Shown here piece by piece: positions 1 to 64,000 of a stretch of 64,000 bases of DNA. Every line of letters begins with the position of its first letter. Positions within the stretch are counted from its first letter, which is position 1. The position numbers and the translations under genes are program-made. The notes under the pieces are model-generated. The model was not told the DNA's origin and ran no database searches. It saw only the letters and a list, made by a program, of their open reading frames with translations. The stretch comes from Alphaproteobacteria bacterium. Lineage in GTDB: Bacteria; Pseudomonadota; Alphaproteobacteria; CACZRW01. The stretch lies in contig JAFWAG010000032.1 in assembly GCA_017507765.1 (NCBI GenBank), positions 20,919-84,918 of the forward strand. Direction: 5' to 3'.

Positions 1-153
1 GGAAAAGAATTATGGTTCTTTGCCGATTTCGGCTCGGCTCTTTTATGGGTCGCCGCAATCTTGACCTTGATTACCGGCTATGATTACTTGCGTGCCGGAA
101 TGAAATATATGGACGGAGTTCCTGCACCAAAGAAACCTGCCAATAAAAAATGA
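1..153 (+). CDS. 3' end (last ~50 codons) of a CDP-alcohol phosphatidyltransferase (PgsA-like) gene that begins upstream of the window
   Basis: Open frame from base 1 to TGA at 151-153; hydrophobic tail ADFGSALLWVAAILTLITGYDYL resembles the PgsA C-terminal helix; the stop overlaps the downstream RR start (ATGA). Confidence 0.4.
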   Translation, partial: GKELWFFADFGSALLWVAAILTLITGYDYLRAGMKYMDGVPAPKKPANKK

Positions 154-851
154 CCCGAATTAACCGAAGCCGTAATAAAAAACATATTTTAGTCATCGAT
201 GACGATGACAGGTTAAGGGCGCTTTTATGCCGTTACCTGCAGGAAAACGAGCTGATAGTTACCACGTCAAAAGATACGGCGGAAGCAAGAGAGCTTATGA
301 AGCTTTTCCTGTTTGACCTGCTTATCGTGGATATTATGATGCCGGGGGAAAACGGTATCGACTTTACCAATGATATCCGAAAATATAATAATGTGCCGGT
401 GTTAATGCTGACCGCTATGGGTGAGCCGGAAAACCGTATTTCCGGTTTGGAAAGCGGAGCAGATGATTACTTAAGCAAGCCCTTTGAACCACGGGAACTG
501 TTACTGCGGATACGGAATATTTTAAAAAGAATACCCTCGGCAAAAGAAGAAAACAAAGGCTTGTTAAAGCTTGGCGTTTGTACTTATGACATCGAAAACG
601 GCTGGCTTTTAAAAGACGGGGAAAAAGTCAAACTTACACCGGCGGAAAGCGCTTTGTTAAAGATTTTTGCCGAACAAGCCGGACAGATTTTAACCAGAGA
701 AGATATTATCCGCAAAACCGGTGATGAAAATAATCCTCGGACAATAGATGTACAGATAACCCGCCTGCGGAGTAAAATTGAAACTGATCCTAAACTGCCA
801 CGTTATTTGCAGACTATCCGTGGCAAAGGATATATTCTGTTGCCGGATTAA
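150..851 (+). CDS. OmpR/PhoB-family response regulator (receiver + winged-helix DNA-binding domain)
   Basis: 233 aa; receiver motifs ILVIDDDxRL, phospho-acceptor region LLIVDIMMPGENG, LTAMGE, GADDYLSKPF; C-terminal winged helix (LTPAESALL, RTIDVQITRLRSKIE). Confidence 0.85.
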   Translation: MTRINRSRNKKHILVIDDDDRLRALLCRYLQENELIVTTSKDTAEARELMKLFLFDLLIVDIMMPGENGIDFTNDIRKYNNVPVLMLTAMGEPENRISGLESGADDYLSKPFEPRELLLRIRNILKRIPSAKEENKGLLKLGVCTYDIENGWLLKDGEKVKLTPAESALLKIFAEQAGQILTREDIIRKTGDENNPRTIDVQITRLRSKIETDPKLPRYLQTIRGKGYILLPD

Positions 852-868
852 GCAAAGGAGCCAATGAT

Positions 869-2218
869 ATGATTAAGCGTTATCTGGCGTTTCCGAAAAA
901 GCTTATTAACTTTATACATCATCATATAATGCCCAAAGGTCTGTGGGCTAGGTCTTTGCTGATTATCGTTATTCCTTTGATACTTTTACAGCTGATTATC
1001 GCCATATTCTTTTATGAACAGCACTGGCAGACCATAAGCCGAAGAATGGCAAACAGCATTGCCGGAGACCTTACTTTTGTTATTGCGTTGATGCAAAAGA
1101 CAGATGAAGAAAACCGTAAACCTTTGTTCGATGCGGCACAGCGGCATTTAAAAATCGGCTTTTTCTTTACCAAAGACGCTATGTTGCCGGAGAAAACTTC
1201 TTTGGATACCGACAGCATGGTCATTTACGAACTGAGCCAAGCTTTGAAATATGCTTTCGGAGATACCTTCACCATTGAAGAAGGAAACTTGAAAAAAAGC
1301 GTAAATATTTATATCCGCCAAGCAGACGGACTGTTGACCGTAACCGTACCGAAAAAACGTTTCTTTAGTTCGACGGCGTATGTCTTTTCGGCGTGGATGC
1401 TTGGGTCTTCCCTTTTGTTATTTATTGTCGCCGTTCTGTTTTTGCGGATACAGGTGCGCTCGATACGAAGGCTAGCTAAAGCCGCAGATAGCTTTGGTAA
1501 AGGGCACGACGTGGAAAACTTTAAACCGGAGGGAGCTTTGGAAGTTCGCCAAGCAGCGGCGGCTTTTCTGGCAATGCGAGACCGTATTAAACGCCAACTG
1601 GACGAAAGAACAACAATGCTTGCCGGTGTTTCTCATGACTTACGCACTCCTTTAACCCGCATGAAACTCCAACTGGCTATGATGAGAAAAAATGATGCGT
1701 TGAACGATTTAAAACAAGATGTCCAAGAAATGGAAACTATGGTCGAAGGATATCTTAGCTTTGCCAGAGGAGAAGGAAAAGAACCATTCCAAAAAGTCGA
1801 AGTATCTAATCTGGTCAAAGAAATCGTAACCAAGATGCGCCGTAATAATGCTAATATCGATTTACATATAGAACAAAAGCAAGAACTGATGCTCCGGCCG
1901 AATGACTTTTCCCGCTGTATTGCCAATATTTTGGGAAATGCCGCACGATATGCAAAATACACAAAAGTTAATATCGGCGTACGAAATAACTTTTGGGAAA
2001 TTACCGTTGATGATGACGGCCCCGGCATACCGGAAAAAAGCCGCAATGAAGTCTTTAAAGCCTTTTTCCGCTTGGACGCTTCCCGTAATCAACAAACCGG
2101 AGGCGTAGGCCTTGGCTTGACAATAACTAAAGATATTGTGGTTGCTCACGGCGGGGAAATAACCTTGGCAGAAAGTCCTTTGGGAGGTTTACGAGTCCGT
2201 TTAATTTTCCCCTTATAG
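869..2218 (+). CDS. Sensor histidine kinase, EnvZ-like (2 TM, HAMP, HisKA, HATPase_c)
   Basis: 449 aa; two hydrophobic segments; H-box SHDLRTPLTRM; N/G boxes (GNAARYA, DDDGPGIP, GGVGLGLTI); 17 bp downstream of the RR with AAGGAG RBS. Confidence 0.85.
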   Translation: MIKRYLAFPKKLINFIHHHIMPKGLWARSLLIIVIPLILLQLIIAIFFYEQHWQTISRRMANSIAGDLTFVIALMQKTDEENRKPLFDAAQRHLKIGFFFTKDAMLPEKTSLDTDSMVIYELSQALKYAFGDTFTIEEGNLKKSVNIYIRQADGLLTVTVPKKRFFSSTAYVFSAWMLGSSLLLFIVAVLFLRIQVRSIRRLAKAADSFGKGHDVENFKPEGALEVRQAAAAFLAMRDRIKRQLDERTTMLAGVSHDLRTPLTRMKLQLAMMRKNDALNDLKQDVQEMETMVEGYLSFARGEGKEPFQKVEVSNLVKEIVTKMRRNNANIDLHIEQKQELMLRPNDFSRCIANILGNAARYAKYTKVNIGVRNNFWEITVDDDGPGIPEKSRNEVFKAFFRLDASRNQQTGGVGLGLTITKDIVVAHGGEITLAESPLGGLRVRLIFPL

Positions 2219-2296
2219 TTTTTATGTTTTGCTGTATGGACTTATATTTATTTTGTTGTTATATTTGCCAAGTTAACAAGAAAGGGTCGCAGCTTA

Positions 2297-3481
2297 ATGG
2301 TATCCTCATCGAGGAAAAAAACGGCAAGAAATGCCCGCCGGAAGAAGGTTGCTTCAACCGCCATAGAAATTATGGAGGTTGGAGAAGATGCTGTACCCTC
2401 TGTAAAAAAAGAAACTTCTTCCCCAAAAGTTGCCCCTAAAAAGCCTAAAAAAGCGCCTGCGAAAACAAAGCCTGCGGGCAAAAAAGCTCCGGAACCGGAT
2501 GTGGAAGAATCATATGAACCAGAATCATATGAAGAAGAAGCATACGAAGAGGCATATGAGCCAGAGCAATATGAAGAAGAATGGTATGAAGCTCCGGAAC
2601 CTGATGTGGAACCGATTACTTATACCTTCGGCTTCGGCGACGGAGAAAAGACTATTATCGGTGAAAATGCAAAAGGTATTTTGGAAATTACCGATATCGG
2701 CTCTCCTTTATATTCTTTGGCAGATTGGAATGTAATTATCAGCAAAACTGATATTATTCCGCTGTCCGGTCGAACCGGAGATACCATAGATTTCCCCAAA
2801 GGAATGACCCGTGGCGTTTTGTTAAGTGAAGACGGATACCGTGCGGATTTTTGTAATGCGGAAAAAATTACCATACCAAATCCGGAAGATGCCGAACCGA
2901 AAGAAGCAAAAAATCACCTGTTTTTAACGGGGGATTTAGGCAAAAACGGAGATGATGCCTGGGGATTGGTTGTTACCGGCTGCAAGACCCTTAACCTTGC
3001 CAAAATAACCGATTTTTCTTTGGCTTTAAATCCGGAAGAAATCGGCGTGTTGTCCGGCCCGCAGGGAAATATTCTGCACTTTTCCAATATCGCAGAAGTA
3101 AAGCTTCCGGTCACAAAAGATATAACGGAAGACTTTATAACCTATAACTTGCAAGAAACCTTGGAAGAAGTACCGTCGGCAACGGGCAACAAACAAGAGC
3201 TGTTCTATTTCTCTGCCAATGATGACAGTGCCGAGTTCGCCGGAACGCCAGACCGTTCGATTATTCGGATTGAAACTGACACTACTTATGGTTGGAATGT
3301 CTCCTTTGCCAACGGAATCCTGATGAGCTTGCAAGACCTGAAGGAGTTTCAATCTCGCCACGGTAAATTACCGGACAATACCGGTAAGATTATGCATGGC
3401 GACAAAACTCTGCGCTTTACGGGAGCAACGGCAATTTTAATTTACGAACCGCCAACCTATAGTTCTTTTGATTTAGAATAA
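2297..3481 (+). CDS. Hypothetical protein with Lys-rich N-terminus followed by an acidic Tyr-rich (E/P)ESYE repeat
   Basis: 394-aa ORF; KKxKK-rich first 60 aa, then EESYEPESYEEEAYEEAYEPEQYEEEWYE; no recognisable catalytic motif; start codon uncertain. Confidence 0.45.
   Translation: MVSSSRKKTARNARRKKVASTAIEIMEVGEDAVPSVKKETSSPKVAPKKPKKAPAKTKPAGKKAPEPDVEESYEPESYEEEAYEEAYEPEQYEEEWYEAPEPDVEPITYTFGFGDGEKTIIGENAKGILEITDIGSPLYSLADWNVIISKTDIIPLSGRTGDTIDFPKGMTRGVLLSEDGYRADFCNAEKITIPNPEDAEPKEAKNHLFLTGDLGKNGDDAWGLVVTGCKTLNLAKITDFSLALNPEEIGVLSGPQGNILHFSNIAEVKLPVTKDITEDFITYNLQETLEEVPSATGNKQELFYFSANDDSAEFAGTPDRSIIRIETDTTYGWNVSFANGILMSLQDLKEFQSRHGKLPDNTGKIMHGDKTLRFTGATAILIYEPPTYSSFDLE
2503..2592. repeat. 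Short degenerate in-frame tandem repeats (gaa..tcatatgaa units) encoding the (E/P)ESYE tract
   Basis: Repeated ga(a/g)tcatatgaa / gcatacgaa / gcatatgag units visible in the sequence. Confidence 0.5.
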
Positions 3482-3485
3482 ATAT

Positions 3486-4643
3486 TTATTGCTTAGCCGC
3501 CACGTTTTTAGCAGCTAAACGCTCCTTGACAATATACGAAACCGGAACCAGATAGATGCCCTTTTCCGCAAGGGTTGGCAACCATTCTGCCAAAGCTTTT
3601 ATTGTGCCGTCATGCGGGTGACCGATACCGATAGCCATACCGTTTCTGCGAGCCGATTTTTCCAAGATATGCAATTGCCCCAAGATGTAAGAAACGTCAT
3701 CTTTGTTATCAATAAAAACATTCCGTCCTGCGGCAGCAACCCCCAAAGAATCTGCAATGCTTACCGCTGAAGAACCGGGAGCGGTACGAGAATCTATAAA
3801 CAAGCGTTGATATGGAGCATAAGCTTTCATAAACGCACGGACACTTTCGGGATTTTTGGTAAACTTACTGCCCATATGATTATTTACACCGACTACGCCT
3901 TGGGCAAGAAGTTCCGGCGAAAGATTTTTCTTTAAAGCGGCAGCGATTTCTTCGGCAGACATTGCCGTGGTCAATGCGTCAGGACCGGTATCTACGCCGC
4001 TTCTGGCTTCCATAGGAATATGCAGCATGATTTCTTTGCCGTTTTCTTTGGCTTTGGTTATCTGTTTAGGTAAACCACCGGCATAGGTGATAAAGGAAGC
4101 GGTTATCGGCGCAGGTAAAGCAATAATCTTTGCCGTACGCTTTTTATCAATGCCTAAATCATCAATTATGATAGCAATTTTGGGTGCATCTTTGGGAAGC
4201 TTTGCGACCTTTACCGCAAAATCAGGCCAAAGGCTTTTGGCTTTGGTTACAACCGGTTTGGTTATTTTGACAACCGGATAAGCAGGAAGGACGCCACTGT
4301 CCAAATCCGCTTTTGCTTCTTCCGTATCGCTTACCGCATCTTCGGGCAGAGGCTCTTCAGCAATAAAAACTTTGGGAAACTCTGGCAAAGATATTTCCGA
4401 AGTTTCCAAAACAACTGCCGTGGCTTTAGGGTCAACAGAAACTTCATTTTTCAACGGCAATAAAACAAAAGAAAAAATTGTGGCAGCAATGCCAACAGCA
4501 GCACCGGTAGCAAAAGCAAATAACAGCTTTTTTTGTTCCGGTCTTGGCTTAGAAGAAGGAAGTTTCTTCCTTGCCGTGGTCTTGTTGGGCAAAGAAGAAA
4601 CTTTTCCCGGTCTTCTTTTTATCTGTTGGCGAGCCTTGTGCAT
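3486..4643 (-). CDS. Divergent polysaccharide deacetylase family protein (YibQ/DUF610-like), membrane-anchored
   Basis: 385 aa; N-terminal basic region plus TM; core KIAIIIDDLG...NHMGSKFT...FIDSRT...IGIGHPH matches the YibQ-type deacetylase signature. Confidence 0.6.
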   Translation of the reverse strand: MHKARQQIKRRPGKVSSLPNKTTARKKLPSSKPRPEQKKLLFAFATGAAVGIAATIFSFVLLPLKNEVSVDPKATAVVLETSEISLPEFPKVFIAEEPLPEDAVSDTEEAKADLDSGVLPAYPVVKITKPVVTKAKSLWPDFAVKVAKLPKDAPKIAIIIDDLGIDKKRTAKIIALPAPITASFITYAGGLPKQITKAKENGKEIMLHIPMEARSGVDTGPDALTTAMSAEEIAAALKKNLSPELLAQGVVGVNNHMGSKFTKNPESVRAFMKAYAPYQRLFIDSRTAPGSSAVSIADSLGVAAAGRNVFIDNKDDVSYILGQLHILEKSARRNGMAIGIGHPHDGTIKALAEWLPTLAEKGIYLVPVSYIVKERLAAKNVAAKQ

Positions 4644-4645
4644 GA

Positions 4646-6169
4646 TTAATAACTGCGGGCAAAAATTGCGTATTTAACTGCCGGCTTGCCGCTTAGAATG
4701 CACTTTCCGTCCTTGCCGTCTTGGTAAGCGAACGGAATACAACGGATAGTGATGCCCATTTCCTTTAACAACGGAATGGTGTCTTTATCCTCGCTCCATT
4801 TTGCCAAAACAAATGCAGGGTGAGACTTTTTATCGTCTTCAAGCCAACCGCTCTTCGGGGTAAAGTATTCTTTTAGCTCCTCTAAGGTTGTTATATCGGT
4901 ACGGATATTTGCTTCCATGCGAGCTTTGGCTTTGGCAAACATCTCGGCTTGGATTTCTTCCAATAAAGCTCCGGCAGTGGCAACAAAATCATTAAAAGGC
5001 AAAAGCTTTTTATGTTCCGGTGTGTTCATACGGCAACGGATTTTGCTCATGATTTTTTCGCCTTCAACGTCTCGGATACCTACTTCGCAGATTATCGGAG
5101 CGCCTTTGCGAGCCCATTCCCAATACTTATCAACAGATTCCTTATTTCTTTTATCCGTTTTAATCCGGATTTTTTCGCCAAATGCGGTTTGCGAACGTAA
5201 AGCAGCTTCCAACTTGGCAACATACGCCATGATAGGTTCCCGCATACTTTCGTCCTTTATCATAGGCACAATGACGATTTGATAAGGAGCTACTTTCGGA
5301 GGTGTGTTCATTCCTTCATCATCGGCATGAGACATTAAAAGTCCTCCGACCAGACGAGTGGAAACGCCCCAAGAAGTGGTATAGGCAAACTCTTTTTCCC
5401 CGTCCCTGTTTTGGAAAGCTATGTTCGCAGGACGGGAGAAGTTCTGCCCCAAATAATGCGAAGTTCCGGCTTGCAAAGCTTTGCCGTCTTGCATCATCGC
5501 TTCAACGCATAAGGTGGTTACGGCTCCGGGGAACTTTTCATGTTCGGGCTTTTGACCCGTAATAACCGGCATTGCCATAGTGTCTTCGCACATAGAGCGG
5601 TATACTTCCAACATCTGATTTGCTTCAGCTTCGGCTTCTTCGGCAGTGGCATGAGCGGTATGACCTTCCTGCCACAAAAACTCTCTGGTACGCAAAAACA
5701 GCCGAGGACGCATTTCCCAACGAACTACATTCGCCCACTGGTTCATTAATATCGGTAAATCACGGTAAGAAACTACCCACTTAGCAAAGGCATCGGCAAT
5801 GATGGTTTCCGAAGTAGGACGAACAACCAACGGTTCTTCCAATGCTCCGTATGGGACTAATTTCCCTTCCTCGTTCTTGCGAACTTTGCTGTGAGTTACC
5901 AATGCCATTTCCTTGGCAAAGCCTTCGACATGGTCAGCTTCTTTTTGGAAAAAACTTAACGGAATAAACATGGGAAAATAATAATTTTCATGGCCGGTTT
6001 CGGCAAACATATCATCAAGAGTCCGGCGGATACGCATCCATACGCCGTACCCCCAAGGCTTGATAATCATACAGCCGGGGGAAACCGAACCTTCCGCCAT
6101 GTCAGCCGCAGTTATTACGTCCTGAAACCATTCAGGATAATTGTTACTTCTTATATTTCTTAAGGTCAT
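4646..6169 (-). CDS. proS: Prolyl-tRNA synthetase, archaeal/eukaryotic-like class II type
   Basis: 507 aa; class II motifs; begins MTLRNIRSNNYPEWFQDVI; C-terminal domain ends ...KYAIFARSY (terminal Tyr typical of archaeal-type ProRS); no bacterial INS editing domain. Confidence 0.85.
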   Translation of the reverse strand: MTLRNIRSNNYPEWFQDVITAADMAEGSVSPGCMIIKPWGYGVWMRIRRTLDDMFAETGHENYYFPMFIPLSFFQKEADHVEGFAKEMALVTHSKVRKNEEGKLVPYGALEEPLVVRPTSETIIADAFAKWVVSYRDLPILMNQWANVVRWEMRPRLFLRTREFLWQEGHTAHATAEEAEAEANQMLEVYRSMCEDTMAMPVITGQKPEHEKFPGAVTTLCVEAMMQDGKALQAGTSHYLGQNFSRPANIAFQNRDGEKEFAYTTSWGVSTRLVGGLLMSHADDEGMNTPPKVAPYQIVIVPMIKDESMREPIMAYVAKLEAALRSQTAFGEKIRIKTDKRNKESVDKYWEWARKGAPIICEVGIRDVEGEKIMSKIRCRMNTPEHKKLLPFNDFVATAGALLEEIQAEMFAKAKARMEANIRTDITTLEELKEYFTPKSGWLEDDKKSHPAFVLAKWSEDKDTIPLLKEMGITIRCIPFAYQDGKDGKCILSGKPAVKYAIFARSY

Positions 6170-6192
6170 TTTTTTCTCTTATATATTTATTT

Positions 6193-6801
6193 TTATTCAA
6201 TACAGCAGTCTACTGCTTTACGGACAATACTTTTTAATTTACCAAATGCACCTTGCGGTCGCGGTTCCGGTTCAACTTCCGGAGCGACAGATGTCTCGGC
6301 AACAGAGGTAAGAGGAACTTCTGCTTTTAATGCTTCTGCCGAAAGTTTGGCAGGGTCATCTGCTATCCATTTGGCGTCTTTAACGTCGACAAGATTCAAG
6401 TTCAAGCCCCAAAACAGGCAATATAAATCATATGCTTGATTGAAAAGTTTATATGCTTCTTCGGAACGTCCCATGCTTTGCTGTTTGGTACCGACTTCCA
6501 TAAGACGCATAGAGGCAGCCAGAAGATGCTTTGATATGCACCAAACTTCGCCTTCATATTCTTTTATCATCTTCTGCATCAGGTTTTTACGCATTTCCCT
6601 GATGTCGGCTATCAAATCATAATAAGAGTTCTTGCCGGTCTTTGCACCGGAAAAGATTAAATGCTCTTCAATGCTTATCAAGTTCATGATAGCGATGCTT
6701 AAATCCTGATCGGAAGATAAGTCTTTGGGATTTTGTTTCTTTAAATTATCAATGCGTTCAACAAACTCTTTTACATTCTGTGCTTTTTTCATTTTCAACA
6801 A
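6193..6801 (-). CDS. Hypothetical protein (no recognisable domain; acidic EPEPRP tail)
   Basis: 202-aa ORF with coding-like composition; 23 bp after proS. Confidence 0.4.
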   Translation of the reverse strand: MLKMKKAQNVKEFVERIDNLKKQNPKDLSSDQDLSIAIMNLISIEEHLIFSGAKTGKNSYYDLIADIREMRKNLMQKMIKEYEGEVWCISKHLLAASMRLMEVGTKQQSMGRSEEAYKLFNQAYDLYCLFWGLNLNLVDVKDAKWIADDPAKLSAEALKAEVPLTSVAETSVAPEVEPEPRPQGAFGKLKSIVRKAVDCCIE

Positions 6802-6807
6802 TCCTGC

Positions 6808-7359
6808 TTATAATACCGAATCAAACTGCGGAAGAGCTATTGCCGGAGAAGCAAAAAGATAATCCGCAGCAAAATAAAAAATTACGCTGGCGATTAACAA
6901 GGAAACCACCGGAATGGCAACTTTTTCAAACGGGAAATGGGCATGACCGCCGTTTTTCGCCTTTAAATAACGGTATAAAATATCGGTTGACCAGATGATG
7001 AAAGCACCGACAAGAGAACTTAACAAAAAGGCATCAATCCCGAAAATCGTCCGCGCACCATAAGGAATGTAGTCAAAGGTATAAATCGGAATCATGGTGG
7101 AGAAAGTCAGAAGAACCAGAATAATATTCAAGCCCTTAAAACTCCACTTCCGACCGGCGCACAACTTTATCAGCCAGAAAGCCAACAACATAAGCAAAGC
7201 TCCGAACCATACGCCAACAACCGTATCATCAACGCCAAGCTTGCGGGAAATCTCTAAGAAAGCTCCGACAGCGACGGTACATACTGCACACGCCGGATTA
7301 GCCAAAGCGGGAAACGAAAGTGTTAACGATAGGCTCAAAAAGCTGATAAACTTAAACAT
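6808..7359 (-). CDS. Hypothetical integral membrane protein (about 5 TM)
   Basis: 183 aa; multiple hydrophobic helices; N-terminal signal-like segment with CAVC. Confidence 0.45.
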   Translation of the reverse strand: MFKFISFLSLSLTLSFPALANPACAVCTVAVGAFLEISRKLGVDDTVVGVWFGALLMLLAFWLIKLCAGRKWSFKGLNIILVLLTFSTMIPIYTFDYIPYGARTIFGIDAFLLSSLVGAFIIWSTDILYRYLKAKNGGHAHFPFEKVAIPVVSLLIASVIFYFAADYLFASPAIALPQFDSVL

Positions 7360-7387
7360 AATATTCCTTCTTTATCCTTTTGTTTGC

Positions 7388-8113
7388 TTAAATGTTGTTC
7401 AAATCTCTGCCGATAAGTTCGATATCATGACCAAAGAACTGCGATATCAAAGCCGCTGCCGGATTGCCGTTGCGGGAAGAAACTTTGAACCAATATTTTG
7501 CTTGGCGTTCATCTTGCTTTACACCGTCGCCGTTATAGTACATACCGCCAATGTTAAATGCGGCTTTGGGTTCGCCTTTGTCCGCCGCTTTGGTAAACCA
7601 TTCCAAAGCTTTGGTGTAGCTTTGTTCAACACCTTCGCCGGCATAATACATAGAACCGATATTAAAATCTGCTTCCGGCAAACCTTTTTCCGAAGCTTTC
7701 AAATAATACTTAAAGGCTTCTCCGTGATTTTGCGCAACTACTTTGCCTTTGTCATAAAACATACCGATTATCAACAAAGCCTCTGCATTGCCTTGCTTCG
7801 CCGCATGGTTATACAAAGACAACGCTTTTTTAATATCAGGTTTTATTCCTTCTTCCCCATGATGATATTTTTTGGCTTCGGTAAGAGCCTTTGCTCCTGC
7901 CATAGCATCTGCGACCACCGGAGTTTTAGGAGCCTCTGCTTTAGGCGCTTCGGTTTTAGATGCTTCTGCTTTAACGGGAGCTGCATCTTTAACCTCTTCG
8001 GTTTTAGACGTGTCGGCTTTGGGAGTCTCTGCCTCAATAGCCGTATCAGAATAGGCGGCAGTCTGATAAAAAACCAATCCCAAAAAAGCAACAGTAGATA
8101 TAAGAGTTTTCAT
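7388..8113 (-). CDS. Secreted Sel1-repeat (TPR-like) protein with N-terminal Lys/Ala/Glu-rich repeats
   Basis: 241 aa; signal peptide MKTLISTVAFLGLVFYQTAAYS; KAEASKTEAPKAEAPK repeats; four or more Sel1-like units (AxxGNAEAxxxxGxxYxxGxGVxQ...A..W[FY]xKAA). Confidence 0.7.
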   Translation of the reverse strand: MKTLISTVAFLGLVFYQTAAYSDTAIEAETPKADTSKTEEVKDAAPVKAEASKTEAPKAEAPKTPVVADAMAGAKALTEAKKYHHGEEGIKPDIKKALSLYNHAAKQGNAEALLIIGMFYDKGKVVAQNHGEAFKYYLKASEKGLPEADFNIGSMYYAGEGVEQSYTKALEWFTKAADKGEPKAAFNIGGMYYNGDGVKQDERQAKYWFKVSSRNGNPAAALISQFFGHDIELIGRDLNNI

Positions 8114-8200
8114 CTTGGTAACCCTTTAAATAGTTAGTATCGGTATTTTATACTGTTTTATGGATTTTTTTAAAGGGTAAAAAACATAAAAAAGCTTTTC

Positions 8201-8632
8201 TTAAAACAGACCTTCGACAAAAGTATATATAAGTTCAGAAAAACTTGGGGCAACTTGCGTAACCATAAAATCCGTACGGTCAACGCATTGATAGCGGTTA
8301 TCCTTGCCAGAGTAGACCAAAAGCTCTTCAGAGGCTCTGCCAAGAATCATCTTCCCCGCCAAAGCGTCAATGCCCATAAAATCCATATTGGCATCAATAA
8401 TGCCCGGTAAAGAATAGCCTTTGCTTTCCCTGTCATAGGCCTTGGTTCCGTAAAGCTCCATACCGTTCCAAACCAAACCGTCCGTAATCTTTAAAAAGTC
8501 TATGTATTCTTCCGGAATGGGAATAACCCCATGGCTGGTCAGCATTGCACCCGCAAACTTTATCGCTCGCTCGTCCGCCGGTTCAAAAGTTACGGCTATG
8601 TCTTTTTTTAACGTATCGACTATTCTTTGCAT
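8201..8632 (-). CDS. SMI1/KNR4 (SUKH-1)-like putative immunity protein
   Basis: 143 aa; IPxPEEYIDFLKITDGLVWNG and C-terminal VAPSFSELIYTFVE resemble SUKH conserved segments (LPxdYxxFL..NG ... vAxSFxEFl); lies directly downstream of a candidate toxin gene. Confidence 0.45.
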   Translation of the reverse strand: MQRIVDTLKKDIAVTFEPADERAIKFAGAMLTSHGVIPIPEEYIDFLKITDGLVWNGMELYGTKAYDRESKGYSLPGIIDANMDFMGIDALAGKMILGRASEELLVYSGKDNRYQCVDRTDFMVTQVAPSFSELIYTFVEGLF

Positions 8633-8640
8633 ATCATTAC

Positions 8641-9537
8641 CTATATGTTGGCGGAACGTCCAATGCTGCTTTTAATGGCTATTTGCTGTAAAGCTCCTTC
8701 GGAATAACCGGAAACTGCGGTTTTATCGCCTTTACCTTTACCACCGCCGATTACCGAAGAGTCTTTGGGAATATAAACTTTACCCGAAGCAACCGGAACA
8801 TAAAGCTTGCGAAGCTTGCAACCATACGGCTGAGAAGTTATCTGCATATCCAAAAACTTATGCAAATCTTCATGATAAGGGTGCGTTTGAATCAGTAAAA
8901 GATTGGAAAAATCATTAGTACCGGAATAGTCAAAAGGTATTTTTAAATGAACGTCAAAGTTTTCCGGAGCCTTACCTCTTTTTAAACTTCTGAGGCCGTT
9001 TTCATCAATGCCTGCCGCCAAGATATCCTGTTCGTTATAATAAGCGATATAGCGCAAGAAATCACGCCTTGCACGCTTGAAAGCTCTGCGCAATTCTCCA
9101 CGGGTGTTAACGTCAACAGGGTTTATTTCTACCTCTACCAACGACATACCGGGAAGATTAAACTGGGATAGCTGCCATTCCCAAATGCCGGCGTCTCCGC
9201 TTGGCTCGACAACAGAAAAAGCCGCATAATTGCTTTCCTTGACCGGATTGTTATCCGGCTCGGAAGGCGCAACCGTAGCACCGGCAGATAGCTCATTCAA
9301 AGTCCACGGAGCTTCGGATTTTTCATTGTTATGAACCGGTATCTGAGGAGGAATCCCATACATTGAAGCCTCTACTCTATCTTTGGGATCGCCGTAATTG
9401 ATAATGCGAGGATCACGGCGATAACCATGATGAACAGGACGAAAAGAAGGTGTGATGCCCTGTTCCAGAGCTTCTTCAGCCTCTGCATCCCGGCCTCTTG
9501 ACGGAGGCGGATTTTTTGAACCAGACCAATCCCACAT
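8641..9537 (-). CDS. Hypothetical cytoplasmic protein with a zincin-like HExxH motif (candidate toxin/effector)
   Basis: 298 aa; no signal peptide; motif LLIQTHPYHEDLHKFLD (bxHEbxHxb pattern); immediately follows virD4 and is followed 8 bp later by the SUKH-like gene. Confidence 0.4.
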   Translation of the reverse strand: MWDWSGSKNPPPSRGRDAEAEEALEQGITPSFRPVHHGYRRDPRIINYGDPKDRVEASMYGIPPQIPVHNNEKSEAPWTLNELSAGATVAPSEPDNNPVKESNYAAFSVVEPSGDAGIWEWQLSQFNLPGMSLVEVEINPVDVNTRGELRRAFKRARRDFLRYIAYYNEQDILAAGIDENGLRSLKRGKAPENFDVHLKIPFDYSGTNDFSNLLLIQTHPYHEDLHKFLDMQITSQPYGCKLRKLYVPVASGKVYIPKDSSVIGGGKGKGDKTAVSGYSEGALQQIAIKSSIGRSANI

Positions 9538-9645
9538 TCTTTCTGCTTGCCTTTCCTTTTTCTTACAAACTTAAATATACCAAAAAATCAGCTTTAAAGA
9601 CACATTTTTTTGCTTTATTTCCGTTTTTTAAAGCTTTCTTTATTC

Positions 9646-11847
9646 CTATTCGTCTTCATCATCGTCATCACTGTCAACAATCTCCAACTTCAAGTCTTTT
9701 TCCAAAACCATAAGCTGAGAAAGAATGCTGCTGTCGGTATCTTCACGCTGAGCAACTATCCAATACGGAACATTCGGTGCGGGAGGAAGCGAACATTTCT
9801 TAACCATACTTTTATCCAAGAACCAACGGGGAGATTCCGCTCTAATCGGGAACATCAAGAATCCTTGCATCAAAACAATTTGCTGAGTGGCAGGCAAGCT
9901 TAACATTTCCGACGCCGTGATAACCGAGGTACCTTGGATACCGCGTGTTACGTTCGATGCAAACGGCGTAACGTTTCTCGACCAACCTTCCGTCCGTGAA
10001 GAAGATAAGCTTTCAACCGTTCTGGTACCTATCATCGTTTCAAAACGTTTGGCAGTCTGTTCGTTGTTCTGAGCCAAAATTACTTTCGCCGCCGTGGTGG
10101 TGATAATCGTTTCCAAGTCATCTTTACCATACTGACCAGAAATCTGACCCAAATCTTGGCCGATAAGCAGATAAGAAACCTTCTGACCTCGGCCAACCGC
10201 AGGGCCGTCTTTAACCGCTGCAAGCTTTGGCATTTGCGGGAACTCGTCCAGAACAAACAAAACCGGATACGGGCCAACGGTTTTGCCGTCCGGTCTTACC
10301 ATGTTCGGAGTGTTCGCAATCAAATATCCGGACATCAATTCCACAAAAATACCCGTAATCAAGCTTAATGCCCGAGCATCAACCTGATTAACGCTTAAAT
10401 AAACGGCAATCGGGTTCATTTCTCCGGTAATCGGGTCCTTCATGCCTCGCAAATCCGCAAACGTAAAGTCACTGTTCTTGGTACGGGCGCGAACCGCAGA
10501 GTTTTTAAAGATACCAATACCGGTTAAGCCGGTCGACAAAATAGAACCTCTTTCCTTATCCGGAGTACCCGCTAACTGGCTTAATTCAACTACGCAACGG
10601 TGGGCATAACCAAACTTTCTGGCTTCCGCAACTGCGGCATCAAGCATATCCCTCATCGGGTCAGCCAACATAGCCATCTGGTCGCCTTCGTCAACACGGC
10701 GTTTGATATCCGCCGCAATCTTCATTTGAGCTTCCGTCAACCAATCCAAAATCAACGCAATACAAGGTTCTGCGCCAACCCAGTATTCCGGCAAACCTTC
10801 CCAAGTGCCAATCGGAACATAGTTTTCAAGCGTAAGCATACCTTCACGAAGGCGTTGCAAAGCCGTAGCCGCATCAACATCAACCATATCCAAATAGTAG
10901 GTTTCCAAAACTTTGGCGTCTTCGTCGTCAAAGGTTTCTTCGTAAAGACGAGAAATAAAGTAGTCGTTGGCACGAGCTTTTTCACACTTGCTACAAATAA
11001 AGTGCAAGAATCCGGCTAAGGCGTTACGACCGGTTTTATACCAGTGCGGATCCGCACCACCTTTGGCTTCTTCAACCAAAACCGCAACCATACTGTCGAT
11101 ATACATATCACGTCCGGGACCAGGCGCAGGAATACAAACCGCAGATAACGGGTTCCAGTTCGGATAGAAAACACCTTGGGCAGGGTCATCTTCCGCGCCC
11201 CAGTTAATGATAAAGACAGGTCCCATGGTCTGACGATAACCGCTGGTCTTAAAACATAATTCCGGCTTCGGGTCGTTTACAATGATACTTAAACCATGAG
11301 ATTCCAAAATTGTCGGGATAACCACCGCAACCGTTTTACCGGTTCCCGGAGGCGCAACAACCAAAGCCGAAAGAGTTTCCGGAAGCTTTAAAAGTTTACC
11401 TTTAAAGCGGCCTAAAACAATAATGAAACCGCTGAAAAGCTTCATCTTTCGGACGTCCATATAGGTTGCTATACGGCCGGAACCGTGCAAGGTGGACATA
11501 AACTCATGCGGGTTGGTAATTACACCGATAAAGACAATCATAAAGAACAGGAAAAACGGGAAAGACGGCAGATAAAGTGCGAGTTTAAAGTCTCCTTTAT
11601 AGTCCAAATACTGACGGAACCAGTTACCGTAAGTCGTTAACAAATGACCGGGGTTGTCCACCAAAACCCCAAGGTAACGTCCAACATAAGAAAAGTTATC
11701 CGCACTTAGACCGTAACCGACCAAATAACTTAACGGGAAAATAAAAATCGCCAAGATAAAGGACGCAACCAAAGCAATCAAAAAGGTAAAAACAACCCAC
11801 GTGACAGCCTTGTCATATTGAGCCCATTCTTCTCCTCTTCTAAGCAT
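9646..11847 (-). CDS. virD4: Type IV secretion coupling protein VirD4/TraG (RvhD4-like)
   Basis: 733 aa; two N-terminal TM helices; Walker A VVAPPGTGKTVAVVIPT; IIVNDPKPEL (VirD4 'DpKgE' motif); Walker B-like LFVLDEFPQMP; acidic C-terminal tail DSDDDDEDE. Confidence 0.85.
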   Translation of the reverse strand: MLRRGEEWAQYDKAVTWVVFTFLIALVASFILAIFIFPLSYLVGYGLSADNFSYVGRYLGVLVDNPGHLLTTYGNWFRQYLDYKGDFKLALYLPSFPFFLFFMIVFIGVITNPHEFMSTLHGSGRIATYMDVRKMKLFSGFIIVLGRFKGKLLKLPETLSALVVAPPGTGKTVAVVIPTILESHGLSIIVNDPKPELCFKTSGYRQTMGPVFIINWGAEDDPAQGVFYPNWNPLSAVCIPAPGPGRDMYIDSMVAVLVEEAKGGADPHWYKTGRNALAGFLHFICSKCEKARANDYFISRLYEETFDDEDAKVLETYYLDMVDVDAATALQRLREGMLTLENYVPIGTWEGLPEYWVGAEPCIALILDWLTEAQMKIAADIKRRVDEGDQMAMLADPMRDMLDAAVAEARKFGYAHRCVVELSQLAGTPDKERGSILSTGLTGIGIFKNSAVRARTKNSDFTFADLRGMKDPITGEMNPIAVYLSVNQVDARALSLITGIFVELMSGYLIANTPNMVRPDGKTVGPYPVLFVLDEFPQMPKLAAVKDGPAVGRGQKVSYLLIGQDLGQISGQYGKDDLETIITTTAAKVILAQNNEQTAKRFETMIGTRTVESLSSSRTEGWSRNVTPFASNVTRGIQGTSVITASEMLSLPATQQIVLMQGFLMFPIRAESPRWFLDKSMVKKCSLPPAPNVPYWIVAQREDTDSSILSQLMVLEKDLKLEIVDSDDDDEDE

Positions 11848-11856
11848 TCCGCACCT

Positions 11857-13140
11857 CTATCCTTTTAACGCTTTTTCACATTCGGTTACAAAACCGGACG
11901 ATGTTTCTTTTTCCGCTTTCTGAACTACGTCTTGGAAAATCGGCAAGGAAACCGGTCCACCGGTACCAAAACGACATACAGAAACATTCATGTCTTCCCA
12001 AATATCCATCATATCAACGGCATTGATAACTTTGCTGTCTTCAATAATCAGAATATTATCCGCTTCATAGGCATCATCAAGCCCAAGTTTTTCTTTTACG
12101 CCTCCGGCAATGTCAAGCAATCTGCGAACCGGAGAAACCCGATGGCTGGTTTCGGAAAACCATAACGGGTCTTCATCATTAAAGCGCTCTTCATCAGCCA
12201 ACCAATCACCTGCAACATTATCAATAACCGCCGTTAAAATCCGGTCGCCGGAAATGCCCACAAAATCAACCTTAATATCATTTACTCGGACGTCTTTAAT
12301 CAGGGCAAAACCGTTTCTTTCAATCGCCATTTCTATGCCTCGGATACCTTCATCACGCATACGCTTTTGGTCTTCCGGACTGACTTCCGGAGCCGGAGGT
12401 GGAGGTTCATCATCATATTCCCAAGGCGGGGCTTCTTCTCTGCGGCGCTGTTCAAACTCTTCTTCGGCGGAAAGCTGTGCCGATTTGACTGCCGGAACCG
12501 CTGCGGTTTCTTCACCAGAGGGCATTTTTAAATGTTTTAAGAAACTGTCACGGTCAAAAATATCGTCGTCATCATCATTATCAATTTCGTCTCTGGTAGG
12601 AATATATTCGGCATTTTTGGTTTTATTACTGCTTTTTTTGCCGGAAAGAACGTCCATACGGTCACGGATTTTGGCGTCATCTTTACTGTCTTTGCGAGAC
12701 TTTTTCTTTTTGGGCTTAGCTCTGGCGTTGGAAGAAATGACATAACTTAACGCAGGGGGTCTGACTTTACGATAGGATTTCTTGCGAGTTATCACCAAAA
12801 CTCTTTTTTTCAAATGCCGACGGTGGAACTTTTCCAACATAGACATCGGGTAATGCAAAAGCTTGAAAAACTTTTCTCCCCATGGGTATCTGGCCAACAA
12901 AAGCCACCCCAAAAGCCAAAACGGAAGGAAAAGGAAAATAGCAAGGAAAAAGAACCATTCACTCGGCGTGTCAATAACCCAACCGTCTCTCCACATCTGC
13001 CACAAAAAGCTCCAATGCTTCATAAACGCCGGATCAAAGCCCCAAATACCATAAACGAAGGAACGGAACAAAGTCGCAAAAACAATGCTCCATACAGTGC
13101 CTACAACTATGAACCTTACGGCAAGATTCAAATACTTCAA
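11857..13140 (-). CDS. Hypothetical membrane protein co-transcribed with virD4 (N-terminal TM helices, Lys-rich then acidic linker, C-terminal possible NERD/restriction-endonuclease-like fold)
   Basis: 427 aa; 10 bp upstream of virD4 on the same strand; TM segments IVVGTVWSIVFATLF and FFFLAIFLFLPFWLLGWLLL; C-terminal GFALIKDVRVNDIKVDFVGISGDRILTAVIDNVAGDW weakly resembles NERD. Confidence 0.5.
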   Translation of the reverse strand: MKYLNLAVRFIVVGTVWSIVFATLFRSFVYGIWGFDPAFMKHWSFLWQMWRDGWVIDTPSEWFFFLAIFLFLPFWLLGWLLLARYPWGEKFFKLLHYPMSMLEKFHRRHLKKRVLVITRKKSYRKVRPPALSYVISSNARAKPKKKKSRKDSKDDAKIRDRMDVLSGKKSSNKTKNAEYIPTRDEIDNDDDDDIFDRDSFLKHLKMPSGEETAAVPAVKSAQLSAEEEFEQRRREEAPPWEYDDEPPPPAPEVSPEDQKRMRDEGIRGIEMAIERNGFALIKDVRVNDIKVDFVGISGDRILTAVIDNVAGDWLADEERFNDEDPLWFSETSHRVSPVRRLLDIAGGVKEKLGLDDAYEADNILIIEDSKVINAVDMMDIWEDMNVSVCRFGTGGPVSLPIFQDVVQKAEKETSSGFVTECEKALKG

Positions 13141-13380
13141 TATTACCCCCGTCTTTCGTACGATTTGGCGCTGTTCTTTTTTTTAAACCTTAATCGTATA
13201 GAAAATGTTAATAACCCCTGCCTTTTATTTTATCGGGTGCGACTTCCTTAAAACTATGGAACCCCTATTTTCTTTGCTCCTATCTTTTCCCCAAAAAGCT
13301 AATTATTTTAAGAAATACACTCCCCCTTATCGGAGAAATATTAGAAAGATTTTTTGGTTTTGTCAACATTTATTGAAAGC

Positions 13381-13412
13381 AAAAGCCCCACCGTAAACGA
13401 CAGGGCTTTTTT
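13381..13412 (-). terminator. Putative rho-independent terminator downstream of the FadL-like gene
   Basis: AAAAGCCC...(14-nt loop)...GGGCTTTT; the reverse complement also gives a hairpin followed by TTTTGCTTT. Confidence 0.35.
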
Positions 13413-13435
13413 AGGGCTACTTTTTCTAAGAAAAC

Positions 13436-14674
13436 TTAGAAATTATACTGCATCTGCAAACCAAGCAAGTTTACTTCAGATTTGTAAACTGCCGTCAAAC
13501 GGTCTTGGAAAGCTCCGTTTTCATACAGGTTGTTAATATTGGCGTTATCCATAAAGATATGCATATAACCAACATCAATAAGCAAGTTATCGGTAACTTT
13601 ATAGCTGGCTCCGATGCTTAACAAATAACGGTAGCTGTCCGGAATACGAGCCGTACGGAACTCTGCGCTGCTAATCACGCTGTTATCATAGCCCCAACCG
13701 GCACGAAGAGTCAGCTTGTCGGTAGCAAAGTAATCAACACCAACACCAAAGTACCAAGTATCCTGCCACTTTTCCGGCGTATAGCTTATGCTGGCATTGG
13801 TCTGGTCGTCTTTAATATTAAGTTCTTGGAAACGCTTCCAATGAGTCCATTTGACGGTACCGGAAACGGCAAACTTATCATTTATCTTATGATAACCGCT
13901 TAAAAGAGCATATTCCGGTAAATCAACATTGGCATGAATATCTTTGATGCCATACGGATTATAGAAATGTCCTTCCAACTGATGCCGGATAACGGAACGA
14001 TAGCTTAAACCAAGACGAGTGTCGGGAGTAAACTCGTACATAAGTCCTAAGTTATAGCCGTATCCCCAATCATCACCTTTGACCATAGCGTAGCGGTCAG
14101 GGTCAGGAACAACCGGAATACCTTGGCTTAAACGAGCGCTTGCTTTTTCAATAACTACTCCGGCACCCAAAGTAAGATTGTCGGTTACCTTATAGGAAAT
14201 AGACGGGTTGACTTTAAGAGTTTCCAAACGGGAATCCAAAGCATGGTTGCGACCAAACCAATCGTTAGCATATTCCGTGCTTAACCCGTAATCAGAGAAA
14301 AAGCCGATACCAAGATTGATTTTATCGTTATAACGATGAATTAAAAAGGCGTTCGGGACTATTGCGGTGATATTAGGATCCGTAGAACCGGAAACCGAAC
14401 CGCCGATATTTCTTGTCGAAACGCCGTGAACTTTACTGCGAATATTGATTGCCGTAGCTCCGGCTTGTAAAACGGTGCCTTCGGTAAGGCTCATGCCGGC
14501 AGGGTTGTAAGCTATCGCCGAAGCATCATCGCCAACGATACCTGCACCACCAAAGGCTCTACCCAATGCCGTTACGCTTGATTCAGAGATTTGAAATCCG
14601 GAAGCATAAGCACTGCCGGCTTCCATAAGAACAGCCAACGCAATAACAGGGGCTACTTTTTTAAAACAAGACAT
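13436..14674 (-). CDS. Outer-membrane long-chain fatty acid/aromatic hydrocarbon transporter, FadL/OmpP1/TodX family
   Basis: 412 aa; signal peptide; N-terminal GFQISESSVTALGRAFGGAGIVGDDASAIAYNPAGM matches the FadL hatch motif; ends in aromatic residue (YNF). Confidence 0.7.
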   Translation of the reverse strand: MSCFKKVAPVIALAVLMEAGSAYASGFQISESSVTALGRAFGGAGIVGDDASAIAYNPAGMSLTEGTVLQAGATAINIRSKVHGVSTRNIGGSVSGSTDPNITAIVPNAFLIHRYNDKINLGIGFFSDYGLSTEYANDWFGRNHALDSRLETLKVNPSISYKVTDNLTLGAGVVIEKASARLSQGIPVVPDPDRYAMVKGDDWGYGYNLGLMYEFTPDTRLGLSYRSVIRHQLEGHFYNPYGIKDIHANVDLPEYALLSGYHKINDKFAVSGTVKWTHWKRFQELNIKDDQTNASISYTPEKWQDTWYFGVGVDYFATDKLTLRAGWGYDNSVISSAEFRTARIPDSYRYLLSIGASYKVTDNLLIDVGYMHIFMDNANINNLYENGAFQDRLTAVYKSEVNLLGLQMQYNF

Positions 14675-14777
14675 TTTATTTCCTTATCAAAAAATACAAA
14701 ACGCCCGTCTTTTAGCCGCAAAAAAGTAGCCTGTCAACAAAAATCACAATTTATTACAAATGTTACAAAATCTCCAT

Positions 14778-15257
14778 TTAATTGGCGTAAACAATATATC
14801 CGTTCAGGTAAGTTGCGAATAAAAGCCACGTTATATAAGGCGAAAGCAGCCATGCAGCCTTGGAAGAAAAGCGGTAAAAAACGGCAATGGTGATAATTAA
14901 AACCAAATCTAAACACAGGATATCAACAAAGCCTGCCAACGGATTTTGCAGATAAAAAAACAAAAAGCTCCACAAGCCATTCAAAAACAGCTGAACGGTG
15001 AATAAAACTCCGGCTACACGGAAAGATTCTTCTTTTCTTTCTTTCCAAGCGAACCAAAGCGCAAGACCCATCATAATATAAATGACACTCCAAACTGGAG
15101 CAAAAAGCCAATCCGGCGGATTAAACGGTGCTTTTACCAAATCAGGATACCAAAGCTTAAGTCCATCCGTCATGATAAAACTGGAAAAAAGTCCCGTTAA
15201 AACACACAAACCGACAAAAATAATTAAAGCACTTATATTCTTGTTTCTTTCGGTCAT
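14778..15257 (-). CDS. tspO: TspO/MBR family tryptophan-rich sensory protein
   Basis: 159 aa; 5 TM; LWYPDLVKAPFNPPDWLFAPVWSVIYIMMGLALW matches the TspO signature. Confidence 0.8.
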   Translation of the reverse strand: MTERNKNISALIIFVGLCVLTGLFSSFIMTDGLKLWYPDLVKAPFNPPDWLFAPVWSVIYIMMGLALWFAWKERKEESFRVAGVLFTVQLFLNGLWSFLFFYLQNPLAGFVDILCLDLVLIITIAVFYRFSSKAAWLLSPYITWLLFATYLNGYIVYAN

Positions 15258-15312
15258 CTTATCCTCCTTTATAAAAAGCTTTCCTTTTATCTTTTGTATG
15301 CGATAAGTATCG

Positions 15313-15341
15313 TTGACACAATAGATAGAAAGCTCTATTTT
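15313..15341 (+). promoter_or_regulatory. Putative sigma70-like promoter for leuS (-35 TTGACA, 17-bp spacer, -10 TATTTT)
   Basis: TTGACA at 15313-15318 and TATTTT at 15336-15341, about 45 bp upstream of the leuS ATG. Confidence 0.3.
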
Positions 15342-15384
15342 TCGGGGTTATTCTTGATTTTTATTATTTTTCAGTGGGGATAAA

Positions 15385-18303
15385 ATGGATACGGATAAAA
15401 AGGCTCCGGAATATCTTGAAGCAGCAAAGATTTTTGAAGAAAAATGGCGGAAAAATTGGGAAAAGGAGAATCTGTTTAAAACTCTTTCCCCAACAGATAA
15501 AAACTTTGATGCCGCAAAGCCGAAAAAAGTCATCTTAGACTTCTTCCCTTATCCAAGCGGATACGGTTTACATATCGGCCACCCATTGGGATATATTGCT
15601 ACCGACGTTATTTCCCGTACTTACCGAATGATGGGATACAATGTCTTGCACAGCATGGGTTTTGACTCTTTCGGTCTGCCCGCAGAACAGTATGCGATTC
15701 AAACCAACCGGCACCCCAGAGAAACTACGGCAGAAAACGTAGCAAATATTACCCGTCAGCTTAAGTTCTTAGGCTTTGACCATGACGATGATGCTCGTTT
15801 TTTAAGCTCGGAACCGGAATACTATAAATGGACACAATGGCTGTTCTTAAAACTTTACGACAGTTATTTTGATGAAGGTGAAAACTGGACGGACTCCCTT
15901 GGCAATAAAGTTAAAGGGCGGGCTAAACCAGTAGCAGACCTGCGCAAAAAGCTTAAAGACGGAGAGTGGCGGCAAAATGTCTTAGGAGAGATTGCTCCCA
16001 AAGACGATAAAAAGTTTACGAAAATCGTACCGGAAGACAAAATTGAAGAAGTTATTGACGCCAATCGTCTGGCAGTTTTGAAAAATGTTGATGTTAACTG
16101 GTGTCCGGGACTTGGAACCGTACTGGCTAACGAAGAAGTAACGGCTGACGGTCGCAGTGAACGAGGAAACTTTCCGGTTTACCGCAAGCCTTTAAAACAA
16201 TGGGTGTTGCGGATTACTTGCTATGCCGACCGTTTATATGATGACTTAAAGCTTATCGACTGGCCGCGTGGCGTAGTCGAAATACAAAGAGAATGGATTG
16301 GTCCAAGCCAAGGTGCTTTGGTTTCCTTTATCGCCGAAGACGGAAGCAAATTAAACGTATTTACCACCCGTCCGGATACTTTACCCGGAGTTACCTTTGT
16401 TGCCGTAGCTCCTGAACACCCATTGGCGGTCAAATATGCCGGCGAGGCGGCAAAGAAAATGGTTTCTTTGGCTCGCAACCGTGCTTATGACGATAAATCC
16501 GCTCATAACGGAGTCTTTACCGGACAATATGTAATGCACCCGATAACCGGTGCAAAAATACCGGTATGGGTCGGCGACTATGTGTTAAGCGGATATGGCG
16601 AAGGTGCGGTTATGGGTGTTCCGGCTCATGACCAGAGAGATTTTGAATTTGCTCACCGCTTTGACATATCTATTGTTCCGGTAATTGAACCTTCGCAGGA
16701 ATGGTTAAAAGAAAATGCTCCGGAAGGTGCAAGCGAAGATTTAAATGCTTTGTATCTGCGTGATGCCGGAAGCTTTAAAGCTTCGTATGAAGGAGACGGT
16801 AAAATCATCGCCGGATTGGCAGGAGCGGAAGAGTTTGCTTCTTTGCCAAACCGTGAAGCTTTGAAAAAGATTTGTGAAAAGTTGGAAGCTTTGGATAAAG
16901 GCTCGACGAAAAAGACTTATCGTCTGCGTGATTGGTTGTTCAGCCGCCAACGTTATTGGGGCGAACCGTTCCCCGTGGTTTATGACGTTGAAACCGGAAA
17001 AACTTATGCCTTGGAAGAAGACCAACTTCCCGTGCTTTTGCCGGAAGTTACCGACTTCCGTCCGGTTACCAGCGATGATAAAGATGCGGATCCGGTTACT
17101 CCGCTTGGCAGAGTTACCGACTGGGTAAAAGTAAAAGGTATTATCACCGAAAACGGCAAGGTTAAAATTACCGATGCCCCCAATGCCAAGGACTTTGTTC
17201 GTGATACCAATACTATGCCGAACTGGGCAGGCTCATGCTGGTATTATCTGCGCTATTTCGATCCGAATAACGATAATGCTTTTGTAAGCAAAGAAGCCGA
17301 ACAATATTGGGCAGGCAAACAAAACGGAGCTATAGACTTGTATGTCGGCGGAGCGGAACACGCAGTTTTACACCTCCTATACGCTCGGTTCTGGCATAAA
17401 GTATTTTATGACCTTGGTTTGGTTTCTACGCCGGAACCTTTCCAAAAGCTCTTTAACCAAGGAATGATTACAGCAGATGCTTTCCGTGATTCTCGAGGCT
17501 TTTATGTTGATGTCGATTTGGTGGAAGAAAAAGAAGAAAACGGTAAACGTGTTGCTTACCATAAAGAGACCGGAGAAAAGCTTTCTATTGACCCCGGTAA
17601 AATGGGTAAGCGCTATAAAAACGGTATTTCTCCGGAAGATGCGGCAATGCGTCATTCAACCGATGCTTTGCGCTGTTACATGATGTTCTTGGGACCACTT
17701 GATTCAACCAGTCCGTGGAGAGAAGCTCCAATTGTCGGAACGGAACGCTTTTTGACTTCGGTTTGGAAACTGGTTCACAGAGACGATTTGGATACAAGCG
17801 ATGCTCCGGCTGATGCCGAAAGCGAACGGTTGGTTCATAAAACTATCGAGTCGGTTACCAAAGATATTATGGCTTTGCATCTGAATACCCCGATAAGCAC
17901 AATGATGATTCTGGCTAACGCTTTAAGTCAGCAGAAAAATCCCAAAAAAGAACACGTGGAGATTTTAATCCGCTTGCTTTCGGTTTATACGCCGTTCATG
18001 GCAGAAGAAATATATGACACGGTTCCGAGCTTTACTTTGCCGGAAGGAATTAAATCAGTTGCTTTCTTACCATGGCCGAAGTGGGACGAAGCAAAAACCG
18101 CCGTAACCGAAATGAAAATAATCGTCCAGATTAACGGTAAAAAGCGTGCCGAGTTCATGATGCCGGCAGGTGCTTCGGATAAAGAAATTGAAGACGAAGC
18201 CTTAAAGCAAGATGCCGTTATCCGTCATATTGACGGCAAAGAAATCCGCCGCTTAATCCATATTCCGCAAAAGGAATGGAAAGTATTGGGAATTGTGGTT
18301 TAA
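15385..18303 (+). CDS. leuS: Leucyl-tRNA synthetase
   Basis: 972 aa; HIGH motif (PYPSGYGLHIGHPLGY); KMSKS-like (GKMGKRYKN); CP1 editing domain; anticodon-binding C-terminus. Confidence 0.9.
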   Translation: MDTDKKAPEYLEAAKIFEEKWRKNWEKENLFKTLSPTDKNFDAAKPKKVILDFFPYPSGYGLHIGHPLGYIATDVISRTYRMMGYNVLHSMGFDSFGLPAEQYAIQTNRHPRETTAENVANITRQLKFLGFDHDDDARFLSSEPEYYKWTQWLFLKLYDSYFDEGENWTDSLGNKVKGRAKPVADLRKKLKDGEWRQNVLGEIAPKDDKKFTKIVPEDKIEEVIDANRLAVLKNVDVNWCPGLGTVLANEEVTADGRSERGNFPVYRKPLKQWVLRITCYADRLYDDLKLIDWPRGVVEIQREWIGPSQGALVSFIAEDGSKLNVFTTRPDTLPGVTFVAVAPEHPLAVKYAGEAAKKMVSLARNRAYDDKSAHNGVFTGQYVMHPITGAKIPVWVGDYVLSGYGEGAVMGVPAHDQRDFEFAHRFDISIVPVIEPSQEWLKENAPEGASEDLNALYLRDAGSFKASYEGDGKIIAGLAGAEEFASLPNREALKKICEKLEALDKGSTKKTYRLRDWLFSRQRYWGEPFPVVYDVETGKTYALEEDQLPVLLPEVTDFRPVTSDDKDADPVTPLGRVTDWVKVKGIITENGKVKITDAPNAKDFVRDTNTMPNWAGSCWYYLRYFDPNNDNAFVSKEAEQYWAGKQNGAIDLYVGGAEHAVLHLLYARFWHKVFYDLGLVSTPEPFQKLFNQGMITADAFRDSRGFYVDVDLVEEKEENGKRVAYHKETGEKLSIDPGKMGKRYKNGISPEDAAMRHSTDALRCYMMFLGPLDSTSPWREAPIVGTERFLTSVWKLVHRDDLDTSDAPADAESERLVHKTIESVTKDIMALHLNTPISTMMILANALSQQKNPKKEHVEILIRLLSVYTPFMAEEIYDTVPSFTLPEGIKSVAFLPWPKWDEAKTAVTEMKIIVQINGKKRAEFMMPAGASDKEIEDEALKQDAVIRHIDGKEIRRLIHIPQKEWKVLGIVV

Positions 18304-18350
18304 ACACCGCAACTCTTTTGCTACGGATTTTAAAGAAAAATAATCCATAC

Positions 18351-18389
18351 AAAAAAGCCCCTTGCCGGATTTTGGCAGGGGGCTTTCGG
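18351..18389. terminator. Bidirectional rho-independent terminator between convergent leuS and dsbA-like genes
   Basis: AAAAAA-GCCCCTTGCC-ggatttt-GGCAGGGGGC-TTT: 10-bp stem (one G-U) flanked by an A-run and a T-run. Confidence 0.55.
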
Positions 18390-18405
18390 TTATAACGCCA
18401 GAAAA

Positions 18406-19146
18406 TTATTTCTTCTTTTCGGCTCTGATTTTCTTGGCAAGCTCGGGAAGTTCTTTTTCATCAAAAGCTCCGCCTTTCATTTCATCGCCGATAAAGAAAA
18501 CCGGAATGCCGGATACTTGCAGTTTTAAAGCCAATGCACGGTTGGCGTCCAAAATGTCTTGAATCTCTTTGGAAGCCATATCTTTTTGCAATTTAACCAT
18601 ATCAAGATTATGTTTTTTGGCGATTTCCAAAGCTTTCTTTTCGCCAATCTGACCTTTGTGTTCCATGAAGGCTTTATGAATCTCTTCATACTTGCCCTGC
18701 TTTTTTGCGGCAAGAGCGACTTTGGAGGCAGCCCCCGAACCTTCCATTAAAATCGGCATTTCTTTTAATACCCATTTCGTGTTGCCGTCTTTTTTCACAA
18801 AATCAATTACTTTCGGGAACATGACTTTGCAATAACCGCAGTTGTAATCAAAAAACTCTACGATAACAACGTCGCCCTTAGGATTGCCGATAATCGGGTC
18901 TTTAGGGTTGTCGGAAAGCTCTTTTTGGGAGGCTTTGATTTGCTTTTTAAGGGCAGCCTCTTGCTCTTTGAGCATTTTTTCCTGCAAAGCGTCTAAGGAC
19001 GAGGCAAGCTTTTCCGGATTATCTTTAATATAATCGGCAACTATCTTTTCGATAGCTTTCTTCTGTTCCGGCGTAAAGGTTTGAGCGTCGGCGGTTCCCA
19101 TGGCTGCCGAGATAAAAATTACTGCGGCAATAAATAAACGTATCAT
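18406..19146 (-). CDS. Periplasmic thiol:disulfide oxidoreductase, DsbA family
   Basis: 246 aa; signal peptide; thioredoxin CxxC motif in FFDYNCGYCKVMF; coiled N-terminal segment. Confidence 0.75.
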   Translation of the reverse strand: MIRLFIAAVIFISAAMGTADAQTFTPEQKKAIEKIVADYIKDNPEKLASSLDALQEKMLKEQEAALKKQIKASQKELSDNPKDPIIGNPKGDVVIVEFFDYNCGYCKVMFPKVIDFVKKDGNTKWVLKEMPILMEGSGAASKVALAAKKQGKYEEIHKAFMEHKGQIGEKKALEIAKKHNLDMVKLQKDMASKEIQDILDANRALALKLQVSGIPVFFIGDEMKGGAFDEKELPELAKKIRAEKKK

Positions 19147-19158
19147 GTTCTTTCCTTT

Positions 19159-20517
19159 CTAAAATTGAGGCTCTTTCGCTAAGGAACGCTCTGCCTCCTG
19201 TTTAATGTCTTCCAGCCGGATATACTTGGGACTGTCTTTGGGAATAAGCTTTTGGGCTTTTTCTATATGCTTTGCAGCTCCCTTATAATCTCCCATACTG
19301 AAAGTGTACTCGGCCATCGCATAGGCGGTTAAAGCTGTATCCTCTGTCTTTCCGGCGGCAACGGCAAGCAAACGCCATACCGACGGGTTATCTTTCTCGG
19401 TTATGAGAATCTTTTCAAGGTTTTTTATTCCTTCGGCAACTTCTTTTTTATCGTTGCTTTCAATTTGCACCGAAGCAAGGCTTAAACGGATAAGCGCCGC
19501 ATCGGGAGCAAGACGAACGGCTTCTTTATACGGAGACAATGCTTCATTTACTTTGCCGTTCTCATAAAGCATTTGACCTTTTAATTCATGAAAATAAGCA
19601 TCGTTCGGATTGTCTTTTAGCAGCTCGTCCATAATCTTTAATGCCTCGGAAAGCTCGTTTAAACGGAAATGCGCTATGGCTCTGGCATAACGGGAAGCCG
19701 TCCGCATATCGCTTTGCGGATACGCCTTTAAAACCAACCGAGGAGATGAAGACAGAAACGCTATCAGCTTGGCTCGAATGCGCTGATAGGAAAGCTCGGC
19801 TCTTTTATGCGCATCGTCGGTAAGGACGCTTTCTTTGCGAAGAGTGTTTTCCAAAAAGGATATGCGTTCTTCCGATAACGGGTGCGTCCGCAGGTACGAA
19901 TAATAATCCTGCGACATGGCGATTTTTTCCTGCTGTTGCAAAATGTACATAACATCGACAAAGCCTTTTACGCTGTATCCCATTTTGCTCAATATCTTGG
20001 TTGCTAGTTCATCGGCAGCATTTTCTTCGGAACGGCGATAGCTTAAATGCCCCTGCATCGCCGCATTAGAACCGCCCATCATAACCGCCATGCCGACATC
20101 AGGACGGCCGGTGGCTATTGCTGCAACTCCGCCTAAAACCGTCGAAATCAAAGAATTACGCTGGGCTATTTGCATATTGTCGTAAAGGCGGACTAAATGC
20201 CCGCCGGCTATATGTCCGGTTTCATGCGCCAAAACGCCAAGAGTCATGCCGACACGAGGAGAGTTCATTATAAGTCCGGTGTTAATAAATATATTAGAAC
20301 CCTTGGCAGCAAACGCATTTATGTTATTATCGGCAAGCAAATGAAGTTTGAGAGTATCCGGATTTAAGCCGGCAACTTCAAACATAGGAATAACATAAGA
20401 ACGGAGCGTATCTTCGGTTTCTTGGTCGCGGATAAGATTCATGTTTTGACTCTGAGCCGCAGCAAAACAAGAAAAACAGCTGAACGTCAGGACATAAAAT
20501 ATGAATCTTTTAAACAC
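19159..20517 (-). CDS. Periplasmic M48-family Zn metalloprotease with C-terminal TPR repeats (BepA/YfgC-like)
   Basis: 452 aa; signal peptide; HExxH in GVLAHETGHIAGGH; C-terminal TPR-like repeats. Confidence 0.75.
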   Translation of the reverse strand: MFKRFIFYVLTFSCFSCFAAAQSQNMNLIRDQETEDTLRSYVIPMFEVAGLNPDTLKLHLLADNNINAFAAKGSNIFINTGLIMNSPRVGMTLGVLAHETGHIAGGHLVRLYDNMQIAQRNSLISTVLGGVAAIATGRPDVGMAVMMGGSNAAMQGHLSYRRSEENAADELATKILSKMGYSVKGFVDVMYILQQQEKIAMSQDYYSYLRTHPLSEERISFLENTLRKESVLTDDAHKRAELSYQRIRAKLIAFLSSSPRLVLKAYPQSDMRTASRYARAIAHFRLNELSEALKIMDELLKDNPNDAYFHELKGQMLYENGKVNEALSPYKEAVRLAPDAALIRLSLASVQIESNDKKEVAEGIKNLEKILITEKDNPSVWRLLAVAAGKTEDTALTAYAMAEYTFSMGDYKGAAKHIEKAQKLIPKDSPKYIRLEDIKQEAERSLAKEPQF

Positions 20518-21820
20518 CCTCAGATTTTCTCCTTCTTTTACGATTTTTAAAACTAAACTTACAAAAGCGCCCCGTCAACGAGCCTTTTTGTCAACATTTG
20601 TATTTTTAATTTTGCCTGCCTGTTCCATTACAGACTTAAGCACCGGAATTATACCCGGGAAACAAGAGTTCAAAGGAATTGCCGTTGCCGATGACCCTCA
20701 TGCAACGTTAGCGGCCAAAGACGTATTACAAAGCGGGGGAAATGCTTTTGATGCCGCAACCGCAATGGCTTTTACCATGGCGGTAACTCTGCCTTCCCGT
20801 GCCGGTATCGGCAGCAGCGGCATATGTCAGGTTTATAATCCGGAGGCAAAAACAAGCTCTTTGTTAAACTTTGTGTATCAAGGGGAAAATACTTCTTATG
20901 CTTTGCCGGCTATGCCTAGGGCAATGATGGCTTTGCACGCAAAGGGCGGGAAATGGCATTGGGAAAGTGTTTTACTGCCGGCGGAAAAAATAGCTAAGCA
21001 AGGATTTGCGATTTCCCAAACTTTGGAAACCGACGGAAAACTATTCCCCGAAAAGTTTAAAGATAAAAACGGCAATCCTTTAAAAGCCGGTGATATGCTG
21101 ATACAGCAAGACTTAGCAAGCACGATTGCTTTATTGCGTTCCAAAGGTGTAGCGGGGCTTTACACTGCCGGAGGGGCAAAGCATTTTATGGATACGGCAG
21201 CGGCAAAAGACATAACTTTTACGGCGGAAGAACTGCGTGATTTTGTACCAAAATGGGAAACACCGAAAGAAATATCCTTCGGTAATGAAGCCGTATATTT
21301 ACTTACCGAAAGCCTGACAAATAAAGATGTAACCGCTTTGTGGAAAAAATATCAAAACAATGAAACAGTATCAAAAACCACGGAAAAGATGCCTGTCGGA
21401 GCGGGTTTTGCCGTGGCTGATGCCTATGGGAATGCCATAACCTGTAACTTTTCCATGGGGGATTTGTTCGGAACTCGGACAGAACTGTCCGGAACCGGAA
21501 TTATTCTTGCCAAGCCCTTAAAAATGCCGACAGATGATTTGGCAACGATTATGGTTGTAAACAACAATGTTAACGAGTTCCGTTATGCCGGATACGCAAG
21601 TTCTTTTGCCAGTACCGAAGATATGCTGCAAACGGCTTTGCAAGTTCTGCAAGGCAAAGAACCTTTGCAAATTAACTTTGAAACTGCCGAAAATATTCCG
21701 GCAAACTCCGGAGCAATTTCCTGCCCCAAAGGACTGCCGACAGAACCGGCAAGCTGTACTTTTGCCGTGGATAATCGAGCTTCCGGATATGGTTATCGAG
21801 TCGGGGAAATCAGTGATTAA
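20501..21820 (+). CDS. Gamma-glutamyltranspeptidase-family protein, short and probably non-catalytic (nucleophile Thr not conserved); start codon uncertain
   Basis: 439 aa; N-terminal region AVADDPHATLAAKDVLQSGGNAFDAATAMAFTMAVTLPSRAGIGSSG aligns with the GGT large subunit; at the position of the small-subunit TTHFSVVD nucleophile motif the sequence reads GAGFAVADAYGNAITCNF; possible lipobox LILPAC; the annotated start overlaps the divergent upstream gene. Confidence 0.5.
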   Translation: MNLLNTLRFSPSFTIFKTKLTKAPRQRAFLSTFVFLILPACSITDLSTGIIPGKQEFKGIAVADDPHATLAAKDVLQSGGNAFDAATAMAFTMAVTLPSRAGIGSSGICQVYNPEAKTSSLLNFVYQGENTSYALPAMPRAMMALHAKGGKWHWESVLLPAEKIAKQGFAISQTLETDGKLFPEKFKDKNGNPLKAGDMLIQQDLASTIALLRSKGVAGLYTAGGAKHFMDTAAAKDITFTAEELRDFVPKWETPKEISFGNEAVYLLTESLTNKDVTALWKKYQNNETVSKTTEKMPVGAGFAVADAYGNAITCNFSMGDLFGTRTELSGTGIILAKPLKMPTDDLATIMVVNNNVNEFRYAGYASSFASTEDMLQTALQVLQGKEPLQINFETAENIPANSGAISCPKGLPTEPASCTFAVDNRASGYGYRVGEISD

Positions 21821-21860
21821 CTTTTAGCCTAAAAGCCAAACTTGATTAAAGGGCAATAAA

Positions 21861-21889
21861 AAGGGGAAAGTTTACGCTTTCCCCTTTTT
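21861..21889. terminator. Rho-independent terminator shared by convergent GGT-like (+) and rne (-) genes
   Basis: GGGGAAAG-tttacg-CTTTCCCC followed by TTTTT; the A-run upstream serves the opposite strand. Confidence 0.6.
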
Positions 21890-21897
21890 CTATCGGC

Positions 21898-24408
21898 TTA
21901 ATTATTTAAAAGTTTCTGCCACCAACCACCGCGCTTTTTTGTAGGCTTTCCTTCGGTGTCGGTATGTGCCGGAGCTTCTTCCTTTGCCTTCGGTGTCGGT
22001 GCGGCAGGAGCTGTTTTTGGCGCATGGCTGTCAAACAAAATAACCGCTGCCGGAGCTTTGGTGCTTACCGCCTTAGAAGCTTCGGGCTTTTTCGGAGCCG
22101 GAGTTTCCACTGCTTCTGATGATACCGGAGCAGTTTTGGGCGGACGGCCTCGACGTTTTGCTTTCGGCGTTTCGTCATCGGCAGAAACCGGAGATACTTC
22201 CGGAACAGTTTCAGCGGCAACCGGTAAATCTTTTTCCGGTGCGGCTTCATTATTGCGTCCATGACGACGACGGCGGTCAAAACGTCCTTTCCGAGGCTTT
22301 TCTTCCGCACCCGTATCGGCAGGAACGGTATTTTCTGCCTCTGCTTCCGGCGAAAGGTTGGTTTCTGCGGGTTCGGCATTTTGCGCTTCTTCATTACGCT
22401 CATAATGCTCTTTGTCACGATTGAATCTACGGCCACGACGGCGGCCATACAGTCCTCGACGGCCACGGCGACGTTCCGGCATTGCTTCCGGTGCGTCAAT
22501 AACTTCTGCTTCGCCACGGATTTCCGCAGTTTCAGTTTCTTCAACTTCAGCCGGTTCTGGTTCGGCTTCTTCCATTACCGGAAGATGCTTTTCCGGTGCC
22601 GGAGTGCGAACGGCTTTTTTAACCCGCTCTATCCGGTAATCAGTCGGCGCAAGGAAGCTGTCATCGCCGTTAATGACAATCTTTACATCATAGCTTTTTT
22701 CAATGTCCGCCAATAAATCACGTTTGTGATTTAAAACGTATAAAGCAACGTTTGACGGAACGGTCAGAGTGATAACACTGGAACGCTGACGAACGCCCTC
22801 TTCCTCGATTACACGAAGCAAATGAACTGCTATTGATTCCGTGGAGCGAAGAACGCCTTTGCCTTGGCAATACGGGCAAATGTGATAGCTGGTTTCAATA
22901 AAACTGGAATGAAGCCGCTGACGAGATACCTCCATTAAACCAAAACCGCTGATTCTTGCCATTTGCACCCTAGCACGGTCACGGCGAAGAGCTTCTTTCA
23001 TACGGCGTTCAACCGCATAATTGTTTTTCGGCTCTTCCATATCAATAAGGTCAACAACAACCAAGCCGGCTAAATCCCTTAACCGGAGCTGTCGGGCTAC
23101 TTCATCGACTGCTTCCAGATTGGTTTTAAGAGCAGTATCTTCGATATTTCTTTCCTTGGTCGCTTTACCGGAGTTTACGTCAATCGCAACCAATGCTTCG
23201 GTCGGATTGATAACCAAATAACCGCCGGATTTAAGCTGAACTATCGGATTGTGCAAAGCTTCAAGCTGCGGTTCCACCTGATAACGGTGGAATAAAGGTA
23301 TGTTTTCCTGATAGTTGATAACCTTTTTCGCATGGCTTGGTATCAACATTTTCATAAAATCCCGAGCCGCTTTGTATTCGCCTTCACCTTCAATCAAAAC
23401 TTCGGTTATGTCCGGAGTGTAAAGGTCACGAAGGCTGCGCTTTATAAGGTTGCCTTCTTCGTGAATCAAACAGGGAGCAACGGATTGCATCGTCATATCC
23501 CTTATCTGCACCCAAGTCTTTATCAAGTAATCATAATCACGTTTGATTTCCGCTTTGGTACGCTCACGGCCTGCCGTTCTGACAATCACCGACATTCCGG
23601 TCGGAACGGGAAGAGCGGTAACAATCTCTTTTAAACGATGACGGTCGGCAATGTTCGTAATCTTACGAGATACACCGCCGCCTCGAGCATTGTTCGGCAT
23701 TAAAACACAATATCTGCCCGCCAAAGACAAATAGGTGGTAATGGCTGCGCCTTTGTTGCCCCGTTCTTCTTTGGTAACCTGTACCAACAAAATCTGATTG
23801 CGATGAATAACTTCTTGAATCTTATATTTGCGGATTAAATCAAAATAACCGCTTTTGCGGCTTTCTTCTTCCGGTTCGGTCTTTTCTTCTTCCGCGGCAG
23901 CTTCGATTTCCGGAGTTTCCTGCGCATTTTCCGCCATGATTTCCGCTGGAGATTCACTCGCTTGGGCAACCGTTTCTTCCGTTGCTTCGGTTGCAGTTTC
24001 TTCATTTTCCGCATCGGGGGCAGAAGAAGTGTGATGCTCTTCTATCTCCGGCGCCGGAAGTTCCGCCGACTTCATTTCTTTTTCGACAAACTCATCTTCA
24101 TCACGGGCAGAAGCCTTTTGATTTTCCGCCAAAGCTTCTTTTAAAGCTTCACGGTCCGCTATCGGAATCTGATAATAATCAGGGTGAATCTCGCTAAACG
24201 GAAGGAAGCCATGGCGCTCGTTGCCGTAATCGACAAACGCTGCCTGCAATGATGGCTCTACTCTGATAACTTTTGCGAGATAAATATTTCCTTTTAACTG
24301 TTTCTTGGTCGAAGTCTCTACGTCGAATTCCTCAATCCGAGTTCCGTCAACGACAACAACACGCATCTCTTCCTGATGCGTGGCGTCGATAAGCATTTTC
24401 TTAGCCAT
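21898..24408 (-). CDS. rne: Ribonuclease E (S1 + catalytic core; Arg-rich and acidic disordered C-terminal scaffold)
   Basis: 836 aa; begins MAKKMLIDATHQEEMRVVVVDGTRIEEFDVE...GNIYLAKVIRVEPSLQAAFVDYG (S1 domain); conserved core; C-terminal RRGRRGLYGRRRGRRF and RGRPPK motifs. Confidence 0.85.
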   Translation of the reverse strand: MAKKMLIDATHQEEMRVVVVDGTRIEEFDVETSTKKQLKGNIYLAKVIRVEPSLQAAFVDYGNERHGFLPFSEIHPDYYQIPIADREALKEALAENQKASARDEDEFVEKEMKSAELPAPEIEEHHTSSAPDAENEETATEATEETVAQASESPAEIMAENAQETPEIEAAAEEEKTEPEEESRKSGYFDLIRKYKIQEVIHRNQILLVQVTKEERGNKGAAITTYLSLAGRYCVLMPNNARGGGVSRKITNIADRHRLKEIVTALPVPTGMSVIVRTAGRERTKAEIKRDYDYLIKTWVQIRDMTMQSVAPCLIHEEGNLIKRSLRDLYTPDITEVLIEGEGEYKAARDFMKMLIPSHAKKVINYQENIPLFHRYQVEPQLEALHNPIVQLKSGGYLVINPTEALVAIDVNSGKATKERNIEDTALKTNLEAVDEVARQLRLRDLAGLVVVDLIDMEEPKNNYAVERRMKEALRRDRARVQMARISGFGLMEVSRQRLHSSFIETSYHICPYCQGKGVLRSTESIAVHLLRVIEEEGVRQRSSVITLTVPSNVALYVLNHKRDLLADIEKSYDVKIVINGDDSFLAPTDYRIERVKKAVRTPAPEKHLPVMEEAEPEPAEVEETETAEIRGEAEVIDAPEAMPERRRGRRGLYGRRRGRRFNRDKEHYERNEEAQNAEPAETNLSPEAEAENTVPADTGAEEKPRKGRFDRRRRHGRNNEAAPEKDLPVAAETVPEVSPVSADDETPKAKRRGRPPKTAPVSSEAVETPAPKKPEASKAVSTKAPAAVILFDSHAPKTAPAAPTPKAKEEAPAHTDTEGKPTKKRGGWWQKLLNN

Positions 24409-24755
24409 AAATAAGATTTCTCCATATTCGGGCGCAAGCCGATTAAACGTTGCGCCGTATTATTATAAAAACAGATAAAGCCGAGGGTTAACAGTCCCCA
24501 GAGTCGTGTGGTTATCGTATTTTTCTTGACGACTTTTAACATAAATCTCTTCCCAACACCGGTATCTTCATAATCGTTGAAGACCTGCTTTATCACAAAA
24601 ACTTTTTCCGCTCAAAGGCGTGCTTTTATTTGCTATATACTAACCAAACGAATCAAGCTACACTCCTTTGATGCGATAAAGATAACCGCCTATTAACTAA
24701 ATAACAACGATATTCGTGAAAAATATTTTAATTAGCAGTTTTTTTTGAGTATCCA
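24409..24755. promoter_or_regulatory. About 350-bp divergent intergenic region: likely long structured rne 5' UTR/promoter plus amiC promoter
   Basis: Unusually long non-coding gap upstream of rne (rne genes characteristically carry long autoregulatory 5' UTRs); the only ORF here (24318-24596, minus) is low-complexity and overlaps. Confidence 0.3.
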
Positions 24756-25910
24756 ATGATTAAAGTTTTACGATTTTTCGCCATCTTTTTGCTGTTTGCG
24801 GCATCTGCTCCTGCTGTTTCCCAAGCCGGAGAGTCAAGCATTCAGAATATAAGAGTGGCGAATCATGCCGATAACGTTATGCGCTTGGTTATCGATTTAT
24901 CCGAAAAAAGCGGATATAAAGTTTTTACCTTAAAAAATCCCGAACGCTTGGTCATTGATATTGAAAATACGGATTTTGCCGAAGACCTTAATCCTCAGCT
25001 AGCGAATATAAATTATTTGAATAAACTCCGATTTGGAAAAATGGAAAACGGAGTCGGGCGCATAGTCGCCGAAGTAGACTTCCCGCCAGAAGTAAAAAAA
25101 GATTTTATTTTGCCGCCCCAAAGCGGTTTTGCATGGCGTTTGGTTGTCGATGTGGAAACCACCAAAAGCGATTACGCCGAAGTTGAAAAGAAGAAAGAAG
25201 TTGCCGCAAAGCCTGTTCGTAAACCTTTGCTGATGATTGATGCAGGACACGGCGGAAAAGATTGCGGCGCTATCAGTATAAGCGGCTCGTACGAAAAACA
25301 CTTAACTTTGAAAATGGCAAAAGAATTACGGGATAAGCTGTTAAAAACCGGACGATATAATGTAATGATGACCCGCAGTGATGACAGAGCATTGGCCTTA
25401 CGTCAACGGGTGCAAATGGCAAGAAATGCTAAAGCTGACGTATTTATATCTATTCATGCGGACAGTGCGCATAATTCTGCGGCAAAGGGGCTTTCCGTTT
25501 ATACCTTATCCGAAAGAGCTTCCGACAGTGAAGCGGCGGCTTTGGCGGAACGAGAAAACAAAGCCGATGCGGTAATAGGTATGGATTTCAGCGATAAACC
25601 CCAAGACGTTGCAACCATTTTAATTGATTTGGTACGCCGTGATACGATGAATAACTCTTCTATTCTGGCGGATTATATGGTCGTAGAAATGAAAAAGAAT
25701 GTAACCGTTCTGCCAAACACGCATCGCTTTGCCGGATTTGCGGTTTTAAAAGCTCCGGATATACCTTCGGTGTTGGTAGAAATCGGTTACTTATCAAACC
25801 GCAAAGAAGAGCTTATGCTCCGGCGACCGGAATACAGAGAAAAACTCGCTTCTTCCATGGTGAAAGCTTTGGATAAGCTGTTTAAAAACCACAATATTAT
25901 GGATAAATAA
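24756..25910 (+). CDS. amiC: N-acetylmuramoyl-L-alanine amidase with N-terminal AMIN domain (AmiC-like)
   Basis: 384 aa; signal peptide; AMIN-like beta domain; amidase_3 motifs MIDAGHGGKDCGAI, ISIHADS, VLVEIGYLSN. Confidence 0.85.
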   Translation: MIKVLRFFAIFLLFAASAPAVSQAGESSIQNIRVANHADNVMRLVIDLSEKSGYKVFTLKNPERLVIDIENTDFAEDLNPQLANINYLNKLRFGKMENGVGRIVAEVDFPPEVKKDFILPPQSGFAWRLVVDVETTKSDYAEVEKKKEVAAKPVRKPLLMIDAGHGGKDCGAISISGSYEKHLTLKMAKELRDKLLKTGRYNVMMTRSDDRALALRQRVQMARNAKADVFISIHADSAHNSAAKGLSVYTLSERASDSEAAALAERENKADAVIGMDFSDKPQDVATILIDLVRRDTMNNSSILADYMVVEMKKNVTVLPNTHRFAGFAVLKAPDIPSVLVEIGYLSNRKEELMLRRPEYREKLASSMVKALDKLFKNHNIMDK

Positions 25911-25915
25911 ACTAA

Positions 25916-27799
25916 CTACCTTACCGGCGGAACGTTAAACTGGGCGATATAGCCAGGCTTTATCGTTGTATAGCCATAACGCATATTGCCGGTTTCTATC
26001 AGATATCTTTGAACGCCGGTCATCTGGGCAACCAACGGATAGAAATCTTTTGCCTGAACATCACGGCGCTGATAGTTCATTAAATACAATACGCAACCTT
26101 GACTCTTTTCGGCAATACCGCAACGCTGACGACCACGAGGCACTTCCGGATTGGAAACTACACCACTTAAACCGGAAGGCTTGTTGGAACAAGAATCACC
26201 GCCGCCCATAAAGGTGCCTAAAATAATTCCAAACAGTAAAATACCGCCGAAAATAAAGCTTATGTACTTAGTCGTAAGTACCTTGGGCGGAAGATTAAAG
26301 CGAACGGCAAAATTATCATCATATAAACCGGAAGACGCTGTTTCTTGGGCTTCTTGGTTCGCCAGTTCTTCCGCTGTACGAGCGAAATTATGGCTTGGCT
26401 TTTCTTCCTTATGGTCAGGAAGTTCTTTGGCAATTCCCATAGGCTTATCCGATGCCGGAACATGAGGTGCCGGAATAGGAGAAGCAGAAGAAACAGGAGG
26501 AGTTTTTGGTTCTTCTTTGTTATCTGTACGAACTTCTTGGAACATATGCATTGATTTCTGTACCGGAGGTACACCATGACCGCCACCAAGTACCGGAGGA
26601 GGCGCAACACGTTGCCCCAAAGAAACCGGAGGCGGAACTTTCGGCATGGCAGGCTCTGACGGTGCAGATGCAGGAACCGGCGCCGGAGATACAGGAGCCG
26701 GAGTAGCCGGAATAGTCTCAACCGGAGTAGCCGGCGCAGGGGGAACAGGTGCCGGAGTAGCCGGAATAGGCTCAACCGGAGTAGCCGGCGCAGGGGGAAC
26801 AGGCGCCGAAGGAACAGCTTCTGCCTCCATGGCTACGGGGTCAGATGCCGGAGCGGCGGGCATTTCCGGAACAACAGGTTCGGATATTTCTGAAGCGGCA
26901 GGCTCGAGAACTTCTGTAACAGGATTTTCCGGTGCAGCGTCTTCCTGCTTTTGATAGCTTTCCGGCACCGAAATGTCTTCGGCAAAATCATGAATATCCT
27001 TCACGTCTTGCATAGGTGTTGTAAGAGACGGTGTTACTTCGGTGATATTAAATGCCGGCATAGAACTTGGTGCTTGTTCGGGAACCGGTTCAGGTTCAGG
27101 CTCAGGTTCCGGCGTTATTTCTACTTCCGGAGCGGGAGCGGAGTCTTCCTCCAATGCCGGAGCTTCGGCAGGGAGTTCTTCAACCGGTTCAGGCTGAGGC
27201 AAAGCGTCTTCATCTTCATCATCAAAGATTGACGGTGCAGGTTCTGGCGCAGGAAACTCGTTAACTTCCGCCTCAACAGAAACTTCTGCTTCGCTTTCCG
27301 TTTCCGGAGCGGGAACGGAGTCTTCCTCTAATGCCGGAGCTTCGGCAGGAAGTTCTTCAAGCGGCTCTGGCTGAGGCAACGAATCTTCGTCATCAAAGAT
27401 TGACGGTGCAGGTTCAGGTGCAGGAAACTCGTTAACTTCGGATTCCACAGGAGCTTCCGGCTCTGCTTCCGGTTCGGCTGTCGGTTCAGCGGGAGCTTCT
27501 TCCACAGGTTCGGCAATGTCTTCTATGTTTTCTGCGACAGGGGCTGCTTCAATCTCCGCTTCCGGAGTAGAAGCAGACGGTGCGTCCATAACCGGATTTT
27601 CCGGCGCAGGAACAGCTTCCTCTGAGGCAACAGGAGGTATTGTATTCATATCAACGGTCGGTTCTTCAGATGCTTGAGCAACTGCCGATACCGGAGCGGA
27701 AGAAACTGCCGCAGGAGCTTTTACCGCTATGGGGCGCTTGATTACCTTAACCACTTTTTTGATTACATGGGGTCTACGTTTCAAATCCCGCTCGTCCAT
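25916..27799 (-). CDS. Pro/Glu/Ala-rich repetitive protein with a single TM helix near the C-terminus and a small Cys-containing C-terminal domain
   Basis: 627 aa; basic N-terminus; long EP/AP-rich acidic region with internal repeats; TM YISFIFGGILLFGIILGTFMGG at about aa 525-547; about 90-aa C-terminal domain (GRQRCGIAEKSQGCVLYLMNYQRRD...). Confidence 0.5.
   Translation of the reverse strand: MDERDLKRRPHVIKKVVKVIKRPIAVKAPAAVSSAPVSAVAQASEEPTVDMNTIPPVASEEAVPAPENPVMDAPSASTPEAEIEAAPVAENIEDIAEPVEEAPAEPTAEPEAEPEAPVESEVNEFPAPEPAPSIFDDEDSLPQPEPLEELPAEAPALEEDSVPAPETESEAEVSVEAEVNEFPAPEPAPSIFDDEDEDALPQPEPVEELPAEAPALEEDSAPAPEVEITPEPEPEPEPVPEQAPSSMPAFNITEVTPSLTTPMQDVKDIHDFAEDISVPESYQKQEDAAPENPVTEVLEPAASEISEPVVPEMPAAPASDPVAMEAEAVPSAPVPPAPATPVEPIPATPAPVPPAPATPVETIPATPAPVSPAPVPASAPSEPAMPKVPPPVSLGQRVAPPPVLGGGHGVPPVQKSMHMFQEVRTDNKEEPKTPPVSSASPIPAPHVPASDKPMGIAKELPDHKEEKPSHNFARTAEELANQEAQETASSGLYDDNFAVRFNLPPKVLTTKYISFIFGGILLFGIILGTFMGGGDSCSNKPSGLSGVVSNPEVPRGRQRCGIAEKSQGCVLYLMNYQRRDVQAKDFYPLVAQMTGVQRYLIETGNMRYGYTTIKPGYIAQFNVPPVR
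26697..26810. repeat. 57-bp perfect-ish tandem repeat x2 (encodes PAPATPVExIPATPAPVxP)
   Basis: agccggagtagccggaatag(t/g)ctcaaccggagtagccggcgcagggggaacagg(t/c)gcc is repeated back-to-back. Confidence 0.6.
27125..27440. repeat. Two about 140-bp direct repeats (178-bp period) encoding VNEFPAPEPAPSIFDDED..LPQPEP.EELPAEAPALEEDS.PAPE
   Basis: Copies at 27125-27268 and 27303-27440 are about 90% identical. Confidence 0.6.
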
Positions 27800-27831
27800 T
27801 TCTTTCCTCGATATATTCCTGTTGGTTTATA

Positions 27832-29070
27832 TTATTGGCTATTGCCTTCTTTGATAATCCGGACAATCTTCGGGCTTAATACCATGGCAATTTCCGAATT
27901 GGCGTATTGTGGTCCTAAGATATCCGAAGGTATGCCGATGATAAGGAAGTTATCACCGATTTCCGATGCAAAAGACGGGAAATTGGTTATTTCACCTTTG
28001 GTTGAATCTATGACCAAAGAACCAACAATCTTATCCGTACCTTCAACGGTAGCTTGCGCCAAAACCGATAATTGCGATTCCGGATTTTCTATCTTTCCGC
28101 AACGGCCAACATCAAAACGGGAACGCCAGTTATCCGGAACCATAAAGACACCTTCGGAAACCGGAACTACAGAAGCGTGCTGACCAACAAAATTCAAGAA
28201 ACGGCGAGTGCTGATTTCATTATTTTCCGTAATAATCATACGGCCGATAACGCCTTTGACACTGCTGCGTATGCTGTTCGTGCCATATTTATCAACCAGT
28301 TTCTGCCAATCTATGGTGGAAGTTCCAGCATAAGGAGTAATCCGGAAAACCCGTACATCAAAAGCAACAATGTTTGGTTCGGTATCAAAAACTTTTATCA
28401 GTTTTTCAACTTTCTGCTGAACTTCTTTGGTACCAAGGAAGGTGATGGTTTTATTATCCCAGTCGGCAACAACATCACGAATGCCCGCACCTCTTAATGC
28501 GTCCAGAACCGCAATCATAACCGGACGGGAATCAGGAACCTGTAATTTCCACTGGTTATGCCGCATAAGGCGAAGCGTTTTTGTTTCGGCATTATAGCGG
28601 TAATAAACACCCGAAGTGTTAGCAATATTATTCAAAACCGTACCAAGTTCGCCCTTCATATTTTTGCCGGACAAAACCGGATAAGGGCCTTTTTCCGCAA
28701 CGACTTTAATTCCGGCTTCCTTCACCAATTTTAAAAAGACTTTATCGGCACTTAATCCGGCGAAAGAAAATCCGGTTACTTCGTAACGAGGCAAGGCATC
28801 GGAAGCTCTGGCTCCGCTGAGTTTAAATGCAGACTGGCGGAAAGGAACCGTGGTGATGATGTCCTGTTCATTAAAACGGACAAAACAACGGCTGGCAGCT
28901 TCCAAACTAAACAACTCTGCCGTCTTGGTAGTGCGGGGAGCAAGCAATTTCGTATCTTTAAAAACTCCGGGAGCAACCGCATCGGCGGCAACTGTCTCGC
29001 TTGAAAAAACGGCTAAACCGGCAACCAATCCTAAAACGGCGAACAGTTTTTTATAAATCTTGTCTGACAT
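27832..29070 (-). CDS. Periplasmic/outer-membrane protein with a secretin-N (NolW-like) domain and a possibly degenerate secretin-like C-terminal motif
   Basis: 412 aa; signal peptide; segment VMIAVLDALRGAGIRDVVADWDNKTITFLGTKEVQQKVEKLIKVFDTEPNIVAFDVRVFRI fits the secretin N1 pattern (...D.rtNsli..g.......v..lI..lD....v.iev.i.ev); C-terminal GIPSDILGPQYANSEIAMVLSPKIV resembles the secretin C-terminal 'PiLG..F.....EL.vf.TP.iv' motif. Confidence 0.45.
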   Translation of the reverse strand: MSDKIYKKLFAVLGLVAGLAVFSSETVAADAVAPGVFKDTKLLAPRTTKTAELFSLEAASRCFVRFNEQDIITTVPFRQSAFKLSGARASDALPRYEVTGFSFAGLSADKVFLKLVKEAGIKVVAEKGPYPVLSGKNMKGELGTVLNNIANTSGVYYRYNAETKTLRLMRHNQWKLQVPDSRPVMIAVLDALRGAGIRDVVADWDNKTITFLGTKEVQQKVEKLIKVFDTEPNIVAFDVRVFRITPYAGTSTIDWQKLVDKYGTNSIRSSVKGVIGRMIITENNEISTRRFLNFVGQHASVVPVSEGVFMVPDNWRSRFDVGRCGKIENPESQLSVLAQATVEGTDKIVGSLVIDSTKGEITNFPSFASEIGDNFLIIGIPSDILGPQYANSEIAMVLSPKIVRIIKEGNSQ

Positions 29071-29244
29071 TTTTCGCTAATACCTCTTAAAAAACCATAG
29101 TCTTAAACTTTATAAATCCTGAAAACAGCCTCTAAACCTTCGGAGCGGACGAAGGCGCTCCCGTTACAACAACTTTCTTTATCACATTTCTTACCACATC
29201 AAGGTTCATAGATACAGTATTTTCTTTCGTAGTTTTTGCCATAT

Positions 29245-30150
29245 CTATGCGTCCGGAGCAGTATTGTTATCACTTGCCGGTTCAAAATCACCCAAATCCG
29301 GTATCGGTTCAAAGCCATCTGGAGCAGGACCGATTGGACCTTCGTCTTCATCTGTGGCCAAATCCCCCAAGCCGGCACGGATTTTTACAACATCAATCTC
29401 TTCATCAACCATTTCCGGAGGTGCGTTGTCGGCAAGTTCTTTTTTAAAGTCAGATAAAAGCTTGGCAAAAGCCTCTTCCTTGCCGGGGAACTTTGCATCA
29501 ACAATGGCTTTATAGTCATCATTATCGGAAATTGCTTCACCAAAGCCGACGATTTCGTCCAAAACGTCCAGAACATACCCATAATACTTATAATGGCTCA
29601 TTTCCATACCGCCAAGCTGAACACAGCGAGCGCCGACCCTTGAAATCGTTTGATCATAATAATCTTTAAGACGCATAAAATGGTCAAAGTTCCATAATAA
29701 TTCTTCCGAAAACTCCGGTGAAGGTTCCGGAACAGGTTCGTCGTTTACCGATGCTTGTGTTTCGCCTTCCGGCATATCGGCGACCAAAATCTTTAACTTT
29801 TCCGTAACGGCCTTGCCGGCGTCGCCGAAAATGGCAAGCCAATATTCCAAAACCGGCAGTCGTTCACTGATATGCGCTTTATCGACACCATCTGCTTCCA
29901 AAAGACGGTTGGCTTCGTCCCACGCCAAAACACCGTTTTCATAATCCAATGCCCGCTGGAAATTAGCTCTGGAAGTATCTCCGTCCGGCGGAGGAAGCTC
30001 GGCAAGCAAAGAAGGAATGATATCTCGCCAGTTGTTACCAAAGCTCTGCTCTGCCGCAGTGGACAAACGAGTCAAAACTTCTATGTCATCTTGATAAGCA
30101 AGAAGCAGAGGAATTAGCTGCGTCAGGGCTTTTCTTTCATCTTCGGTCAT
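29245..30150 (-). CDS. Hypothetical acidic cytoplasmic protein
   Basis: 301-aa ORF; strongly acidic (DE-rich) C-terminal third; no TM or signal peptide. Confidence 0.45.
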   Translation of the reverse strand: MTEDERKALTQLIPLLLAYQDDIEVLTRLSTAAEQSFGNNWRDIIPSLLAELPPPDGDTSRANFQRALDYENGVLAWDEANRLLEADGVDKAHISERLPVLEYWLAIFGDAGKAVTEKLKILVADMPEGETQASVNDEPVPEPSPEFSEELLWNFDHFMRLKDYYDQTISRVGARCVQLGGMEMSHYKYYGYVLDVLDEIVGFGEAISDNDDYKAIVDAKFPGKEEAFAKLLSDFKKELADNAPPEMVDEEIDVVKIRAGLGDLATDEDEGPIGPAPDGFEPIPDLGDFEPASDNNTAPDA

Positions 30151-30245
30151 TTTCTTATCCGTACCTTATTGTCCTTTGTCGTATATTAAAAGCTGTTTGG
30201 CAATATTTCAACTGTTGCTGTCATGATTTATGTTTTTCCTGTTTC

Positions 30246-33200
30246 CTATGCTGCTCGACCTAAATCCAATCGGACTTTTACACCTTTGGAAGAGGCAAAA
30301 ACCAAACATGGACCGGTAGCTTTCTTCCTTTTCTTTGATTTATCCTTTAACCAGAAAGATGCACCCGTATTTAAAGGCTTTTCTCGAACCGGAGAAATTA
30401 TAACTTTTTCGATAATCGTATTTGTGGCTAGGTTCTTATAATCGACAGGCTCGGAAATATCCTCTTCAGAAACGGCGGAGACAGTTTCGGCAGCAGTTTC
30501 TGTTTCCTTTGCTTCCGGCTCTTCTTTGGAGACAGTAACCGGTTCGCTTGCTTCTGCCTCAGGTTCTGTTTTCGGAACTACAGGCTCGTCAATTTGTACG
30601 GTCGGTTCATTTGCTGCTTCGGAGTAGTCAATATCAATAGCAACGGTTTGTTCCGGTATTAAAGGAATGGCCGAAGGACGCATCGGAGTTGCAAAAGAAA
30701 CCGGATCAAGCATTTCCATTTCTTCGTCAAAGATTAAATCTTCACTGGTAAGATTTTCATCAAAATACAAATCTTCGGGAAGAGGTGTGGCATAAGTCGA
30801 TGAAACATCGCTACCGAAGGAAGATATAACCTCATCAAGATAGGCATCAACCGTAAACTCTGCAGCATCGGCGGTATCAGCAAAGTATAAATCTTCTTTA
30901 ATCGGTTCCGGTTCGGGAACAACTTCTTTGACGGCTTCGACCTTGGGTTCGGATACAACAGGTACCGGTTCTTGGGCGGTTTCGGAAAGTGCCTCTTGTA
31001 TGGCTTCGACTTCTTCTACAGGTTCCGGCTCGGTGGCGGCAAGCTCTTCCGGTTCGGTTTCAAGAACGGGTATATCTTCTTGGGCGGCTTCAATCTCAGA
31101 TACCTGCGGTTCGGCTTGCTCATAAACAGCCTCTTCATCAGCACTTGCCTGCAAGGCTTCAAACTCTGAGGCAGAAACCGTGATTTCATTACCGTCTTGG
31201 TCAACGGTTATGTATTCGTATTCATACTCATATTCGGCATCATCGGAAACATCTGCTTCGCTTACAACTTCCTCTGCTGTTACCGCTTCAGCTGTGAAGT
31301 CAAGTTCTCCGGATTGGTCGTCAACATAAACAGTGTCTTCGCTTTCTTCCGTTTCGGCGGTAAGGGCGGCGGCTTCTATTTCTTCTGCGGTTTCGGCAGT
31401 TAAGGCAAAGCCATCATCTTTGGCAACCGGAGCTTCACTTATAACTTCCAGAACTTTTGCAGGTTCAGCCGTGAAATCAAGTTCGCCGGACTGTTCATCA
31501 ACAAAAACAGGCTCGGAAGGTTCTGCTTCGGTTTCAATGGCGGTTGAAGCAAGTTCTTCCTCTGTTTGCGGAGTTAAAGTAAAGCCGTCATCTTCGGCAA
31601 CCGGAGCTTTGGTATCATTTTCCGTGATAACTTCATATTCGACCGCTTCTGCTTCCGCTTCAAGTACAGGCTCCGGTTCAACTTCCGGCATCGCTTCGGG
31701 CAATGCTTCTTCCCAAACTGCTTCCGGTTCCGGCTCGGGTTCAGTGACGGCAAGCGGTTCCGGTTCGGGTTCGGCGGTCTCTTGTATGGCTTCGATTTCT
31801 TCTACAGATTCCGGCTCTGGTTCCGGTTCGGAGATTACTTCTTCCCAAACTTCTTCCGGTTCAGGTTCGGGTTCAGGCTTGGGCATTACCACGAATTCGT
31901 CTTCATCAAAAGAACCGTAATCCGGCTCTAAGTATGTATCATCGTACATATCCGAAGCGGAAATATCTTCTTCGTATACTTCTTCCGCCTCTGCGCTTTC
32001 CTCTTCAAAATCTTCGGCGCTGACGTATTCGTATTCAACGTTTTCACGTTCAACCATTTTTTCCAAAATGGAGCTTAAAACCTGACTGGTTTTTTCCTGA
32101 CTGGCAACCAACATTTCCATAACGTTGCGATTGTCATTACCCGCAGAGACCGGCAAACCGGTAACCACAGCCAAAGCATCAGAGACTATCTGCGCAGTCT
32201 TTTCCTGACTTTGGGCAAGCATAGCGGCAATTTCTTTGATTGCGGCGTCTTTATCTTCTTCCGGTTCGTCCTTTTCTTTACTGGCGGTTAAAGCATCGGA
32301 AATGATATGAGCGGTTTTTTCTTGGCTTTCGGCTAACATAGCCGCTATTTCTTTGATTGCGGCGTCTTTGTCTTCTTCCGGCTCGTCCTTTTCTTTACTG
32401 GCGGTTAAAGCGTCAGAAATAATCTTTGCGGTTTTTTCCTGACTTTCGGAAAGCATGGAAGCGACTTCTTTCAAGTCTTCGTTATGTTTTTCTTCCGGTC
32501 GGTTTAAGGTGGCTTTTACGGCTTCGGAAATAATTTGAGCCGTTTTTTCCTGACTTTCTGCCAACATATCGGCAAAATCATGGATATTTCCTCCGCTATC
32601 GCTTACTTGCACCGGAGGACGTTTAGTTAACGCTTCGCCCAAAGCTTTGGAGATAATTTCCGAAGTACTTTCCTGACTTTTTACCAAAGCATCGGCAACG
32701 GCGGAAGCTATGGCATCTGCGGTATTGCCCGCAGAAGCCATGGGAGGATAATAACCGTCGTCATATTCCTCTACATATTCGTATTCTTCGTCTTCATCGC
32801 CATCTTCGCCTTCTTCGGAGTTTTCATATCCTTCTTCATCGGAAACACCTTCGCCCTCTTCGTCTCCCTTTTTGCGTTTGCGGCGTTTTTTCTGATGAGC
32901 GGTAAAGAAATTACTTTGGGCTTCCTGTAATGCGGCGGTTATCTTGGTTATATCTTCAGCAGAAGCATTGCGGTTTTGCGCTGCGGCTAAGGTTTTAGTC
33001 AACTGTTCGACCTGAGCCATAGATTGCTCTTGCATCTTTTCTGCGGTCTGCTGATGACTTAAAGAAATGGCTTCCGCAATTATCTTTGCTCTGGCCTTTT
33101 CCTCTTCCAGTTTTTCTTCATCAATCTCTATCTCTTCTTCAACGACAATGCCTCGCTGTTCCTGAAGATAGGCAATATAACCACGAACGTCGGCACTGAA

Positions 33201-33431
33201 AGGAAGCTTAGAAAGCTCTTCCTTCGTTTCCGGCGTAATGTTTAAAAGCATTTCGTTATAACGTTCTTGAGCTTCGGGACTTAAAACCGAAAGCTGACGG
33301 AAGATATTTATAAACTTTTGAGCGCGATCACGGTTGGTTTCTGAGGTAGCTCCGTCTCCGCCCCCTTCGGTAACCCCGAGGAACTTCCTTTTCCAACGAT
33401 TTAAATCTGACAAACGTGTAGATTTAGCCAT
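30246..33431 (-). CDS. Giant highly acidic repeat protein (candidate secreted effector/surface protein) with a basic C-terminal tail
   Basis: 1061 aa; three internal repeat families (39-aa ESQEKTAxIISDAL units x6; about 60-aa xDDGFxLTxxTxEExxxxAxxTExEx...VDxQSGELDFTAE x2; EPEPEP tracts); C-terminus WLKDKSKKRKKATGPCLVFASSKGVKVRLDLGRAA is net positive. Confidence 0.55.
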   Translation of the reverse strand: MAKSTRLSDLNRWKRKFLGVTEGGGDGATSETNRDRAQKFINIFRQLSVLSPEAQERYNEMLLNITPETKEELSKLPFSADVRGYIAYLQEQRGIVVEEEIEIDEEKLEEEKARAKIIAEAISLSHQQTAEKMQEQSMAQVEQLTKTLAAAQNRNASAEDITKITAALQEAQSNFFTAHQKKRRKRKKGDEEGEGVSDEEGYENSEEGEDGDEDEEYEYVEEYDDGYYPPMASAGNTADAIASAVADALVKSQESTSEIISKALGEALTKRPPVQVSDSGGNIHDFADMLAESQEKTAQIISEAVKATLNRPEEKHNEDLKEVASMLSESQEKTAKIISDALTASKEKDEPEEDKDAAIKEIAAMLAESQEKTAHIISDALTASKEKDEPEEDKDAAIKEIAAMLAQSQEKTAQIVSDALAVVTGLPVSAGNDNRNVMEMLVASQEKTSQVLSSILEKMVERENVEYEYVSAEDFEEESAEAEEVYEEDISASDMYDDTYLEPDYGSFDEDEFVVMPKPEPEPEPEEVWEEVISEPEPEPESVEEIEAIQETAEPEPEPLAVTEPEPEPEAVWEEALPEAMPEVEPEPVLEAEAEAVEYEVITENDTKAPVAEDDGFTLTPQTEEELASTAIETEAEPSEPVFVDEQSGELDFTAEPAKVLEVISEAPVAKDDGFALTAETAEEIEAAALTAETEESEDTVYVDDQSGELDFTAEAVTAEEVVSEADVSDDAEYEYEYEYITVDQDGNEITVSASEFEALQASADEEAVYEQAEPQVSEIEAAQEDIPVLETEPEELAATEPEPVEEVEAIQEALSETAQEPVPVVSEPKVEAVKEVVPEPEPIKEDLYFADTADAAEFTVDAYLDEVISSFGSDVSSTYATPLPEDLYFDENLTSEDLIFDEEMEMLDPVSFATPMRPSAIPLIPEQTVAIDIDYSEAANEPTVQIDEPVVPKTEPEAEASEPVTVSKEEPEAKETETAAETVSAVSEEDISEPVDYKNLATNTIIEKVIISPVREKPLNTGASFWLKDKSKKRKKATGPCLVFASSKGVKVRLDLGRAA
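31291..31610. repeat. Two about 145-bp degenerate direct repeats (176-bp period) inside the acidic giant gene
   Basis: Copy 1 at 31291-31437 and copy 2 at 31467-31610 (agc(t/c)gtgaa(g/a)tcaagttc(t/g)ccgga...ggcaaccggagctt). Confidence 0.55.
32100..32720. repeat. About 5-6 tandem copies of a 117-bp (39-codon) repeat inside the acidic giant gene
   Basis: Recurrent ...gcggttttttc(c/t)tg(a/g)ctttcgg(a/c)(a/t)a(g/a)catagc(g/c)gc(a/t)atttctttgattgcggcgtcttt(a/g)tcttcttccgg(t/c)tcgtccttttctttactggcggttaaagc(a/g)tc(g/a)gaaat...; the two central copies are near-identical and the outer ones degenerate. Confidence 0.6.
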
Positions 33432-33512
33432 CTCGTTCTCTAATAAACCAAGCCTTAAACTTTAACCGCTTCTTGATTCTAAAGGAAAGAAAGTTAACAT
33501 ATGGTAATTTTA

Positions 33513-33546
33513 ATAAAAAAACCTCTTGAATCAGAGGTTTTTTTTA
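33513..33546 (-). terminator. Rho-independent terminator after the HTH regulator gene (symmetrical, usable in both directions)
   Basis: AAAAAAA-CCTCT-tgaatc-AGAGG-TTTTTTTT: 6-bp GC stem extended by A/U pairs and flanked by T-runs on both strands. Confidence 0.55.
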
Positions 33547-33568
33547 TAAAGATATGTAAGTTTAAAAA

Positions 33569-34636
33569 TTAAGCCAGCGAAATGTATACGATTTTATGCA
33601 AAACTTCACCGGCAGAGATTTTTACTCTTTCGTCCGGATTAAGCTGAAGACCATAGATATTTCCTTCGCCATCTTCTCTCAGGCTGAGCAATTTTACCGT
33701 ATTTTCCGCAGTGTATAACAGACCGAGGTCTCCGGGACCTGCCTCTTTACCGGGGTCAACAACAAATATCGCCCGAGCCGGAAGGAAAGTTCCCAAACGG
33801 CGAGAGGAAGATATGCTGACTGCATAGGCTTGATGCGGGTTAGAAACGGACGGAGGACACATGATTGCACCGGACGGATTGTTTTTATCAATAATGATAT
33901 CTCCGTTATCACCAGGTTTGCCGTAAACATTTAAGGAAACTTCACTGCGTTCCCGAGATTTAAGCCCCATACGGCCAATCGGCAAATCAGCGTAAGAGTT
34001 CTTTGCCGAAGTTACGGCACGGAACTTTGCATCTCCGGGCTGAATAAACTCTTCCAAAGCTCCGGTCTTATCCAAATCATAGACTTTGAGCTGAAGCTCT
34101 TCCGGTGTAAAACCAAGTGCCAAGGAAATATCCGAAAACTCTTTTTGGGTAACTTCTCTTTGACCCATTTCTATCCGGTGGTAAACCGAAAGCGTCAAAC
34201 CGGCTGCCGCTGCAACTTCCGCCAAAGTTAAATCCTTTTGCCCGCGAAGATAACGGAAACCGGCACCCATAGTCTTTATACCGCTTCGTTCATTGATTTT
34301 GCTGCGACGTTCCTGTTCTTGCCGCCAAGCAGCTACGACTTCCGGCTGAGACGTGGCTTCGTTGACAAAAATGTCCTGAGGATTGCATTTCAGAAAATCC
34401 GCAACTCTGACTAATTGCTCTTTATCTATCCGGCGGTATCCTTTTTCAATTTTGCTGACCGCAGAAAGGCTGATGCCTAAGAAATCGGCAAGCTCCTGCA
34501 TCGAAAGATTGCGGATACGGCGATATATTCTTATCTGGTTCGGAAATATAATTTCTTCCATGGTTCTTCCCCTTAATGATAAATCATGCAAAAACCCTTT
34601 TAAACACGGGATTTTATGCCGTAACTTTAACAGCAA
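33569..34636 (-). CDS. Transcriptional regulator with two XRE-type HTH domains and a C-terminal LexA/CI-like (peptidase S24-like) domain
   Basis: 355 aa; HTH1 IRIYRRIRNLSMQELADFLGISLSAVSKIEKG; HTH2 FRYLRGQKDLTLAEVAAAAGLTLSVYHRIEMG; C-terminal beta-rich segment ending ...TVKLLSLREDGEGNIYGLQLNPDE...GEVLHKIVYISL resembles the S24 fold, but the canonical GxSM Ser motif is not obvious. Confidence 0.6.
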   Translation of the reverse strand: MLLKLRHKIPCLKGFLHDLSLRGRTMEEIIFPNQIRIYRRIRNLSMQELADFLGISLSAVSKIEKGYRRIDKEQLVRVADFLKCNPQDIFVNEATSQPEVVAAWRQEQERRSKINERSGIKTMGAGFRYLRGQKDLTLAEVAAAAGLTLSVYHRIEMGQREVTQKEFSDISLALGFTPEELQLKVYDLDKTGALEEFIQPGDAKFRAVTSAKNSYADLPIGRMGLKSRERSEVSLNVYGKPGDNGDIIIDKNNPSGAIMCPPSVSNPHQAYAVSISSSRRLGTFLPARAIFVVDPGKEAGPGDLGLLYTAENTVKLLSLREDGEGNIYGLQLNPDERVKISAGEVLHKIVYISLA

Positions 34637-34680
34637 TTTGACAAAAATCCAGTAATTTTCTCAAAAAATTAGCGAAAAAA

Positions 34681-36387
34681 TTATGAATTGCGATCTGCTT
34701 CGTCGTTAAAGTGGCGATTCCAACGGTCGGCAGCATTGCGGGCAATGTTCTTAGCGCTAAATCTTTGCTTGGCAGAGGTTTTAAACTTATCTTTAAGATT
34801 TTCGCCAAAATTATTCTGAATATTCTTAAGGTTATCCTTAACTCTTTGCGGAGCGGCAGCAATATTATTTCCAAACGTTTTAACCTTATCTCCGGCGAAG
34901 TCTTTAAACTGTTTCGGCATGGCTTTAGCCCGACTTTTAGCATCATTAGCAAACTTCTTCACCGAAGCTCTGGCAGCTGCTCGTCCAGACTTGGTAGCCA
35001 AAGAAGTTATTGCTTTAGCGGCTTTGGCGGCACCGGCTGCCGCAGTGGCCGCTCCCTTGGCAGCAAAACCGACAGCTGCCGCACCACCCGTAGCAACCGT
35101 GGTCGCAAGCATGGCAACCGTAACCGCCGCCTGAACGGTGGTGGTAACCATGGCCGCCATTTTTGCGCCCACAGCCGCACCGATATTCGTACTTTGCAAT
35201 TGGGAATCAATGGAAACAAAATGGTTGGCTACGGCTTCCGACTTACTTAACAACATTAAAGCGATAATAGCGATAGCGAGGAATAAAAGCCAATCTACAC
35301 CATTGACATAAATATGCTGATATAACTGCTGAACCTGATCATTATTTAACATACTGTCAAGCTCTTCGGAACGGCCGATAGATTCCATAACTATCTTTAA
35401 AATCAACGCCATGCCTATGGCAAGAGCAAGCAATGCGACCAGTGCGTGCAGGAATAAATCCCAAGCTTTCTTCGTATACTTCCGTGTTATCGGGAAAACC
35501 CATGCGACCATAAGCAACGGCAACAGCATGGTTACAAAGCTGATACGAATGACAAAATCGATAACTCGGAAGGAAAAGCTTAAAGTAATTATAAAGAAAA
35601 CCAGCATTACCAAGAGACCGATAACAAACATACCCATATCGGGAATCTTGATTATCCACAAGTCTACTCGTCCCATGGAATAGCAATAAATACAGTTGCC
35701 GAGTGCGGTTCCTTTGGCGGCTTCTATATACATAGAGCGAATTACACAGCTTAGAGCGCTTTTAATCTGAGGAGACAGCGCCAGATGAGAAGAAGAGTCT
35801 CCGTAAACAACGTTGCCTTTTGAATCATATGAAATCGAAGAGCTTTCAGAGTTCTGAAACTGTTGGCAAATATCGTTTTTGATAAGTCCGGAAGCAATCG
35901 CAGTATCCGCACTTTGGACATTTAAGTCCGTAGATAAAATCCCCAAAGTAAGCTCTGTCGCCATGGAAACTACCGGCGAAACGACAAGGTCAAAAGCCTT
36001 TTGCGTCGGAATGGTCAAAATCGCAGCTATTAACGTCGTACGGAAAAAACATTTACCGATTTCGGTGAAAAAACCTTCCGGAGCTTGATACTTATAATTC
36101 ACAAAATACATACCGAAATGCCACAGTATCCAAAGCCCTAAACCAATTATCAGCAAATATAAGGACGGTTTTTTCAACGTGTTGTAACAAGCCGTAACAA
36201 CATTGTTGACGGCATCAAAAATCATATCGACAAAGGTACAAATAAGACAGCTGCTATAAAGCTCTGACATTACTTCGGTAGCTGTTTTACACGCAGCATA
36301 AGCAGAATCGGGAAACAAGCATACGCAGACAAGCGCAATTGCAAACGCTATTTTTCCGACCGTATTTTGTCCCTTTTTCGTAAACAT
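34681..36387 (-). CDS. virB6: VirB6/TrbL-like type IV secretion polytopic membrane protein, paralog 5
   Basis: 568 aa; signal peptide; CxxC motif (SSCLICTFVDMIFDAV) followed by a W-rich TM (GLGLWILWHFG) as in the four paralogs upstream; about 6 TM; Lys/Ala-rich hydrophilic C-terminal tail. Confidence 0.65.
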   Translation of the reverse strand: MFTKKGQNTVGKIAFAIALVCVCLFPDSAYAACKTATEVMSELYSSCLICTFVDMIFDAVNNVVTACYNTLKKPSLYLLIIGLGLWILWHFGMYFVNYKYQAPEGFFTEIGKCFFRTTLIAAILTIPTQKAFDLVVSPVVSMATELTLGILSTDLNVQSADTAIASGLIKNDICQQFQNSESSSISYDSKGNVVYGDSSSHLALSPQIKSALSCVIRSMYIEAAKGTALGNCIYCYSMGRVDLWIIKIPDMGMFVIGLLVMLVFFIITLSFSFRVIDFVIRISFVTMLLPLLMVAWVFPITRKYTKKAWDLFLHALVALLALAIGMALILKIVMESIGRSEELDSMLNNDQVQQLYQHIYVNGVDWLLFLAIAIIALMLLSKSEAVANHFVSIDSQLQSTNIGAAVGAKMAAMVTTTVQAAVTVAMLATTVATGGAAAVGFAAKGAATAAAGAAKAAKAITSLATKSGRAAARASVKKFANDAKSRAKAMPKQFKDFAGDKVKTFGNNIAAAPQRVKDNLKNIQNNFGENLKDKFKTSAKQRFSAKNIARNAADRWNRHFNDEADRNS

Positions 36388-36396
36388 TTTCTTCTC

Positions 36397-36618
36397 TTAT
36401 GCGTCCTTTTCTTCGGCGGTTTCTTTAGGTTGAAGAGACGGAAGCTTAGCCTTCTTTGTCTTCCAAGTCAGCCATCCGGCGGCAGCAAAACTTAAAATTA
36501 TCACTGCTCCGGAGGTTATATAAACCAACCTGCTGTCAAGCAATCCGGAAAGTCCGGTTGCTCCAAAAATAATTATCAGAACTATAAAACTAAGATAGTA
36601 TACCAGATTTCTTAACAT
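36397..36618 (-). CDS. Small 2-TM membrane protein embedded in the virB6 array (possible VirB3/VirB2-like accessory subunit; unassigned)
   Basis: 73 aa; two hydrophobic helices then a charged tail; tight spacing (20 bp after paralog 4 stop, 9 bp before paralog 5 start). Confidence 0.4.
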   Translation of the reverse strand: MLRNLVYYLSFIVLIIIFGATGLSGLLDSRLVYITSGAVIILSFAAAGWLTWKTKKAKLPSLQPKETAEEKDA

Positions 36619-36638
36619 CTTAGTCCCCTTTTTTCCAA

Positions 36639-38099
36639 TTACGGCTGAGCATTATTGCCTCCGCCTTTTTTCATTGCCGCCAACATGGCTAAACCAACAC
36701 CGCCTTGAGCTATCAATGCACCCGCTCTCATAAGGCGGCTCATCGCCTTACTGAATACCGCCGAGTTTGCTTTTGCTCCCGCAAACTGCGCCGCCATGCG
36801 GTTCATCGTGCCGATAAGCTTTATCAAATAAAGACCCAAGAATATCATCAAAAACATAGCTATCGGGAAGTTAAGGTTCGATTCAACAAACTTTGGATTG
36901 GCATCAATAATCTTTCCCGTCTCCATATAGCATATATCACCTACGGAACTTTTATCTCCGACCATAAGCTCATCAGATACACATTTCCAAAGGCTGTCGG
37001 ATTTATAGCCAACTACGCAAGTTTCCTTTTCTTCACCAATAGTGGTTTTATATTTTATACAGGTTCTGGGCATAACAACGCCAGAGGACGGATCCAACAT
37101 TTCATCTTGTCTGGAAACATATCCTTGTAAAACTTCCGGTTGATTCAAAATCAGCTTTTCCGGATCAAAGATATCCAGCTTCATAGTAAACTGTACCATG
37201 ATTTCTATCGCTAAGATTAGGAAGATAGCTATCATCACTATTTGCATAAACGTGGATAGGAAAATGTTCCAACCGACAATGGCGTATTGCCGCAAAAGCT
37301 TAAACGGCCAAAAGGCGATAAATATCGGCAGTAAGACAAATGCAATGCCAAGCTTGAACAAGCCGTCAACAATATAAAACGGGAAAAGAAAGTTCAAAAC
37401 ACCGAAAACAAGGAAGATGCAAATACCGAAAACTACGGCAATAAAGTCTCCGCTAGCTATCATTTTCTGGGCAAAAAAGTTACCGTACACCATGCGGGTA
37501 TGCATCTTTGCTATCAGACAGGAAAACGCATCGGATACGCCTTGCTGTAAAGCGTGGCCGCTGTCAATAACCATACTGTCAAAGGTATTGTTACAAGCAC
37601 TGTAATTAGTTCCATAACTGCCAAAACCGGAATTGATTACCGCCAGCGATAAATCAATAAATCCTTGGAAGACCGGCACAATCGTATAGCTTATCAGAGC
37701 AAAAATCGTATCTGCGCTCATCAGCAAAACGCCGCAGCATAAAACCGCAAAACTGGTTTTAAGCGAGTCGGTCCAGAACTGATTAACATCAGGCATTTTA
37801 TAGCTTAAAAACAATTTGCCGACATGGAAGAGTATCCAAATCGCAAAGCTTATCGCCATTAAAGCAAGCGCACCGTTCGCTATTTCATGATAAAAGACGA
37901 TAATCAAACTGTCCAAAGCGGCAAAAATCGTTTTGAAGATTGAGCAGCTCCAACAATGGCTCATATAGTCTTTTTCCAGTTCTTCCAAAGAAACGTCATA
38001 ATCCTTTGGGTTGCAGCCGGACAAAAGCAAGCAGGCTACTATTCCCACAAACAGGAAAAGCAGTTTAAAAAGCATCTCTTTTTTTTGTTTTTTATCCAT
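36639..38099 (-). CDS. virB6: VirB6/TrbL-like T4SS membrane protein, paralog 4 (lipoprotein-type signal peptide)
   Basis: 486 aa; LLSGC lipobox; MSHCWSCSIFKTIFAALD motif; multiple TM. Confidence 0.65.
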   Translation of the reverse strand: MDKKQKKEMLFKLLFLFVGIVACLLLSGCNPKDYDVSLEELEKDYMSHCWSCSIFKTIFAALDSLIIVFYHEIANGALALMAISFAIWILFHVGKLFLSYKMPDVNQFWTDSLKTSFAVLCCGVLLMSADTIFALISYTIVPVFQGFIDLSLAVINSGFGSYGTNYSACNNTFDSMVIDSGHALQQGVSDAFSCLIAKMHTRMVYGNFFAQKMIASGDFIAVVFGICIFLVFGVLNFLFPFYIVDGLFKLGIAFVLLPIFIAFWPFKLLRQYAIVGWNIFLSTFMQIVMIAIFLILAIEIMVQFTMKLDIFDPEKLILNQPEVLQGYVSRQDEMLDPSSGVVMPRTCIKYKTTIGEEKETCVVGYKSDSLWKCVSDELMVGDKSSVGDICYMETGKIIDANPKFVESNLNFPIAMFLMIFLGLYLIKLIGTMNRMAAQFAGAKANSAVFSKAMSRLMRAGALIAQGGVGLAMLAAMKKGGGNNAQP

Positions 38100-38118
38100 G
38101 CTTTACTTTCCTTTACAG

Positions 38119-40581
38119 CTATGACCGAGTTGCTTCCGAAGCTTTAATTGCGCTCTGATAATTTGCGAATTGAGTTTCACTCATCGTCAGAACCCGCTTT
38201 ACATCTTCACTGCCGTTAGCAATCCGTTCATAAACCTTTTGCTCTTCATAGGTAGTGGCCGTGCCTTGGCGGACTTTTGCCACTAAGTCTACATCATTTT
38301 TCATTTTATAAAAACTGTTGCCGTCAAGAGCGTTCATTTCCGCAAGACGCTGCTCGGAAGTCGTTCCGGTTATACCGTAAACTTCGCCTTTATAAACCAA
38401 AGCCTCTCTTTCCGCTGCGGACATTCTTTCAACCGCATCGGCACCGTAAACATTGCGGAGTATTTGAGCATTTCTATATGCTTGTTCGGCACTGTTTACC
38501 CCACCAATACCTTCGTTATAGATACTGTTGGCATTGGCATTACGACGCAAAGCAATTTTTGCCTGTAAAGATTCCCGGGTGGAATAAGAACCGTCTACAT
38601 TTAAGGCTTTCTTCGCCAATTCGATATCCTGCGGTACGGCATTAAAAGAAGCACTGTTCATACCGGCGTATCTTGAAGTTTTTGCATCGGCAACATAGGT
38701 ATTATATCCGGCGCTTGAAGCACTGCCGGAACCTGAACCTCCGCCTGCCCCACCACTGCCGGAGCTGGAAGAGCCGCCGCCTTTATATCTTTGTTTAGGT
38801 GCAGCGCCCATAGAGCTAATCATACTCCGGCTAGCACGCCAGTTGGCTAAACGACCGTTGCCTTTTTGAGATTCCAGAACTCCCATTGTCGCAGAGGCTT
38901 GGGTTACAACCGCAGCGACATTGGCGCTTACCATGCCTAAGCGGTCGCCAATGTCTGAGCCTATGGAAACGTTGGAAAAGTCTGTCGCAATCTGATCAAT
39001 CAAAGATAAAATCTTTATGGCAAAAACACAGCAAATAGCCGCAATGATGAAGTTAAAGGTGGAAAATTGTATTGCTTCATTCATTTTGTATACTTGGTTC
39101 GTGTTAAAGTAATCCTGCAAGGTTGAGGCTTCTTTTAGAAGCGTACTGCTGGATATGGTTTCACTGTTACCGCCAAAAGCTATTTCCACCAAAGCTATCG
39201 CTAATGACAAGACTATAGCCATGGAAATAAATACCATCACGACATGAAGCAAAAGATAGAAACCTTTTTTCGCAAACTCTATCGTTGGCGGAAATACCCA
39301 CGCAACAATTAACATCGGCAATAAAACCAATAAAAATCCCAACCGGAAACAAGCGTCTATCAGTTTAAAGACAAAAAGCAATGTCAAAAGGAAACAAACT
39401 AGCCAAATGACAACGCCCGTAAACAACATTTTAAGACTGGGGAATTGAACCGGTAAAATACCGGACTGTTCCGCCGTCCAAGCATGGCATAAAATCGAAG
39501 ATGACATGGCAAGTCCATAGGCGGTAGTATTATATAAATTACCGACCATACACATAAGTGCGTTATAAAGCTGACTGTTCAAAGCGGCGTTTTCCGTGCC
39601 GGACGGTTCGGTTTCCATAAGAACACAATAATGCGGAAGCATACTTACACCCAGAAGACCTATAATAGCATCGTTCTGGTCTTGCTCCATAGCTTGAATC
39701 TCGCTCTCTTTCTTTCTATCTAAGTCATGGATAGCCGCCTGACAATGGACAGAAAGCGTACAGGCTCCTTCCGGAGGATTGGCTTTACATTCGTTACATT
39801 CTGCTTTTTGTTTCGCATTCATTAATATATCCAACCCACCACATGGAGAAGCACAGGCATAACGAGCGTACACTTCGTTCTTTTGCAAGCGGTATTTTTC
39901 TTCTATCTGTTGCCTTTCCACCTGATAATTACGGTCTAAGTCGGAAATCTGGTCAGCGTTGGGACGTATCTTATCCGTTCCGGTAAAGCCTTGGGTAACC
40001 GCCATGCTGACTTCTGTCGCTCCGACAATTATGGGCGAAATCAATAAATCCGTAACCATGCTGACCGGCTGAACAAGGATTGCTCCGGCAAGCATTGCTT
40101 TGCACAAAATGGAAATAATGCCTTCAAAAAACTCAACCGGATTTTGTTCCGCCAGAGAACCGATATACCTGCCGACCTGAATAATCAGCCAAATACCAAG
40201 GAATACAGTTAAAATCTCTATACAGCCATGGGCTATTTTGTTGTAAACCGCCGTGGCTAAGGTGTTAATTGAACGGAAAATCGTATCAAATAAAGTACAC
40301 GCCCAACAATTATTGACATGAGCAAGCAGAACCGAACCGCTTGCCGGACAGTCGCCGTGCAAAGCATCACTGTAAACTGCGGCGGATTGCCCAATGTCTT
40401 GAGCCCCTTCGGTGATAATTTCGTTGGCTCCGCTGACAACGTCATCAACGGTTTCTGTTTGCGTCTCGGTCGTATACTGCGTACCGGTTGTCTGAGCAAA
40501 GACAGGAGCGGACATCAGCCATAAAGCTATGGCTGCGCATGATATAGCCTTGATAAAAAATGTCTTTGGCAATTTTATCAT
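38119..40581 (-). CDS. virB6: VirB6/TrbL-like T4SS membrane protein, paralog 3, with long Gly/Ser-rich hydrophilic C-terminal extension
   Basis: 820 aa; signal peptide; VNNCWACTLFDTIFRSIN motif; about 6 TM; C-terminal GGGSSSSGSGGAGGGSGSGS plus about 200-aa hydrophilic tail. Confidence 0.65.
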   Translation of the reverse strand: MIKLPKTFFIKAISCAAIALWLMSAPVFAQTTGTQYTTETQTETVDDVVSGANEIITEGAQDIGQSAAVYSDALHGDCPASGSVLLAHVNNCWACTLFDTIFRSINTLATAVYNKIAHGCIEILTVFLGIWLIIQVGRYIGSLAEQNPVEFFEGIISILCKAMLAGAILVQPVSMVTDLLISPIIVGATEVSMAVTQGFTGTDKIRPNADQISDLDRNYQVERQQIEEKYRLQKNEVYARYACASPCGGLDILMNAKQKAECNECKANPPEGACTLSVHCQAAIHDLDRKKESEIQAMEQDQNDAIIGLLGVSMLPHYCVLMETEPSGTENAALNSQLYNALMCMVGNLYNTTAYGLAMSSSILCHAWTAEQSGILPVQFPSLKMLFTGVVIWLVCFLLTLLFVFKLIDACFRLGFLLVLLPMLIVAWVFPPTIEFAKKGFYLLLHVVMVFISMAIVLSLAIALVEIAFGGNSETISSSTLLKEASTLQDYFNTNQVYKMNEAIQFSTFNFIIAAICCVFAIKILSLIDQIATDFSNVSIGSDIGDRLGMVSANVAAVVTQASATMGVLESQKGNGRLANWRASRSMISSMGAAPKQRYKGGGSSSSGSGGAGGGSGSGSASSAGYNTYVADAKTSRYAGMNSASFNAVPQDIELAKKALNVDGSYSTRESLQAKIALRRNANANSIYNEGIGGVNSAEQAYRNAQILRNVYGADAVERMSAAEREALVYKGEVYGITGTTSEQRLAEMNALDGNSFYKMKNDVDLVAKVRQGTATTYEEQKVYERIANGSEDVKRVLTMSETQFANYQSAIKASEATRS

Positions 40582-40672
40582 CGCTTTGTCCTTTTAAAAA
40601 GCCTCCTATCCTTCAAATATTATAACCTTTTTCCCGTTCCTTTAGTATGACAGTTTTTTGATTCCTATCCCT

Positions 40673-42715
40673 TTATGGAGTAACCATATCCTGCTCTCTG
40701 GCATACTTTGTGTAATCTAATCTGTCTTTAGCACTTGGAACAGCATCTCTTATTTCATTAATCTTATTAACATTCTTGGAGAATGATGCCTGTTCTTCCG
40801 GCGACAAACGATCATAATAACGTTGTTTAAGCTTCTGATATTCAAGCTTTCCTTCAAGCTTGTCCAGTCTTTCACGAGCAGCGTCTTGAGCCTCTGGTGA
40901 ATGTCTGCCGCTGGTATCGTTAATAATCATCATCTGATCCGACATTTCTTTAACCCTCTTAAAGTCGTCTTCGGCTATATTCAACAAAGAGGCGTTATGA
41001 GAATTAAACTTGCCGGTAGATTGATTATACAATACATCGTCCATTAATTTTGCTTGATAATTAGGAATATCAGGCTTAGTTCTTTCGGGTTCCGTATCAT
41101 TATGAGTATCCGGAACAACATCTTTCTTCGATGAAGACGACGATTTACTGTTCTTTACGCTTATCGCCATAATCGTTGCCGTAGCTTGCAGAGTCGTTGC
41201 CGTTACATAAGAAGCCATAGCACCGACTTTATCTCCTGCCTGCGAGCCAAACTCTACTTCCGTGTATTCACTGGCGGTTTTATCAACAACGTTCATTACC
41301 TTTACGCCAAAGAAACAGCAGGCAAAGGCAAAGAAGAACGATGAGCCGGATAAATCCATAGCGTCCCTAAGGCCTTGGATATCGTTAAGCATACACATCT
41401 GCCGCAAGTTTTCGTTTTCAAGCTCGAATGCCGTTATAAGCATAAGTATTGCCAAGGCTATGACTATCGCCAAGACAATGAAGTTCATCATAACATGAAC
41501 CAACATCTTGAAGCCTTGTTTCGCATAGTTCATAGATGACGGGAAAACCCATGCGACAATCAAAAACGGTAAAACTGAAGCTAAAATACCCAAACGAATA
41601 AGTGCGTCCAATACTTTGAAAACAAAGACAACCAAAATTATCAGACAGGTAAGCCAAATCATAATACCGGATATCAGCATAACAAAATCCGGACCGTTAA
41701 AGAAGAAATACGATGCTGCGTGCCAAGATTTACAAATAATCGCAGACGCAAACGCCATACCAAACGATACTTCTTTGTGTATCATCTCGGTCAAACACCC
41801 AAGAGCATTATAAATCTGCGTGTTAAGCATACGGCCTTCGTCCATATCCGGCTCTGCCAACGAAAGAGAACAACCGCTCATGGTCGCAAATGACGGGGCA
41901 GCAGAAAGGTTTTCGTAGGCGTCCATTTCTTCAAGCCACCTTAAAACGATACCAAACGCCGCATGGGTATTTATACCAAGAGGAAGAGTCAACGGGAAAG
42001 AAGAATAAATGTCGGCGGTAAACTGTCCGGTTTCCGATATTAAACGCCACATATTGCGCTGGTCTTTGGAAATCGCATCATAAAAAAGCGGCTTATCAAG
42101 TTCGGTTTTCCGGCTAAGCGTTTCCGTGGTTTCATCAAGTCCGGCATAGCTTTTTATAATAACTTGGTTAAACTCTACCGCTCCGACGACAATCGGCGAA
42201 ATCAACAGGTTGGATACATAGCTTATCGGCATGGTTAAAAGCGCACCGGCAAACATGGCTTTGAACAATGTCTTGCCCATTTTCGTCCAAAAGTCAGCAG
42301 GCTCTTGCGGACTGAAAGACATAAGATGTTTGCCAAGGTGATACAAAAGCCAAAGTCCAAGCAAAACCGTTAAAACCATCCGGCTTGGTCCGGCGGTAAG
42401 TTCATAAACTCCGGTACTTACCGTATCAATGGCATCAAAAATCTTTTCCACCAAAAAACAAGACCAACAGTTTGATACATGGTCGGCAACAATCTGGCTG
42501 CAAGTATCACAGTCGCCCAAAATTACTTTAACGACATTGTCATACATATCGTTAATGTTGGCGCCCATCCGGATTAAAGACAGGAACGTATCACGCAGAA
42601 TATTAACATCGGCAACTTCATCGGCGGCAAAAGAGCGCAAAGGAGCAAGAACAGAAGCAACAAACGCCGCAACTGCCGGAAGATATCTTTTAATGATGTT
42701 TTTCATTATCATCAT
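40673..42715 (-). CDS. virB6: VirB6/TrbL-like T4SS membrane protein, paralog 2, with hydrophilic C-terminal extension
   Basis: 680 aa; signal peptide; VSNCWSCFLVEKIFDAID motif; multiple TM; about 170-aa charged C-terminal tail. Confidence 0.65.
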   Translation of the reverse strand: MMIMKNIIKRYLPAVAAFVASVLAPLRSFAADEVADVNILRDTFLSLIRMGANINDMYDNVVKVILGDCDTCSQIVADHVSNCWSCFLVEKIFDAIDTVSTGVYELTAGPSRMVLTVLLGLWLLYHLGKHLMSFSPQEPADFWTKMGKTLFKAMFAGALLTMPISYVSNLLISPIVVGAVEFNQVIIKSYAGLDETTETLSRKTELDKPLFYDAISKDQRNMWRLISETGQFTADIYSSFPLTLPLGINTHAAFGIVLRWLEEMDAYENLSAAPSFATMSGCSLSLAEPDMDEGRMLNTQIYNALGCLTEMIHKEVSFGMAFASAIICKSWHAASYFFFNGPDFVMLISGIMIWLTCLIILVVFVFKVLDALIRLGILASVLPFLIVAWVFPSSMNYAKQGFKMLVHVMMNFIVLAIVIALAILMLITAFELENENLRQMCMLNDIQGLRDAMDLSGSSFFFAFACCFFGVKVMNVVDKTASEYTEVEFGSQAGDKVGAMASYVTATTLQATATIMAISVKNSKSSSSSKKDVVPDTHNDTEPERTKPDIPNYQAKLMDDVLYNQSTGKFNSHNASLLNIAEDDFKRVKEMSDQMMIINDTSGRHSPEAQDAARERLDKLEGKLEYQKLKQRYYDRLSPEEQASFSKNVNKINEIRDAVPSAKDRLDYTKYAREQDMVTP

Positions 42716-42723
42716 TTCAACCT

Positions 42724-44454
42724 TTACCCCGGATCCGAAAACAGCTTTTTACCCGTATTGGCAACCAACGAAGCACTTGACTGACCTATGGTAGCCAACG
42801 AACGACCTGCCGAAGCACCCATTTTATCGCCGACAGCATTACCAAAACCGGCACCCGCAACCGAAGAAAACTCTAAGCTGACATTGTCGACAATACCAAC
42901 AATTAAAATCGCAAAGACGAAACAAGCCAAAGCAACCAACATACTGGTACCGGAAAGATTCAAGTTCTTTGCCAGTTCTTCTATGTGGTTTAAGTAAAAC
43001 AGCGTGCGGATATCGTTAACTCCCGCCTGACCGGCATCGCCTTGGAATGCCATCATAACCAGTAAAATTGCCAACGCTAAGATAATGGCCAAGATGATAA
43101 ACATCATCACGATATGAACCAGCGATTTAAATCCTTGGCGTGCATAGCAAGATGTTGACGGGAATACCCAACAAATGATTAACAACGGCAGTAAAACACA
43201 TAAAATGCCAAGCCGCAAACAAGCGTCCAAAACCTTAAACGTGAAAATAAGCAGTAATAAGAAACTGGCGAGCCAGATTAAAGCTCCGGCGATGAAAGTT
43301 GGAATATCCGGATAGGAAATTACCGCATAGTGGTTAGCACCCTTGGCATAACAAACTATACACGAACCGACGGATATACCGAAGCTAAGCTCCTCTTGCA
43401 TATTTTTTACCATGCACATCAAAGCGGCTTTGATTTCCGGATTCAAGGCGCCGTACAAGGTTGCTTTATCTCCGCTTTCTTGAGCTGCGGCCATGGCGGC
43501 TTCGGCATCTTCGGCAACGTTATCCGTACAGTTGGTAAGAGAAGCAACATCTCTGCCGCCGCTTAAACGTCCCAAAGTTATAGATTTGTACATCTCGTCA
43601 AGCTGCCTATCCGCATCAACGCTTATCGCAACGCCGCCGGCAACAATAACAGCTCCGAAAGTAACAAAAACCGGATTTGCGGTTACGCTGCCGCCAAGCA
43701 TTGAAGCTCCGCCGACGGTACTGACGTAATCGGCGGCCTTGGAAATAGCGGCGATTTCCTCTTTGCGAGTTTCCATTTGCTCTTCCGTCCAGCGTTCGCC
43801 GGTCTTGCCGTCAACCAAATAGCTTTTGCCATACTCTGCCGACAAAGCCGCCTGCCCTCCGCTTTCATTGGCAAAACTGCGCACAACTACCGTAGAAAAC
43901 TCACTGGCGCCGACAATTATCGGCGATATAACAACTCCGGTAAAATGGCCTATGTTCAAGCTTAAAAACGCAAATGCAACTATCGCCTTTAAAAAGGTTC
44001 TTGCCATTTTTGTCCAAAACTCTTCCGGATCTTGGGGGACAAAGGCGCTGATGTGTCCTGCTATATGATACAAAATCCAAAACGCAAGCAAAAGCGCAAG
44101 CAAAGCCATAAAACCAGTTTTGGAAGCTTCAAAAACTGCGTAAGAAAGCTCATTTATCGCATCAAAAATGATGCTGAACATACGGCATGACCAACAATCT
44201 AAAAGATTGTCCGATAATACTTTGGCAGAATTGGGACAGGGGCCGGCAAAAAAGTTTAAAAAAGATTTGACCGCATCGTTAATGCTGCCTCCGGTCGCAT
44301 CGACAACGCCGTCAATAAAGCCCGCCGCCATTTGACCAAGGCTTTCCAAAAACGTCATGTCATCGCTTTGGGCGCGAGCCGTCCCCGGCATCAGCAAAAC
44401 AAGCAGTGCAAACAGTAATCCGGGGAAGCCGGCTATAATCTTAAACTTTGTCAT
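42724..44454 (-). CDS. virB6: VirB6/TrbL-like T4SS membrane protein, paralog 1
   Basis: 576 aa; signal peptide MTKFKIIAGFPGLLFALLVLLMPGTARA; LLDCWSCRMFSIIFDAIN motif; multiple TM. Confidence 0.65.
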   Translation of the reverse strand: MTKFKIIAGFPGLLFALLVLLMPGTARAQSDDMTFLESLGQMAAGFIDGVVDATGGSINDAVKSFLNFFAGPCPNSAKVLSDNLLDCWSCRMFSIIFDAINELSYAVFEASKTGFMALLALLLAFWILYHIAGHISAFVPQDPEEFWTKMARTFLKAIVAFAFLSLNIGHFTGVVISPIIVGASEFSTVVVRSFANESGGQAALSAEYGKSYLVDGKTGERWTEEQMETRKEEIAAISKAADYVSTVGGASMLGGSVTANPVFVTFGAVIVAGGVAISVDADRQLDEMYKSITLGRLSGGRDVASLTNCTDNVAEDAEAAMAAAQESGDKATLYGALNPEIKAALMCMVKNMQEELSFGISVGSCIVCYAKGANHYAVISYPDIPTFIAGALIWLASFLLLLIFTFKVLDACLRLGILCVLLPLLIICWVFPSTSCYARQGFKSLVHIVMMFIILAIILALAILLVMMAFQGDAGQAGVNDIRTLFYLNHIEELAKNLNLSGTSMLVALACFVFAILIVGIVDNVSLEFSSVAGAGFGNAVGDKMGASAGRSLATIGQSSASLVANTGKKLFSDPG

Positions 44455-44622
44455 TACTTTATACTGTCCCCATTTTTACACTTTAATTTTATTATAATAC
44501 GAAAAAATGACAAGAAGTATGACACTTTTTTGATTTTCTTTTTTGAGAGATAATTTTGCTGGGAAAAAATTAAAACTACTTTAATATGTATTTTATAGAT
44601 TAACTTCCGTTAAAAGACCTTT
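44455..44622. promoter_or_regulatory. AT-rich divergent promoter region between the virB6 array (-) and a hypothetical gene (+)
   Basis: 168-bp AT-rich gap; palindromic ATTATAAT at 44491-44499 gives a TATAAT -10 on either strand about 35 bp upstream of the virB6 paralog-1 ATG; -35 elements are weak. Confidence 0.25.
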
Positions 44623-45327
44623 ATGGAGCAGATTATGCAAAATCCCGAAGATTTAGCCGACTACAGACAAAATACCATTTTTTTGTATATGACATTATAC
44701 AACATTGCCCAAAGACGCTGTAAAGAAGCCGGCATACCCTTCCCTTCCATTTCTTTATCTTTGGAGGATTTAAGAAACGTAGACCCTCTGAATTGGGACG
44801 ATATGCAGGGGGTTATGGATAATGCAAAAGAAATAATCCGATATTTAAAGGAAACAGGTCTTGGTCCGAAGTCATCGCCGGAAGAAAGAGAAGCTCTTAT
44901 CGAAGAAAACTTTGATGCCGATAATCCGGAAGGTGCTTTTTTACGGGAAATTATGGCAAGAAGTAGAAACTTTAAGACTTTTGCGGAAAAGCTTTCTTTG
45001 GTGGATACCTTCCTTCTGATTGAAGAGTCCAAAAACGAATTAGCCGCTATTGAAGAAACCAGAAAAGAAGTGATAGCTAAAGTGGCAAAAGAAATCGAAA
45101 AAGCCGGCTTCCCCGTTGATGGGCAAAAATTAATCACTAACTATATGAAAGCATACGAAAAAGATAAAAAGGAAGCTTTTAAAATCTTAACCACGAATCC
45201 GGCTATGTTTGCTCCTTTGCAAATGGATAAGGCAAAAAAAGGACTGTTCGGCGGAAAGCCAAAACCGGAAGAAGGGCATCGTATAAACAAAGAATTAGGA
45301 AGATTTTTAAAGCACCTAAAGATATAA
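44623..45327 (+). CDS. Hypothetical cytoplasmic protein (helical, Lys/Glu-rich; basic C-terminus)
   Basis: 234-aa ORF with good coding composition; no TM or signal peptide; ends GRFLKHLKI. Confidence 0.45.
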   Translation: MEQIMQNPEDLADYRQNTIFLYMTLYNIAQRRCKEAGIPFPSISLSLEDLRNVDPLNWDDMQGVMDNAKEIIRYLKETGLGPKSSPEEREALIEENFDADNPEGAFLREIMARSRNFKTFAEKLSLVDTFLLIEESKNELAAIEETRKEVIAKVAKEIEKAGFPVDGQKLITNYMKAYEKDKKEAFKILTTNPAMFAPLQMDKAKKGLFGGKPKPEEGHRINKELGRFLKHLKI

Positions 45328-45464
45328 AAGTACTTGATTTTTATATCTTTTTGCGCAACTCCAAAAAGTTTTCACAAAATATTAACAAAAAAATTAAAGA
45401 CAGAGGCATTCCTTTGTGATATGGTTGTATCATAACTTTTAAAGGGCTTTTAGGAGGTCTTAAA

Positions 45465-46394
45465 ATGAGCGAAGAAGAAAAGCTTGAGATTGATGAAACA
45501 ACTTCCGGTACTGGAGACGATGTAACCGGTGATACCGATACTACTGGAGCGGATACAGATACAGCTCCGGCAGAACCGGAAAATGATATGCCTTCACCGG
45601 AAGCAGAAAAGGTTGTTTACGGAGACGGTAGCGAAGGAGAACGTGAACGCGCCGAGCCGGAAACCGAGTCTGGAGATGAGACGGGAACAGAGCCGGAAGC
45701 GGAAAGAGAAAAAAATGTTCATGGTTCCGGAGAGCAAGAGGAAGGACGAGAGAAAAACGTCCATGGTGCCGAGCAGTCCGAAGAACGGGTCGGTGAACTT
45801 CACGACGAAGTTAATGATGATGAAAACGAATGGGCATATGAAAATGCGCAACAATACTTCGGTGATTTATTGCCTCGTCCGAATATTCCGAAATCTTCGA
45901 CAGCGGAAGATTTTGCCATTGATTTATTTGTAGAACTCGTCGCTGATTGGCCGAACAACTGTGTTGCGATATTAAGAGCAAATGCCTATAAAGAGCGGGT
46001 CGAAAAATTACGTTCCAGAGAAAACGGCATTCGGGAAAACTTGGCCAAGGGAATTAAAACCCAAATAAGTGCTTTGGAAGCCAACAACCAAGAATTGTTT
46101 ATAAAGACCGGTGCCGATATGTTGGCAAAAATGGAGTCTTTCTCGGCCGAAGAAAAGAGAACCTTTAAAAAGGGAATGCAGTCAATTGCTTATAATTTGC
46201 AGGAAATGGAGACTTTAAACCGCAATGATCCTCGTTATCTTTCTTTACAAAAGTCAAATAACGAATGGATGAAATATCTTGAACAGCGTACAGCAGGAAA
46301 ATCTGCTGTTGAAGTTTCCAAAAGAAGCCAGAAAGAGGCTCTGGACTTTATGCAGCAAACTTTCAATGCAAACAAACAAAATAACCGCGCTTAG
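45465..46394 (+). CDS. Hypothetical protein with strongly acidic, Thr/Gly/Glu-rich disordered N-terminal third
   Basis: 309-aa ORF; N-terminal TSGTGDDVTGDTDTTGADTDT...EREKNVHG repeats; helical C-terminal domain. Confidence 0.45.
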   Translation: MSEEEKLEIDETTSGTGDDVTGDTDTTGADTDTAPAEPENDMPSPEAEKVVYGDGSEGERERAEPETESGDETGTEPEAEREKNVHGSGEQEEGREKNVHGAEQSEERVGELHDEVNDDENEWAYENAQQYFGDLLPRPNIPKSSTAEDFAIDLFVELVADWPNNCVAILRANAYKERVEKLRSRENGIRENLAKGIKTQISALEANNQELFIKTGADMLAKMESFSAEEKRTFKKGMQSIAYNLQEMETLNRNDPRYLSLQKSNNEWMKYLEQRTAGKSAVEVSKRSQKEALDFMQQTFNANKQNNRA

Positions 46395-47659
46395 ACTTTA
46401 CGGCGCACAACAGTTAAAGGCGGGAGAAGTTTTTGGACTTCTCCTGTTTTTATATCTGAAAGCGCAAAGAAATCATACGGGATTAAAATGCTCTGCCCTG
46501 CTTTTCCGGCGGATATTTTGGGAACTTCCGTTTCATTGCGGGCGTCAATAACTTTGGTCATTTTTACCCTTATCGGGTCAAAACGATACGGCGAAAGAAA
46601 CTCTATTTCATCGCCTTGGCAAATACGGTTGCGGACTTCAAGCACAAGAGCATTTTCCGTAAAACCGGCAACCGAACCGACGCACAAAGCATTACCCGTA
46701 CTTAAAGTTGTTGTGTAGTTATAATCTTTTGCTTCCGGCATACCGAAGAAAAATCCTTGGGTATAGCCACGGCTTTGCATGGTTTCCAACTCTGCCATAA
46801 ATGTATCGGCTTGCCAAGCTTCGGGATTTTCCCGCCAAGCATCTATTGCTCGGCGATAAACTCTGGTGGTCATCGCAACATAATAATCGCTTTTGTTGCG
46901 GCCTTCGATTTTAAGACTGTCAATCCCCAAGGTCAGAATCTTATCCAAATGCGGAAGAAGGCATAAGTCTTTAGAGTTCATAAGATAGGTGCCTTTGTCA
47001 TCTTCTTCTATCGGAATATAGGCTCCGGGGCGTTCTTCCTCCTCCAAATAAACTTTATACTTCCAACGGCAAGAGTGGGCGCATTGTCCTTTATTCGCCG
47101 GACGGGAAGCCATAAAACTGGATAAAAGGCAACGTCCGGAATAGCTCATACACATTGCACCGTGGATAAACATTTCCAACCGGATATCAGGACAAAGTTT
47201 CCGAATCTCGGTTAATTCGGCAAAGCTTACCTCTCGCCCCAGAACGCACATCTTGGCGCCCATATCCTGCCAGAACTTGACCGTCAGCCAAGAACAAACA
47301 TTCGCTTGCGTAGATATATGCAAAGGTATATCCGGAGCGTGTTCTTTCATATACGCAAAAACTCCGGGGTCAGATACAATCAACCCGTCCGGCGACGCTT
47401 CCCTCACCGCTTTTAAAAACATGGGAAGCTTTGCAACGTCCGGATTGTGGGTAAACAAATTAAGCGTTAAATAAACCTTTTTGCCGATACCATGAGCATA
47501 GGATATGCCGGCAGAAAGCTCTTGCAACGGGAACTCTGAATGCGCACGCAAAGATAAGTCCGGAGCGCCCGCATAAACAGCATCGGCTCCATATAAAAAG
47601 GCGGTTTTTAAACGGCTTAAAGAACCGGCGGGAAGTAATAACTCTGAATTGCCAAGCAT
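46391..47659 (-). CDS. Peptidase U32 family protein (collagenase-like / RlhA-TrhP-type hydroxylase family)
   Basis: 422 aa; N-terminal ELLLPAGSLSRLKTAFLYGADAVYAG; conserved Cys cluster (CMSYSGRCLLSS...GQCAHSCRW). Confidence 0.8.
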   Translation of the reverse strand: MLGNSELLLPAGSLSRLKTAFLYGADAVYAGAPDLSLRAHSEFPLQELSAGISYAHGIGKKVYLTLNLFTHNPDVAKLPMFLKAVREASPDGLIVSDPGVFAYMKEHAPDIPLHISTQANVCSWLTVKFWQDMGAKMCVLGREVSFAELTEIRKLCPDIRLEMFIHGAMCMSYSGRCLLSSFMASRPANKGQCAHSCRWKYKVYLEEEERPGAYIPIEEDDKGTYLMNSKDLCLLPHLDKILTLGIDSLKIEGRNKSDYYVAMTTRVYRRAIDAWRENPEAWQADTFMAELETMQSRGYTQGFFFGMPEAKDYNYTTTLSTGNALCVGSVAGFTENALVLEVRNRICQGDEIEFLSPYRFDPIRVKMTKVIDARNETEVPKISAGKAGQSILIPYDFFALSDIKTGEVQKLLPPLTVVRRKV

Positions 47660-48171
47660 TATTCCGTCACCTTATTTTTAAGAAAAGTTATCAGATTTTT
47701 ACAGCCCTTTTCTATCGTTTGGTACATACGCTCAAAACCGTCTGCTCCGCCGTAATACGGGTCATGGACATCGTTTCCGGCTTCATCAGGCACAAAGTCC
47801 ATAAATAATTTAAGTTCGGCTTTTTTAAACTCTTCTCCATAATGCGGACGAAGGCTTTTAAGCTCGCTAAAAACGTTTTCTTCCATTGCCAAAATTAAAT
47901 CATAATCCGCAAAATCATCGTCATCTATCTTGCGGACGATGAAGGAACTTAAATCTATGCCTCGGGAAGCCGCCGTATTTATGGTTCTTTCGTCCGGAGG
48001 AAGCCCTTTGCGGTAAGCCATGGTTCCCGCCGAAGCAACTTCTATCTCACCTGCCAAGCCTTCTTCTTGTAAAAAACGGCGGAAAACGCCTTCCGCCATG
48101 GGAGAGCGGCATATATTCCCAATACAGACAAATAATATTTTCATTGCTTTCTCTAAATATCTACTAAGCAT
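47659..48171 (-). CDS. Low-molecular-weight protein tyrosine phosphatase
   Basis: 170 aa; P-loop ILFVCIGNICRSPMAE (CX5R); DP dyad later in the sequence. Confidence 0.8.
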   Translation of the reverse strand: MLSRYLEKAMKILFVCIGNICRSPMAEGVFRRFLQEEGLAGEIEVASAGTMAYRKGLPPDERTINTAASRGIDLSSFIVRKIDDDDFADYDLILAMEENVFSELKSLRPHYGEEFKKAELKLFMDFVPDEAGNDVHDPYYGGADGFERMYQTIEKGCKNLITFLKNKVTE

Positions 48172-48233
48172 CTATTGATATTTTTTAAAATAAATCTCAT
48201 ATTATAGCTACAATTTTTTATGAGGAGAAAATT

Positions 48234-48968
48234 ATGTCTGACTTAAACGCAAGAGATTTTGCTACCCAAAGAACTACAGGAATGGCTATTGATCAAGGTT
48301 TGCGCAGTTATATGTTGAAAGTATATAACTATATGACAACCGGACTTTTAATGACGGCTTTTGTCGGTTATTTAATCGCTAACACGCCTTTGTTCAATTT
48401 GTTCTATACCTTGCAGGGTAATGTTTACACCTTGAACGTATTGGGCTGGATTGCCGTAATATCACCCTTGATTTTGGTGTTTGCAATTAATCCGGTAATT
48501 GCTTCCGGACGCATGAAAGCGGCGTTCTTGGTCTTTATGCTTTTTTCGGCTTTGATGGGCGTATCTTTGGCTAATGTCTTGCTTGCTTATACCGGCGTAA
48601 GCGTAGCCAGAATCTTCTTTATCACCGCTGCTATGTTTGCGGCGATGAGCCTTTATGGCTATACCACCAAAAAAGATTTAACCGGTATGGGTTCCTTCCT
48701 GATGATGGGACTTATCGGTATTATTATTGCCATGGTGGTAAACTGGTTCTTGAAAAGCCCTGCGCTTTATTACGGTATATCGATTATCGGCGTATTCATA
48801 TTTGTCGGCTTGACCGCCTATGATACCCAGAAAATCCGCCAGATGTACTATGCCGGTGATGCCCAGAACGTTATGATGTCAAAAGCGGTTATGGGGGCTT
48901 TGTCCTTATATCTGGATTTCATAAATCTGTTCTTTATGCTGATTTCTTTGTTCGGCGACCGCAGATAA
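48234..48968 (+). CDS. Bax inhibitor-1/YccA family inner-membrane protein
   Basis: 244 aa; 7 TM; typical BI-1 layout with cytoplasmic N-terminus and conserved central helices. Confidence 0.75.
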   Translation: MSDLNARDFATQRTTGMAIDQGLRSYMLKVYNYMTTGLLMTAFVGYLIANTPLFNLFYTLQGNVYTLNVLGWIAVISPLILVFAINPVIASGRMKAAFLVFMLFSALMGVSLANVLLAYTGVSVARIFFITAAMFAAMSLYGYTTKKDLTGMGSFLMMGLIGIIIAMVVNWFLKSPALYYGISIIGVFIFVGLTAYDTQKIRQMYYAGDAQNVMMSKAVMGALSLYLDFINLFFMLISLFGDRR

Positions 48969-48986
48969 AAAATCCTTAAGAAAAAG

Positions 48987-49017
48987 AAAGCCCCCGTATG
49001 GTTTGCGGGGGCTTTTG
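48987..49017. terminator. Rho-independent terminator between convergent BI-1 and histidine phosphatase genes
   Basis: AAA-GCCCCCG-tatggtttg-CGGGGGC-TTTTGCTTT. Confidence 0.6.
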
Positions 49018-49019
49018 CT

Positions 49020-49652
49020 TTATAAAGAAACAAAATCTTTCGGCTTTAGGTTCCATTCATCGCATAGCCAGCGTGTTCCGTCAAAGCGGAAAATACATAA
49101 ACAGCCGGTACCGACTTTAATATCATGAGAGGCGGAAAAAGCCGCAAAGTCTCCGGTTATATACGGAGCAAAGCGGGCAATACCGTTACTGGTAACCGCC
49201 AAGACCGTCGAGTTTCCCGAACTTAGCAAACCGGAGGCAAAATCCTGCCAGTTTTGAATAATTTCTGCCGGATTAACCTGCCAACCTTCGGGGACTATAG
49301 CCTCTTTATTCCAAGCAGAGATAGCGTCTTCGCCAATGCGGGAAATAACCTCTTCTTCGGTTTTGTTTTCATCGGGACCGTAATCAATTTCGGTAAAAAT
49401 ATCCAAGGGCTTAACCGTTTGGACAAGGTTCATTTCCTTTAAAGCTCCTTGGGCGGTTTCCATGGTTCGCTTTAACGGTGCGGAATACGTTACCTCAGGA
49501 ATTAAGTTACGGCTGAACAGATATTTACCAAGCAAGCTTGCCTGTTCCTGTCCGCTTGCCACCAAAGGAATATCTGTGCGGGCGCCTACTCTGGTTGGAG
49601 TTTCGCCTTTGGAAAACGTGTTGCCGTGACGAGCAATAATTAATGTGGTCAT
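49020..49652 (-). CDS. Histidine phosphatase superfamily protein (phosphoglycerate mutase-like)
   Basis: 210 aa; catalytic LIIARHGNT (RHG motif). Confidence 0.7.
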   Translation of the reverse strand: MTTLIIARHGNTFSKGETPTRVGARTDIPLVASGQEQASLLGKYLFSRNLIPEVTYSAPLKRTMETAQGALKEMNLVQTVKPLDIFTEIDYGPDENKTEEEVISRIGEDAISAWNKEAIVPEGWQVNPAEIIQNWQDFASGLLSSGNSTVLAVTSNGIARFAPYITGDFAAFSASHDIKVGTGCLCIFRFDGTRWLCDEWNLKPKDFVSL

Positions 49653-50485
49653 ACAAACTCTCCATGTTCGGCAAATAATGCTTCGGCACGGATAATGTCT
49701 TCCGGAGAATCAACTCCGCTCATACTGCCGTAGCCTTTATAATCAACTTCAACAACCTTTACTTTCATGCCGTTTTCCAAAAAGCGGAGCTGTTCCAATC
49801 CTTCCAGTTTTTCATAATAAGATTCCGGTAAAGAGGCAAAAGCATCTAAAGCCTTATGGCTGTAACCATAAAGTCCGACATGACGCAAAACCGGAGATTT
49901 TTCTTCGCTTTCACGCAGGCCGTCTTCTTTACGCAGAGCCGGTATGATATTCTTGGAAAACCAAATGGCGTAACCGTCTTTGTCAACAACCGCCGTAGTA
50001 CCGCTGAACGGGGTAAGTTTTTTGCTTTCCCGCAATTGGGACAGCTCCTCCCATGACATACGAACGCAAGGAGTAACAACTTCCAAAGCATTATCCTTCG
50101 TATATGCCTCGATAAGAGCCTTGACAAACCATGGCGGGCACATCGGGTTATCGCCTTGCAAATTAACGATAAAGCGCGGAGAAATATTAAGTTTGGAAAT
50201 TACTTCTCTGACCCTGTCGGTTCCGGTTTTGCAGCTTTGAGAAGTCAATACGCATTCCATATTACGTTCTTGGCAAAAAGAAACTATCCGTTCGTCTTCG
50301 GTGGCGATTACTGCCCGACAGCCGGAAAAACCTTCGGCGGCTTTGGCGGCTATTTCCCAAACCCGAATCAGCATCTCTTTCCCTGCAATTTTCGCCAAAG
50401 GCTTGCCAGGAAAACGAGTCGAAGCGTAACGTGCCGGAATGGCTATTAAAATATCCGTATCCATAGATTTTCTCCTTAGATTCAA
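49649..50485 (-). CDS. kdsB: 3-deoxy-manno-octulosonate cytidylyltransferase (CMP-Kdo synthetase)
   Basis: 278 aa; IPARYASTRFPGKPL signature; typical KdsB length; 4-bp overlap with the downstream gene. Confidence 0.85.
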   Translation of the reverse strand: MNLRRKSMDTDILIAIPARYASTRFPGKPLAKIAGKEMLIRVWEIAAKAAEGFSGCRAVIATEDERIVSFCQERNMECVLTSQSCKTGTDRVREVISKLNISPRFIVNLQGDNPMCPPWFVKALIEAYTKDNALEVVTPCVRMSWEELSQLRESKKLTPFSGTTAVVDKDGYAIWFSKNIIPALRKEDGLRESEEKSPVLRHVGLYGYSHKALDAFASLPESYYEKLEGLEQLRFLENGMKVKVVEVDYKGYGSMSGVDSPEDIIRAEALFAEHGEFV

Positions 50486-50566
50486 TTTGTTTCAGGATAC
50501 TTTAAAAACTATGGAAGACAAGAATAAACATTGTTCCGGTCTGACAAATATTTCCGCATGGTGATT

Positions 50567-51463
50567 TTAGTTTTGTTGAGCTTCAACCTGATTGCGGCCA
50601 TTTCTTTTCGCCCGATACAAAGCTTCGTCTGCACGCTCGAAAAGGCTTAAGAAACTCTCGCCGTCTTCTGCCAATAACTGCGATACGCCGATGCTGACCG
50701 TAACCTTTATAACTTGCTCGGAAAAAACAACCTCGCTTGCTTCTATTTTCTTTCGGATTCTTTCCGCAACTTTTAAAGCTCCCTCTATGTCGGTATCCGG
50801 AAGTAAAATCGCAAACTCCTCTCCACCTACTCTGGCGAAAGAGTCTATTTCTCGCAAACAGCTTTCCGTTACCTTGGCAATGTGCTTTAAAACCATATCT
50901 CCGGCTAAATGACCATAGGTGTCATTAACCTTTTTAAACCAGTCAATATCAAACATCGCTCCGCTTAACGACTTTTTATGGCGGCGAGCTCTTTGGACTT
51001 CTTTTTTGGCGGTGCCGTCAAAACAACGGCGGTTGCAAATGCCCGTTAAAACATCGGTGCCGGCTTGGCTGAGTAGCTTGTTTTCCGTTGCCTTTTGTTC
51101 GGAAATGTCCATGAAGGAAGTCAAAAGGCAGTCATAGCCACCAAACATAATTCTGGTTACCGAAATCAAAGCCCAAAAAGGTTCGTTACGGCCGATTTTC
51201 ATCTTTACTTCCAAGCCTTCTACGGAACCGTTTTTAATAACTCTGCCGATTATTTTTGTTTGCTCACGAAGGTTTTCATAAAGATACGGATACCTATCGC
51301 CCAAAACCTTGGATACCGGACGGCCGAAAAACTTTCCGGCTTTCGCATTAAGAAATAACACCTCCCCGTTGTCTAAACGAGTGATGATAATCGGCACCAA
51401 AGAAGCATTTAATACCGCAAGCCAGTTTTTACCTTCGTCAATAGAATTAGTAGCCATTTGCAA
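50567..51463 (-). CDS. PAS-domain diguanylate cyclase (GGDEF)
   Basis: 298 aa; PAS-like N-terminus; GGDEF core FDIDWFKKVNDTYGHLAGD...RVGGEEFAILL. Confidence 0.8.
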   Translation of the reverse strand: MQMATNSIDEGKNWLAVLNASLVPIIITRLDNGEVLFLNAKAGKFFGRPVSKVLGDRYPYLYENLREQTKIIGRVIKNGSVEGLEVKMKIGRNEPFWALISVTRIMFGGYDCLLTSFMDISEQKATENKLLSQAGTDVLTGICNRRCFDGTAKKEVQRARRHKKSLSGAMFDIDWFKKVNDTYGHLAGDMVLKHIAKVTESCLREIDSFARVGGEEFAILLPDTDIEGALKVAERIRKKIEASEVVFSEQVIKVTVSIGVSQLLAEDGESFLSLFERADEALYRAKRNGRNQVEAQQN

Positions 51464-51513
51464 ACCTTTAATATTATGTTATAAAAAGTTATTCATACCC
51501 TTTTTAAGGGCTT

Positions 51514-51774
51514 TTGTGCGTATTCTCCAGAAAGGATAGCAAAATGTTTGATAACTCCAAGATAGAAAAAATAACAGTACAGCCCGGTGATGCTTTTATT
51601 AAAGTCGGCGGCATAGATTCCGTATGGAAAGTGGATAGAATATTGGAATATACAGACCTTCCGCCCCATATACGTTTGATAGAAAACGGCGGAAATAACC
51701 GTACCGCAACGGTTGCTTTGTCCGCTTTGATGGATACCAAGAGTTGGCTGCCGGTTAAAAATCATGACTTTTAA
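51514..51774 (+). CDS. Small hypothetical protein (true start possibly Met at 51544)
   Basis: 86-aa ORF with coding-like composition in an otherwise gene-free gap; convergent with ligT, with abutting stops. Confidence 0.3.
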   Translation: MCVFSRKDSKMFDNSKIEKITVQPGDAFIKVGGIDSVWKVDRILEYTDLPPHIRLIENGGNNRTATVALSALMDTKSWLPVKNHDF

Positions 51775-52323
51775 TCAGATTAAGCTTAAAGCGTAACGAG
51801 CTTCAACCTGATAAAAAGCACCTTCTCCGTTCTGATGGTGATGAGTGGAGAATAAGGTAAAATATTCGACAGTATAATCTTTCGTATGGAAAAGATTATT
51901 ATGGGCAATGTATTCTTGAGCATCAACCATAGAGGTTCCTTTTAACTTTGCTATGCGGACATGAGCATGAAACTTATGCCTATCCGGCGGAACTCCGCAA
52001 AAAGAAACCGCTTTATCAATTTTATTATGCAAAATATCAAGTTCCGTATAGTTGGAAACTCCCGTCCATAAATCTCTGGGGTCGTTACCCGTGGAAAAAA
52101 TACCTATTTCCGTAAACGCCAAGCCAAAAGCAGGAGCCCGTATCCGGCTTAAAGACGCATGAATATCTGCGGCCATAGGTTCTTCCACTTCGCCGATAAA
52201 ACGCAAATCAAGATGCAGATTTTCTTTCTTTATCCAATGAGCGTTCGGAACTCCGCCACGCAAAGTGTAAATATGTTCTTTGATATCTTCCGGCAGTTCC
52301 AGCCCTACAAACAAACGTATCAT
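51775..52323 (-). CDS. LigT/ThpR-like 2H phosphoesterase homolog with atypical HxD / HxR in place of the two HxT motifs
   Basis: 182 aa; aligns along its length to LigT (MIRLFVGLELPEDIKEHI...NLHLDLRFIGEVEE...FHAHVRIAKLKG); both His are conserved but both Thr are replaced. Confidence 0.55.
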   Translation of the reverse strand: MIRLFVGLELPEDIKEHIYTLRGGVPNAHWIKKENLHLDLRFIGEVEEPMAADIHASLSRIRAPAFGLAFTEIGIFSTGNDPRDLWTGVSNYTELDILHNKIDKAVSFCGVPPDRHKFHAHVRIAKLKGTSMVDAQEYIAHNNLFHTKDYTVEYFTLFSTHHHQNGEGAFYQVEARYALSLI

Positions 52324-52342
52324 TTTTTTACCCTTCTCAAGT

Positions 52343-53059
52343 TTACTTGGCGGTAAAAGGCTCTAAAAGCTTTTTTATATACGGCATAATATTATTAACG
52401 ATTACCTTTACCCCTTCTTCATTCGGGTGCGCTCCGTCGGCAAGTAAAAGCTCTGCGGCATTCGGAACGTCCAGAACTCCCTGCATAAAGAAAGGATAGA
52501 AAATAACGTTATGCTTTTTGGCTTGGCGTTCGTAAAGGTCTTCAAATTGGTCGGTATAAGCATTGCCGAGTCCTTTGGGTGCTTGCATTCCGGCAAACAA
52601 AATGCTGATTCCTCGGTCTTCCAAAATGCTTAAAATATTATCCAGATTCTTTTCCGTTGTCGCAGGAGGGTGTCCTCTTAAAGCATCGTTTACGCCAAGT
52701 TCGACAATCGCAATATCCGGATTATACTCTATCGCCGCATTTAAACGGCTTAAACCGCCGGCAGAGGTATCTCCGCTTATTCCGGCGTTCTTTACCACAA
52801 CATCATAGCCGTCTAAACGTAACGCTTGCTCTAACTGTGCGGCAAAAGACATATTTTCCGGAAGGCCGTAACCGGCGGTAAGACTGTCCCCCAACGCAAC
52901 AACTTTTATCTGCCGAACAACTTTTTGCGCCGGCTCTACATCAGAATAAATCGTCCGGTTTTTCATATATTCGGTAAAGAAAACAAAACCCGCAACTGCG
53001 GCTAAAATCACAATCAGAATAAGGCGCTTGATTAAAATCCGCTTGGCAATCGGTGTCAT
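52343..53059 (-). CDS. SGNH/GDSL hydrolase (TesA-like lipase/arylesterase), membrane-anchored
   Basis: 238 aa; N-terminal TM; VVALGDSLTAGYG block I; GxND block; DGAHP block V. Confidence 0.75.
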   Translation of the reverse strand: MTPIAKRILIKRLILIVILAAVAGFVFFTEYMKNRTIYSDVEPAQKVVRQIKVVALGDSLTAGYGLPENMSFAAQLEQALRLDGYDVVVKNAGISGDTSAGGLSRLNAAIEYNPDIAIVELGVNDALRGHPPATTEKNLDNILSILEDRGISILFAGMQAPKGLGNAYTDQFEDLYERQAKKHNVIFYPFFMQGVLDVPNAAELLLADGAHPNEEGVKVIVNNIMPYIKKLLEPFTAK

Positions 53060-53078
53060 TTAATGCTCCTTTACTATA

Positions 53079-54056
53079 TCAGGTAACTTCGGTAACTGCT
53101 CTTATATTACCTTCGCGGTTTATTTGTACAACCCTTAACTTTTCATGCATTTCCTTGATGGTTTTGGCTCGGTCAATGGTCGGATAACTATGCAAAATAC
53201 GGTCTGTAAAGGCTTTGTAGGCTGCTTCGGAGTTTTCTGCATGAATGGTCGCAAAACAGTTTTCATGGCCGGAACCCATAAGCTCCCATAAAGCACCCGC
53301 ATTTGCCGTGGAAATCTCTCCGCCGATAATTGCGTCCGGCGTAAAACGAACAACCAAGTCAATAATCTTCGGATAGGTTAAATTGTTGGTTTGCTCCGTT
53401 CGGGATAAAACCAAGTGAACTCGGTTTAAATGAGGGACTATCAATTCGCGCGTATCTTCAATCGTAACAATACGCTTACTGGGTTCCAAGATTTTTAAAA
53501 GATTGTTCAAAAACGTTGTTTTACCGGTTGCCGTTGCACCGCTGACCAAAATATGGTCGCCACGTTTTATCGAAAACATAAGACGTTCAAACGGGTCTTC
53601 CGGTTCCGCCATATGCGCCAACGGATTTAATTGATGAAGCTTTTCACCTTTGCGAAGACCGTAATCGCCAAAGCCAAACTTTACATCTTCGGTATGAACA
53701 CGCACACACATTGCAACACCGCCGGTCAAATCTTCATTGTCATACATGACATTACGACCGGCAATTGCCGAAAAACGGTGGTCTCCGGGAAGGGTAGCAT
53801 AAACTACCGGCGTTCCTCTGTCCGGATCAAAGGGAAGTTCATACGTATTCGCAATAATATGAATAATATCATTTAAATATGTACGGGAAAGGTTTGCATC
53901 TTGCTGACAAACCCAAGGAATAGCTCTGCGGCCACGCAAACGGAGCCAGATTTCCCCCGGGCGGTTAACCGATATTTCTTCCACATTATCTTGGCTGTAC
54001 CAATAGGAAAGATAACGCAAAGTAGATTCAAGAACTTTAAAATTAGAATCCGTCAT
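53079..54056 (-). CDS. virB11: Type IV secretion ATPase VirB11
   Basis: 325 aa; Walker A ILVSGATATGKTTFLNNLL; Asp/His boxes; typical VirB11 length; 39 bp downstream of virB10. Confidence 0.9.
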   Translation of the reverse strand: MTDSNFKVLESTLRYLSYWYSQDNVEEISVNRPGEIWLRLRGRRAIPWVCQQDANLSRTYLNDIIHIIANTYELPFDPDRGTPVVYATLPGDHRFSAIAGRNVMYDNEDLTGGVAMCVRVHTEDVKFGFGDYGLRKGEKLHQLNPLAHMAEPEDPFERLMFSIKRGDHILVSGATATGKTTFLNNLLKILEPSKRIVTIEDTRELIVPHLNRVHLVLSRTEQTNNLTYPKIIDLVVRFTPDAIIGGEISTANAGALWELMGSGHENCFATIHAENSEAAYKAFTDRILHSYPTIDRAKTIKEMHEKLRVVQINREGNIRAVTEVT

Positions 54057-54095
54057 AACGTAACTCTCCCGCTTTCTATTACCTTAGTCAAGCTA

Positions 54096-57000
54096 TCAGA
54101 AAAGCCGAGGTACAGGATTCCCCGCAGAAGAAGGACTACGCTGACCTTCCGGCAAGGGAGGAGGTTCATAAACCGGCACACTGCTCTGTTTCGGCTGACT
54201 GGGAGCTATCAACGGAACTTCGTTAGGATTCTTCCGTTTAGCCAAAGAACCGGAACCTGCTCCACCGGCTACCGTTGCGGCGTTACCGGGCTGATAAACC
54301 GTCGTGGTTTTAACCTGAGAGCTGCTGCCTGCCAAAGGACGCTCCGGCTTCTTATCCGCAATCAACGGACGCTCCTCTTTGATTATATCATCATCAATAG
54401 AGTTAGCAGCATCCGGAGAACGTATCCACAAATCCTGATTAGCAAATGCCGTAAGCTTGGTTCCCGAAGGTATGGTAACCACGGTCATAATATCCGAGTA
54501 ATCTTTCAACATCTGCTGAATAATGGAGCTTGATGTATCCGTCCAGCTATCACGAGCATCTTCATACGCTTCCTGACGGTCGGACTTCGCAGACTCTCCG
54601 CCATAGGCTCCCGGTACAGGCTTGCTGCTAGAAGCCATAGCAATTGTAATGGCATCGGCGGCAATTTCACTGACCAGAGGCGTGAAGTATTTATCAAACA
54701 AGCGACGGTCAAGATATCCCGGAATGCCTCCACGGCCTTGGGCGTCTCCGCTTATACCTTCAAAGACAAAGGCAATGCCGTCAGGACGAATCAAGCGTTC
54801 CCAAGTAATATCAACCTTGGATACAAAGCCGCCACCTTGCGAATCTCCGCCAGAGACTCCAATCAAACGGCTACCCGCAGGAATGACTATGTTTCTTCCG
54901 TCTTCGGCATAGATATTTCTTTCCACAATCGCCGTAACCGGAGTATCCGTAAAGCGGGAATCAATCGTGTTAACCAAGACTGCCGGTATAGCTTTGCCTT
55001 TGACAATCAAACGATTCATCTTCACAGGAAGACTGGAAACCGATTTCTTAATACCTAAGCTTGACCAATCTTCATCTTCCGTGTTGTTTTTAAAGTTCGG
55101 TGCCTTGAAATGTCCCCATTCAACATTAGCTCTGCGGTCTTGCTGTAAAGCCATAATTCTTCTGACCCGAGAGCTGTCATACCGTTCTCCGGGGCCAAAT
55201 CCGCCGCCTTTACCAAGGTTCTTATTACCGTAGTCGCCGAAAGCTCCTAGATTATCAAATACCGGCGGAGTTTTCGAAGCGTCTCCGGCAATCGAAGAAG
55301 CCATAGATTGCTGCGACGGAAGACGAGAAATGCTTCCTTCGTTACGAGCAAACGACCGTATCTTTTCGGCAATGACGTCTTTAACCGAAGCAACAACTTC
55401 GCCAAGAGTATTCAAAAGCTCGCCGTCTTCATTGAGACTGCCGACAACAACGCCGTCCATATCGACAACATCTCCGTTTTCGTCAAGCCAACCGATATTA
55501 TTTCCTTCGGTATCAACCAAGAAATCTTTTTCCGAAACGGTACCGATATGACGGCCTCTGGCATCAACAATGGAACCATCAGCCATGACTCTGCCGTCAA
55601 TTACGTTGCCTTTTAAATCAACCAATTCGCCGTCTTCGTTAACAAAGCCAACAACTTTGCCGTCTTTGTTCACAATCGCTCGACGAGTGTCTGTATAGCC
55701 GATGACCTTACCGGAACTATCGGTTAAGACCCTGCTCTTGGGTGCGACACCTATTCTTTTGCCCTGTAAGTCAACTACGGTACCGTCTTCGACAACTCGC
55801 CCAACAATCTTTCCGACTTTGTCACGAACCATGCCGTCAGCACCGACTGTACCCATAAGAACGCCGTTTTTGTTGTATGCTTTCTTGCCGCCGAAGCCAC
55901 CCAAAGCTTGTTCCACAGTGGAAACAACTCCGATAGTCTCTCCTTTAGCATTAACAACAACGCCGCTTTCCAAACAATTACCGATGACACGTCCGGTCGC
56001 ATCACGGACAGTTCCGTCTTCCCAGATAATACCGCTAAAGTTTCCGGTTTTGCCGATAACCGGCTGACCGACAAGACGCATAGCCTTTTTAGGCTGGAAT
56101 GCTGTAGTTGAGGCAACGCCAATTTTCTTACCAAGCATATCTCTTACTACACCGCTGATTTCAGCTCTGCCAACGATTTTATCGCCGGAAGCACGGACTA
56201 ATCCGTCTTTACCAATCGTGCCGACTGCAAGCCCGCTAGAAGCTAAGACCCGACGGCCGACAAGTTCGTTGCGAATATCAAGATTAGAGTTGGGAACAAA
56301 ACCAAGCAATTTGCCGGAAGTGTCTTTTGCGATGCTCTGCGCATCAACCGAACCGATAACTGCACCGTCCGAAAGAATCATACCGTCTTCGTCTATGGTA
56401 CCGATTACTTTTCCTTCCCGACCGTAAACTTTCAAGGCAAGCATCTTAGAAACTGCCTTGGCAGGAACAAAGGCTATAGGACGACCTTGGGAATCTTTGA
56501 CGATTGCCCGACTGTTAACTGTGCCTAAAGCCGTACCCGTCTTGGTAATCAAATTACCTGTATCATTTATGGTACCGACCGCTAAACCGGTAGAACCGTA
56601 TGCGGTAAGTCCGCTGTACGGATTTTTCATAACCGCAGGAACGAAACCAATAATTGTACCTTCGGCATTATGAGCAATACCTTTGCCATCTACGGTACCC
56701 AACGGAGCATCAGAACTATCCCTAACAACACCTTCGGCATCAACTTTACCTAAGACTGCTCCTCTGGCATTGACAACGGATTTATCAATGTAGGAACTGC
56801 TTACCTTCATGGAAACGTATCCTAATACTTCTCCCATAGTGTTGCGGAACAAGCCATGTTCATCAACCAGACCTACGGTATTACGCTCTCCGTCCAAAAT
56901 CTTGCCCGTTGTATCCGGAATACCGATTAAGTTACCTTCGCTGTCATAAACCGTGCTAGCATCTTTTGAGCGAACAAAGCCAATTACTTCACCGGAGAAG

Positions 57001-60000
57001 CTTCTGGCAATGCCATAGTTTTCAATCGTTCCTATCTCGTTACCGTTTAAGCCAAGAACCATTCCGTTTTGACCGACACGACCGATAACTTTTCCGTCAG
57101 CTGCCTGAACTTCCTCCAAATCCGAGAAGGCGCTTTTTACTGCTTCGGGGATAAAGCCGACTATCTTACCGGACGAATTAACGACAACTGCCTTATCGTT
57201 AGCTTTGCCGTAAATAACTCCTTTGGAATCACGAACATCGCCAGCGTTATCAACTACTCCCATTAAAAGCCCAGAAGCATCATACGCTTTATCGCCGGCA
57301 AAACCGTTGACCTTAACCGCCGGAACAAAACCGGTAATGTTTCCGTTTGCTTCAAGCATAAAGCCGAACTTGTTCAAAACGCCTAAAAGCTTGGCATTAG
57401 CATTCAATACCTGACCGTCTGCATTGGCTGTTCCTATCGGGTCTCCGTTCGGATTGTATACCGTCATGCCAAAGAAAGCATTCTTGGTGTCAGCCGGAAT
57501 AAAGCCAATAATACGATTAGAGCTATCTTTGGCTATGCCTAAAGCGTCTATCTCTCCGATTGTGCGACCGGAAGTGTCAGTTACTTTACCATACGGAGAA
57601 ACAATGCCGACAACCATTCCCGTCGAACCTAAGACTAACCTGCCGGAAAATACTGATAATTCACCTTCTGCGGCTTCGTTTGAAGAAACTCTGCCGATAT
57701 CACGACCGTCATTGCCTCGGATTGAACCGTCCGGCATACGCTCGCCAATAATCATATTTCCGCCGCCACGAACTTTCAAATCAGGAACTACACGTCCCAG
57801 AACTTTACCGTCTACACCGACAACACGTCTGTCGTTCAAAGTTCTGCCTATGACATTGTTGCGATTGTCGATAACCGTACCGTCGGCAAGAACTCTTCCC
57901 AAATGGTTGCCGTTTTCATCAATCAGCATTCCACGGGTTAAAACTTTCCCAAGAACATTGCCATTGGCATCAACAACATCTCCGGATATGGTCAAGCAAT
58001 CCATAATCTTGCCGTCAGCTCCGACAACATTACCGTTTACCAAAACTCTGCCAAGGAAACGGCCGTCCAAACCAATTACCGAAGAAGCATACTTTACCAA
58101 AGAACCGATATTATTGCCGTCACTGCCGGTAACTTTGCCGTCAGCTCCGATACAACCAAGATAAGAACCGTTTTTGTTAATAACGTTAGCTCCCAAACCG
58201 GTGTAACCGATAACTTGACAAGCTCCACGAATTACCGTGCCTTTATAAGAAGCAATTACCGCAATCAAACGATTATCATCGTCAATTACCGACCCGTCGG
58301 TAGCAATCCGTCCTATGGTGCGACCGTTATCATCGCTTACGGTAGCGGACGGTTCTGCCAAACCAATCTGTTCACAGTTCGGAGTTACCGCAGGACCGTA
58401 GGCAACTATACCGCCAATGATAGAGCCGCTTCGGTCAATAATTGAACCGTCATCGGTAATCATGCCAAGCTGGGCGCCTTCTGCATCAATAACCGTACCG
58501 TCAAAAGACTGGAAGCCTTTTGATTGATATCCGGCAAAAATCGGCATACCCATACGCATACTCATACCGACATATGGGACTAAGCTTTTACTGTTGCTGT
58601 TTCCTCCGATAGCCGTGCCATCCGGAAGAACTCGACCGGATAATCCGTTTTCTCCCAATAAAGAGCCGTTTGGATTGATAACACCAACAAACTGACCTCT
58701 ATCATTAACCGCAGTTTTTCCCGTTAAAATACCGCCAATAACTCTGCCTGCCGAATCAATAGCAAAACCGGAAGGAAGGATAGTGGCAAACTGCCGTCCC
58801 TGAACATCGACAACATCGCCGGAAACAGTTAACCAACCGGCAAAAGTTCCGTCTTCGGTAAATACATTATAAGAAGAAACCGTTGAACCGATAACGTGTT
58901 TGCGGGCGTTAATAACCATACCATAAGGAAGCGCCTTACCAATTACGGTTCCGGTTGTATCAATTACGGAGCCGTCAATGTCTATCCACCCCAAAGGCTT
59001 AGCTTCGGCGCTGAAAGCAATACCGGTGGGAACCGTACCTGCGGTAACGGAACCACGTTCCAAAACATCTCCGACGGCGGAAAGGCTGCCAAAAGCACGC
59101 ACCCCGTCCCAAGCCGAACCGTCAGGCATAGCAAAACCGGCTAAGCTTCCGTCATAACGGATTAAAGCTCCTTCCGGAATTACCGCACCGGCAGGGATTT
59201 TATTACGGTTTAAAACAACACCGTTTGCCGAAACGCTTCCTAAGGCAACTTTGTCTGTCAGGCTTTCAACCAAAGCGTCGGGGCGAACTATACCCATAAT
59301 ACCGCCTTTGGACGACATCGCTAAAGTTCCAAGCTCCCAAACTTTACCGATAATATCCTTACCTTGGGAGTTAACTACGGTAGCGTCAGCCAAAACTTTA
59401 CCGATAACCTTGCCGTTTGGTCCCATGGCTATACCGTTGTCCGCCGTATAGCCGATAACGTCTCCACGATTACCGATAACCATTCCTTCGGGAACAATCC
59501 GACCTATAGCTATTCCGGCAGAAGAAACCACAATCCCTGATGCACGAACCGTTCCAATAATTTTGCCGGTTTCATCGGTAACTTTACCTGCCGGACCTAC
59601 TTTACCGGCTTGTTTGCCGTCAAAGCTTACAAATAAGCCTGTGGGCATAATCCGACCGACATAGGCACCTTTTTCATTCATAACCGAACCGTCAGGCATA
59701 ATCCTGCCGATATTGTTATTACGATTATCGACTACATCTCCGTTCGGCAAGGCGTTACCGATAACTTCACCGCTACGGCCGATAACACTTCCAAGCCGAA
59801 CAGCTTTGCCCAAAACTTTACCGTCATTGGAAATAATGAACAATGCAGGAGTCATGCGACCAATCTGGGCGCCGGTACGGTCGTAAACCGCACCTTTACT
59901 ATCAATACGACCTAACATACGGCCGGAAACACCCAAAGCAACAACCCGAGACGGAACAACTTTACCGACAATATTACCTTTGGTATCAATAACCATTCCG

Positions 60001-62591
60001 GTAGAAATTGCTCTGCCTATGATTGTTCCGGAATTATTTCTTACGATTGTACCGTCGGAACTTAAACGACCTATATTATTACCGGCATAATCAATAACTT
60101 CGGCTCCTGTGGACATATTGCCGTTTGCCCAACCGATAACGTTTCCAGAGTTATCAACAACCGTACCGTCAGAAGAAACTTTACCAATTACTTTACCGGA
60201 AGCATCAACCACGGAAGAGTCCGCCATAACTCTGCCAATAACATTTCCAGATTTATCAACAACCCGTCCGAATACTTTTTCGCCAGAGCTGCCGATAACA
60301 TTTCCTTCTTTGTCAACAACCGTACCGTCAGGAGCAGCTTTACCAATTACCTTACCGGAAGCATCAACTACGGAAGAGTCCGGCATAACCCAACCGACAA
60401 CTTTTCCGGCTTTATCAACAACGGGATTGAATACCTTTTTATTCGACCAACCAATGATATTTCCTGCGGTATCAACAACCGTGCCGTCCGGAACTGCTTT
60501 ACCGATTACCGTACCGGAAACGTCAACTACGGAAGCGTCCGGCATAACCCAACCAACAACCTTACCGACCGCATCAACAACCGTGCCGAAAGGAACGTTT
60601 GAGCCGATAATCTTATTATTCGCATCGTATAAGATGCCACCGGCACCAAGACAGCCTATGTAATCACCTTTGCGGTTATATATCTTACCGTCCAAACGAG
60701 TCTGGCCAAGGACTTCACCCTGTTGGTTAATAACCGAACCACCATGGCGGACATAACCGGATTCAAGCGTGCTTCCTTTGCGTTTAATCAAACCATCAGG
60801 ATAAACTTTTGCCGAATCATCACCAAGAATGGTTCCGGAGACATCAATAGCCCCCAGAATGCCGCAACCTTTTGTCAAAGCAATATCCGAAGAAATTACT
60901 TTACCAAGATTTCCGCCTTCGGCATTGATGATATTGCCGTTGGGCATAACATTGCCAAGAACGTTACCGTCTTCGGAAACAACCATAAAATTAGGAGCGA
61001 CATAGCCAATAGTTCCGCCTTCGGTACCGATAGGCAGACCTTTGGAGGGTATTTTACCGATTACTTCAGCGTTATCGTTTACAACACTGCCGTCCGGCAT
61101 TGCGCAACCCAAAGCATTGGAAGCAGCGTCAAAAGCTTTACCTTCGGAATTGATGTAACCGGCGATTTTACCTTCTTTATTCATGAACAAGCCGTCACGA
61201 ATTACGCCACCGATAACACTGCCCGTAAGGTTCGTAACAACACCGTCAATATCAACCGAACCGATTTGACGGCGGCCTTTATCAATTACCAAGCCGTCCG
61301 GCATAACCATACCAAGGAACTTACAACCGGAGCCAACAGCTACACCCGAAGGAAGAAGTTTGGCAACAACTTGATTTTCTGCGGATACAGCAACTCCAGA
61401 GGGAAGAATGCGCCCAACAACACCTTTTCTGCCTTTTACTTCGGCATTAGGCATAACAATTCCGGCAACGACATCTTCGGCATTTACGGCAACTCCGCGA
61501 GGAGCCAAATAACCGATTGTGGTTCCGTCCAAACCAACTACTCTGGTATCGCCCAACACCGTACCGATAATATCGCCGTTTTTGCCAAGTACCGTAGCGT
61601 CAAGACCTACGGTTCCAAGGAATATACCGCTTTTATCAACTACCGGTCCTAACTCTATGGCTCCACCGATAACATTCAATTTGGCATCAACAATAGTTCC
61701 GTCCCCCAAAGTCCGACCGACAACAGTTCCGTTGTCGTCCAAAACTATTGAATCCTTCATTATCCTACCAAGGATTTTACCGTCCAAAGAAACCGGTATT
61801 TTATCTGGTTGAACAATACTGATAACAGCTCCGGTTTCATCAAGTACGGCGCCGTTTTCTCCCATTTTGCCAAGGACGTTGCCGTTTTCATCAACGACAT
61901 TGCCGGCTTCGTTCAAATAACCAAGAACTTTGCCGTCAAAGCCCATAACCAGACGGCCTTTTTGAATAATTGTATCTCCGGAAGGTCCGGCTTCACAAAC
62001 TCCACACAAGCTTGTATCAGTTGCGACACCGGCAACGGTAACAATAAGTTTGCGGGTAACATTAAGCCCGCCCTCTTCCGTCCAACGAACGGCAAGATTG
62101 TTCTGTAAGCTACGTCCCATAACCGGTTTCCAGAAAACCCGAATGTTACAGGTTGCATCTGCGGACAAAACCTGATTGGGTTCGCACTTACTTTCATACG
62201 AAAAACCGTCTTGCTGCGGTTCTTCCAAATCAACGGAAACAATCCGGATTTTTCCTCCGGTCGCAATCAAGGTGATTACAGATTCCGCTTTGGTACCCAA
62301 AACCACCGGATCCAAAACCAAGGCTTCCGGTTTGGCTTCAAGCTTTGCACTGCCTTCAGCCGGAGCCGTCGGCAAAGCTATCGGAGCGTTGTTTCCGGTG
62401 TTTAAAGCGGCAAATGGATCAACCGTAGCCGTCAAATCAGGGTCTGTGTCCTCCACTCCCCGTCCCCCTAAGTCAATAAGGGAAAGAAGCCCGATAAGAA
62501 AAGCCAAAGCCATAACCAAACCAACAATCAAAACGATGCGGTTGGTTTTCTTTAAATAACGATCCGATGCGCTTAAAAGTTCTTTTTTCAT
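54096..62591 (-). CDS. virB10: Giant VirB10: N-terminal TM anchor + about 2,150-aa array of 17-residue repeats + canonical TrbI/VirB10 C-terminal domain + Pro-rich tail
   Basis: Uninterrupted 8,496-nt ORF (2,831 aa); TM IVLIVGLVMALAFLIGLLSLI; C-terminal region RLIVKGKAIPAVLVNTIDSRF...IVIPAGSRLIGVSGG...KVDITWERLIRPDGIAFVFEGISGDAQGRGGIPGYLDRRLF...TVVTIPSGTKLTAFANQDLWI aligns with the A. tumefaciens VirB10 barrel; start ATG overlaps the virB9 stop (ATGA). Confidence 0.8.
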   Translation of the reverse strand: MKKELLSASDRYLKKTNRIVLIVGLVMALAFLIGLLSLIDLGGRGVEDTDPDLTATVDPFAALNTGNNAPIALPTAPAEGSAKLEAKPEALVLDPVVLGTKAESVITLIATGGKIRIVSVDLEEPQQDGFSYESKCEPNQVLSADATCNIRVFWKPVMGRSLQNNLAVRWTEEGGLNVTRKLIVTVAGVATDTSLCGVCEAGPSGDTIIQKGRLVMGFDGKVLGYLNEAGNVVDENGNVLGKMGENGAVLDETGAVISIVQPDKIPVSLDGKILGRIMKDSIVLDDNGTVVGRTLGDGTIVDAKLNVIGGAIELGPVVDKSGIFLGTVGLDATVLGKNGDIIGTVLGDTRVVGLDGTTIGYLAPRGVAVNAEDVVAGIVMPNAEVKGRKGVVGRILPSGVAVSAENQVVAKLLPSGVAVGSGCKFLGMVMPDGLVIDKGRRQIGSVDIDGVVTNLTGSVIGGVIRDGLFMNKEGKIAGYINSEGKAFDAASNALGCAMPDGSVVNDNAEVIGKIPSKGLPIGTEGGTIGYVAPNFMVVSEDGNVLGNVMPNGNIINAEGGNLGKVISSDIALTKGCGILGAIDVSGTILGDDSAKVYPDGLIKRKGSTLESGYVRHGGSVINQQGEVLGQTRLDGKIYNRKGDYIGCLGAGGILYDANNKIIGSNVPFGTVVDAVGKVVGWVMPDASVVDVSGTVIGKAVPDGTVVDTAGNIIGWSNKKVFNPVVDKAGKVVGWVMPDSSVVDASGKVIGKAAPDGTVVDKEGNVIGSSGEKVFGRVVDKSGNVIGRVMADSSVVDASGKVIGKVSSDGTVVDNSGNVIGWANGNMSTGAEVIDYAGNNIGRLSSDGTIVRNNSGTIIGRAISTGMVIDTKGNIVGKVVPSRVVALGVSGRMLGRIDSKGAVYDRTGAQIGRMTPALFIISNDGKVLGKAVRLGSVIGRSGEVIGNALPNGDVVDNRNNNIGRIMPDGSVMNEKGAYVGRIMPTGLFVSFDGKQAGKVGPAGKVTDETGKIIGTVRASGIVVSSAGIAIGRIVPEGMVIGNRGDVIGYTADNGIAMGPNGKVIGKVLADATVVNSQGKDIIGKVWELGTLAMSSKGGIMGIVRPDALVESLTDKVALGSVSANGVVLNRNKIPAGAVIPEGALIRYDGSLAGFAMPDGSAWDGVRAFGSLSAVGDVLERGSVTAGTVPTGIAFSAEAKPLGWIDIDGSVIDTTGTVIGKALPYGMVINARKHVIGSTVSSYNVFTEDGTFAGWLTVSGDVVDVQGRQFATILPSGFAIDSAGRVIGGILTGKTAVNDRGQFVGVINPNGSLLGENGLSGRVLPDGTAIGGNSNSKSLVPYVGMSMRMGMPIFAGYQSKGFQSFDGTVIDAEGAQLGMITDDGSIIDRSGSIIGGIVAYGPAVTPNCEQIGLAEPSATVSDDNGRTIGRIATDGSVIDDDNRLIAVIASYKGTVIRGACQVIGYTGLGANVINKNGSYLGCIGADGKVTGSDGNNIGSLVKYASSVIGLDGRFLGRVLVNGNVVGADGKIMDCLTISGDVVDANGNVLGKVLTRGMLIDENGNHLGRVLADGTVIDNRNNVIGRTLNDRRVVGVDGKVLGRVVPDLKVRGGGNMIIGERMPDGSIRGNDGRDIGRVSSNEAAEGELSVFSGRLVLGSTGMVVGIVSPYGKVTDTSGRTIGEIDALGIAKDSSNRIIGFIPADTKNAFFGMTVYNPNGDPIGTANADGQVLNANAKLLGVLNKFGFMLEANGNITGFVPAVKVNGFAGDKAYDASGLLMGVVDNAGDVRDSKGVIYGKANDKAVVVNSSGKIVGFIPEAVKSAFSDLEEVQAADGKVIGRVGQNGMVLGLNGNEIGTIENYGIARSFSGEVIGFVRSKDASTVYDSEGNLIGIPDTTGKILDGERNTVGLVDEHGLFRNTMGEVLGYVSMKVSSSYIDKSVVNARGAVLGKVDAEGVVRDSSDAPLGTVDGKGIAHNAEGTIIGFVPAVMKNPYSGLTAYGSTGLAVGTINDTGNLITKTGTALGTVNSRAIVKDSQGRPIAFVPAKAVSKMLALKVYGREGKVIGTIDEDGMILSDGAVIGSVDAQSIAKDTSGKLLGFVPNSNLDIRNELVGRRVLASSGLAVGTIGKDGLVRASGDKIVGRAEISGVVRDMLGKKIGVASTTAFQPKKAMRLVGQPVIGKTGNFSGIIWEDGTVRDATGRVIGNCLESGVVVNAKGETIGVVSTVEQALGGFGGKKAYNKNGVLMGTVGADGMVRDKVGKIVGRVVEDGTVVDLQGKRIGVAPKSRVLTDSSGKVIGYTDTRRAIVNKDGKVVGFVNEDGELVDLKGNVIDGRVMADGSIVDARGRHIGTVSEKDFLVDTEGNNIGWLDENGDVVDMDGVVVGSLNEDGELLNTLGEVVASVKDVIAEKIRSFARNEGSISRLPSQQSMASSIAGDASKTPPVFDNLGAFGDYGNKNLGKGGGFGPGERYDSSRVRRIMALQQDRRANVEWGHFKAPNFKNNTEDEDWSSLGIKKSVSSLPVKMNRLIVKGKAIPAVLVNTIDSRFTDTPVTAIVERNIYAEDGRNIVIPAGSRLIGVSGGDSQGGGFVSKVDITWERLIRPDGIAFVFEGISGDAQGRGGIPGYLDRRLFDKYFTPLVSEIAADAITIAMASSSKPVPGAYGGESAKSDRQEAYEDARDSWTDTSSSIIQQMLKDYSDIMTVVTIPSGTKLTAFANQDLWIRSPDAANSIDDDIIKEERPLIADKKPERPLAGSSSQVKTTTVYQPGNAATVAGGAGSGSLAKRKNPNEVPLIAPSQPKQSSVPVYEPPPLPEGQRSPSSAGNPVPRLF
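55540..62020. repeat. About 6.5-kb in-frame array of >120 degenerate 51-bp units encoding [VI]VDxxGxVIGxVxxDG[ST]-type 17-aa repeats inside virB10
   Basis: Protein-level periodicity, e.g. VVDKAGKVVGWVMPDSS/VVDASGKVIGKAAPDGT/VVDKSGNVIGRVMADSS/VVDASGKVIGKVSSDGT; DNA copies are divergent (not recent slippage). Confidence 0.7.
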
Positions 62592-63997
62592 TGCGTCCGC
62601 ACAACAATACAGTTAAGACCACGGCGACTTAATTGCCCACAAATCTTATCGCCAACTTTAATATCACTGATGGGCCCGACCCGAAGACGGAATAAATCCT
62701 GTTCCCCGCTTTCTGCCGAAGTATCAACCGAGAAATACGGCTGATAACTGCCGATTAAGTCTCGATTACGGCGAGAAATGGTATTCCAAGAATCTTCCAA
62801 CTTAGAAATCTCTTTATCCGAACCAAGTTCTATGGCTATTTTTTCCTGTCCGGCAGGTGCGGCGGCAAAATATCCAAGACGCTGACCGTCTTTGGCCATA
62901 GAGGAAAGAGTGCTGCGAATGTCGGCTTTAGCACGGCTGTCCGCTACTCCCGTCGGAAGGGGACGCATACCGGCAGGTACGCTGTTAACACTGCCAGACT
63001 TGCCGTTGTTGCCAAGCCAAGCGGAAAAACTTTCTTCAATTACCATGTCTTCCGGCATTGCTTGTCCCGCAGCTTGCTTTGCGGCGGCATTCTGTGAACC
63101 GGGCATCTTTGTGGCATTAGGTCCGATAGGTGCTTGAACGTCCCAATGCTTTTCATTATAGGTGCTGTAATCTATGTAATCCAAGCCAAAAGCAGGATCT
63201 TTGCGCAGTTTAAGACATACTATTTTTTGTCCGTTTCTTAAAACCATGTCTCCGACTGCTTCAACAATAATTAAACGGCCGTTAGGACCGCGGGTACGAA
63301 AGCCAACTGGAACTTCACTATCCTGCACTATCAGATTGACAATCGGCCGCTCTAACATCGCCAAGGCTTTGGGGCCAAAATCTATGTAAGTAAAAATCTC
63401 ATCGTGCCAGACTCTTTCCGGCGCAATGTCAATATCGTTCGGGTTAGGAAGATATACTTCTATATCGAAGCGAAACTTCTCGGGATTCGTAGGAATCCCC
63501 TCCAACCAGTTCTTAGGTGCATTACTTGCTACGTTTAAAGCCGCCGAGGGATTCAGCGAATTACCCGGAATGGCGGGGTTCATTCCGCTGCCGCGCATAC
63601 CGCTTACCCAACCGGGGGTGTTACTGCTGACACCGCCGGTAACTCCGCTGCCGGAAGGAGCATTCGGAACAATAACATCAACAACTGCGTTGGTTATTCT
63701 GTCCGTATTGTATCCTTCGCTGCGAAGATAGAAGGCATAACGATTGCCGGAACGACCGAAAACGATAAGGTTGGAATCAACGCCAATCATACCCGGCTGC
63801 GTAAACAGCAATAACGAATTAGGAGAAGGAAACTCTCCGACAAAGGAAGAAGTATCGCCTATCCAAATGGAATCAATTACTTCCCAAGCAGGAAAATTGA
63901 TAAGCGTTGCCATGCTTTCCCGCAAACGAACCGGAAGAACTTTTTCCGGAGCCCAGCTGTAACGGGAATATCCCGGACTGGTTTGACCTTCGCCCAT
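62588..63997 (-). CDS. virB9: VirB9 (TrbG/CagX family) with a Gly/Ser/Asn/Pro-rich insertion between the N- and C-terminal domains; 5' end may lie beyond the window
   Basis: 469 aa or more; N-domain LFTQPGMIGVDSNLIVFGRSGNRYAFYLRSEGYN; C-domain HDEIFTYIDFGPKALAMLERPIVNLIVQDSEVPVGFRTRGPNGRLIIVEAVGDMVLRNGQKIVCLK matches the VirB9 C-terminal motif (dDG.fTYf.F....lP.vf.v..dG.E.lvN.r..g..lvV......l.LR.G); stop overlaps the virB10 start. Confidence 0.7.
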   Translation of the reverse strand: MGEGQTSPGYSRYSWAPEKVLPVRLRESMATLINFPAWEVIDSIWIGDTSSFVGEFPSPNSLLLFTQPGMIGVDSNLIVFGRSGNRYAFYLRSEGYNTDRITNAVVDVIVPNAPSGSGVTGGVSSNTPGWVSGMRGSGMNPAIPGNSLNPSAALNVASNAPKNWLEGIPTNPEKFRFDIEVYLPNPNDIDIAPERVWHDEIFTYIDFGPKALAMLERPIVNLIVQDSEVPVGFRTRGPNGRLIIVEAVGDMVLRNGQKIVCLKLRKDPAFGLDYIDYSTYNEKHWDVQAPIGPNATKMPGSQNAAAKQAAGQAMPEDMVIEESFSAWLGNNGKSGSVNSVPAGMRPLPTGVADSRAKADIRSTLSSMAKDGQRLGYFAAAPAGQEKIAIELGSDKEISKLEDSWNTISRRNRDLIGSYQPYFSVDTSAESGEQDLFRLRVGPISDIKVGDKICGQLSRRGLNCIVVRTQ

Positions 63998-64000
63998 GTT

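Follow-up and report, generated by a model that had tools for sequence, protein, structure and literature searches.

A Tox-ColE7-related protein and a SUKH-family partner encoded behind virD4 in uncultured gut Alphaproteobacteria

What is the function of two small genes that directly follow the gene for the coupling protein VirD4 of a type IV secretion system (T4SS)? To our knowledge, T4SS-mediated bacterial killing is established mainly for the X-T4SS of Xanthomonadales; for rvh-like systems, killing is so far hypothetical, having been suggested for basal, free-living Rickettsiales. We analyzed the window, that is, the whole stretch of 64,000 nucleotides, together with the 62 species-level genomes that our searches recovered, all from uncultured Alphaproteobacteria of gut, rumen and faeces. 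A preliminary description of the locus had read the gene pair as a candidate zincin-type metallopeptidase toxin, delivered by the T4SS, and its SUKH-like immunity protein.

Gene layout around virD4

The block of interest comprises four genes on the same strand, listed here with the best promoter match:

13338..13366, minus strand: best sigma-70-like promoter match, TTGACA-17-TAATAT, upstream of up427; a consensus match only
11857..13140, minus strand: up427, first gene of the conserved block, encoding an N-terminal membrane region, a linker and a C-terminal nuclease-like fold
9646..11847, minus strand: virD4, T4SS coupling protein, 733 aa (Pfam T4SS-DNA_transf 5.6e-55, TraG-D_C 7.7e-21, TrwB_AAD_bind 9.3e-18)
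8641..9537, minus strand: gene of the HNH-like protein, 298 aa (ORF, alignments and AF2 model)
8201..8632, minus strand: SUKH/YrhA-family partner gene, 143 aa (NCBIfam YrhA match)

The ORFs and their spacing agree with the preliminary description: virD4 ends 108 bp upstream of the 298-aa ORF, and 8 bp separate the stop of the HNH-like gene from the start of the SUKH gene. On this strand, no terminator-like sites were found between the four genes. In most loci the junction of the HNH-like and SUKH genes lies between -8 and +31 bp, and the SUKH gene is probably translationally coupled to its neighbor. VirD4 itself ends in an acidic tail, DSDDDDEDE.

Further components of the secretion system lie elsewhere in the window:

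38119..44454, minus strand: three tandem VirB6/TrbL-like genes of 820, 680 and 576 aa (Pfam TrbL 8.4e-5, 1.7e-5 and 9.9e-4, all below gathering score)
53079..63997, minus strand: second T4SS island, with virB9/CagX-like, virB10 and virB11 genes
62588-63997, minus strand: virB9/CagX-like gene with a SPOR domain, in the second island
54096-62591, minus strand: giant VirB10 of 2831 aa with a TrbI domain and beta-flower repeats, in the second island
53079-54056, minus strand: virB11, in the second island

The T4SS genes are thus scattered among housekeeping genes, with virD4 at 9.6-11.8 kb, the three VirB6-like genes at 38-44 kb and virB11/virB10/virB9 at 53-64 kb. By this layout of several islands with multiple VirB6 paralogues, the system is rvh-like. 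Our search of the literature on T4SS in gut RF32-type Alphaproteobacteria returned nothing relevant.

Domains and homologues of the proteins encoded beside VirD4

Three parts of the HNH-like protein are referred to below:

8767..9195, minus strand: core domain (aa 115-257), a homologue of HNH toxin domains of the Tox-ColE7 type
8836..8964, minus strand: beta-beta-alpha-metal motif (aa 192-234), from alignment and AF2
8644..8757, minus strand: basic C-terminal tail (aa 261-298), with a pI of 9.8 and low pLDDT

The protein begins with MWDWS, continues through a disordered linker to about aa 107, and ends with the core domain and the basic tail. The linker is rich in proline and glutamine and is longer in many orthologues. 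Inspection of the N-terminus, MWDWSGSKNPPPSRGRDAEAEE, revealed no hydrophobic signal-like segment, so the protein indeed appears to be without an export signal. In the AF2 model the core domain reaches a pLDDT of about 84-96, and the tail is poorly predicted except for a helix at 280-292. This tail is kept in the long and EVLFP forms and is missing from the 16 short MWEWS forms.

Within the core, the model places a beta-beta-alpha unit consisting of two strands (194-198 and 213-217) and a helix (218-234), all with pLDDT >85. The metal ligands and structural Asn of this unit, H197, N212, H222 and H226, are invariant in 63/63 sequences. In colicin E9, whose motif residues have been assigned roles (bioRxiv 10.1101/2020.04.29.068437), the equivalent positions are H102 (metal) for H197, H103 (general base) for L198, N118 for N212, H127 for H222 and H131 for H226. 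The general-base position (H103 in E9, H545 in E7) therefore carries L198 and no His in the window protein; throughout the virD4-linked clade it is occupied by L, I, V or M, rarely by R, Q or T, and 98 toxin-type representatives have HH. The clade has specific invariants of its own, E192-N193. A PacI-like substitute base at Y204 was considered and rejected, because this residue is Phe in 16/63 sequences. Among His-Me fingers the general-base His is nearly invariant, and the known groups that do without it are PacI, in which Tyr substitutes, and inactive or DNA-binding-only domains (PMC5714182).

The descent of the core domain was traced by sequence profiles. A search with the core retrieved 646 cluster representatives at E<=1e-3, the long ones carrying RHS, PT-TG, PT-HINT, MuF_C or Portal_Mu modules at the N-terminus and the core domain at the extreme C-terminus. 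The virD4-linked core profile (A2) aligned with that of the HH-type family (A4) at 100% and E 5e-45 (hhalign). Profile A4 in turn matched PDB sequences of colicin E7 (4e-6), pyocin AP41 (4e-5) and Cas8f-HNH (1.4e-6); it also aligned with colicin E9 at 90.5% (hhalign), a result for which the PDB matches serve as an independent check. HH-type members match Pfam HNH in 22/30 cases and Col-Pyo_DNase in 14/30. Compared directly, a 43-sequence alignment of the HNH-like protein (A1) gave a marginal result against PDB sequences (E 0.95), and the virD4-linked profile aligned weakly with colicin E9 (hhalign probability 1%); the link to colicin DNases is significant only through the intermediate HH-type family. 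When the full-length model was compared with the PDB (Foldseek), the top matches were all HNH domains, none of them significant (best E 0.26), so the fold assignment rests on profile homology and secondary structure. Profile homology thus places the protein in the Tox-ColE7 (colicin-DNase) clade of HNH/His-Me fingers. A newly described divergent HNH toxin, Rehh/Tox-REHH, was rejected as a relative, since its residues R46, H52, E53, H102 and H121 and their spacing did not match.

A recognizable route of delivery was sought in the same protein. Pfam gave no match at E<=1, and so no known T4SS signal domain, nor did it reveal a carrier or trafficking domain at the N-terminus. For XVIPCD, structure 7mu9 was absent from the two chains in the PDB-sequence profile search and from the Foldseek matches listed. 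No other ORF starting with MW[DE]W was present in the window or the 62 loci, so a shared signal could not be shown.

The resemblance of the 143-aa protein to SUKH proteins, noted in the preliminary description, is real: it matches the NCBIfam YrhA family (NF038335) with 67.7 bits against a cutoff of 55. Its matches to Pfam SUKH_5, SMI1_KNR4 and SUKH_6 fall below gathering score; across its orthologues, Pfam SUKH families match in 9/23, 8/23 and 4/23. These orthologues were drawn from the 62 loci, a word-indexed homologue search with the protein having given only 7 close matches. The partner is acidic (pI 4.6), and the family-wide median pI is 5.1 for SUKH vs 8.8 for the HNH-like core; such opposite charges are what one expects if the inhibitor of a DNA-binding protein mimics DNA.

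Both partners also recur together elsewhere. An RHS toxin with the core domain at its C-terminus (P0137) is followed by a gene with Pfam SMI1_KNR4 (PF09346), to which the SUKH-partner profile (A3) aligns at 98.9% and E 2.4e-17 (hhalign); A3 also matches plasmid YrhA proteins at 1e-16 and 4e-12. On enterobacterial plasmids the same pair is annotated as 'HNH endonuclease' and 'YrhA family protein', and pairs of HH-type HNH and YrhA genes form standalone two-gene modules on plasmids and chromosomes. Tox-ColE7, with the pattern HH, H, H, has been listed with Imm-SUKH immunity (Zhang et al. 2012, PMC3482391). From the profile links of the toxin domain and the homology of the SUKH protein to the immunity gene beside an RHS toxin, we are highly confident that the gene pair descends from a Tox-ColE7/Imm-SUKH toxin/immunity module.

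These results bear on the HExxH motif from which the zincin reading had started. The motif is literally present, as HEDLH at aa 222-226, and the estimate that chance produces one in about 1% of proteins of this size is correct, the protein's own composition giving an expected number of 0.011. Its zincin-type meaning was not borne out. E223 is E in only 20 of the 63 sequences, T in 13, D in 11 and N in 7, and it also varies in A1, whereas H222 and H226 are invariant; the protein has no Pfam or NCBIfam match at E<=1, to a peptidase family or any other; and the motif helix belongs to a beta-beta-alpha unit homologous to colicin DNases, with fold and profile homology both pointing to HNH. With a variable Glu, invariant His and this helix context, HExxH is a chance Glu within an HNH-type HxxxH, and the protein is almost certainly not a zincin. 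The proposed toxin/immunity pair survives as a homologue, in both members, of a toxin and SUKH-immunity module; the metallopeptidase identity falls.

The product of up427, the first gene of the block, starts with a helical membrane region rich in Trp (aa 1-110), which a disordered, charged linker joins to the C-terminal domain (aa ~255-427). This domain has a restriction-endonuclease-like PD-(D/E)xK fold and carries the motif GDWLADEERFNDE-PLWFSE-SHR-SPV, which is invariant. Its structure was predicted from an alignment of database homologues, with AF2 pLDDT >85 for aa 1-110 and 255-427. Foldseek matches were SfsA (4dap, E 3.6e-3, prob 0.99), AF1548 (1y88, prob 0.99), the R2 RLE domain and Hjc. 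All 775 homologues are named hypothetical; up427 has no match in Pfam or NCBIfam, nor in the plasmid collection.

Conservation of the block and readings of its function

The order virD4, HNH-like gene, SUKH gene is kept in 62/62 species-level loci, so the link of the pair to the coupling protein, first described from this one window, proves stronger than one window could show. The gene up427 lies upstream of virD4 in 59/62 loci, which are all those whose contig reaches that far; the same gene order occurs in further metagenomic contigs (L070), and in L065 and L064 up427 directly adjoins the HNH-like gene. The pair is single-copy and vertically inherited, with one toxin type and no exchange of toxin type, and the HNH-like subtype tracks the VirD4 clade. 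Pairwise identities correlate between VirD4 and the HNH-like protein (Spearman 0.70), VirD4 and SUKH (0.72), and the HNH-like protein and SUKH (0.83); VirD4 identity is 83% vs about 50% and 40% for the pair members, which evolve much faster. Between the window gene and its closest relative, dN is 0.09 and dS is saturated, so dN/dS is uninformative for this comparison. The invariant H197/N212/H222/H226, the low dN and the charge pairing speak for continued function, and we consider a functional coupling of the pair to VirD4 likely.

The best explanation overall, which we hold with even confidence and no more, is a VirD4-coupled pair of cargo and inhibitor with altered or lost DNase chemistry. 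Its observed basis is that both partners have toxin-module homologues, that the fold is beta-beta-alpha, that the metal triad is invariant and that synteny extends across the clade. On this explanation, the two genes derive from a Tox-ColE7-type HNH DNase toxin and an Imm-SUKH immunity protein of the YrhA family and are now permanently built into the virD4 operon, which belongs to a chromosomal, scattered rvh-like T4SS in one clade of uncultured gut Alphaproteobacteria. Inside the producer, the acidic SUKH protein would bind and mask the HNH-like protein, for which the tight gene junction, the co-varying divergence and the acidic against basic charge are indirect evidence; the HNH-like protein would then be passed to VirD4 and exported as T4SS cargo into neighboring cells. 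The conserved N-terminal MW[DE]WS motif, the basic C-terminal tail or both may serve export, possibly aided by the membrane-anchored up427. Since a hydrophobic residue replaces the general-base His, the protein probably does not act on DNA by the usual hydrolysis of colicin type, and a canonical DNase activity appears improbable. Cleavage could rely on a substitute base, with the newly invariant pair E192-N193 as candidates; alternatively, the protein may act through metal-dependent binding of DNA. That it is an exported cargo harming its recipient is tenable, at slightly below even confidence. Against the cargo-and-inhibitor explanation count the general base, absent in the entire virD4-linked clade, the single-copy vertical inheritance, unlike that of arms-race effectors, the more distant relatives that keep SUKH and up427 without any of the three His, and the lack of a known T4SS signal domain in the Pfam, PDB-sequence and fold searches.

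A domesticated, non-catalytic accessory pair is a serious rival, though on balance an unlikely one. Here a catalytically dead metal-binding, perhaps DNA-binding module would be no toxin itself; with SUKH and up427 it would belong to the VirD4 coupling complex as an accessory subunit or regulate it, for instance as adaptor, chaperone, plug or DNA-handling platform. Loss of the general base extends across the clade, synteny is strictly single-copy in 62 species, and divergence tracks VirD4. In EN-type distant relatives all three His are lost and the SUKH and up427 partners are kept, which favors this rival and suggests that the complex matters independently of catalysis. Two nuclease-fold proteins moreover flank a DNA-translocase-like ATPase. 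In other T4SSs the gene of a membrane partner precedes that of the coupling protein, as in dotM-dotL, and the order of up427 and virD4 may be seen as similar. However, all 63 sequences retain the three metal ligands and the Asn, seemingly beyond what maintaining the fold needs, the pair diverges much faster than VirD4, as is typical of toxin/immunity co-evolution, and we are not aware of any other toxin/immunity pair that was turned into T4SS subunits. A more specific version, which we regard as still somewhat less likely, is that the exapted Tox-ColE7/Imm-SUKH pair, its general base lost, forms an obligatory DNA- or substrate-handling sub-complex of VirD4 with the membrane-anchored PD-(D/E)xK-fold protein.

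A cytoplasmic, non-secreted module of toxin-antitoxin or exclusion type, present in the virD4 operon by happenstance, is quite improbable. It might stabilize the locus or act on incoming DNA, and both the tight translational coupling of toxin-like gene and inhibitor and the standalone HH-type HNH and YrhA pairs on plasmids and chromosomes would suit it. Addiction modules are, however, patchy and mobile, whereas this pair keeps its place beside virD4 across all species of a deep clade, has N- and C-terminal extensions peculiar to that clade, and sits in a chromosomal housekeeping neighborhood with no obvious need for stabilization. A T4SS-delivered zincin metallopeptidase toxin, already refuted at the level of sequence, is hardly credible.

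Finding a toxin and SUKH pair of colicin type at a fixed place in the coupling-protein operon of 62/62 genomes provides a concrete candidate T4SS substrate, together with elements that VirD4 might recognize, MW[DE]WS and the basic tail, and up427 as a possible membrane partner, all now available for testing. A clade that has lost the general base throughout and kept its metal site offers a natural experiment on whether such a domain is nucleolytic, a DNA binder or a machine part. An exapted sub-complex, if true, would add a new class of accessories to the T4SS coupling complex, found in a clade of gut Alphaproteobacteria that is widespread.

Comparison with known systems

The closest parallel is found in Tox-ColE7/Imm-SUKH modules (Zhang et al. 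2012), including the HNH endonuclease and YrhA pairs of Enterobacterales, to which both partners are homologous. As in those modules, the spacing from the H-x-K-x-P segment via GG and N to HxxxH is equal, and an acidic inhibitor is encoded by a SUKH/YrhA gene immediately downstream. Unlike in Tox-ColE7, the second His of HH has become L, I, V or M, and E192-N193 are newly invariant. A short MW[DE]WS motif and a disordered linker stand where an RHS, PT-TG, Hcp or LXG carrier would be, and the pair is a vertically inherited, fixed component of the virD4 operon, unlike the polymorphic modules. The features of classical polymorphic toxins are therefore missing, the locus having no carrier domain and a single toxin type instead of strain-variable cassettes. 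Export through VirD4 would add the T4SS as a secretion route for toxin domains, contrary to the classic survey, in which classical polymorphic toxins are stated not to use it (Zhang et al. 2012, PMC3482391).

With the DNases of colicins E7/E9 and pyocins S2/AP41 the HNH-like protein shares, by sequence profile, the HNH beta-beta-alpha-metal motif and its HH...N...H...H pattern, and the pair would also share neutralization by a co-expressed acidic protein. Unlike colicin DNases, it has no receptor-binding or translocation domains, has lost the equivalent of H103, and is paired with a SUKH immunity fold rather than an Im four-helix bundle.

T4SS-delivered DNase effectors of the HNH superfamily include TfdA (GHH nuclease, PMC11253643) and LtdD (HNH/EndoVII, PMC13600162). 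The X-Tfe/X-Tfi pairs of Xanthomonadales may share the concept that a VirB/VirD4 T4SS exports an HNH-superfamily effector and a cognate inhibitor protects the producer. Unlike X-Tfe, the protein described here has no XVIPCD VirD4-binding domain, belongs to a different HNH clade and lacks the general base, and its gene is hard-wired right after virD4; the host is an alphaproteobacterium, and its T4SS is scattered and rvh-like, unlike the X-T4SS.

PacI, Smad MH1 and the ENPP nuclease-like domain likewise have a beta-beta-alpha fold without the general-base His (PMC5714182). PacI uses a substitute Tyr from an omega-loop, whereas Y204 is no obvious substitute here, and the Smad and ENPP domains have lost catalysis, whereas in the virD4-linked proteins the three metal-binding His are still invariant.

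Conserved virD4 gene block and its T4SS setting

The sequence contains every feature that the preliminary description had listed (virD4, the 298-aa and 143-aa ORFs and the 8-bp gap between them), all on the minus strand. Together with up427, these genes form the block:

11857-13140, minus strand: up427, gene of a 427-aa membrane-anchored protein
9646-11847, minus strand: virD4, 733 aa, with Pfam T4SS-DNA_transf (5.6e-55), TraG-D_C and TrwB_AAD_bind
8641-9537, minus strand: HNH-like gene, 298-aa ORF, 108 bp downstream of virD4
8201-8632, minus strand: SUKH gene, 143-aa ORF, 8 bp beyond the HNH-like gene

Because the top promoter-like site lies upstream of up427, the gene preceding virD4, and the minus strand shows no terminator-like site between the four genes, these fit a single predicted operon. 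The gene directly downstream of SUKH (7388-8113, minus strand) encodes 241 aa, with a hydrophobic segment at the N-terminus, four Sel1 repeats and a repeat linker rich in Ala/Lys/Glu/Pro/Thr. Only the closest relative, L001, keeps this gene, which is therefore placed outside the conserved block.

A word-indexed search with the 298-aa protein retrieved 43 homologues, all unnamed, and a search covering a single genome for each species yielded 62 further loci, all from uncultured gut, rumen or faecal Alphaproteobacteria, including 'Acetobacter sp. CAG:977', Ca. Scatocola, and UBA and RGIG MAGs. The position of the pair directly 3' of the coupling-protein gene, described earlier for the window, recurs at 62/62 loci, where virD4, the HNH-like gene and the SUKH gene follow one another in this order on one strand, with tight or overlapping HNH-like/SUKH junctions. 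One or two up427 paralogues stand upstream of virD4 in 59 loci (those whose contig reaches that far), and additional metagenomic contigs show the identical order. The HNH-like subtype follows the VirD4 clade, and pairwise identities are correlated (Spearman 0.70 for VirD4 and HNH-like, 0.72 for VirD4 and SUKH, 0.83 for HNH-like and SUKH), with the pair diverging faster than VirD4: where VirD4 is about 83% identical, identity falls to about 50% in the HNH-like core and to about 40% in SUKH. The association with VirD4 and up427 is securely hard-wired and vertically inherited.

The 775 homologues of up427 are all named hypothetical, one identical protein coming from an Alphaproteobacteria MAG, and many species carry a second paralogue upstream. 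Its model combines an N-terminal helical, Trp-rich membrane region with a C-terminal domain whose best fold matches are of the PD-(D/E)xK type: SfsA (E 3.6e-3, prob 0.99), AF1548 (prob 0.99), the R2 RLE domain and Hjc. This domain bears an invariant motif, GDWLADEERFNDE-PLWFSE-SHR-SPV, which is highly acidic; conservation does not extend to the lysine of a canonical (D/E)xK.

The T4SS is scattered, rvh-like and chromosomal, not a plasmid conjugation module, and its parts in the window are interspersed with housekeeping genes (e.g. proS, leuS, rne, amiC):

38-44 kb: three tandem VirB6-like genes
53-64 kb: island of virB9, giant virB10 and virB11
53079-54056, minus strand: virB11, flanking the giant VirB10 gene
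54096-62591, minus strand: giant VirB10 homologue, 2831 aa, TrbI domain at aa 2529-2722 only
62588-63997, minus strand: virB9/CagX-like gene with a C-terminal SPOR domain, also flanking the giant VirB10 gene

Ahead of TrbI, the giant VirB10 carries 14 Bflower_2 repeats, one Bflower (beta-flower) domain and DUF3659 repeats. Downstream of the VirB6-like genes (29245-38099, minus strand) is a run of large ORFs of 486, 568, 1061 and 301 aa without Pfam match, in the midst of which 33569-34636 encodes a protein with a pair of HTH_3 domains; these large ORFs could be further divergent T4SS components or effectors. Two further ORFs without matches occupy 25916-27799 and 27832-29070.

Fold and family of the HNH-like core

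The 298-aa protein had been read as a zincin-type metallopeptidase without export signal. Its N-terminus indeed has no hydrophobic segment, and an HExxH is present as HEDLH at aa 222-226, against an expectation of 0.011 per protein of this size (from the protein's own composition). No Pfam or NCBIfam match was found at E<=1, and phmmer gave no match among PDB sequences. In an alignment of 63 sequences, the invariant positions are F160, Y166, G176, E192, N193, H197, P201, G206, N212, H222, H226, Q232 and P248; the orthologues thus keep both His of the HExxH, and the Glu position between them varies (E 20/63, T 13, D 11, N 7). A zincin cannot do without its catalytic Glu, and the zincin reading is rejected because this residue is not conserved. 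By its residues, the stretch around H197-H226, ENF(N/D)VH-x-(K/R)-(I/V)-P-x-(D/E)-(Y/F)-x-G-x(5)-N-L-x-L-I-x(3)-P-x-H-x(3)-H, is instead an HNH motif. In the AlphaFold2 model, aa ~115-260 reach a mean pLDDT of about 84-96, and strands 194-198 and 213-217 with helix 218-234 form a beta-beta-alpha unit; residues 1-105 are disordered.

The core-domain profile (A2), scored against 1.84 billion cluster representatives, matched 646 proteins at E<=1e-3 and 413 at E<=1e-10. In many long matches the domain forms the extreme C-terminus, itself giving a borderline Pfam HNH match, and is preceded by MuF_C, Portal_Mu, PT-HINT, PT-TG or RHS repeats, which are hallmark polymorphic-toxin carriers. A second profile (A4), built from 30 of these toxin-type domains (Pfam HNH in 22/30, Col-Pyo_DNase in 14/30), matched A2 with probability 100% (E 5e-45), the colicin E7 DNase (E 4e-6 over about 80 residues), Cas8f-HNH (E 1.4e-6) and pyocin AP41 (E 4e-5), more weakly pyocins S2 and S8 and colicins E2 and E9, and colicin E9 in hhalign at 90.5%. 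An HNH fold with its metal site kept is secure, as is the conclusion that the protein is not a zincin. The core corresponds to the Tox-ColE7 clade, with HH, H and H as conserved residues and Imm-ColE7 or Imm-SUKH as immunity (Zhang et al. 2012, PMC3482391).

Loss of the general base, terminal forms and the SUKH partner

Profile alignments place the core residues on colicin E9 (residue roles from bioRxiv 10.1101/2020.04.29.068437) as follows:

H197: E9 H102, metal ligand
L198: E9 H103, general base
N212: E9 N118, structural Asn
H222: E9 H127, metal ligand
H226: E9 H131, metal ligand

Among the proteins examined, the 98 toxin-type representatives have the HH pair and lack an MW[DE]W N-terminus. 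In the virD4-linked clade, without exception, the residue after the first H is L/I/V/M (rarely R/Q/T), and E192-N193 are invariant, where toxin types have x-G. By this clean split, the general base is lost throughout the virD4-linked clade and the metal site strictly conserved. A survey of His-Me fingers (PMC5714182) names few groups without catalytic His, namely PacI, in which a Tyr takes its place, and the Smad and ENPP domains, which are inactive or bind DNA. The omega-loop Tyr of the HNH-like protein (Y204) is Phe in 16/63 sequences.

Three terminal forms occur:

Long form (window included): MWDWS; variable, often P/Q-rich linker; core; basic tail (aa 261-298, pI 9.8)
Short forms (n=16): MWEWS; no linker; core; no basic tail
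'EVLFP' forms (n=14): no N-terminal motif; no linker; core; basic tail

The conserved motif MWDWS (9523-9537, minus strand) resembles the start of the first core helix, IWEWQLSQ (W119; 9172-9195, minus strand), and may be an internal mimic or duplicated recognition element. PDB sequence and fold searches gave no similarity of the HNH-like protein to the XVIPCD structure 7mu9.

The SUKH-like character proposed for the 143-aa protein was borne out: it scores 67.7 bits against NCBIfam NF038335 (YrhA family; curated cutoff 55), with sub-threshold matches to Pfam SUKH_5 and SMI1_KNR4, and 23 orthologues match SMI1_KNR4 (9/23), SUKH_5 (8/23) or SUKH_6 (4/23). With a pI of 4.6 (family median 5.1) the protein is acidic, and the HNH-like core is basic across its family (median pI 8.8). 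The RHS toxin among the core-domain matches (P0137) is followed by a gene encoding 157 aa with Pfam SMI1_KNR4, to which the SUKH family profile (A3) aligns at 98.9% (E 2.4e-17). A3 is also homologous to plasmid YrhA proteins. Toxin and inhibitor were thus passed down as a unit, and descent of the pair from a Tox-ColE7/Imm-SUKH module is secure.

Annotated genomes label such pairs 'HNH endonuclease' and 'YrhA family protein', and 433 of 458 plasmid records with a homologue are typed conjugative (e.g. IncHI2 pMS114_1, a Pantoea megaplasmid). An HH-type pair so labelled on a Salmonella IncHI2 plasmid (L071; NZ_CP058672.1, 163151-164242) faces traG and trhH, transfer genes of the F type, in convergent orientation. 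Another locus (L067:4745-6675) holds three tandem HH-type paralogues of the toxin domain (221, 191 and 224 aa), catalytically complete by residues. Their N-termini are basic, and no SUKH-like gene lies closer than 6 kb, which is odd for toxins.

Proposed function and known systems

The most likely reading, to which we give an even chance, is that the HNH-like protein is a VirD4-coupled cargo: the SUKH partner would hold it inside the producer cell, the T4SS would export it through VirD4, and its action on DNA would be non-canonical, by a substitute base or by binding instead of cleavage. T4SS-delivered HNH-superfamily DNases are known in Xanthomonadales (TfdA, PMC11253643; LtdD, PMC13600162), and the rvh systems of basal, free-living Rickettsiales have been suggested to kill neighbouring bacteria (PMC11077975).

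The main rival, possible though doubtful, is domestication of the pair, which would now serve the coupling complex as an accessory without catalytic function. The missing general base speaks for it, as do the lack of polymorphism in the pair and the partner genes kept by His-less relatives. In the EN-type distant relatives P0102, P0104, P0122, P0124, P0129 and P0179 all three His are gone, and P0129 lies between an up427-like and a SUKH-like gene, with no virD4 in between. At L065:2229-7204 and L064:5006-6419, distant relatives without the three metal-binding His have an up427-like gene alongside and no virD4 between; at L065 a SUKH-like gene also flanks. Upstream at L065 is the gene of a 921-aa protein resembling a coiled coil, downstream is an RHH_4 gene, and the opposite strand encodes a 449-aa multi-pass membrane protein. 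That the pair forms a non-secreted, toxin-antitoxin-like module is unlikely, and a zincin metallopeptidase, extremely unlikely, is ruled out by Glu in only 20/63 sequences and by the HNH pattern around both His.

Literature searches found no published description of a virD4-linked HNH-like/SUKH cassette. According to Zhang et al. 2012 (PMC3482391), classical polymorphic toxins do not use T4SS, whereas this pair has a T4SS secretion context. Tox-ColE7/Imm-SUKH modules and T4SS nuclease effectors are already known, and the pair is a variant of both; it differs from them in being fixed in the virD4 operon of every genome recovered, in the loss of the general base, and in its clade-specific terminal motifs and PD-(D/E)xK-fold membrane partner.

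Follow-up and report, generated by a model that had tools for sequence, protein, structure and literature searches.

A compact, gate-trimmed secretin homologue in a conserved gene cassette beside T4SS genes of gut Alphaproteobacteria

A 412-aa protein encoded in the window (the whole 64,000-nucleotide stretch of DNA analysed here) is a whole secretin that has been trimmed, and not an N-domain alone. Its ancestry lies among the lipoprotein-type secretins of those type IVb-like pili that accompany conjugative T4SS loci, and it keeps the order pre-N0, N0, N1/N3 and secretin domain. The gene belongs to a conserved five-gene cassette, HTH-G-X-secretin-Y. At a little short of even confidence, we favour the reading that a gate-less secretin ring derived from type IVb pili (T4bP) forms, together with the cassette proteins Y and X, an envelope module that probably serves a T4SS. 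A literature search found no earlier description of this compact family. A sequence-only reading had already remarked on the gene's secretin-like features; its observation was confirmed as a whole, and its interpretation held in part, in that the compact secretin stands while a kinship with VirB9, TraK or DotD does not.

The open reading frame is real and under purifying selection, and not a product of chance, because a relative is present in at least 585 species-level genomes of uncultured Alphaproteobacteria from gut and rumen and because pN is 0.09 against a pS of 0.81 in comparison with the closest relative (pN/pS ~0.11). A Shine-Dalgarno-like AAGAGG motif lies ~10 nt 5' of the ATG, and 20 alignment columns are invariant in the family, two cysteines among them. 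That the gene is a functionless, decaying remnant of a secretin from a lost pilus or phage might be suggested by the loss of canonical elements and by a cassette devoid of recognised partner machinery. This reading is strongly disfavoured, and indeed barely credible, given the intact frame in all these species, the low pN/pS, the invariant columns, a Gate 1 stump of invariant length and the lack of any phage family match.

Secretin homology and missing elements

The gene and its parts are as follows.

27832..29070, minus strand: compact (trimmed) secretin homologue, ATG start, 412 aa
28987..29070, minus strand: signal peptide, residues 1-28, type I-like, cleavage near TVA/AD, read from sequence
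28858..28986, minus strand: pre-N0 segment, residues 29-71, with invariant E57, R61 and C62
28540..28857, minus strand: N0-like domain, residues 72-177 (AF2 secondary structure, Foldseek, hhalign; approximate boundaries from secondary-structure elements)
28375..28527, minus strand: N1/N3-type ring-building domain, residues 182-232 (alpha-beta-beta-alpha elements in the AF2 model, hhalign)
27850..28374, minus strand: trimmed secretin domain, residues 233-407 (hhalign)
28069..28107, minus strand: Gate 1 stump GRCGKIENPESQL, residues 322-334, with invariant C324 (alignment-column counts)

Homology to bona fide secretins extends over the full length of the protein. In an exhaustive search of 1.8 billion sequences, the family profile reached proteins that score above the PF00263 cutoff (E 1e-24 to 1e-14), and hhalign aligned the compact family with full-length PF00263 secretins end to end (Prob 100, E 3e-39, 383 columns). 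The AF2 monomer model of the window protein (pLDDT 84, pTM 0.76) was compared with the PDB by Foldseek, where secretins made up all 27 matches with E<=1e-3; BfpB (9u5s_A) came top, nearly over its full length, and N0-N1 crystal structures of XcpQ, EscC and GspD as well as the PilQ N0 domain were also matched. As every significant match was a secretin, the unrelated fold that the sequence-only reading had allowed for was not found, and its suggestion of a compact secretin is supported by fold, profile and profile-profile evidence over the whole length. The pTM of the monomer model could reflect a compact, non-canonical domain packing.

Family models currently pass this protein by. PF00263 has no match in the window protein even at E<=10 and is absent from the families listed for 37 family members (Pfam scan, E<=1), and Pfam and NCBIfam together returned for all of these proteins a sub-threshold Secretin_N only (in the window protein at residues 186-232, E 0.015; 16 bits, cutoff 28.2). 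The N1 segment noticed earlier is nevertheless real according to the Foldseek N0-N1 matches and hhalign. NCBIfam secretin models, PilN (TIGR02520) and MshL (TIGR02519) included, gave no match to the window protein at E<=10, and PDB sequence and profile searches with the compact family gave no meaningful matches. A BFVD viral fold search was uninformative, with few matches only, among them an f1 gene IV fragment and an Erwinia phage assembly protein. VirB7, VirB9/CagX, TraK and DotD had no Pfam match and were absent from the top 50 Foldseek PDB matches, which removes the ground for the kinship once proposed with VirB9, TraK or DotD. There is a precedent for a secretin-type N0 fold in a T4SS outer-membrane complex, namely VirB7 (PMC12531336), yet such proteins are single N0-like domains, whereas the compact family comprises a whole secretin chain including barrel strands.

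Length alone, which had been held against a full secretin, is no bar. M13 pIV (426 aa) and Tad RcpA (~416 aa) are of similar length and likewise have few N-domains (PMC8563730; PMC10499894), so ~410 aa can hold a full secretin; for RcpA, the built model and S-domain numbering end at residue 416 (PMC10499894). Unlike the compact family, however, pIV and RcpA keep both gates and the double barrel.

The N-terminus of the window protein, with its KK n-region and hydrophobic core ahead of the cleavage site, reads as a Sec-type signal, in line with the signal peptide assigned before. It lacks the N-terminal lipobox cysteine of lipoprotein secretins. Of 78 related loci, at least 72 carry a strict lipobox motif and most others a relaxed one; in the window's subclade the lipobox is lost. 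The pre-N0 segment, modelled at low to moderate pLDDT, would by its position correspond to the LG segment of lipoprotein secretins, as that domain has been conceived (PMC12531336). The N0-like domain aligns by hhalign to the N-terminal part of full-length secretins, and the ring-building pair of N0 and N1/N3 is present at the N-terminus as in secretins, as indicated by Foldseek, the weak Secretin_N match and hhalign.

The secretin domain that follows runs through a first outer strand, lip hairpin, helix, inner strands, shortened gates and last strand. Direct hhalign of the compact family with M13 pIV gave no alignment, and the mapping was made via the full-length relatives, which align to pIV at Prob 97.4; hinge-glycine and gate landmarks were taken from PMC8563730 and transferred through this A2-pIV alignment. 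Segment lengths are column-anchored counts that compare the compact family with full-length relatives and pIV. Gate 1 measures 12 residues in 37/37 family members; the median of the full-length relatives is 30, and pIV likewise has 30. The channel-sealing hairpin of ~30 residues between two hinge glycines is accordingly missing, and the AF2 model has short elements only in this region. For Gate 2 the counts are 44 residues in the compact family, 64 in full-length relatives and 58 in pIV; its distal part and the next inner-barrel strand with a conserved Arg, together ~20-22 residues, are deleted. The position equivalent to pIV E185 is an Arg in the compact family and the strand bearing pIV R337 is deleted, and neither a complete Gate 2 nor a four-strand inner barrel with this Arg-Glu pair is present.

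A third deletion removed the VP-L--IP-LG-LF signature segment before the last strand, a segment that probably forms the amphipathic helical loop. From the GG motif to the last strand, 14 residues remain in the compact family, as compared with 33 in relatives and 37 in pIV. Since hhalign places LIIGIP on the LLGGI/L motif and SEIAMVLSPKIVRI on the last strand SELVIVLRPRVI, the homology to the secretin C-terminus suspected earlier is borne out; PSDILGPQY, though, is not the signature motif but what the deletion of this segment has left. The outer-barrel strands, lip hairpin, hinge-1 glycine and terminal strand are kept and conserved. The compact family has gained an invariant cysteine pair, with C62 placed ahead of N0 and C324 within the stump of Gate 1.

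A gated double barrel is common to the solved secretin structures compared (PMC10499894), and the three deletions hit elements conserved in all of them. One may hence ask whether the protein is a secretin-derived scaffold and no channel at all, that is, a structural or adaptor protein located in the periplasm or tethered to the outer membrane, as a monomer or small oligomer stabilised by the new disulfide. The undetectable PF00263, a monomer model of pTM 0.76, a cysteine pair that joins distant parts of the chain and the loss of the lipid anchor in the window subclade would all fit. We consider this improbable, as an adaptor would have no need of conserved outer-barrel strands, lip hairpin, hinge-1 glycine and terminal strand, and as the N0 and N1/N3 domains that build rings are retained.

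Ancestry and the resident pilus

The domain order resembles that of BfpB from EPEC, LG-N0-N3-secretin, which has no S domain (PMC12531336). With the T4bP lipoprotein secretins BfpB, TcpC and R64 PilN, most compact family members share an N-terminal lipobox. TcpC and PilN are lipoprotein secretins. Unlike these three, the compact family has lost Gate 1, the signature segment and, along with an inner strand, part of Gate 2; the window copy also lacks the lipobox, and no TcpQ/BfpG, PilO, ATPase, platform or pilin gene adjoins it. Nearest by sequence are unclassified full-length secretins of T4P modules on conjugative plasmids (for example Rhodoferax ferrireducens T118, WP_011458651; Methylibium RPME01, WP_011831771; both plasmids typed conjugative) and the metagenomic P0156, which lies beside TraU and TrbC. 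In contrast to the compact family, these possess complete gates as well as the signature segment, exceed the PF00263 cutoff and are followed by T2SSE ATPase and T2SSF platform genes. Other compact relatives, on sphingomonad megaplasmids and P0190-type contigs, have a giant TM protein as partner and neither X nor Y. PLSDB typing assigns no mating-pair-formation system to the sphingomonad plasmids, and no T4SS genes were found in the fetched flanks of their compact secretins.

The clade itself carries a complete T4bP cluster, with TcpQ, a PF00263 secretin, PilO, ATPase, platform and a bundlin-type pilin, and the BfpD-like ATPase is highly conserved. The compact protein is not an orphan pilus secretin, because this cluster has a canonical secretin of its own, and the compact secretin has closer relatives than this resident one. 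In the window, no TcpQ/BfpG-like partner, PilO, assembly ATPase, platform or pilin was found, and no T2SS, T3SS, Tad or T4P genes occur among ORFs of at least 150 aa, so that the absence reported from the sequence holds at this scope; the sole T2SSE-family match is VirB11 (53079-54056). A T2SSE-family ATPase other than VirB11 was likewise absent within 10 kb of the secretin in 80 surveyed loci except L047, in a BLAST survey whose references included no pilin or platform query. In L047, a BfpD-like ATPase and a platform gene lie 5.5 kb upstream of G-X-secretin, with housekeeping genes in between.

These data bear on whether the clade's type IVb pilus, or another type IV filament machine encoded elsewhere, uses the compact protein as a second or auxiliary secretin. 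Its ancestry from T4bP-type secretins, the BfpD-like ATPase in the clade and the arrangement in L047 speak for such a role. It is nonetheless very improbable in our judgement: the pilus cluster already includes a canonical secretin together with a TcpQ partner and PilO, in L047 the two gene sets are kept apart by housekeeping genes, and no other of the 80 loci has a non-VirB11 T2SSE ATPase within 10 kb. Moreover, gate deletions are a poor fit for a dynamic pilus conduit, and X and Y are unrelated by hhalign to the proteins adjoining the secretin in two plasmid T4P modules.

Cassette and T4SS neighbourhood

The other members of the cassette are listed below.

33569..34561, minus strand: cassette regulator, two HTH_3 and a C-terminal domain, 330 aa from ATG (Pfam)
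30246..33431, minus strand: G, giant acidic repeat-rich protein, 26% D+E, no TM segments
32173-32471, minus strand: 117-bp tandem repeats in G
29245..30150, minus strand: X, acidic, 301 aa, invariant upstream neighbour of the secretin
25916..27799, minus strand: Y, bitopic inner-membrane protein, 627 aa (hydropathy, alignment A3)
26198-26281, minus strand: TM helix of Y (hydropathy)
25919-26167, minus strand: ~85-aa periplasmic domain of Y with a conserved Cys pair (AF2 pLDDT 88-96)

The secretin has invariant partners, which the sequence-only reading had not noticed. The survey of relatives covered the best 80 of at least 585, loci that are related phylogenetically and not independent; among them, X adjoins the secretin in 76/76 and Y in 74/74, and where there is enough upstream sequence G is present in 43/49 and the HTH regulator in 47/49. 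The regulator is the best-conserved cassette gene (47-57% identity by BLAST across loci), and its PHROG matches are generic repressor families only. The chromosomal context of the cassette consists of housekeeping genes. Scanned for promoters and terminators, the cassette gave results no better than those of shuffled sequence.

X has no signal peptide and no TM segment, and a conserved helical core of ~130 aa (alignment A4). It has no match in Pfam, PDB (profile search) or PHROG, and no relation to the giant proteins of sphingomonad or P0190-type contexts, and a homologue precedes the divergent compact secretin P0147 with overlapping start (hhalign Prob 99.3, E 3.6e-20). The N-terminus of Y is disordered and rich in Pro, Glu and Ala, with a conserved juxtamembrane motif, GLYDDNFA. 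Y has no sequence or fold relative (PDB profile search; AF2 and Foldseek, nothing below E 0.96), and hhalign found no relation to the gene after the secretin in plasmid T4P modules or to neighbours of sphingomonad and P0190-type secretins. In G, conservation is limited to the N-terminal ~90-130 aa. Many G homologues end in a D/E-P-Y motif, which the window copy lacks in all three frames. A T4SS-effector-like C-terminus of G was considered and rejected, the basic tail of the window copy not being conserved. A final Pfam pass over sub-regions of G, X, Y and HTH and over a small 2-TM ORF gave nothing.

Also rejected was a prophage or inovirus origin. Secretin, X, Y and G have no PHROGs match, the search being negative except for the generic HTH, and a pI/Zot-type ATPase with phage genes was not found.

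T4SS genes of the window are the following.

34681..44454, minus strand: five VirB6-like genes, 42724-44454, 40673-42715, 38119-40581, 36639-38099 and 34681-36387 (Pfam, BLAST)
53079-54056, minus strand: VirB11 (Pfam)
54096-62591, minus strand: giant VirB10 (Pfam)
62588-63997, minus strand: VirB9/CagX with SPOR domain (Pfam)
9646..11847, minus strand: VirD4 coupling protein (Pfam T4SS-DNA_transf, TraG-D_C, TrwB_AAD_bind)

The VirB6 array lies directly upstream of the cassette on the same strand. Three of its genes match TrbL/VirB6 in Pfam below threshold (19-25 bits, cutoff 25.9), and the other two are polytopic and BLAST-related to these three. CagY is the giant, repeat-expanded VirB10 counterpart of the Helicobacter Cag system, of which the window's giant repeat-expanded VirB10 is reminiscent. 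We know of no secretin homologue described in rvh or Cag T4SS loci, and a literature search found none. Five tandem divergent VirB6 genes with scattered vir islets are likewise a feature of the Rickettsia rvh T4SS (PMC2653234). The T4SS concerned pairs a VirB6 array like that of Rickettsiales with a giant VirB10 like that of Cag.

Across species, the array is directly upstream of the cassette in 44/48 loci and absent from 4/48, and a convergent VirB9/giant-VirB10/VirB11 operon follows immediately after Y in 33/57; most species have the cassette placed between array and operon. A T4SS neighbourhood is the rule, with L003, L021, L029, L047 and L090 as exceptions; within 10 kb of the intact cassette of L003 (37% identity) there is neither VirB6 nor VirB11. 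It is this synteny from which we infer a functional link between cassette and T4SS. The earlier proposal of a T4SS accessory is upheld as far as conserved synteny goes, and weakened by compact secretins elsewhere that have no T4SS genes in view.

Alternatively, HTH-G-X-secretin-Y may be a self-contained envelope device, for instance for display or release of G or X, with T4SS adjacency as inherited gene order. The cassette is discrete, has its own regulator and in L003 is preserved whole at a distance from T4SS genes; elsewhere, compact secretins have other giant proteins as partners and fetched flanks free of T4SS genes, and the pairing of X with a secretin recurs in the divergent lineage of P0147. 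We regard this autonomy as unlikely, though deserving serious attention, since the cassette encodes neither an ATPase nor another source of energy, export signals and thus an evident route to the periplasm are missing from G and X, and the VirB6 array adjoins in 44/48 loci at ~40-50% secretin identity to the window, often on both sides.

Possible role and meaning

According to the envelope-module reading that we favour, the secretin would assemble into an outer-membrane-associated ring, either constitutively ungated or plugged in a new way. It would be lipid-anchored in most species and soluble and exported in the window's subclade. The periplasmic domain of Y could link this ring to the inner membrane, and X might dock on the conserved cytoplasmic motif of Y, the three proteins then making up a trans-envelope scaffold that works with the unusual T4SS, and not with a pilus, T2SS, T3SS or phage. 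Ring formation, membrane insertion, a C62-C324 disulfide and contacts among X, Y and secretin are predictions of this model. Two observations run counter to a T4SS module: VirB9 and VirB10 are present and would normally suffice for an outer-membrane channel, and L003 and 4/48 loci do without the array while sphingomonad and P0190-type relatives have other partners. A bolder version, which we regard as doubtful, is that the gate-less ring, anchored via Y in the inner membrane and X in the cytoplasm, was recruited in the gut clade as a structural component of the T4SS; this would be the first T4SS with a secretin-derived ring in the outer membrane or periplasm and the first natural secretin without a central gate.

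Gates are thought essential to keep the outer membrane sealed, and the hundreds of species in which they are precisely excised amount to a natural experiment. Such a family shows what the remaining fold is capable of, be it a scaffold ring, an ungated conduit or a pore plugged by a partner. Our analysis defines a family that Pfam and NCBIfam currently miss. Four genes otherwise called hypothetical (G, X, secretin and Y), near-universal in an uncultured but abundant lineage of human and animal guts, thereby receive names and roles that can be tested. If the secretin works with the adjacent T4SS, it would be a new building block for expanded T4SSs and would tie type IV filament machines to T4SSs, two great families of envelope machines. 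Altogether, the compact family hints at a new role for an old pore.

A strongly conserved family of gate-less secretin homologues

The gene at 27832-29070 (-), the compact secretin, is genuine: it starts with ATG, encodes 412 residues, is preceded by an AAGAGG ribosome-binding motif 5' of the start and has, by sequence reading, a Sec signal peptide. At least 585 genomes in a scan of species-representative genomes carry a relative, all of them gut, rumen or faecal MAGs (e.g. 'Acetobacter sp. CAG:977' and 'Ca. Scatocola'), and comparison with the closest relative gives a non-synonymous divergence of 9% (pN 0.09) against saturated synonymous sites (pS 0.81). Hence, the gene is far from a chance open reading frame; that it is a relic is hardly credible. 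All 76 homologues retrieved with a word index are 'hypothetical' proteins of uncultured Alphaproteobacteria.

The secretin N-domain segment that the sequence-only reading had called clear is matched by Pfam Secretin_N only below threshold (residues 186-232, E 0.015, 16 bits vs a cutoff of 28.2); an NCBIfam scan returned nothing relevant and PDB sequence searches no meaningful match. The AlphaFold2 model, computed from an alignment of 37 sequences, is confident (pLDDT 84, pTM 0.76), and its 27 Foldseek matches in the PDB with E<=1e-3 are secretins without exception (BfpB of the type IVb pilus, T4bP, as the best, and InvG, PilQ, GspD, XcpQ, ExeD, PulD, pIV and EscC), many of them aligned over most of the chain. 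Independently of the fold match, sequence evidence bridges to known secretins. An exhaustive HMM search of 1.84 billion proteins with the compact-family profile yielded a second tier of matches (E 1e-24 to 1e-14, 450-850 residues) that score over the PF00263 gathering cutoff, in some cases with additional STN and TcpQ domains, and whose nearest models are those of the type IV pilus secretins MshL and PilN, below whose cutoffs they stay. The profile-profile alignment of the compact family with 30 of these proteins (Prob 100%, E 3e-39, 383 columns) spans from the lipobox region to the terminal strand 'ELVIVLRPRVI'. The compact protein is a whole secretin homologue, not a mere N-domain; the relationship to VirB9, TraK or DotD considered earlier is not supported, as none of these families appeared in any search.

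With a pre-N0 segment, N0, N1/N3 and a secretin domain but no S domain, the protein resembles BfpB, a lipoprotein secretin of the layout LG-N0-N3-secretin (PMC12531336). Of 78 related loci, at least 72 have a strict lipobox and most of the others a relaxed one; in the window's subclade a type I-like signal has taken its place. Around the nearest full-length relatives the gene order is secretin, small protein, T2SSE ATPase and T2SSF platform. Since conjugative megaplasmids of Rhodoferax (MPF_T) and of Methylibium (MPF_F) carry such modules, and a further one directly adjoins TraU and TrbC on a metagenomic contig, the parent lineage already accompanied type IV secretion system (T4SS) loci.

In M13 pIV, the cryo-EM landmarks are hinge glycines G267 and G297, Gate 2 (D321-N335) and the E185-R337 salt bridge (PMC8563730). 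We transferred them using the full-length relatives as a bridge (hhalign Prob 97.4).

Segment lengths as column-anchored counts (compact family; full-length relatives; pIV)
Gate 1, hinge glycine to hinge glycine: 12 (37/37 members); 30; 30
Gate 2 and next inner-barrel strand: 44; 64; 58
GG motif to last strand: 14; 33; 37

The deletion in the Gate 2 region takes out the arginine-bearing strand (counterpart of pIV R337), and in the compact family Arg occupies the position of the partner glutamate (pIV E185). The third deletion covers the signature segment VP-L--IP-LG-LF, which we take to form an amphipathic helical loop. Retained elements are the hinge-1 glycine, the lip hairpin, the outer strands and the terminal strand. 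It is due to this trimming that PF00263 does not detect the compact protein. As the gated inner and outer barrel are described as a conserved core common to all secretin types (PMC10499894), the loss of gates is a marked departure from described secretins. Altogether, this shows a strongly conserved, previously unrecognised family of secretin homologues without gates or signature segment. That a protein so trimmed acts as a non-channel scaffold is unlikely in our view.

The Gate 1 stump (GRCGKIENPESQL, residues 322-334) holds an invariant cysteine, and a second one, C62, lies in the pre-N0 segment. Both are also found in distant compact relatives, which suggests a family-specific disulfide.

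The cassette and its T4SS surroundings

The T4SS of the window is fragmented, and downstream of its VirB6 array lies a co-directional run of five genes including the compact secretin.

Features of the cassette and the T4SS
33569-34561 (-): double-HTH regulator
30246-33431 (-): G, giant acidic protein
29245-30150 (-): X, acidic protein
27832-29070 (-): compact secretin
25916-27799 (-): Y, bitopic protein
9646-11847: VirD4
34681-44454: five tandem VirB6-like genes, three with sub-threshold TrbL/VirB6 matches
53079-54056: VirB11
54096-62591 (-): giant VirB10, 2831 residues, ~19 beta-flower repeats (Bflower/Bflower_2)
62588-63997 (-): VirB9/CagX with SPOR domain

Synteny by BLAST with window proteins in 80 species-level loci, the best 80 of at least 585 (interrelated, so that counts are not independent events; denominators are loci with enough flank)
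X directly upstream of secretin: 76/76
Y directly downstream of secretin: 74/74
HTH regulator upstream: 47/49
G, conserved N-terminus: 43/49
VirB6-like array upstream of cassette: 44/48
After Y, convergent VirB11, giant VirB10 and a second giant protein (VirB9 in loci reaching far enough): 33/57

The survey shows that the X-secretin-Y trio is invariant across these gut-clade loci and that, with the VirB6 array on one side and the VirB11 operon on the other, the cassette sits inside a T4SS locus in most species. No upstream VirB6 array was found in L021, L029, L047 and L090, and in one locus of 37% identity (L003) the cassette is intact, with T4SS genes absent up to 10 kb away. Two contigs with the alphaproteobacterial VirB6-cassette-VirB11 locus (L038, CAVCSV010000005.1; L056, CAVIWQ010000001.1) belong to assemblies labelled 'Limosilactobacillus gorillae' and 'Bacteroidaceae bacterium', probably through binning contamination.

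The five-gene VirB6 array resembles the Rickettsia vir homologue system, whose hallmarks are VirB6 genes in five copies and the scattering of vir islets (PMC2653234). BLAST identifies two polytopic proteins without Pfam match (34681-38099 (-); 568 and 486 residues) as divergent paralogues of VirB6; elsewhere, for example in L006, a VirB6 paralogue carries a Peptidase_M23 domain as a fusion. An unannotated 73-residue ORF between two VirB6-like genes (36397-36618 (-); two TM segments, good GGGG-type RBS, no significant Pfam match), with a 71-residue gene at the equivalent position in two other loci (L001, L002), might encode a small T4SS subunit of VirB2 or VirB3 type. Directly upstream of VirD4 in the transcription sense, a 427-residue ORF without Pfam match (11857-13140 (-)) may be an additional T4SS-associated protein. 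The TrbI domain of the giant VirB10 (residues 2529-2722) is preceded by beta-flower and DUF3659 repeats, an expansion reminiscent of CagY; many related genomes have two neighbouring giant genes in place of a single one. For a T4SS core protein, the fusion of VirB9/CagX to a C-terminal SPOR (septal peptidoglycan-binding) domain is unusual. An AmiC-type amidase with AMIN domain (24756-25910 (+)), convergent toward Y, and a DsbA/ScsC-like oxidoreductase near the cassette (18406-19146 (-)) are envelope-related and could be relevant to a disulfide-bearing periplasmic module, yet this may be coincidence, as the majority of other loci did not show them next to the cassette.

Partner proteins and possible roles

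Y starts with a cytoplasmic, disordered and variable N-terminus (expanded to ~500 residues with tandem repeats in the window copy). The conserved motif GLYDDNFA beside the membrane, a single TM helix and a periplasmic domain of ~85 residues follow. Two cysteines of this domain are invariant, its model has pLDDT 88-96, and PDB profile search and Foldseek found no fold or sequence relative for it. The window copy has 627 residues vs about 170-300 in most relatives, and in-frame tandem DNA repeats (26677-26808 and 27125-27439, periods 54 and 177 bp) build its Pro/Glu/Ala-rich cytoplasmic region; another (32173-32471, period 117 bp) builds G's acidic central part. In many homologues of G a D/E-P-Y motif is conserved ~8-10 residues before the C-terminus; the end of window G (30246-30420 (-)) has a basic tail, net +10 across the last 50 residues, and DPY is absent from every frame. 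X has neither signal peptide nor TM segment, but a conserved helical core of ~130 residues and an optional N-terminal domain; PDB profile search found no known relatives. An X homologue (hhalign Prob 99.3, E 3.6e-20) directly precedes, with overlapping starts, the very divergent compact secretin P0147, which lies far outside the profile scores of the gut-clade family; the X-secretin pair thus reaches past that family.

In logic, not in sequence, cytoplasmic X, bitopic Y and the secretin would resemble the alignment complexes of known machines, PilM-PilN/O/P-PilQ and GspL/M/C-GspD. The trimmed secretin would assemble into a ring, Y would bridge this ring to the inner membrane, X would dock on Y, and the module would serve alongside the T4SS. 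We propose this joint reading tentatively, at somewhat short of an even chance.

In L047, a BfpD-like ATPase (PDB 8dze, E 3.5e-90) and a platform protein are encoded 5.5 kb upstream of G-X-secretin, with presumably pntAB- and galU-like genes (named by reading N-terminal sequences) in between. This ATPase type is 72-100% conserved among Alphaproteobacteria MAGs of the same kind, and three long contigs hold a complete T4bP cluster around it (L098 4799-13343; L099 and L100 2746-13387), comprising a TcpQ-domain protein, a PF00263 secretin (534-539 residues), PilO, a 530-546-residue protein, ATPase, platform and bundlin-type pilin. The clade's pilus thus has a separate canonical secretin, which aligns with the full-length relatives at Prob 99.2 but with the compact family at only 8.9 (hhalign), so that the compact gene is no recent copy of it. 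An orphan pilus secretin with partners elsewhere is therefore unlikely, and an auxiliary pilus secretin, given the cluster's own canonical one, is quite improbable. In L099 and L100, the neighbours of the cluster are a VirB11-like ATPase and two genes of TrbC/VirB2 type.

Megaplasmids of Sphingosinicella and Erythrobacter, like metagenomic contigs of the P0190 type, provide a second context for trimmed secretins: they carry Cys-bearing compact relatives with short gates (377-399 residues), directly after an unrelated acidic protein of 1100-1300 residues (L010 7867-12924; L011 2369-7187; L096 1467-6004) that has N-terminal TM segments in the sphingomonad copies. X and Y were not found in these contexts, and PLSDB typing of the sphingomonad plasmids gave no mating-pair-formation system. 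The trimmed architecture reaches past the gut clade and is not exclusive to T4SS loci, which tempers the reading as a T4SS accessory. That the gut-clade cassette is an autonomous mini-system appears rather unlikely. Both a secretin naturally devoid of gates and a possible partnership between secretin and T4SS would, if true, surprise specialists, and each can be tested directly.

Follow-up and report, generated by a model that had tools for sequence, protein, structure and literature searches.

The stretch of DNA analysed here (the window, 64,000 nucleotides in full) carries on its minus strand, at 30246..33431, the gene of a 1,061-aa acidic repeat protein, hereafter protein A. The open reading frame starts with ATG and agrees in extent and length with the first-pass annotation. 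It is a real gene with homologues (P0001-P0010), and their conservation and synteny rule out an ORF artefact. The contig index contained no exact copy, and P0001, the nearest entry, deviates from A at a few residues. Protein A (116.7 kDa, pI 4.05) is composed of 19.0% Glu and 6.9% Asp, together 25.9%, and of 7.7% Lys and Arg. The acidic share, previously put at about one third of all residues, is thus lower over the whole chain and reaches that value in the C-terminal half (32.4% in aa 461-1000); in aa 191-240 it amounts to 44%. No 19-residue hydrophobic window of A attains the transmembrane threshold and a signal peptide is also absent, which bears out what had been claimed for the protein.

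The N-terminal part of the chain contains a four-helix domain (aa 30-100; 33132..33344, minus strand), delimited by invariant alignment columns and by an AlphaFold model with pLDDT of ~90 over aa 31-95 and helices at residues 33-45, 52-63, 67-75 and 79-93. Invariant columns in three alignments make this domain the signature of the A family: AQKFINIFRQLSVL ... YNEMLLN ... LP..DVRGYIAYLQE. Comparison of the model with the PDB by Foldseek gave no fold match (best E 0.66). Behind an acidic linker, AlphaFold predicts two long helices (aa 105-179; 32895..33119, minus strand), spanning residues 105-153 and 158-179 with pLDDT 75-84, and these are followed in the sequence by a KKRRKRKK run (aa 181-188; 32868..32891, minus strand). 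The NLS-like run is indeed present in A, but relatives do not conserve it at that position: a 59%-identical homologue lacks KKRRKRKK, and the runs of at least six Lys or Arg residues that 52 of 99 family members possess lie at variable positions.

Six helical SQE[KS]T[AS]xII units of 37-41 aa each occupy aa 241-460 (32052..32711, minus strand), with SQE[KS]T[AS] starting at aa 252, 293, 330, 369, 408 and 444; on the gene, TRF reported a 117-bp period with 2.6 copies (32173..32471, score 402). Composition and alignment define the next region (aa 461-1000; 30432..32051, minus strand) as hyper-acidic, Pro-rich and fast-evolving, with 2.4% K+R; homologues are unalignable there except for short motifs. 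It holds EPEPEP tracts (aa 520, 535, 554 and 564, with shorter EPEP at aa 585, 801 and 840), two 59-aa units marked by DDGFxLT at aa 614/672 and QSGELDFTAE at aa 647/706, the stretch EYEYEYITVDQDGNEI and a conserved GSFDEDEF at aa 506-513. All three repeat families described earlier are therefore found in A, the second with a unit of 59 rather than 60 aa. Repeat copy number varies between strains, as had been anticipated: P0002 (1,022 aa, 93% identical to A) has one 39-aa unit fewer. The protein ends in a basic and hydrophobic motif, FWLKDKSKKRKKATGPCLVFASSKGVKVRLDLGRAA (aa 1024-1061; 30249..30362, minus strand), which was delimited by alignment of homologues and occurs as a single copy within the window.

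Searches of Pfam, NCBIfam and PHROG assigned A to no family, the only signal being a sub-threshold match to Sigma70_r4. A profile of the N-terminal domain retrieved ~294 clusters at E<=1e-3, all of them "hypothetical" and from Alphaproteobacteria MAGs. PDB sequence searches with this domain and with protein C (described below), using single sequences and profiles, returned nothing meaningful, and tblastn of the domain against 72,556 plasmids gave no match. The alignments place most of the conservation of A at the N-terminus and not at the C-terminus. The last 30 aa of A have a net charge of +8, the top value among the 42 proteins of the window. In 10 homologues W1027, K1029, K1031, S1032, K1034, P1041 and K1052 vary little or not at all, and the tail in this clade is a conserved sequence motif, FWxKDKSKK...(K)PFV...K[IV][ED]L, rather than a mere run of charge. 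Across the 99 family members of at least 450 aa that were surveyed, however, the last 30 aa have a median net charge of -4, a value of at least +3 is found in only 10, and most C-termini are acidic, with endings such as ...DPYQNSILKD or DWEWEYVED. The strongly positive C-terminus previously emphasised hence describes A itself and not the wider family; the basic tail is specific to its clade.

Between A and the gene upstream lies a terminator-like hairpin with a U-tract (33515..33544, minus strand), recognised from sequence and RNA folding (dG -14.9 kcal/mol, z -5.25, none of 200 shuffles as stable). A consensus promoter and terminator scan of 25700..34900 performed no better than on shuffles and missed this hairpin. 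The upstream gene encodes an XRE-family regulator with two HTH domains (Pfam HTH_3, twice) and a C-terminal domain (33569..34561, minus strand). Its ORF extends over 33569..34636 with the likely start at the ATG of ORF codon 26; the regulator is 46-86% identical in all related loci, and these alignments begin at residue 26. Of 73 loci, 71 have it immediately before A. A had been placed in a co-directional block after the virB6 array and its regulator; the shared direction holds, but the hairpin separates A from the regulator. Therefore A probably starts its own transcription unit, and the 95-nt gap between A and the next gene, B, which contains no hairpin, fits a single A-B-C-D unit. Every locus with sufficient flank has gene B behind A, and B, C and D are colinear after A in 27/27 metagenome loci with at least 7.5 kb downstream of A, a count that overstates the number of independent observations because the 80 loci are redundant. 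The same order was found in L001, L003, L004, L007, L008, L009, L011 and L012; the A-B-C-D loci span ~12-13 lineages, and their A N-terminal domains are 28-59% identical. Protein A is thus encoded by the first gene of a conserved four-gene operon and not by a stand-alone gene for an injected effector.

The three companions of A yielded nothing above threshold in Pfam, NCBIfam or PHROG. Protein B (29245..30150, minus strand) is acidic and cytosolic, comprises 301 aa and has its conserved core in aa 148-274. Protein C (27832..29070, minus strand), with 412 aa and an export signal peptide, is by its modelled fold a cryptic, previously unrecognised secretin. Its AlphaFold model (pLDDT 84.7, pTM 0.76) comprises N-domains and a secretin fold, and the best 34 Foldseek matches are all secretins (BfpB at 1.9e-9, InvG, PilQ, GspD, pIV). 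The match is full-length with probability 1.0, and 31 matches reach E<=1e-3, although global TM-scores are low (0.15-0.26). Sequence models gave only a weak Secretin_N match (E 0.015) and no detection by the Pfam Secretin model, tblastn found a weak match to an annotated plasmid secretin, and a lipobox is present in 29 of 41 homologues of C. Protein D (25916..27799, minus strand), of 627 aa, is a single-pass inner-membrane protein according to hydropathy, sequence and composition. It consists of a basic N-terminal peptide, an acidic, Pro-rich disordered cytoplasmic region of ~460 aa, a transmembrane segment at ~aa 507-530 and a conserved Cys-containing periplasmic domain of ~100 aa, which is 44-54% identical in L001, L004, L007, L008 and L009. 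Fast-evolving low-complexity cytoplasmic regions are a feature of A, B and D alike.

Several other identities were considered for this module. VirB8 or VirB9 was rejected for D or C, given the absence of a Pfam match and the secretin fold of C, and a filamentous-phage pIV/pI module was rejected in the absence of phage genes and of any PHROG match. A type IV pilus operon was dismissed as the home of the secretin, since pilins, the ATPase and the platform protein are missing. No pilin-like N-terminus occurs in the window, and such N-termini were found in two of 92 loci, both on the same contig; in the other 90 neither pilin, assembly ATPase, platform protein nor prepilin peptidase is encoded nearby. 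The only T2SSE ATPase near the secretin module is VirB11.

The genes surrounding the module belong to a type IV secretion system (T4SS). An array of five VirB6-like polytopic membrane proteins (34681..44454, minus strand) was tentatively assigned from sub-threshold TrbL/VirB6 matches: three of the genes match PF04610 at E 8e-5 to 1e-3, below the gathering score, one has an NCBIfam TrbL match at 1.3e-5 and one has no match, and all are paralogous to each other and to the arrays of related loci. Further upstream, a block at 53079..63997 (minus strand) encodes VirB11 (53079..54056), a VirB10 of 2,831 aa with 14 beta-flower repeats (54096..62591) and a VirB9 with a SPOR domain (62588..63997). A VirD4-type coupling protein (9646..11847, minus strand; Pfam T4SS-DNA_transf 5.6e-55, also NCBIfam) is located 18 kb from A and has an acidic C-terminal tail (...DSDDDDEDE, charge -10). 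The association of A with T4SS genes noted in the first pass is conserved well beyond the source genome: among the 22 loci with both flanks, 21 have T4SS genes within 10 kb of A, and in L007 the virB9-virB10-virB11 block is fused directly upstream of A-B-C-D. VirD4, in contrast, was never found within 10 kb of A among 80 loci.

The first-pass annotation regarded A as a candidate T4SS effector. On this reading A would be a substrate recruited by VirD4 through its Lys-rich tail and translocated into a eukaryotic or bacterial target, where the acidic repeats and short motifs would act, possibly with B as a chaperone in the manner of CagF for CagA. The strong positive charge of the tail and the complementary acidic tail of VirD4 are consistent with such recruitment, as is the T4SS linkage, including the direct succession in L007. 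The lack of a signal peptide or transmembrane segment, a long disordered sequence that would be easy to thread, strain-variable repeat number, the small acidic cytosolic protein encoded alongside and a likeness to the cag island (a giant repeat VirB10, CagY, with CagA and CagF) point the same way. The tail, however, is clade-specific and its Lys-rich sequence does not fit the Arg-based Agrobacterium consensus; conservation resides in the N-terminal domain, and KKRRKRKK is not conserved. Pfam, NCBIfam and PHROG revealed in A no effector or signal domain (BID, XVIPCD, ankyrin and similar), and the gene of A is invariably linked to those of the secretin and D, never to that of VirD4. A conserved domain or role in relatives had been named in advance as evidence against the effector reading, and the N-terminal domain together with the constant B-C-D neighbours comes close to this. 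We therefore consider it rather unlikely that A is a T4SS substrate.

The basic tail may gain another meaning from its recurrence within the operon. A similar basic 'K..K[KR]P-hydrophobic' peptide, noticed on visual inspection and with an improvised regular expression and missing in some lineages, occurs at the C-terminus of A in the clade of the window, at the C-terminus of B (VKMPIKRPAPG and KKVIKIKKPV in different lineages) and at the cytoplasmic N-terminus of D (LKKVKRPIKR; in the window VIKKVVKVIKRPIAV). Since D is an integral membrane protein and hence an unlikely T4SS substrate, the sharing of this peptide argues for an assembly motif and weighs against its reading as a translocation signal in A.

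The best explanation of these observations, which we favour tentatively and somewhat short of an even chance, is that A serves as a cytoplasmic modular scaffold or adaptor of a secretin module, which is linked genetically to a divergent P-type T4SS of gut and rumen Alphaproteobacteria that have not been cultured. With C a secretin by fold and D bitopic, the operon would encode an envelope structure, of which A and B would be the two cytosolic members. A would then be the first and fastest-evolving gene product of an operon that builds a trans-envelope secretin module. Its four-helix domain may dock onto a conserved partner, such as B, the cytoplasmic end of D or a T4SS ATPase; conservation at the N-terminus agrees with a docking domain and runs contrary to the pattern implied by a C-terminal secretion signal. 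As the domain has no structural relative, the docking role is proposed from the conservation pattern. The SQEKTA helical repeats and the acidic, Pro-rich disordered region could form a long polyanionic tether or hub on the cytoplasmic side of the machine, while the basic hydrophobic C-terminal peptide might be a docking or membrane-binding motif rather than a generic secretion signal. D would cross the inner membrane and touch the periplasmic N-domains of C, as do GspC/GspB, PilP and BfpG. We know of no T4SS that uses a secretin or such a scaffold, and the proposed function is accordingly without precedent. The operon-first place of A, its repeat variability and its fast evolution also fit a secreted cargo.

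One such arrangement would make A the cargo or surface fibre of a hybrid pathway, in which inner-membrane components of the T4SS move A across the inner membrane and C and D provide the outer-membrane exit, with the N-terminal domain of A for targeting and B as an adaptor. Cargo proteins of many secretion systems likewise combine a conserved N-terminus with a hypervariable rest, and operons for fibres and secretion often open with the gene of the cargo or major subunit (bfpA-bfpG-bfpB, tcpA...tcpC). C is most similar to the type IVb pilus secretin BfpB, and the module lies inside T4SS loci from which type IV pilin genes are absent in 90 of 92 cases. No T4SS, however, is known to us to pass its substrates on to a secretin; the usual builders of the outer-membrane channel, VirB9 and VirB10, are encoded here as well, and an unfolded 117-kDa polyanion is an atypical secretin substrate. 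This route appears improbable.

The extreme acidity of A, its repeats and its secretin linkage also recall polar landmark proteins of the HubP, FimV or PopZ type, and A could by analogy position the secretin and the T4SS at the pole and recruit clients electrostatically. Polar organisation and assembly of the PilQ secretin both depend on HubP and FimV, which are themselves acidic and repeat-bearing. A, however, has no N-terminal LysM domain, transmembrane segment, FimV C-terminal motif or C-terminal PopZ (DUF2497) oligomerisation domain according to Pfam, NCBIfam and hydropathy; membership of the HubP/FimV or PopZ families was rejected with these defining domains absent. We regard such a role as very improbable, and it would be a special case of the scaffold rather than a separate mechanism. 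A DNA mimic or anti-restriction protein was also rejected, nothing beyond the acidity of A speaking for it.

For passage through the outer membrane, textbooks present T4SSs and secretins as two distinct solutions. An operon for a secretin placed within T4SS loci, in many lineages of human-gut and rumen Alphaproteobacteria, would accordingly represent a new architecture; the literature found on T4SS/VirB components, secretins, gut/RF32 Alphaproteobacteria and the beta-flower does not describe such a module. That a divergent P-type T4SS has permanently recruited the lipoprotein secretin module A-B-C-D as a new hybrid machine, with A as hub or as N-terminally targeted cargo, is possible but well short of an even chance. 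The T4SS in question has multiple VirB6-like paralogues besides its giant VirB10 and SPOR-bearing VirB9. A is the defining and most variable gene of the operon, and none of its ~294 homologous clusters is annotated. Effector predictors reward a basic C-terminus, an NLS-like run, acidic repeats and T4SS proximity, most of which prove lineage-specific here when the family as a whole is compared, and a scaffold or cargo function of A would indicate how an abundant uncultured gut lineage uses its T4SS.

Comparison with known systems shows partial likeness in each case. The H. pylori cag island has a giant repeat-bearing VirB10 (CagY) and the repeat-variable CagA of ~120 kDa, with a Lys-rich C-terminus and the chaperone CagF. 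CagA and A are thus both large, repeat-variable proteins with Lys-rich C-termini inside a T4SS locus, and the window likewise combines a giant repeat VirB10 with a small acidic cytosolic partner adjacent to A. There is, however, no detectable sequence similarity between them and no Pfam match, CagA is basic overall and the cag island has no secretin, so that the likeness is one of organisation only. In Anaplasma and Rickettsia, C-terminal tails of rvh effectors such as RalF and RARP-2 bind RvhD4 (PMC11077975). These and the Agrobacterium VirB/VirD4 substrates VirE2, VirE3 and VirF resemble A in the lack of a signal peptide, the basic C-terminal tail, the gene position beside T4SS genes and the presence of a coupling protein in the genome. 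A differs in that its Lys-rich tail is a clade-only motif in a family that mostly ends acidic, its conserved part is N-terminal and its gene is locked into a secretin operon.

Ehrlichia TRP32, TRP47 and TRP120 are, like A, highly acidic, strain-variable alphaproteobacterial tandem-repeat proteins with nucleus-directed motifs. They are, however, type I secretion substrates of obligate intracellular Anaplasmataceae, whereas A belongs to a conserved operon of gut MAGs; an Ehrlichia-type TRP was rejected, as A has no sequence relation to them. HubP and FimV share with A the very acidic, repeat-rich and largely disordered chain tied to a secretin machine, but they reside in the membrane and carry a LysM domain on the periplasmic side and a FimV motif at the C-terminus, all features that A lacks. 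The pair C-D was compared with BfpB-BfpG, TcpC-TcpQ, GspD-GspC/GspB, PilQ-PilP and f1 pIV-pI/pXI. C agrees with known secretins, having BfpB (9u5s) as its best match and homologues that are mostly lipoproteins like the type IVb pilus secretins, and D resembles the secretin partners in being bitopic with a small periplasmic domain. The pair departs from them in its surroundings, with T4SS genes as neighbours instead of pilus genes in 90 of 92 loci.

The acidic repeat protein A lies outside every described family. No match to it was obtained in Pfam, NCBIfam or PHROGs, and a word-indexed search of 5.8 billion proteins returned only ten relatives, all of them unnamed. Their alignment, which shows where selection is at work, revealed a nearly invariant N-terminal stretch (RWKRKFLG, INIFRQLSVL, YNEMLLN, DVRGYIxYLQExRG), followed by a helical segment, the SQEKTA repeats and a short GxFDExEF motif, and a conserved C-terminal motif, FWxKDKSKK...(K)PFV...K[IV][ED]L; the acidic middle could not be aligned. 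When 1.84 billion representatives were searched with an N-terminal profile, the family widened to 294 clusters at E<=1e-3. Its members are typically 500-1,000 aa long and have in common the same N-terminal domain, SQExxA-like helical repeats and acidic Trp/Tyr-rich repeats, and an internal poly-Lys run was present in 52 of 99 members. All available names read "hypothetical protein", and all members derive from MAGs of Alphaproteobacteria sampled in human gut, rumen and other animal material. AlphaFold modelled the core (aa 31-95) as four short helices with a pLDDT of about 90, followed by two long helices; Foldseek detected no relative in the PDB (best E 0.66). Assignment of A to FimV/HubP or PopZ was rejected, as their defining features were absent according to Pfam, NCBIfam and hydropathy analysis.

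The gene of A occupies 30246..33431 on the minus strand with an ATG start and encodes 1,061 aa; position and length are those given in the first-pass annotation. The product is very acidic (pI 4.05; E 19.0%, D 6.9%, K+R 7.7%), and the proposed content of about one third Asp and Glu applies only to aa 461-1000 (32.4%) and aa 191-240 (44%), the value for the whole protein being 25.9%. All three repeat families reported earlier were recovered: six SQE[KS]T[AS] units recurring every 37-41 aa across aa 252-444, two units ending in QSGELDFTAE, which are 59 aa long and not 60, and four EPEPEP tracts. In the repeat DNA, TRF identified a 117-bp period (2.6 copies, score 402). Repeat number is strain-variable, as had been anticipated, since a 93%-identical homologue is devoid of one 39-aa unit. 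Hydropathy analysis bore out the claimed lack of a TM segment, and the KKRRKRKK run, previously noted as NLS-like, is located at aa 181-188 and is not conserved among the ten aligned relatives. The exact product is absent from public records; the nearest homologue, P0001, differs near this run, and the repeat-rich gene may be differently assembled or called in public assemblies.

A hairpin with a U-tract (dG -14.9 kcal/mol, z -5.25) separates A from the upstream regulator gene, and A is therefore probably the first gene of a unit of its own, A-B-C-D. The second gene, B (29245..30150), codes for a cytosolic protein whose conserved core spans about 120 aa. The third, C (27832..29070, minus strand), codes for an exported protein of 412 aa, identical (100%) to the NCBI MAG protein IKD08_03100. 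The AlphaFold model of C was confident (pLDDT 84.7, pTM 0.76) and its 34 best PDB matches were all secretins (E down to 1.9e-9, probability 1.0), including BfpB of the type IVb pilus, InvG, PilQ, GspD and phage pIV. Global TM-scores were low because the model and the solved structures orient their domains differently, and single domains aligned better (EscC N-domains, TMt 0.47; PilQ N0, 0.50). A weak Secretin_N match, a weak tblastn match to an annotated plasmid secretin and the lipoprotein signal borne by 29 of 41 homologues of C, as in type IVb pilus secretins, agree with this assignment. The predicted fold of C is that of a secretin, unrecognised by sequence models.

The last gene, D (25916..27799, minus strand), encodes a single-pass membrane protein with a disordered cytoplasmic region, one TM segment and a Cys-containing conserved periplasmic domain of about 100 aa (GRxRCG..QGCVLY..IETGNMRY..NIPP). 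The cytoplasmic region of about 460 aa (21% Pro, 22% Asp+Glu) includes a pair of nearly identical units, VNEFPAPEPAPSIFDDED...LPAEAPALEEDS, as well as an EPEPEPEP tract resembling that of A; its length varies by lineage from about 30 to 500 aa.

The spread of this module was assessed in 80 metagenome loci, fetched by a pattern of the A N-terminal domain and scored by tblastn; redundancy among them reduces the set to about 12-13 lineages at <85% identity. B, C and D are conserved 3' of A wherever the sequence suffices, and were colinear after it in all 27 loci with at least 7.5 kb available downstream. The two-HTH XRE regulator immediately precedes A on the same strand in 71/73 loci. Where both flanks reached at least 9 kb, a T4SS gene (VirB6-like, VirB11, VirB10 or VirB9) was found within 10 kb of A in 21 of 22 loci. 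VirD4 lay within that distance in none of the 80. The arrangement changes between loci: in L007, virB9-virB10-virB11 lead directly into A, in L008 virB11 is convergent on D, and in L001 the VirB6 array is found downstream, in inverted orientation. Such rearrangements argue for selection on the linkage between the module and the T4SS, beyond inherited gene order.

Several neighbouring genes deserve mention. In the neighbourhood, only VirB11 is better conserved than the regulator (33569..34636, minus strand), which retains 46-86% identity between lineages whose A N-terminal domains are about 30-35% identical. The C-terminal domain of the regulator, about 150 aa long, had no Pfam match and appears LexA/CI-like by eye, and its HTH gave a weak NCBIfam match to the Wolbachia male-killing protein Wmk. 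Type IV pilin genes were found near the module on one contig only. The L001/L016 lineage carries a pilin-like gene (about 8150..8812, minus strand; N-terminus GRSMIEMLGVLAIVGVLS, weak PilS Pfam match) together with genes for three small membrane proteins, paralogous to one another and divergent from the regulator; all of these are absent from the window and the other loci.

The remaining parts of a divergent P-type T4SS are encoded in the window, all on the minus strand: VirD4 (9646..11847), VirB11 (53079..54056), VirB10 (54096..62591) and VirB9 (62588..63997), the latter with a C-terminal SPOR peptidoglycan-binding domain. VirB10 reaches 2,831 aa, with 14 beta-flower repeats (PF21785/PF21784) and DUF3659 ahead of its TrbI domain; in L007 and L008 the corresponding region is either divided among proteins of 1,099-1,755 aa or substituted by them. 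Two neighbours of VirD4 on the same strand have no Pfam family: a two-TM protein of 427 aa containing Lys-rich as well as acidic stretches (11857..13140) and a 298-aa protein (8641..9537) whose two PHROG matches (E about 1e-10) are of unknown function. The last VirB6-like gene of L008 (5001..8720) encodes 1,239 aa with Peptidase_M23 and VgrG3-like C-terminal (peptidoglycan hydrolase) domains, which hints at a T4SS acting on bacterial cell walls, the cell's own or a rival's. Three plus-strand orphans near the T4SS genes could be assessed as substrates: 2297..3481 (394 aa, Lys-rich N-terminus, YEE/WYE acidic tract), 44623..45327 (234 aa, with a C-terminus of +6, the window's second most basic, and a homologue in L009) and 45465..46394 (309 aa, acidic N-terminal half).

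The first-pass annotation regarded A as a candidate T4SS effector, partly on account of its basic C-terminus. This tail does exist, its net charge of +8 over the last 30 residues being the highest among 42 window proteins. The argument from it does not extend to the family at large: the 99 members of 450 aa or more have a median of -4, with 62 at -3 or below and only 10 at +3 or above, and most C-termini are ...DPYQNSILKD, DWEWEYVED-type or IEILSDIEL-type. The sequence of the tail is conserved as a motif within the clade of the window, suggestive of a specific binding peptide. By eye and without statistical control, a short basic peptide (hydrophobic-K..K[KR]P-hydrophobic; VKMPIKRPAPG, KKVIKIKKPV, LKKVKRPIKR, VIKKVVKVIKRPIAV) was seen on different module proteins according to lineage: at the C-terminus of A (window 30249..30362), at those of B in L018, L023, L038, L044 and L092, and at the cytoplasmic N-termini of D in the window, L013, L030, L044, L089 and L092. 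It may represent a docking motif common to the module proteins. As an integral membrane protein, D is an unlikely T4SS substrate, so the peptide is read as an assembly or membrane-binding motif.

CagA and CagF are encoded beside the giant VirB10 CagY, and the organisation of the A locus is reminiscent of that setting. The strong T4SS linkage, the lack of a signal peptide in a disordered polyanion that would make a plausible passenger, and the acidic C-terminal tail of VirD4 (EIVDSDDDDEDE, net -10 over 30 aa), which would complement a basic signal, also speak for A as effector or cargo. Given the rarity of the basic tail in the family and the similar basic peptides on D, we consider this rather unlikely, though not negligible. 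That A is cargo of a hybrid T4SS-secretin route appears improbable.

The architecture and family of A, the operon, the secretin fold of C and the linkage to the T4SS emerge directly from the analysis. Our tentative preference is for A acting in the cytoplasm as scaffold or adaptor to the secretin module, and we infer its location and the interactions among the module proteins as follows. The conserved N-terminal domain would dock on B, D or a T4SS ATPase; the helical repeats and the acidic disordered region would provide a long polyanionic tether or hub; the C-terminal peptide might bind a partner or the membrane; and D would connect the inner membrane to the secretin C. A HubP-like polar hub, a special case of this scaffold, is likewise considered improbable. 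A survey of the literature on T4SS/VirB components with secretin, gut or RF32 Alphaproteobacteria and the beta-flower yielded no description of a P-type T4SS in which an operon for a lipoprotein secretin is embedded, and secretins within T4SS loci appear not to have been described. The closest functional analogies of A are the acidic hub proteins of secretin machines and the CagA-type effectors encoded within a T4SS locus.
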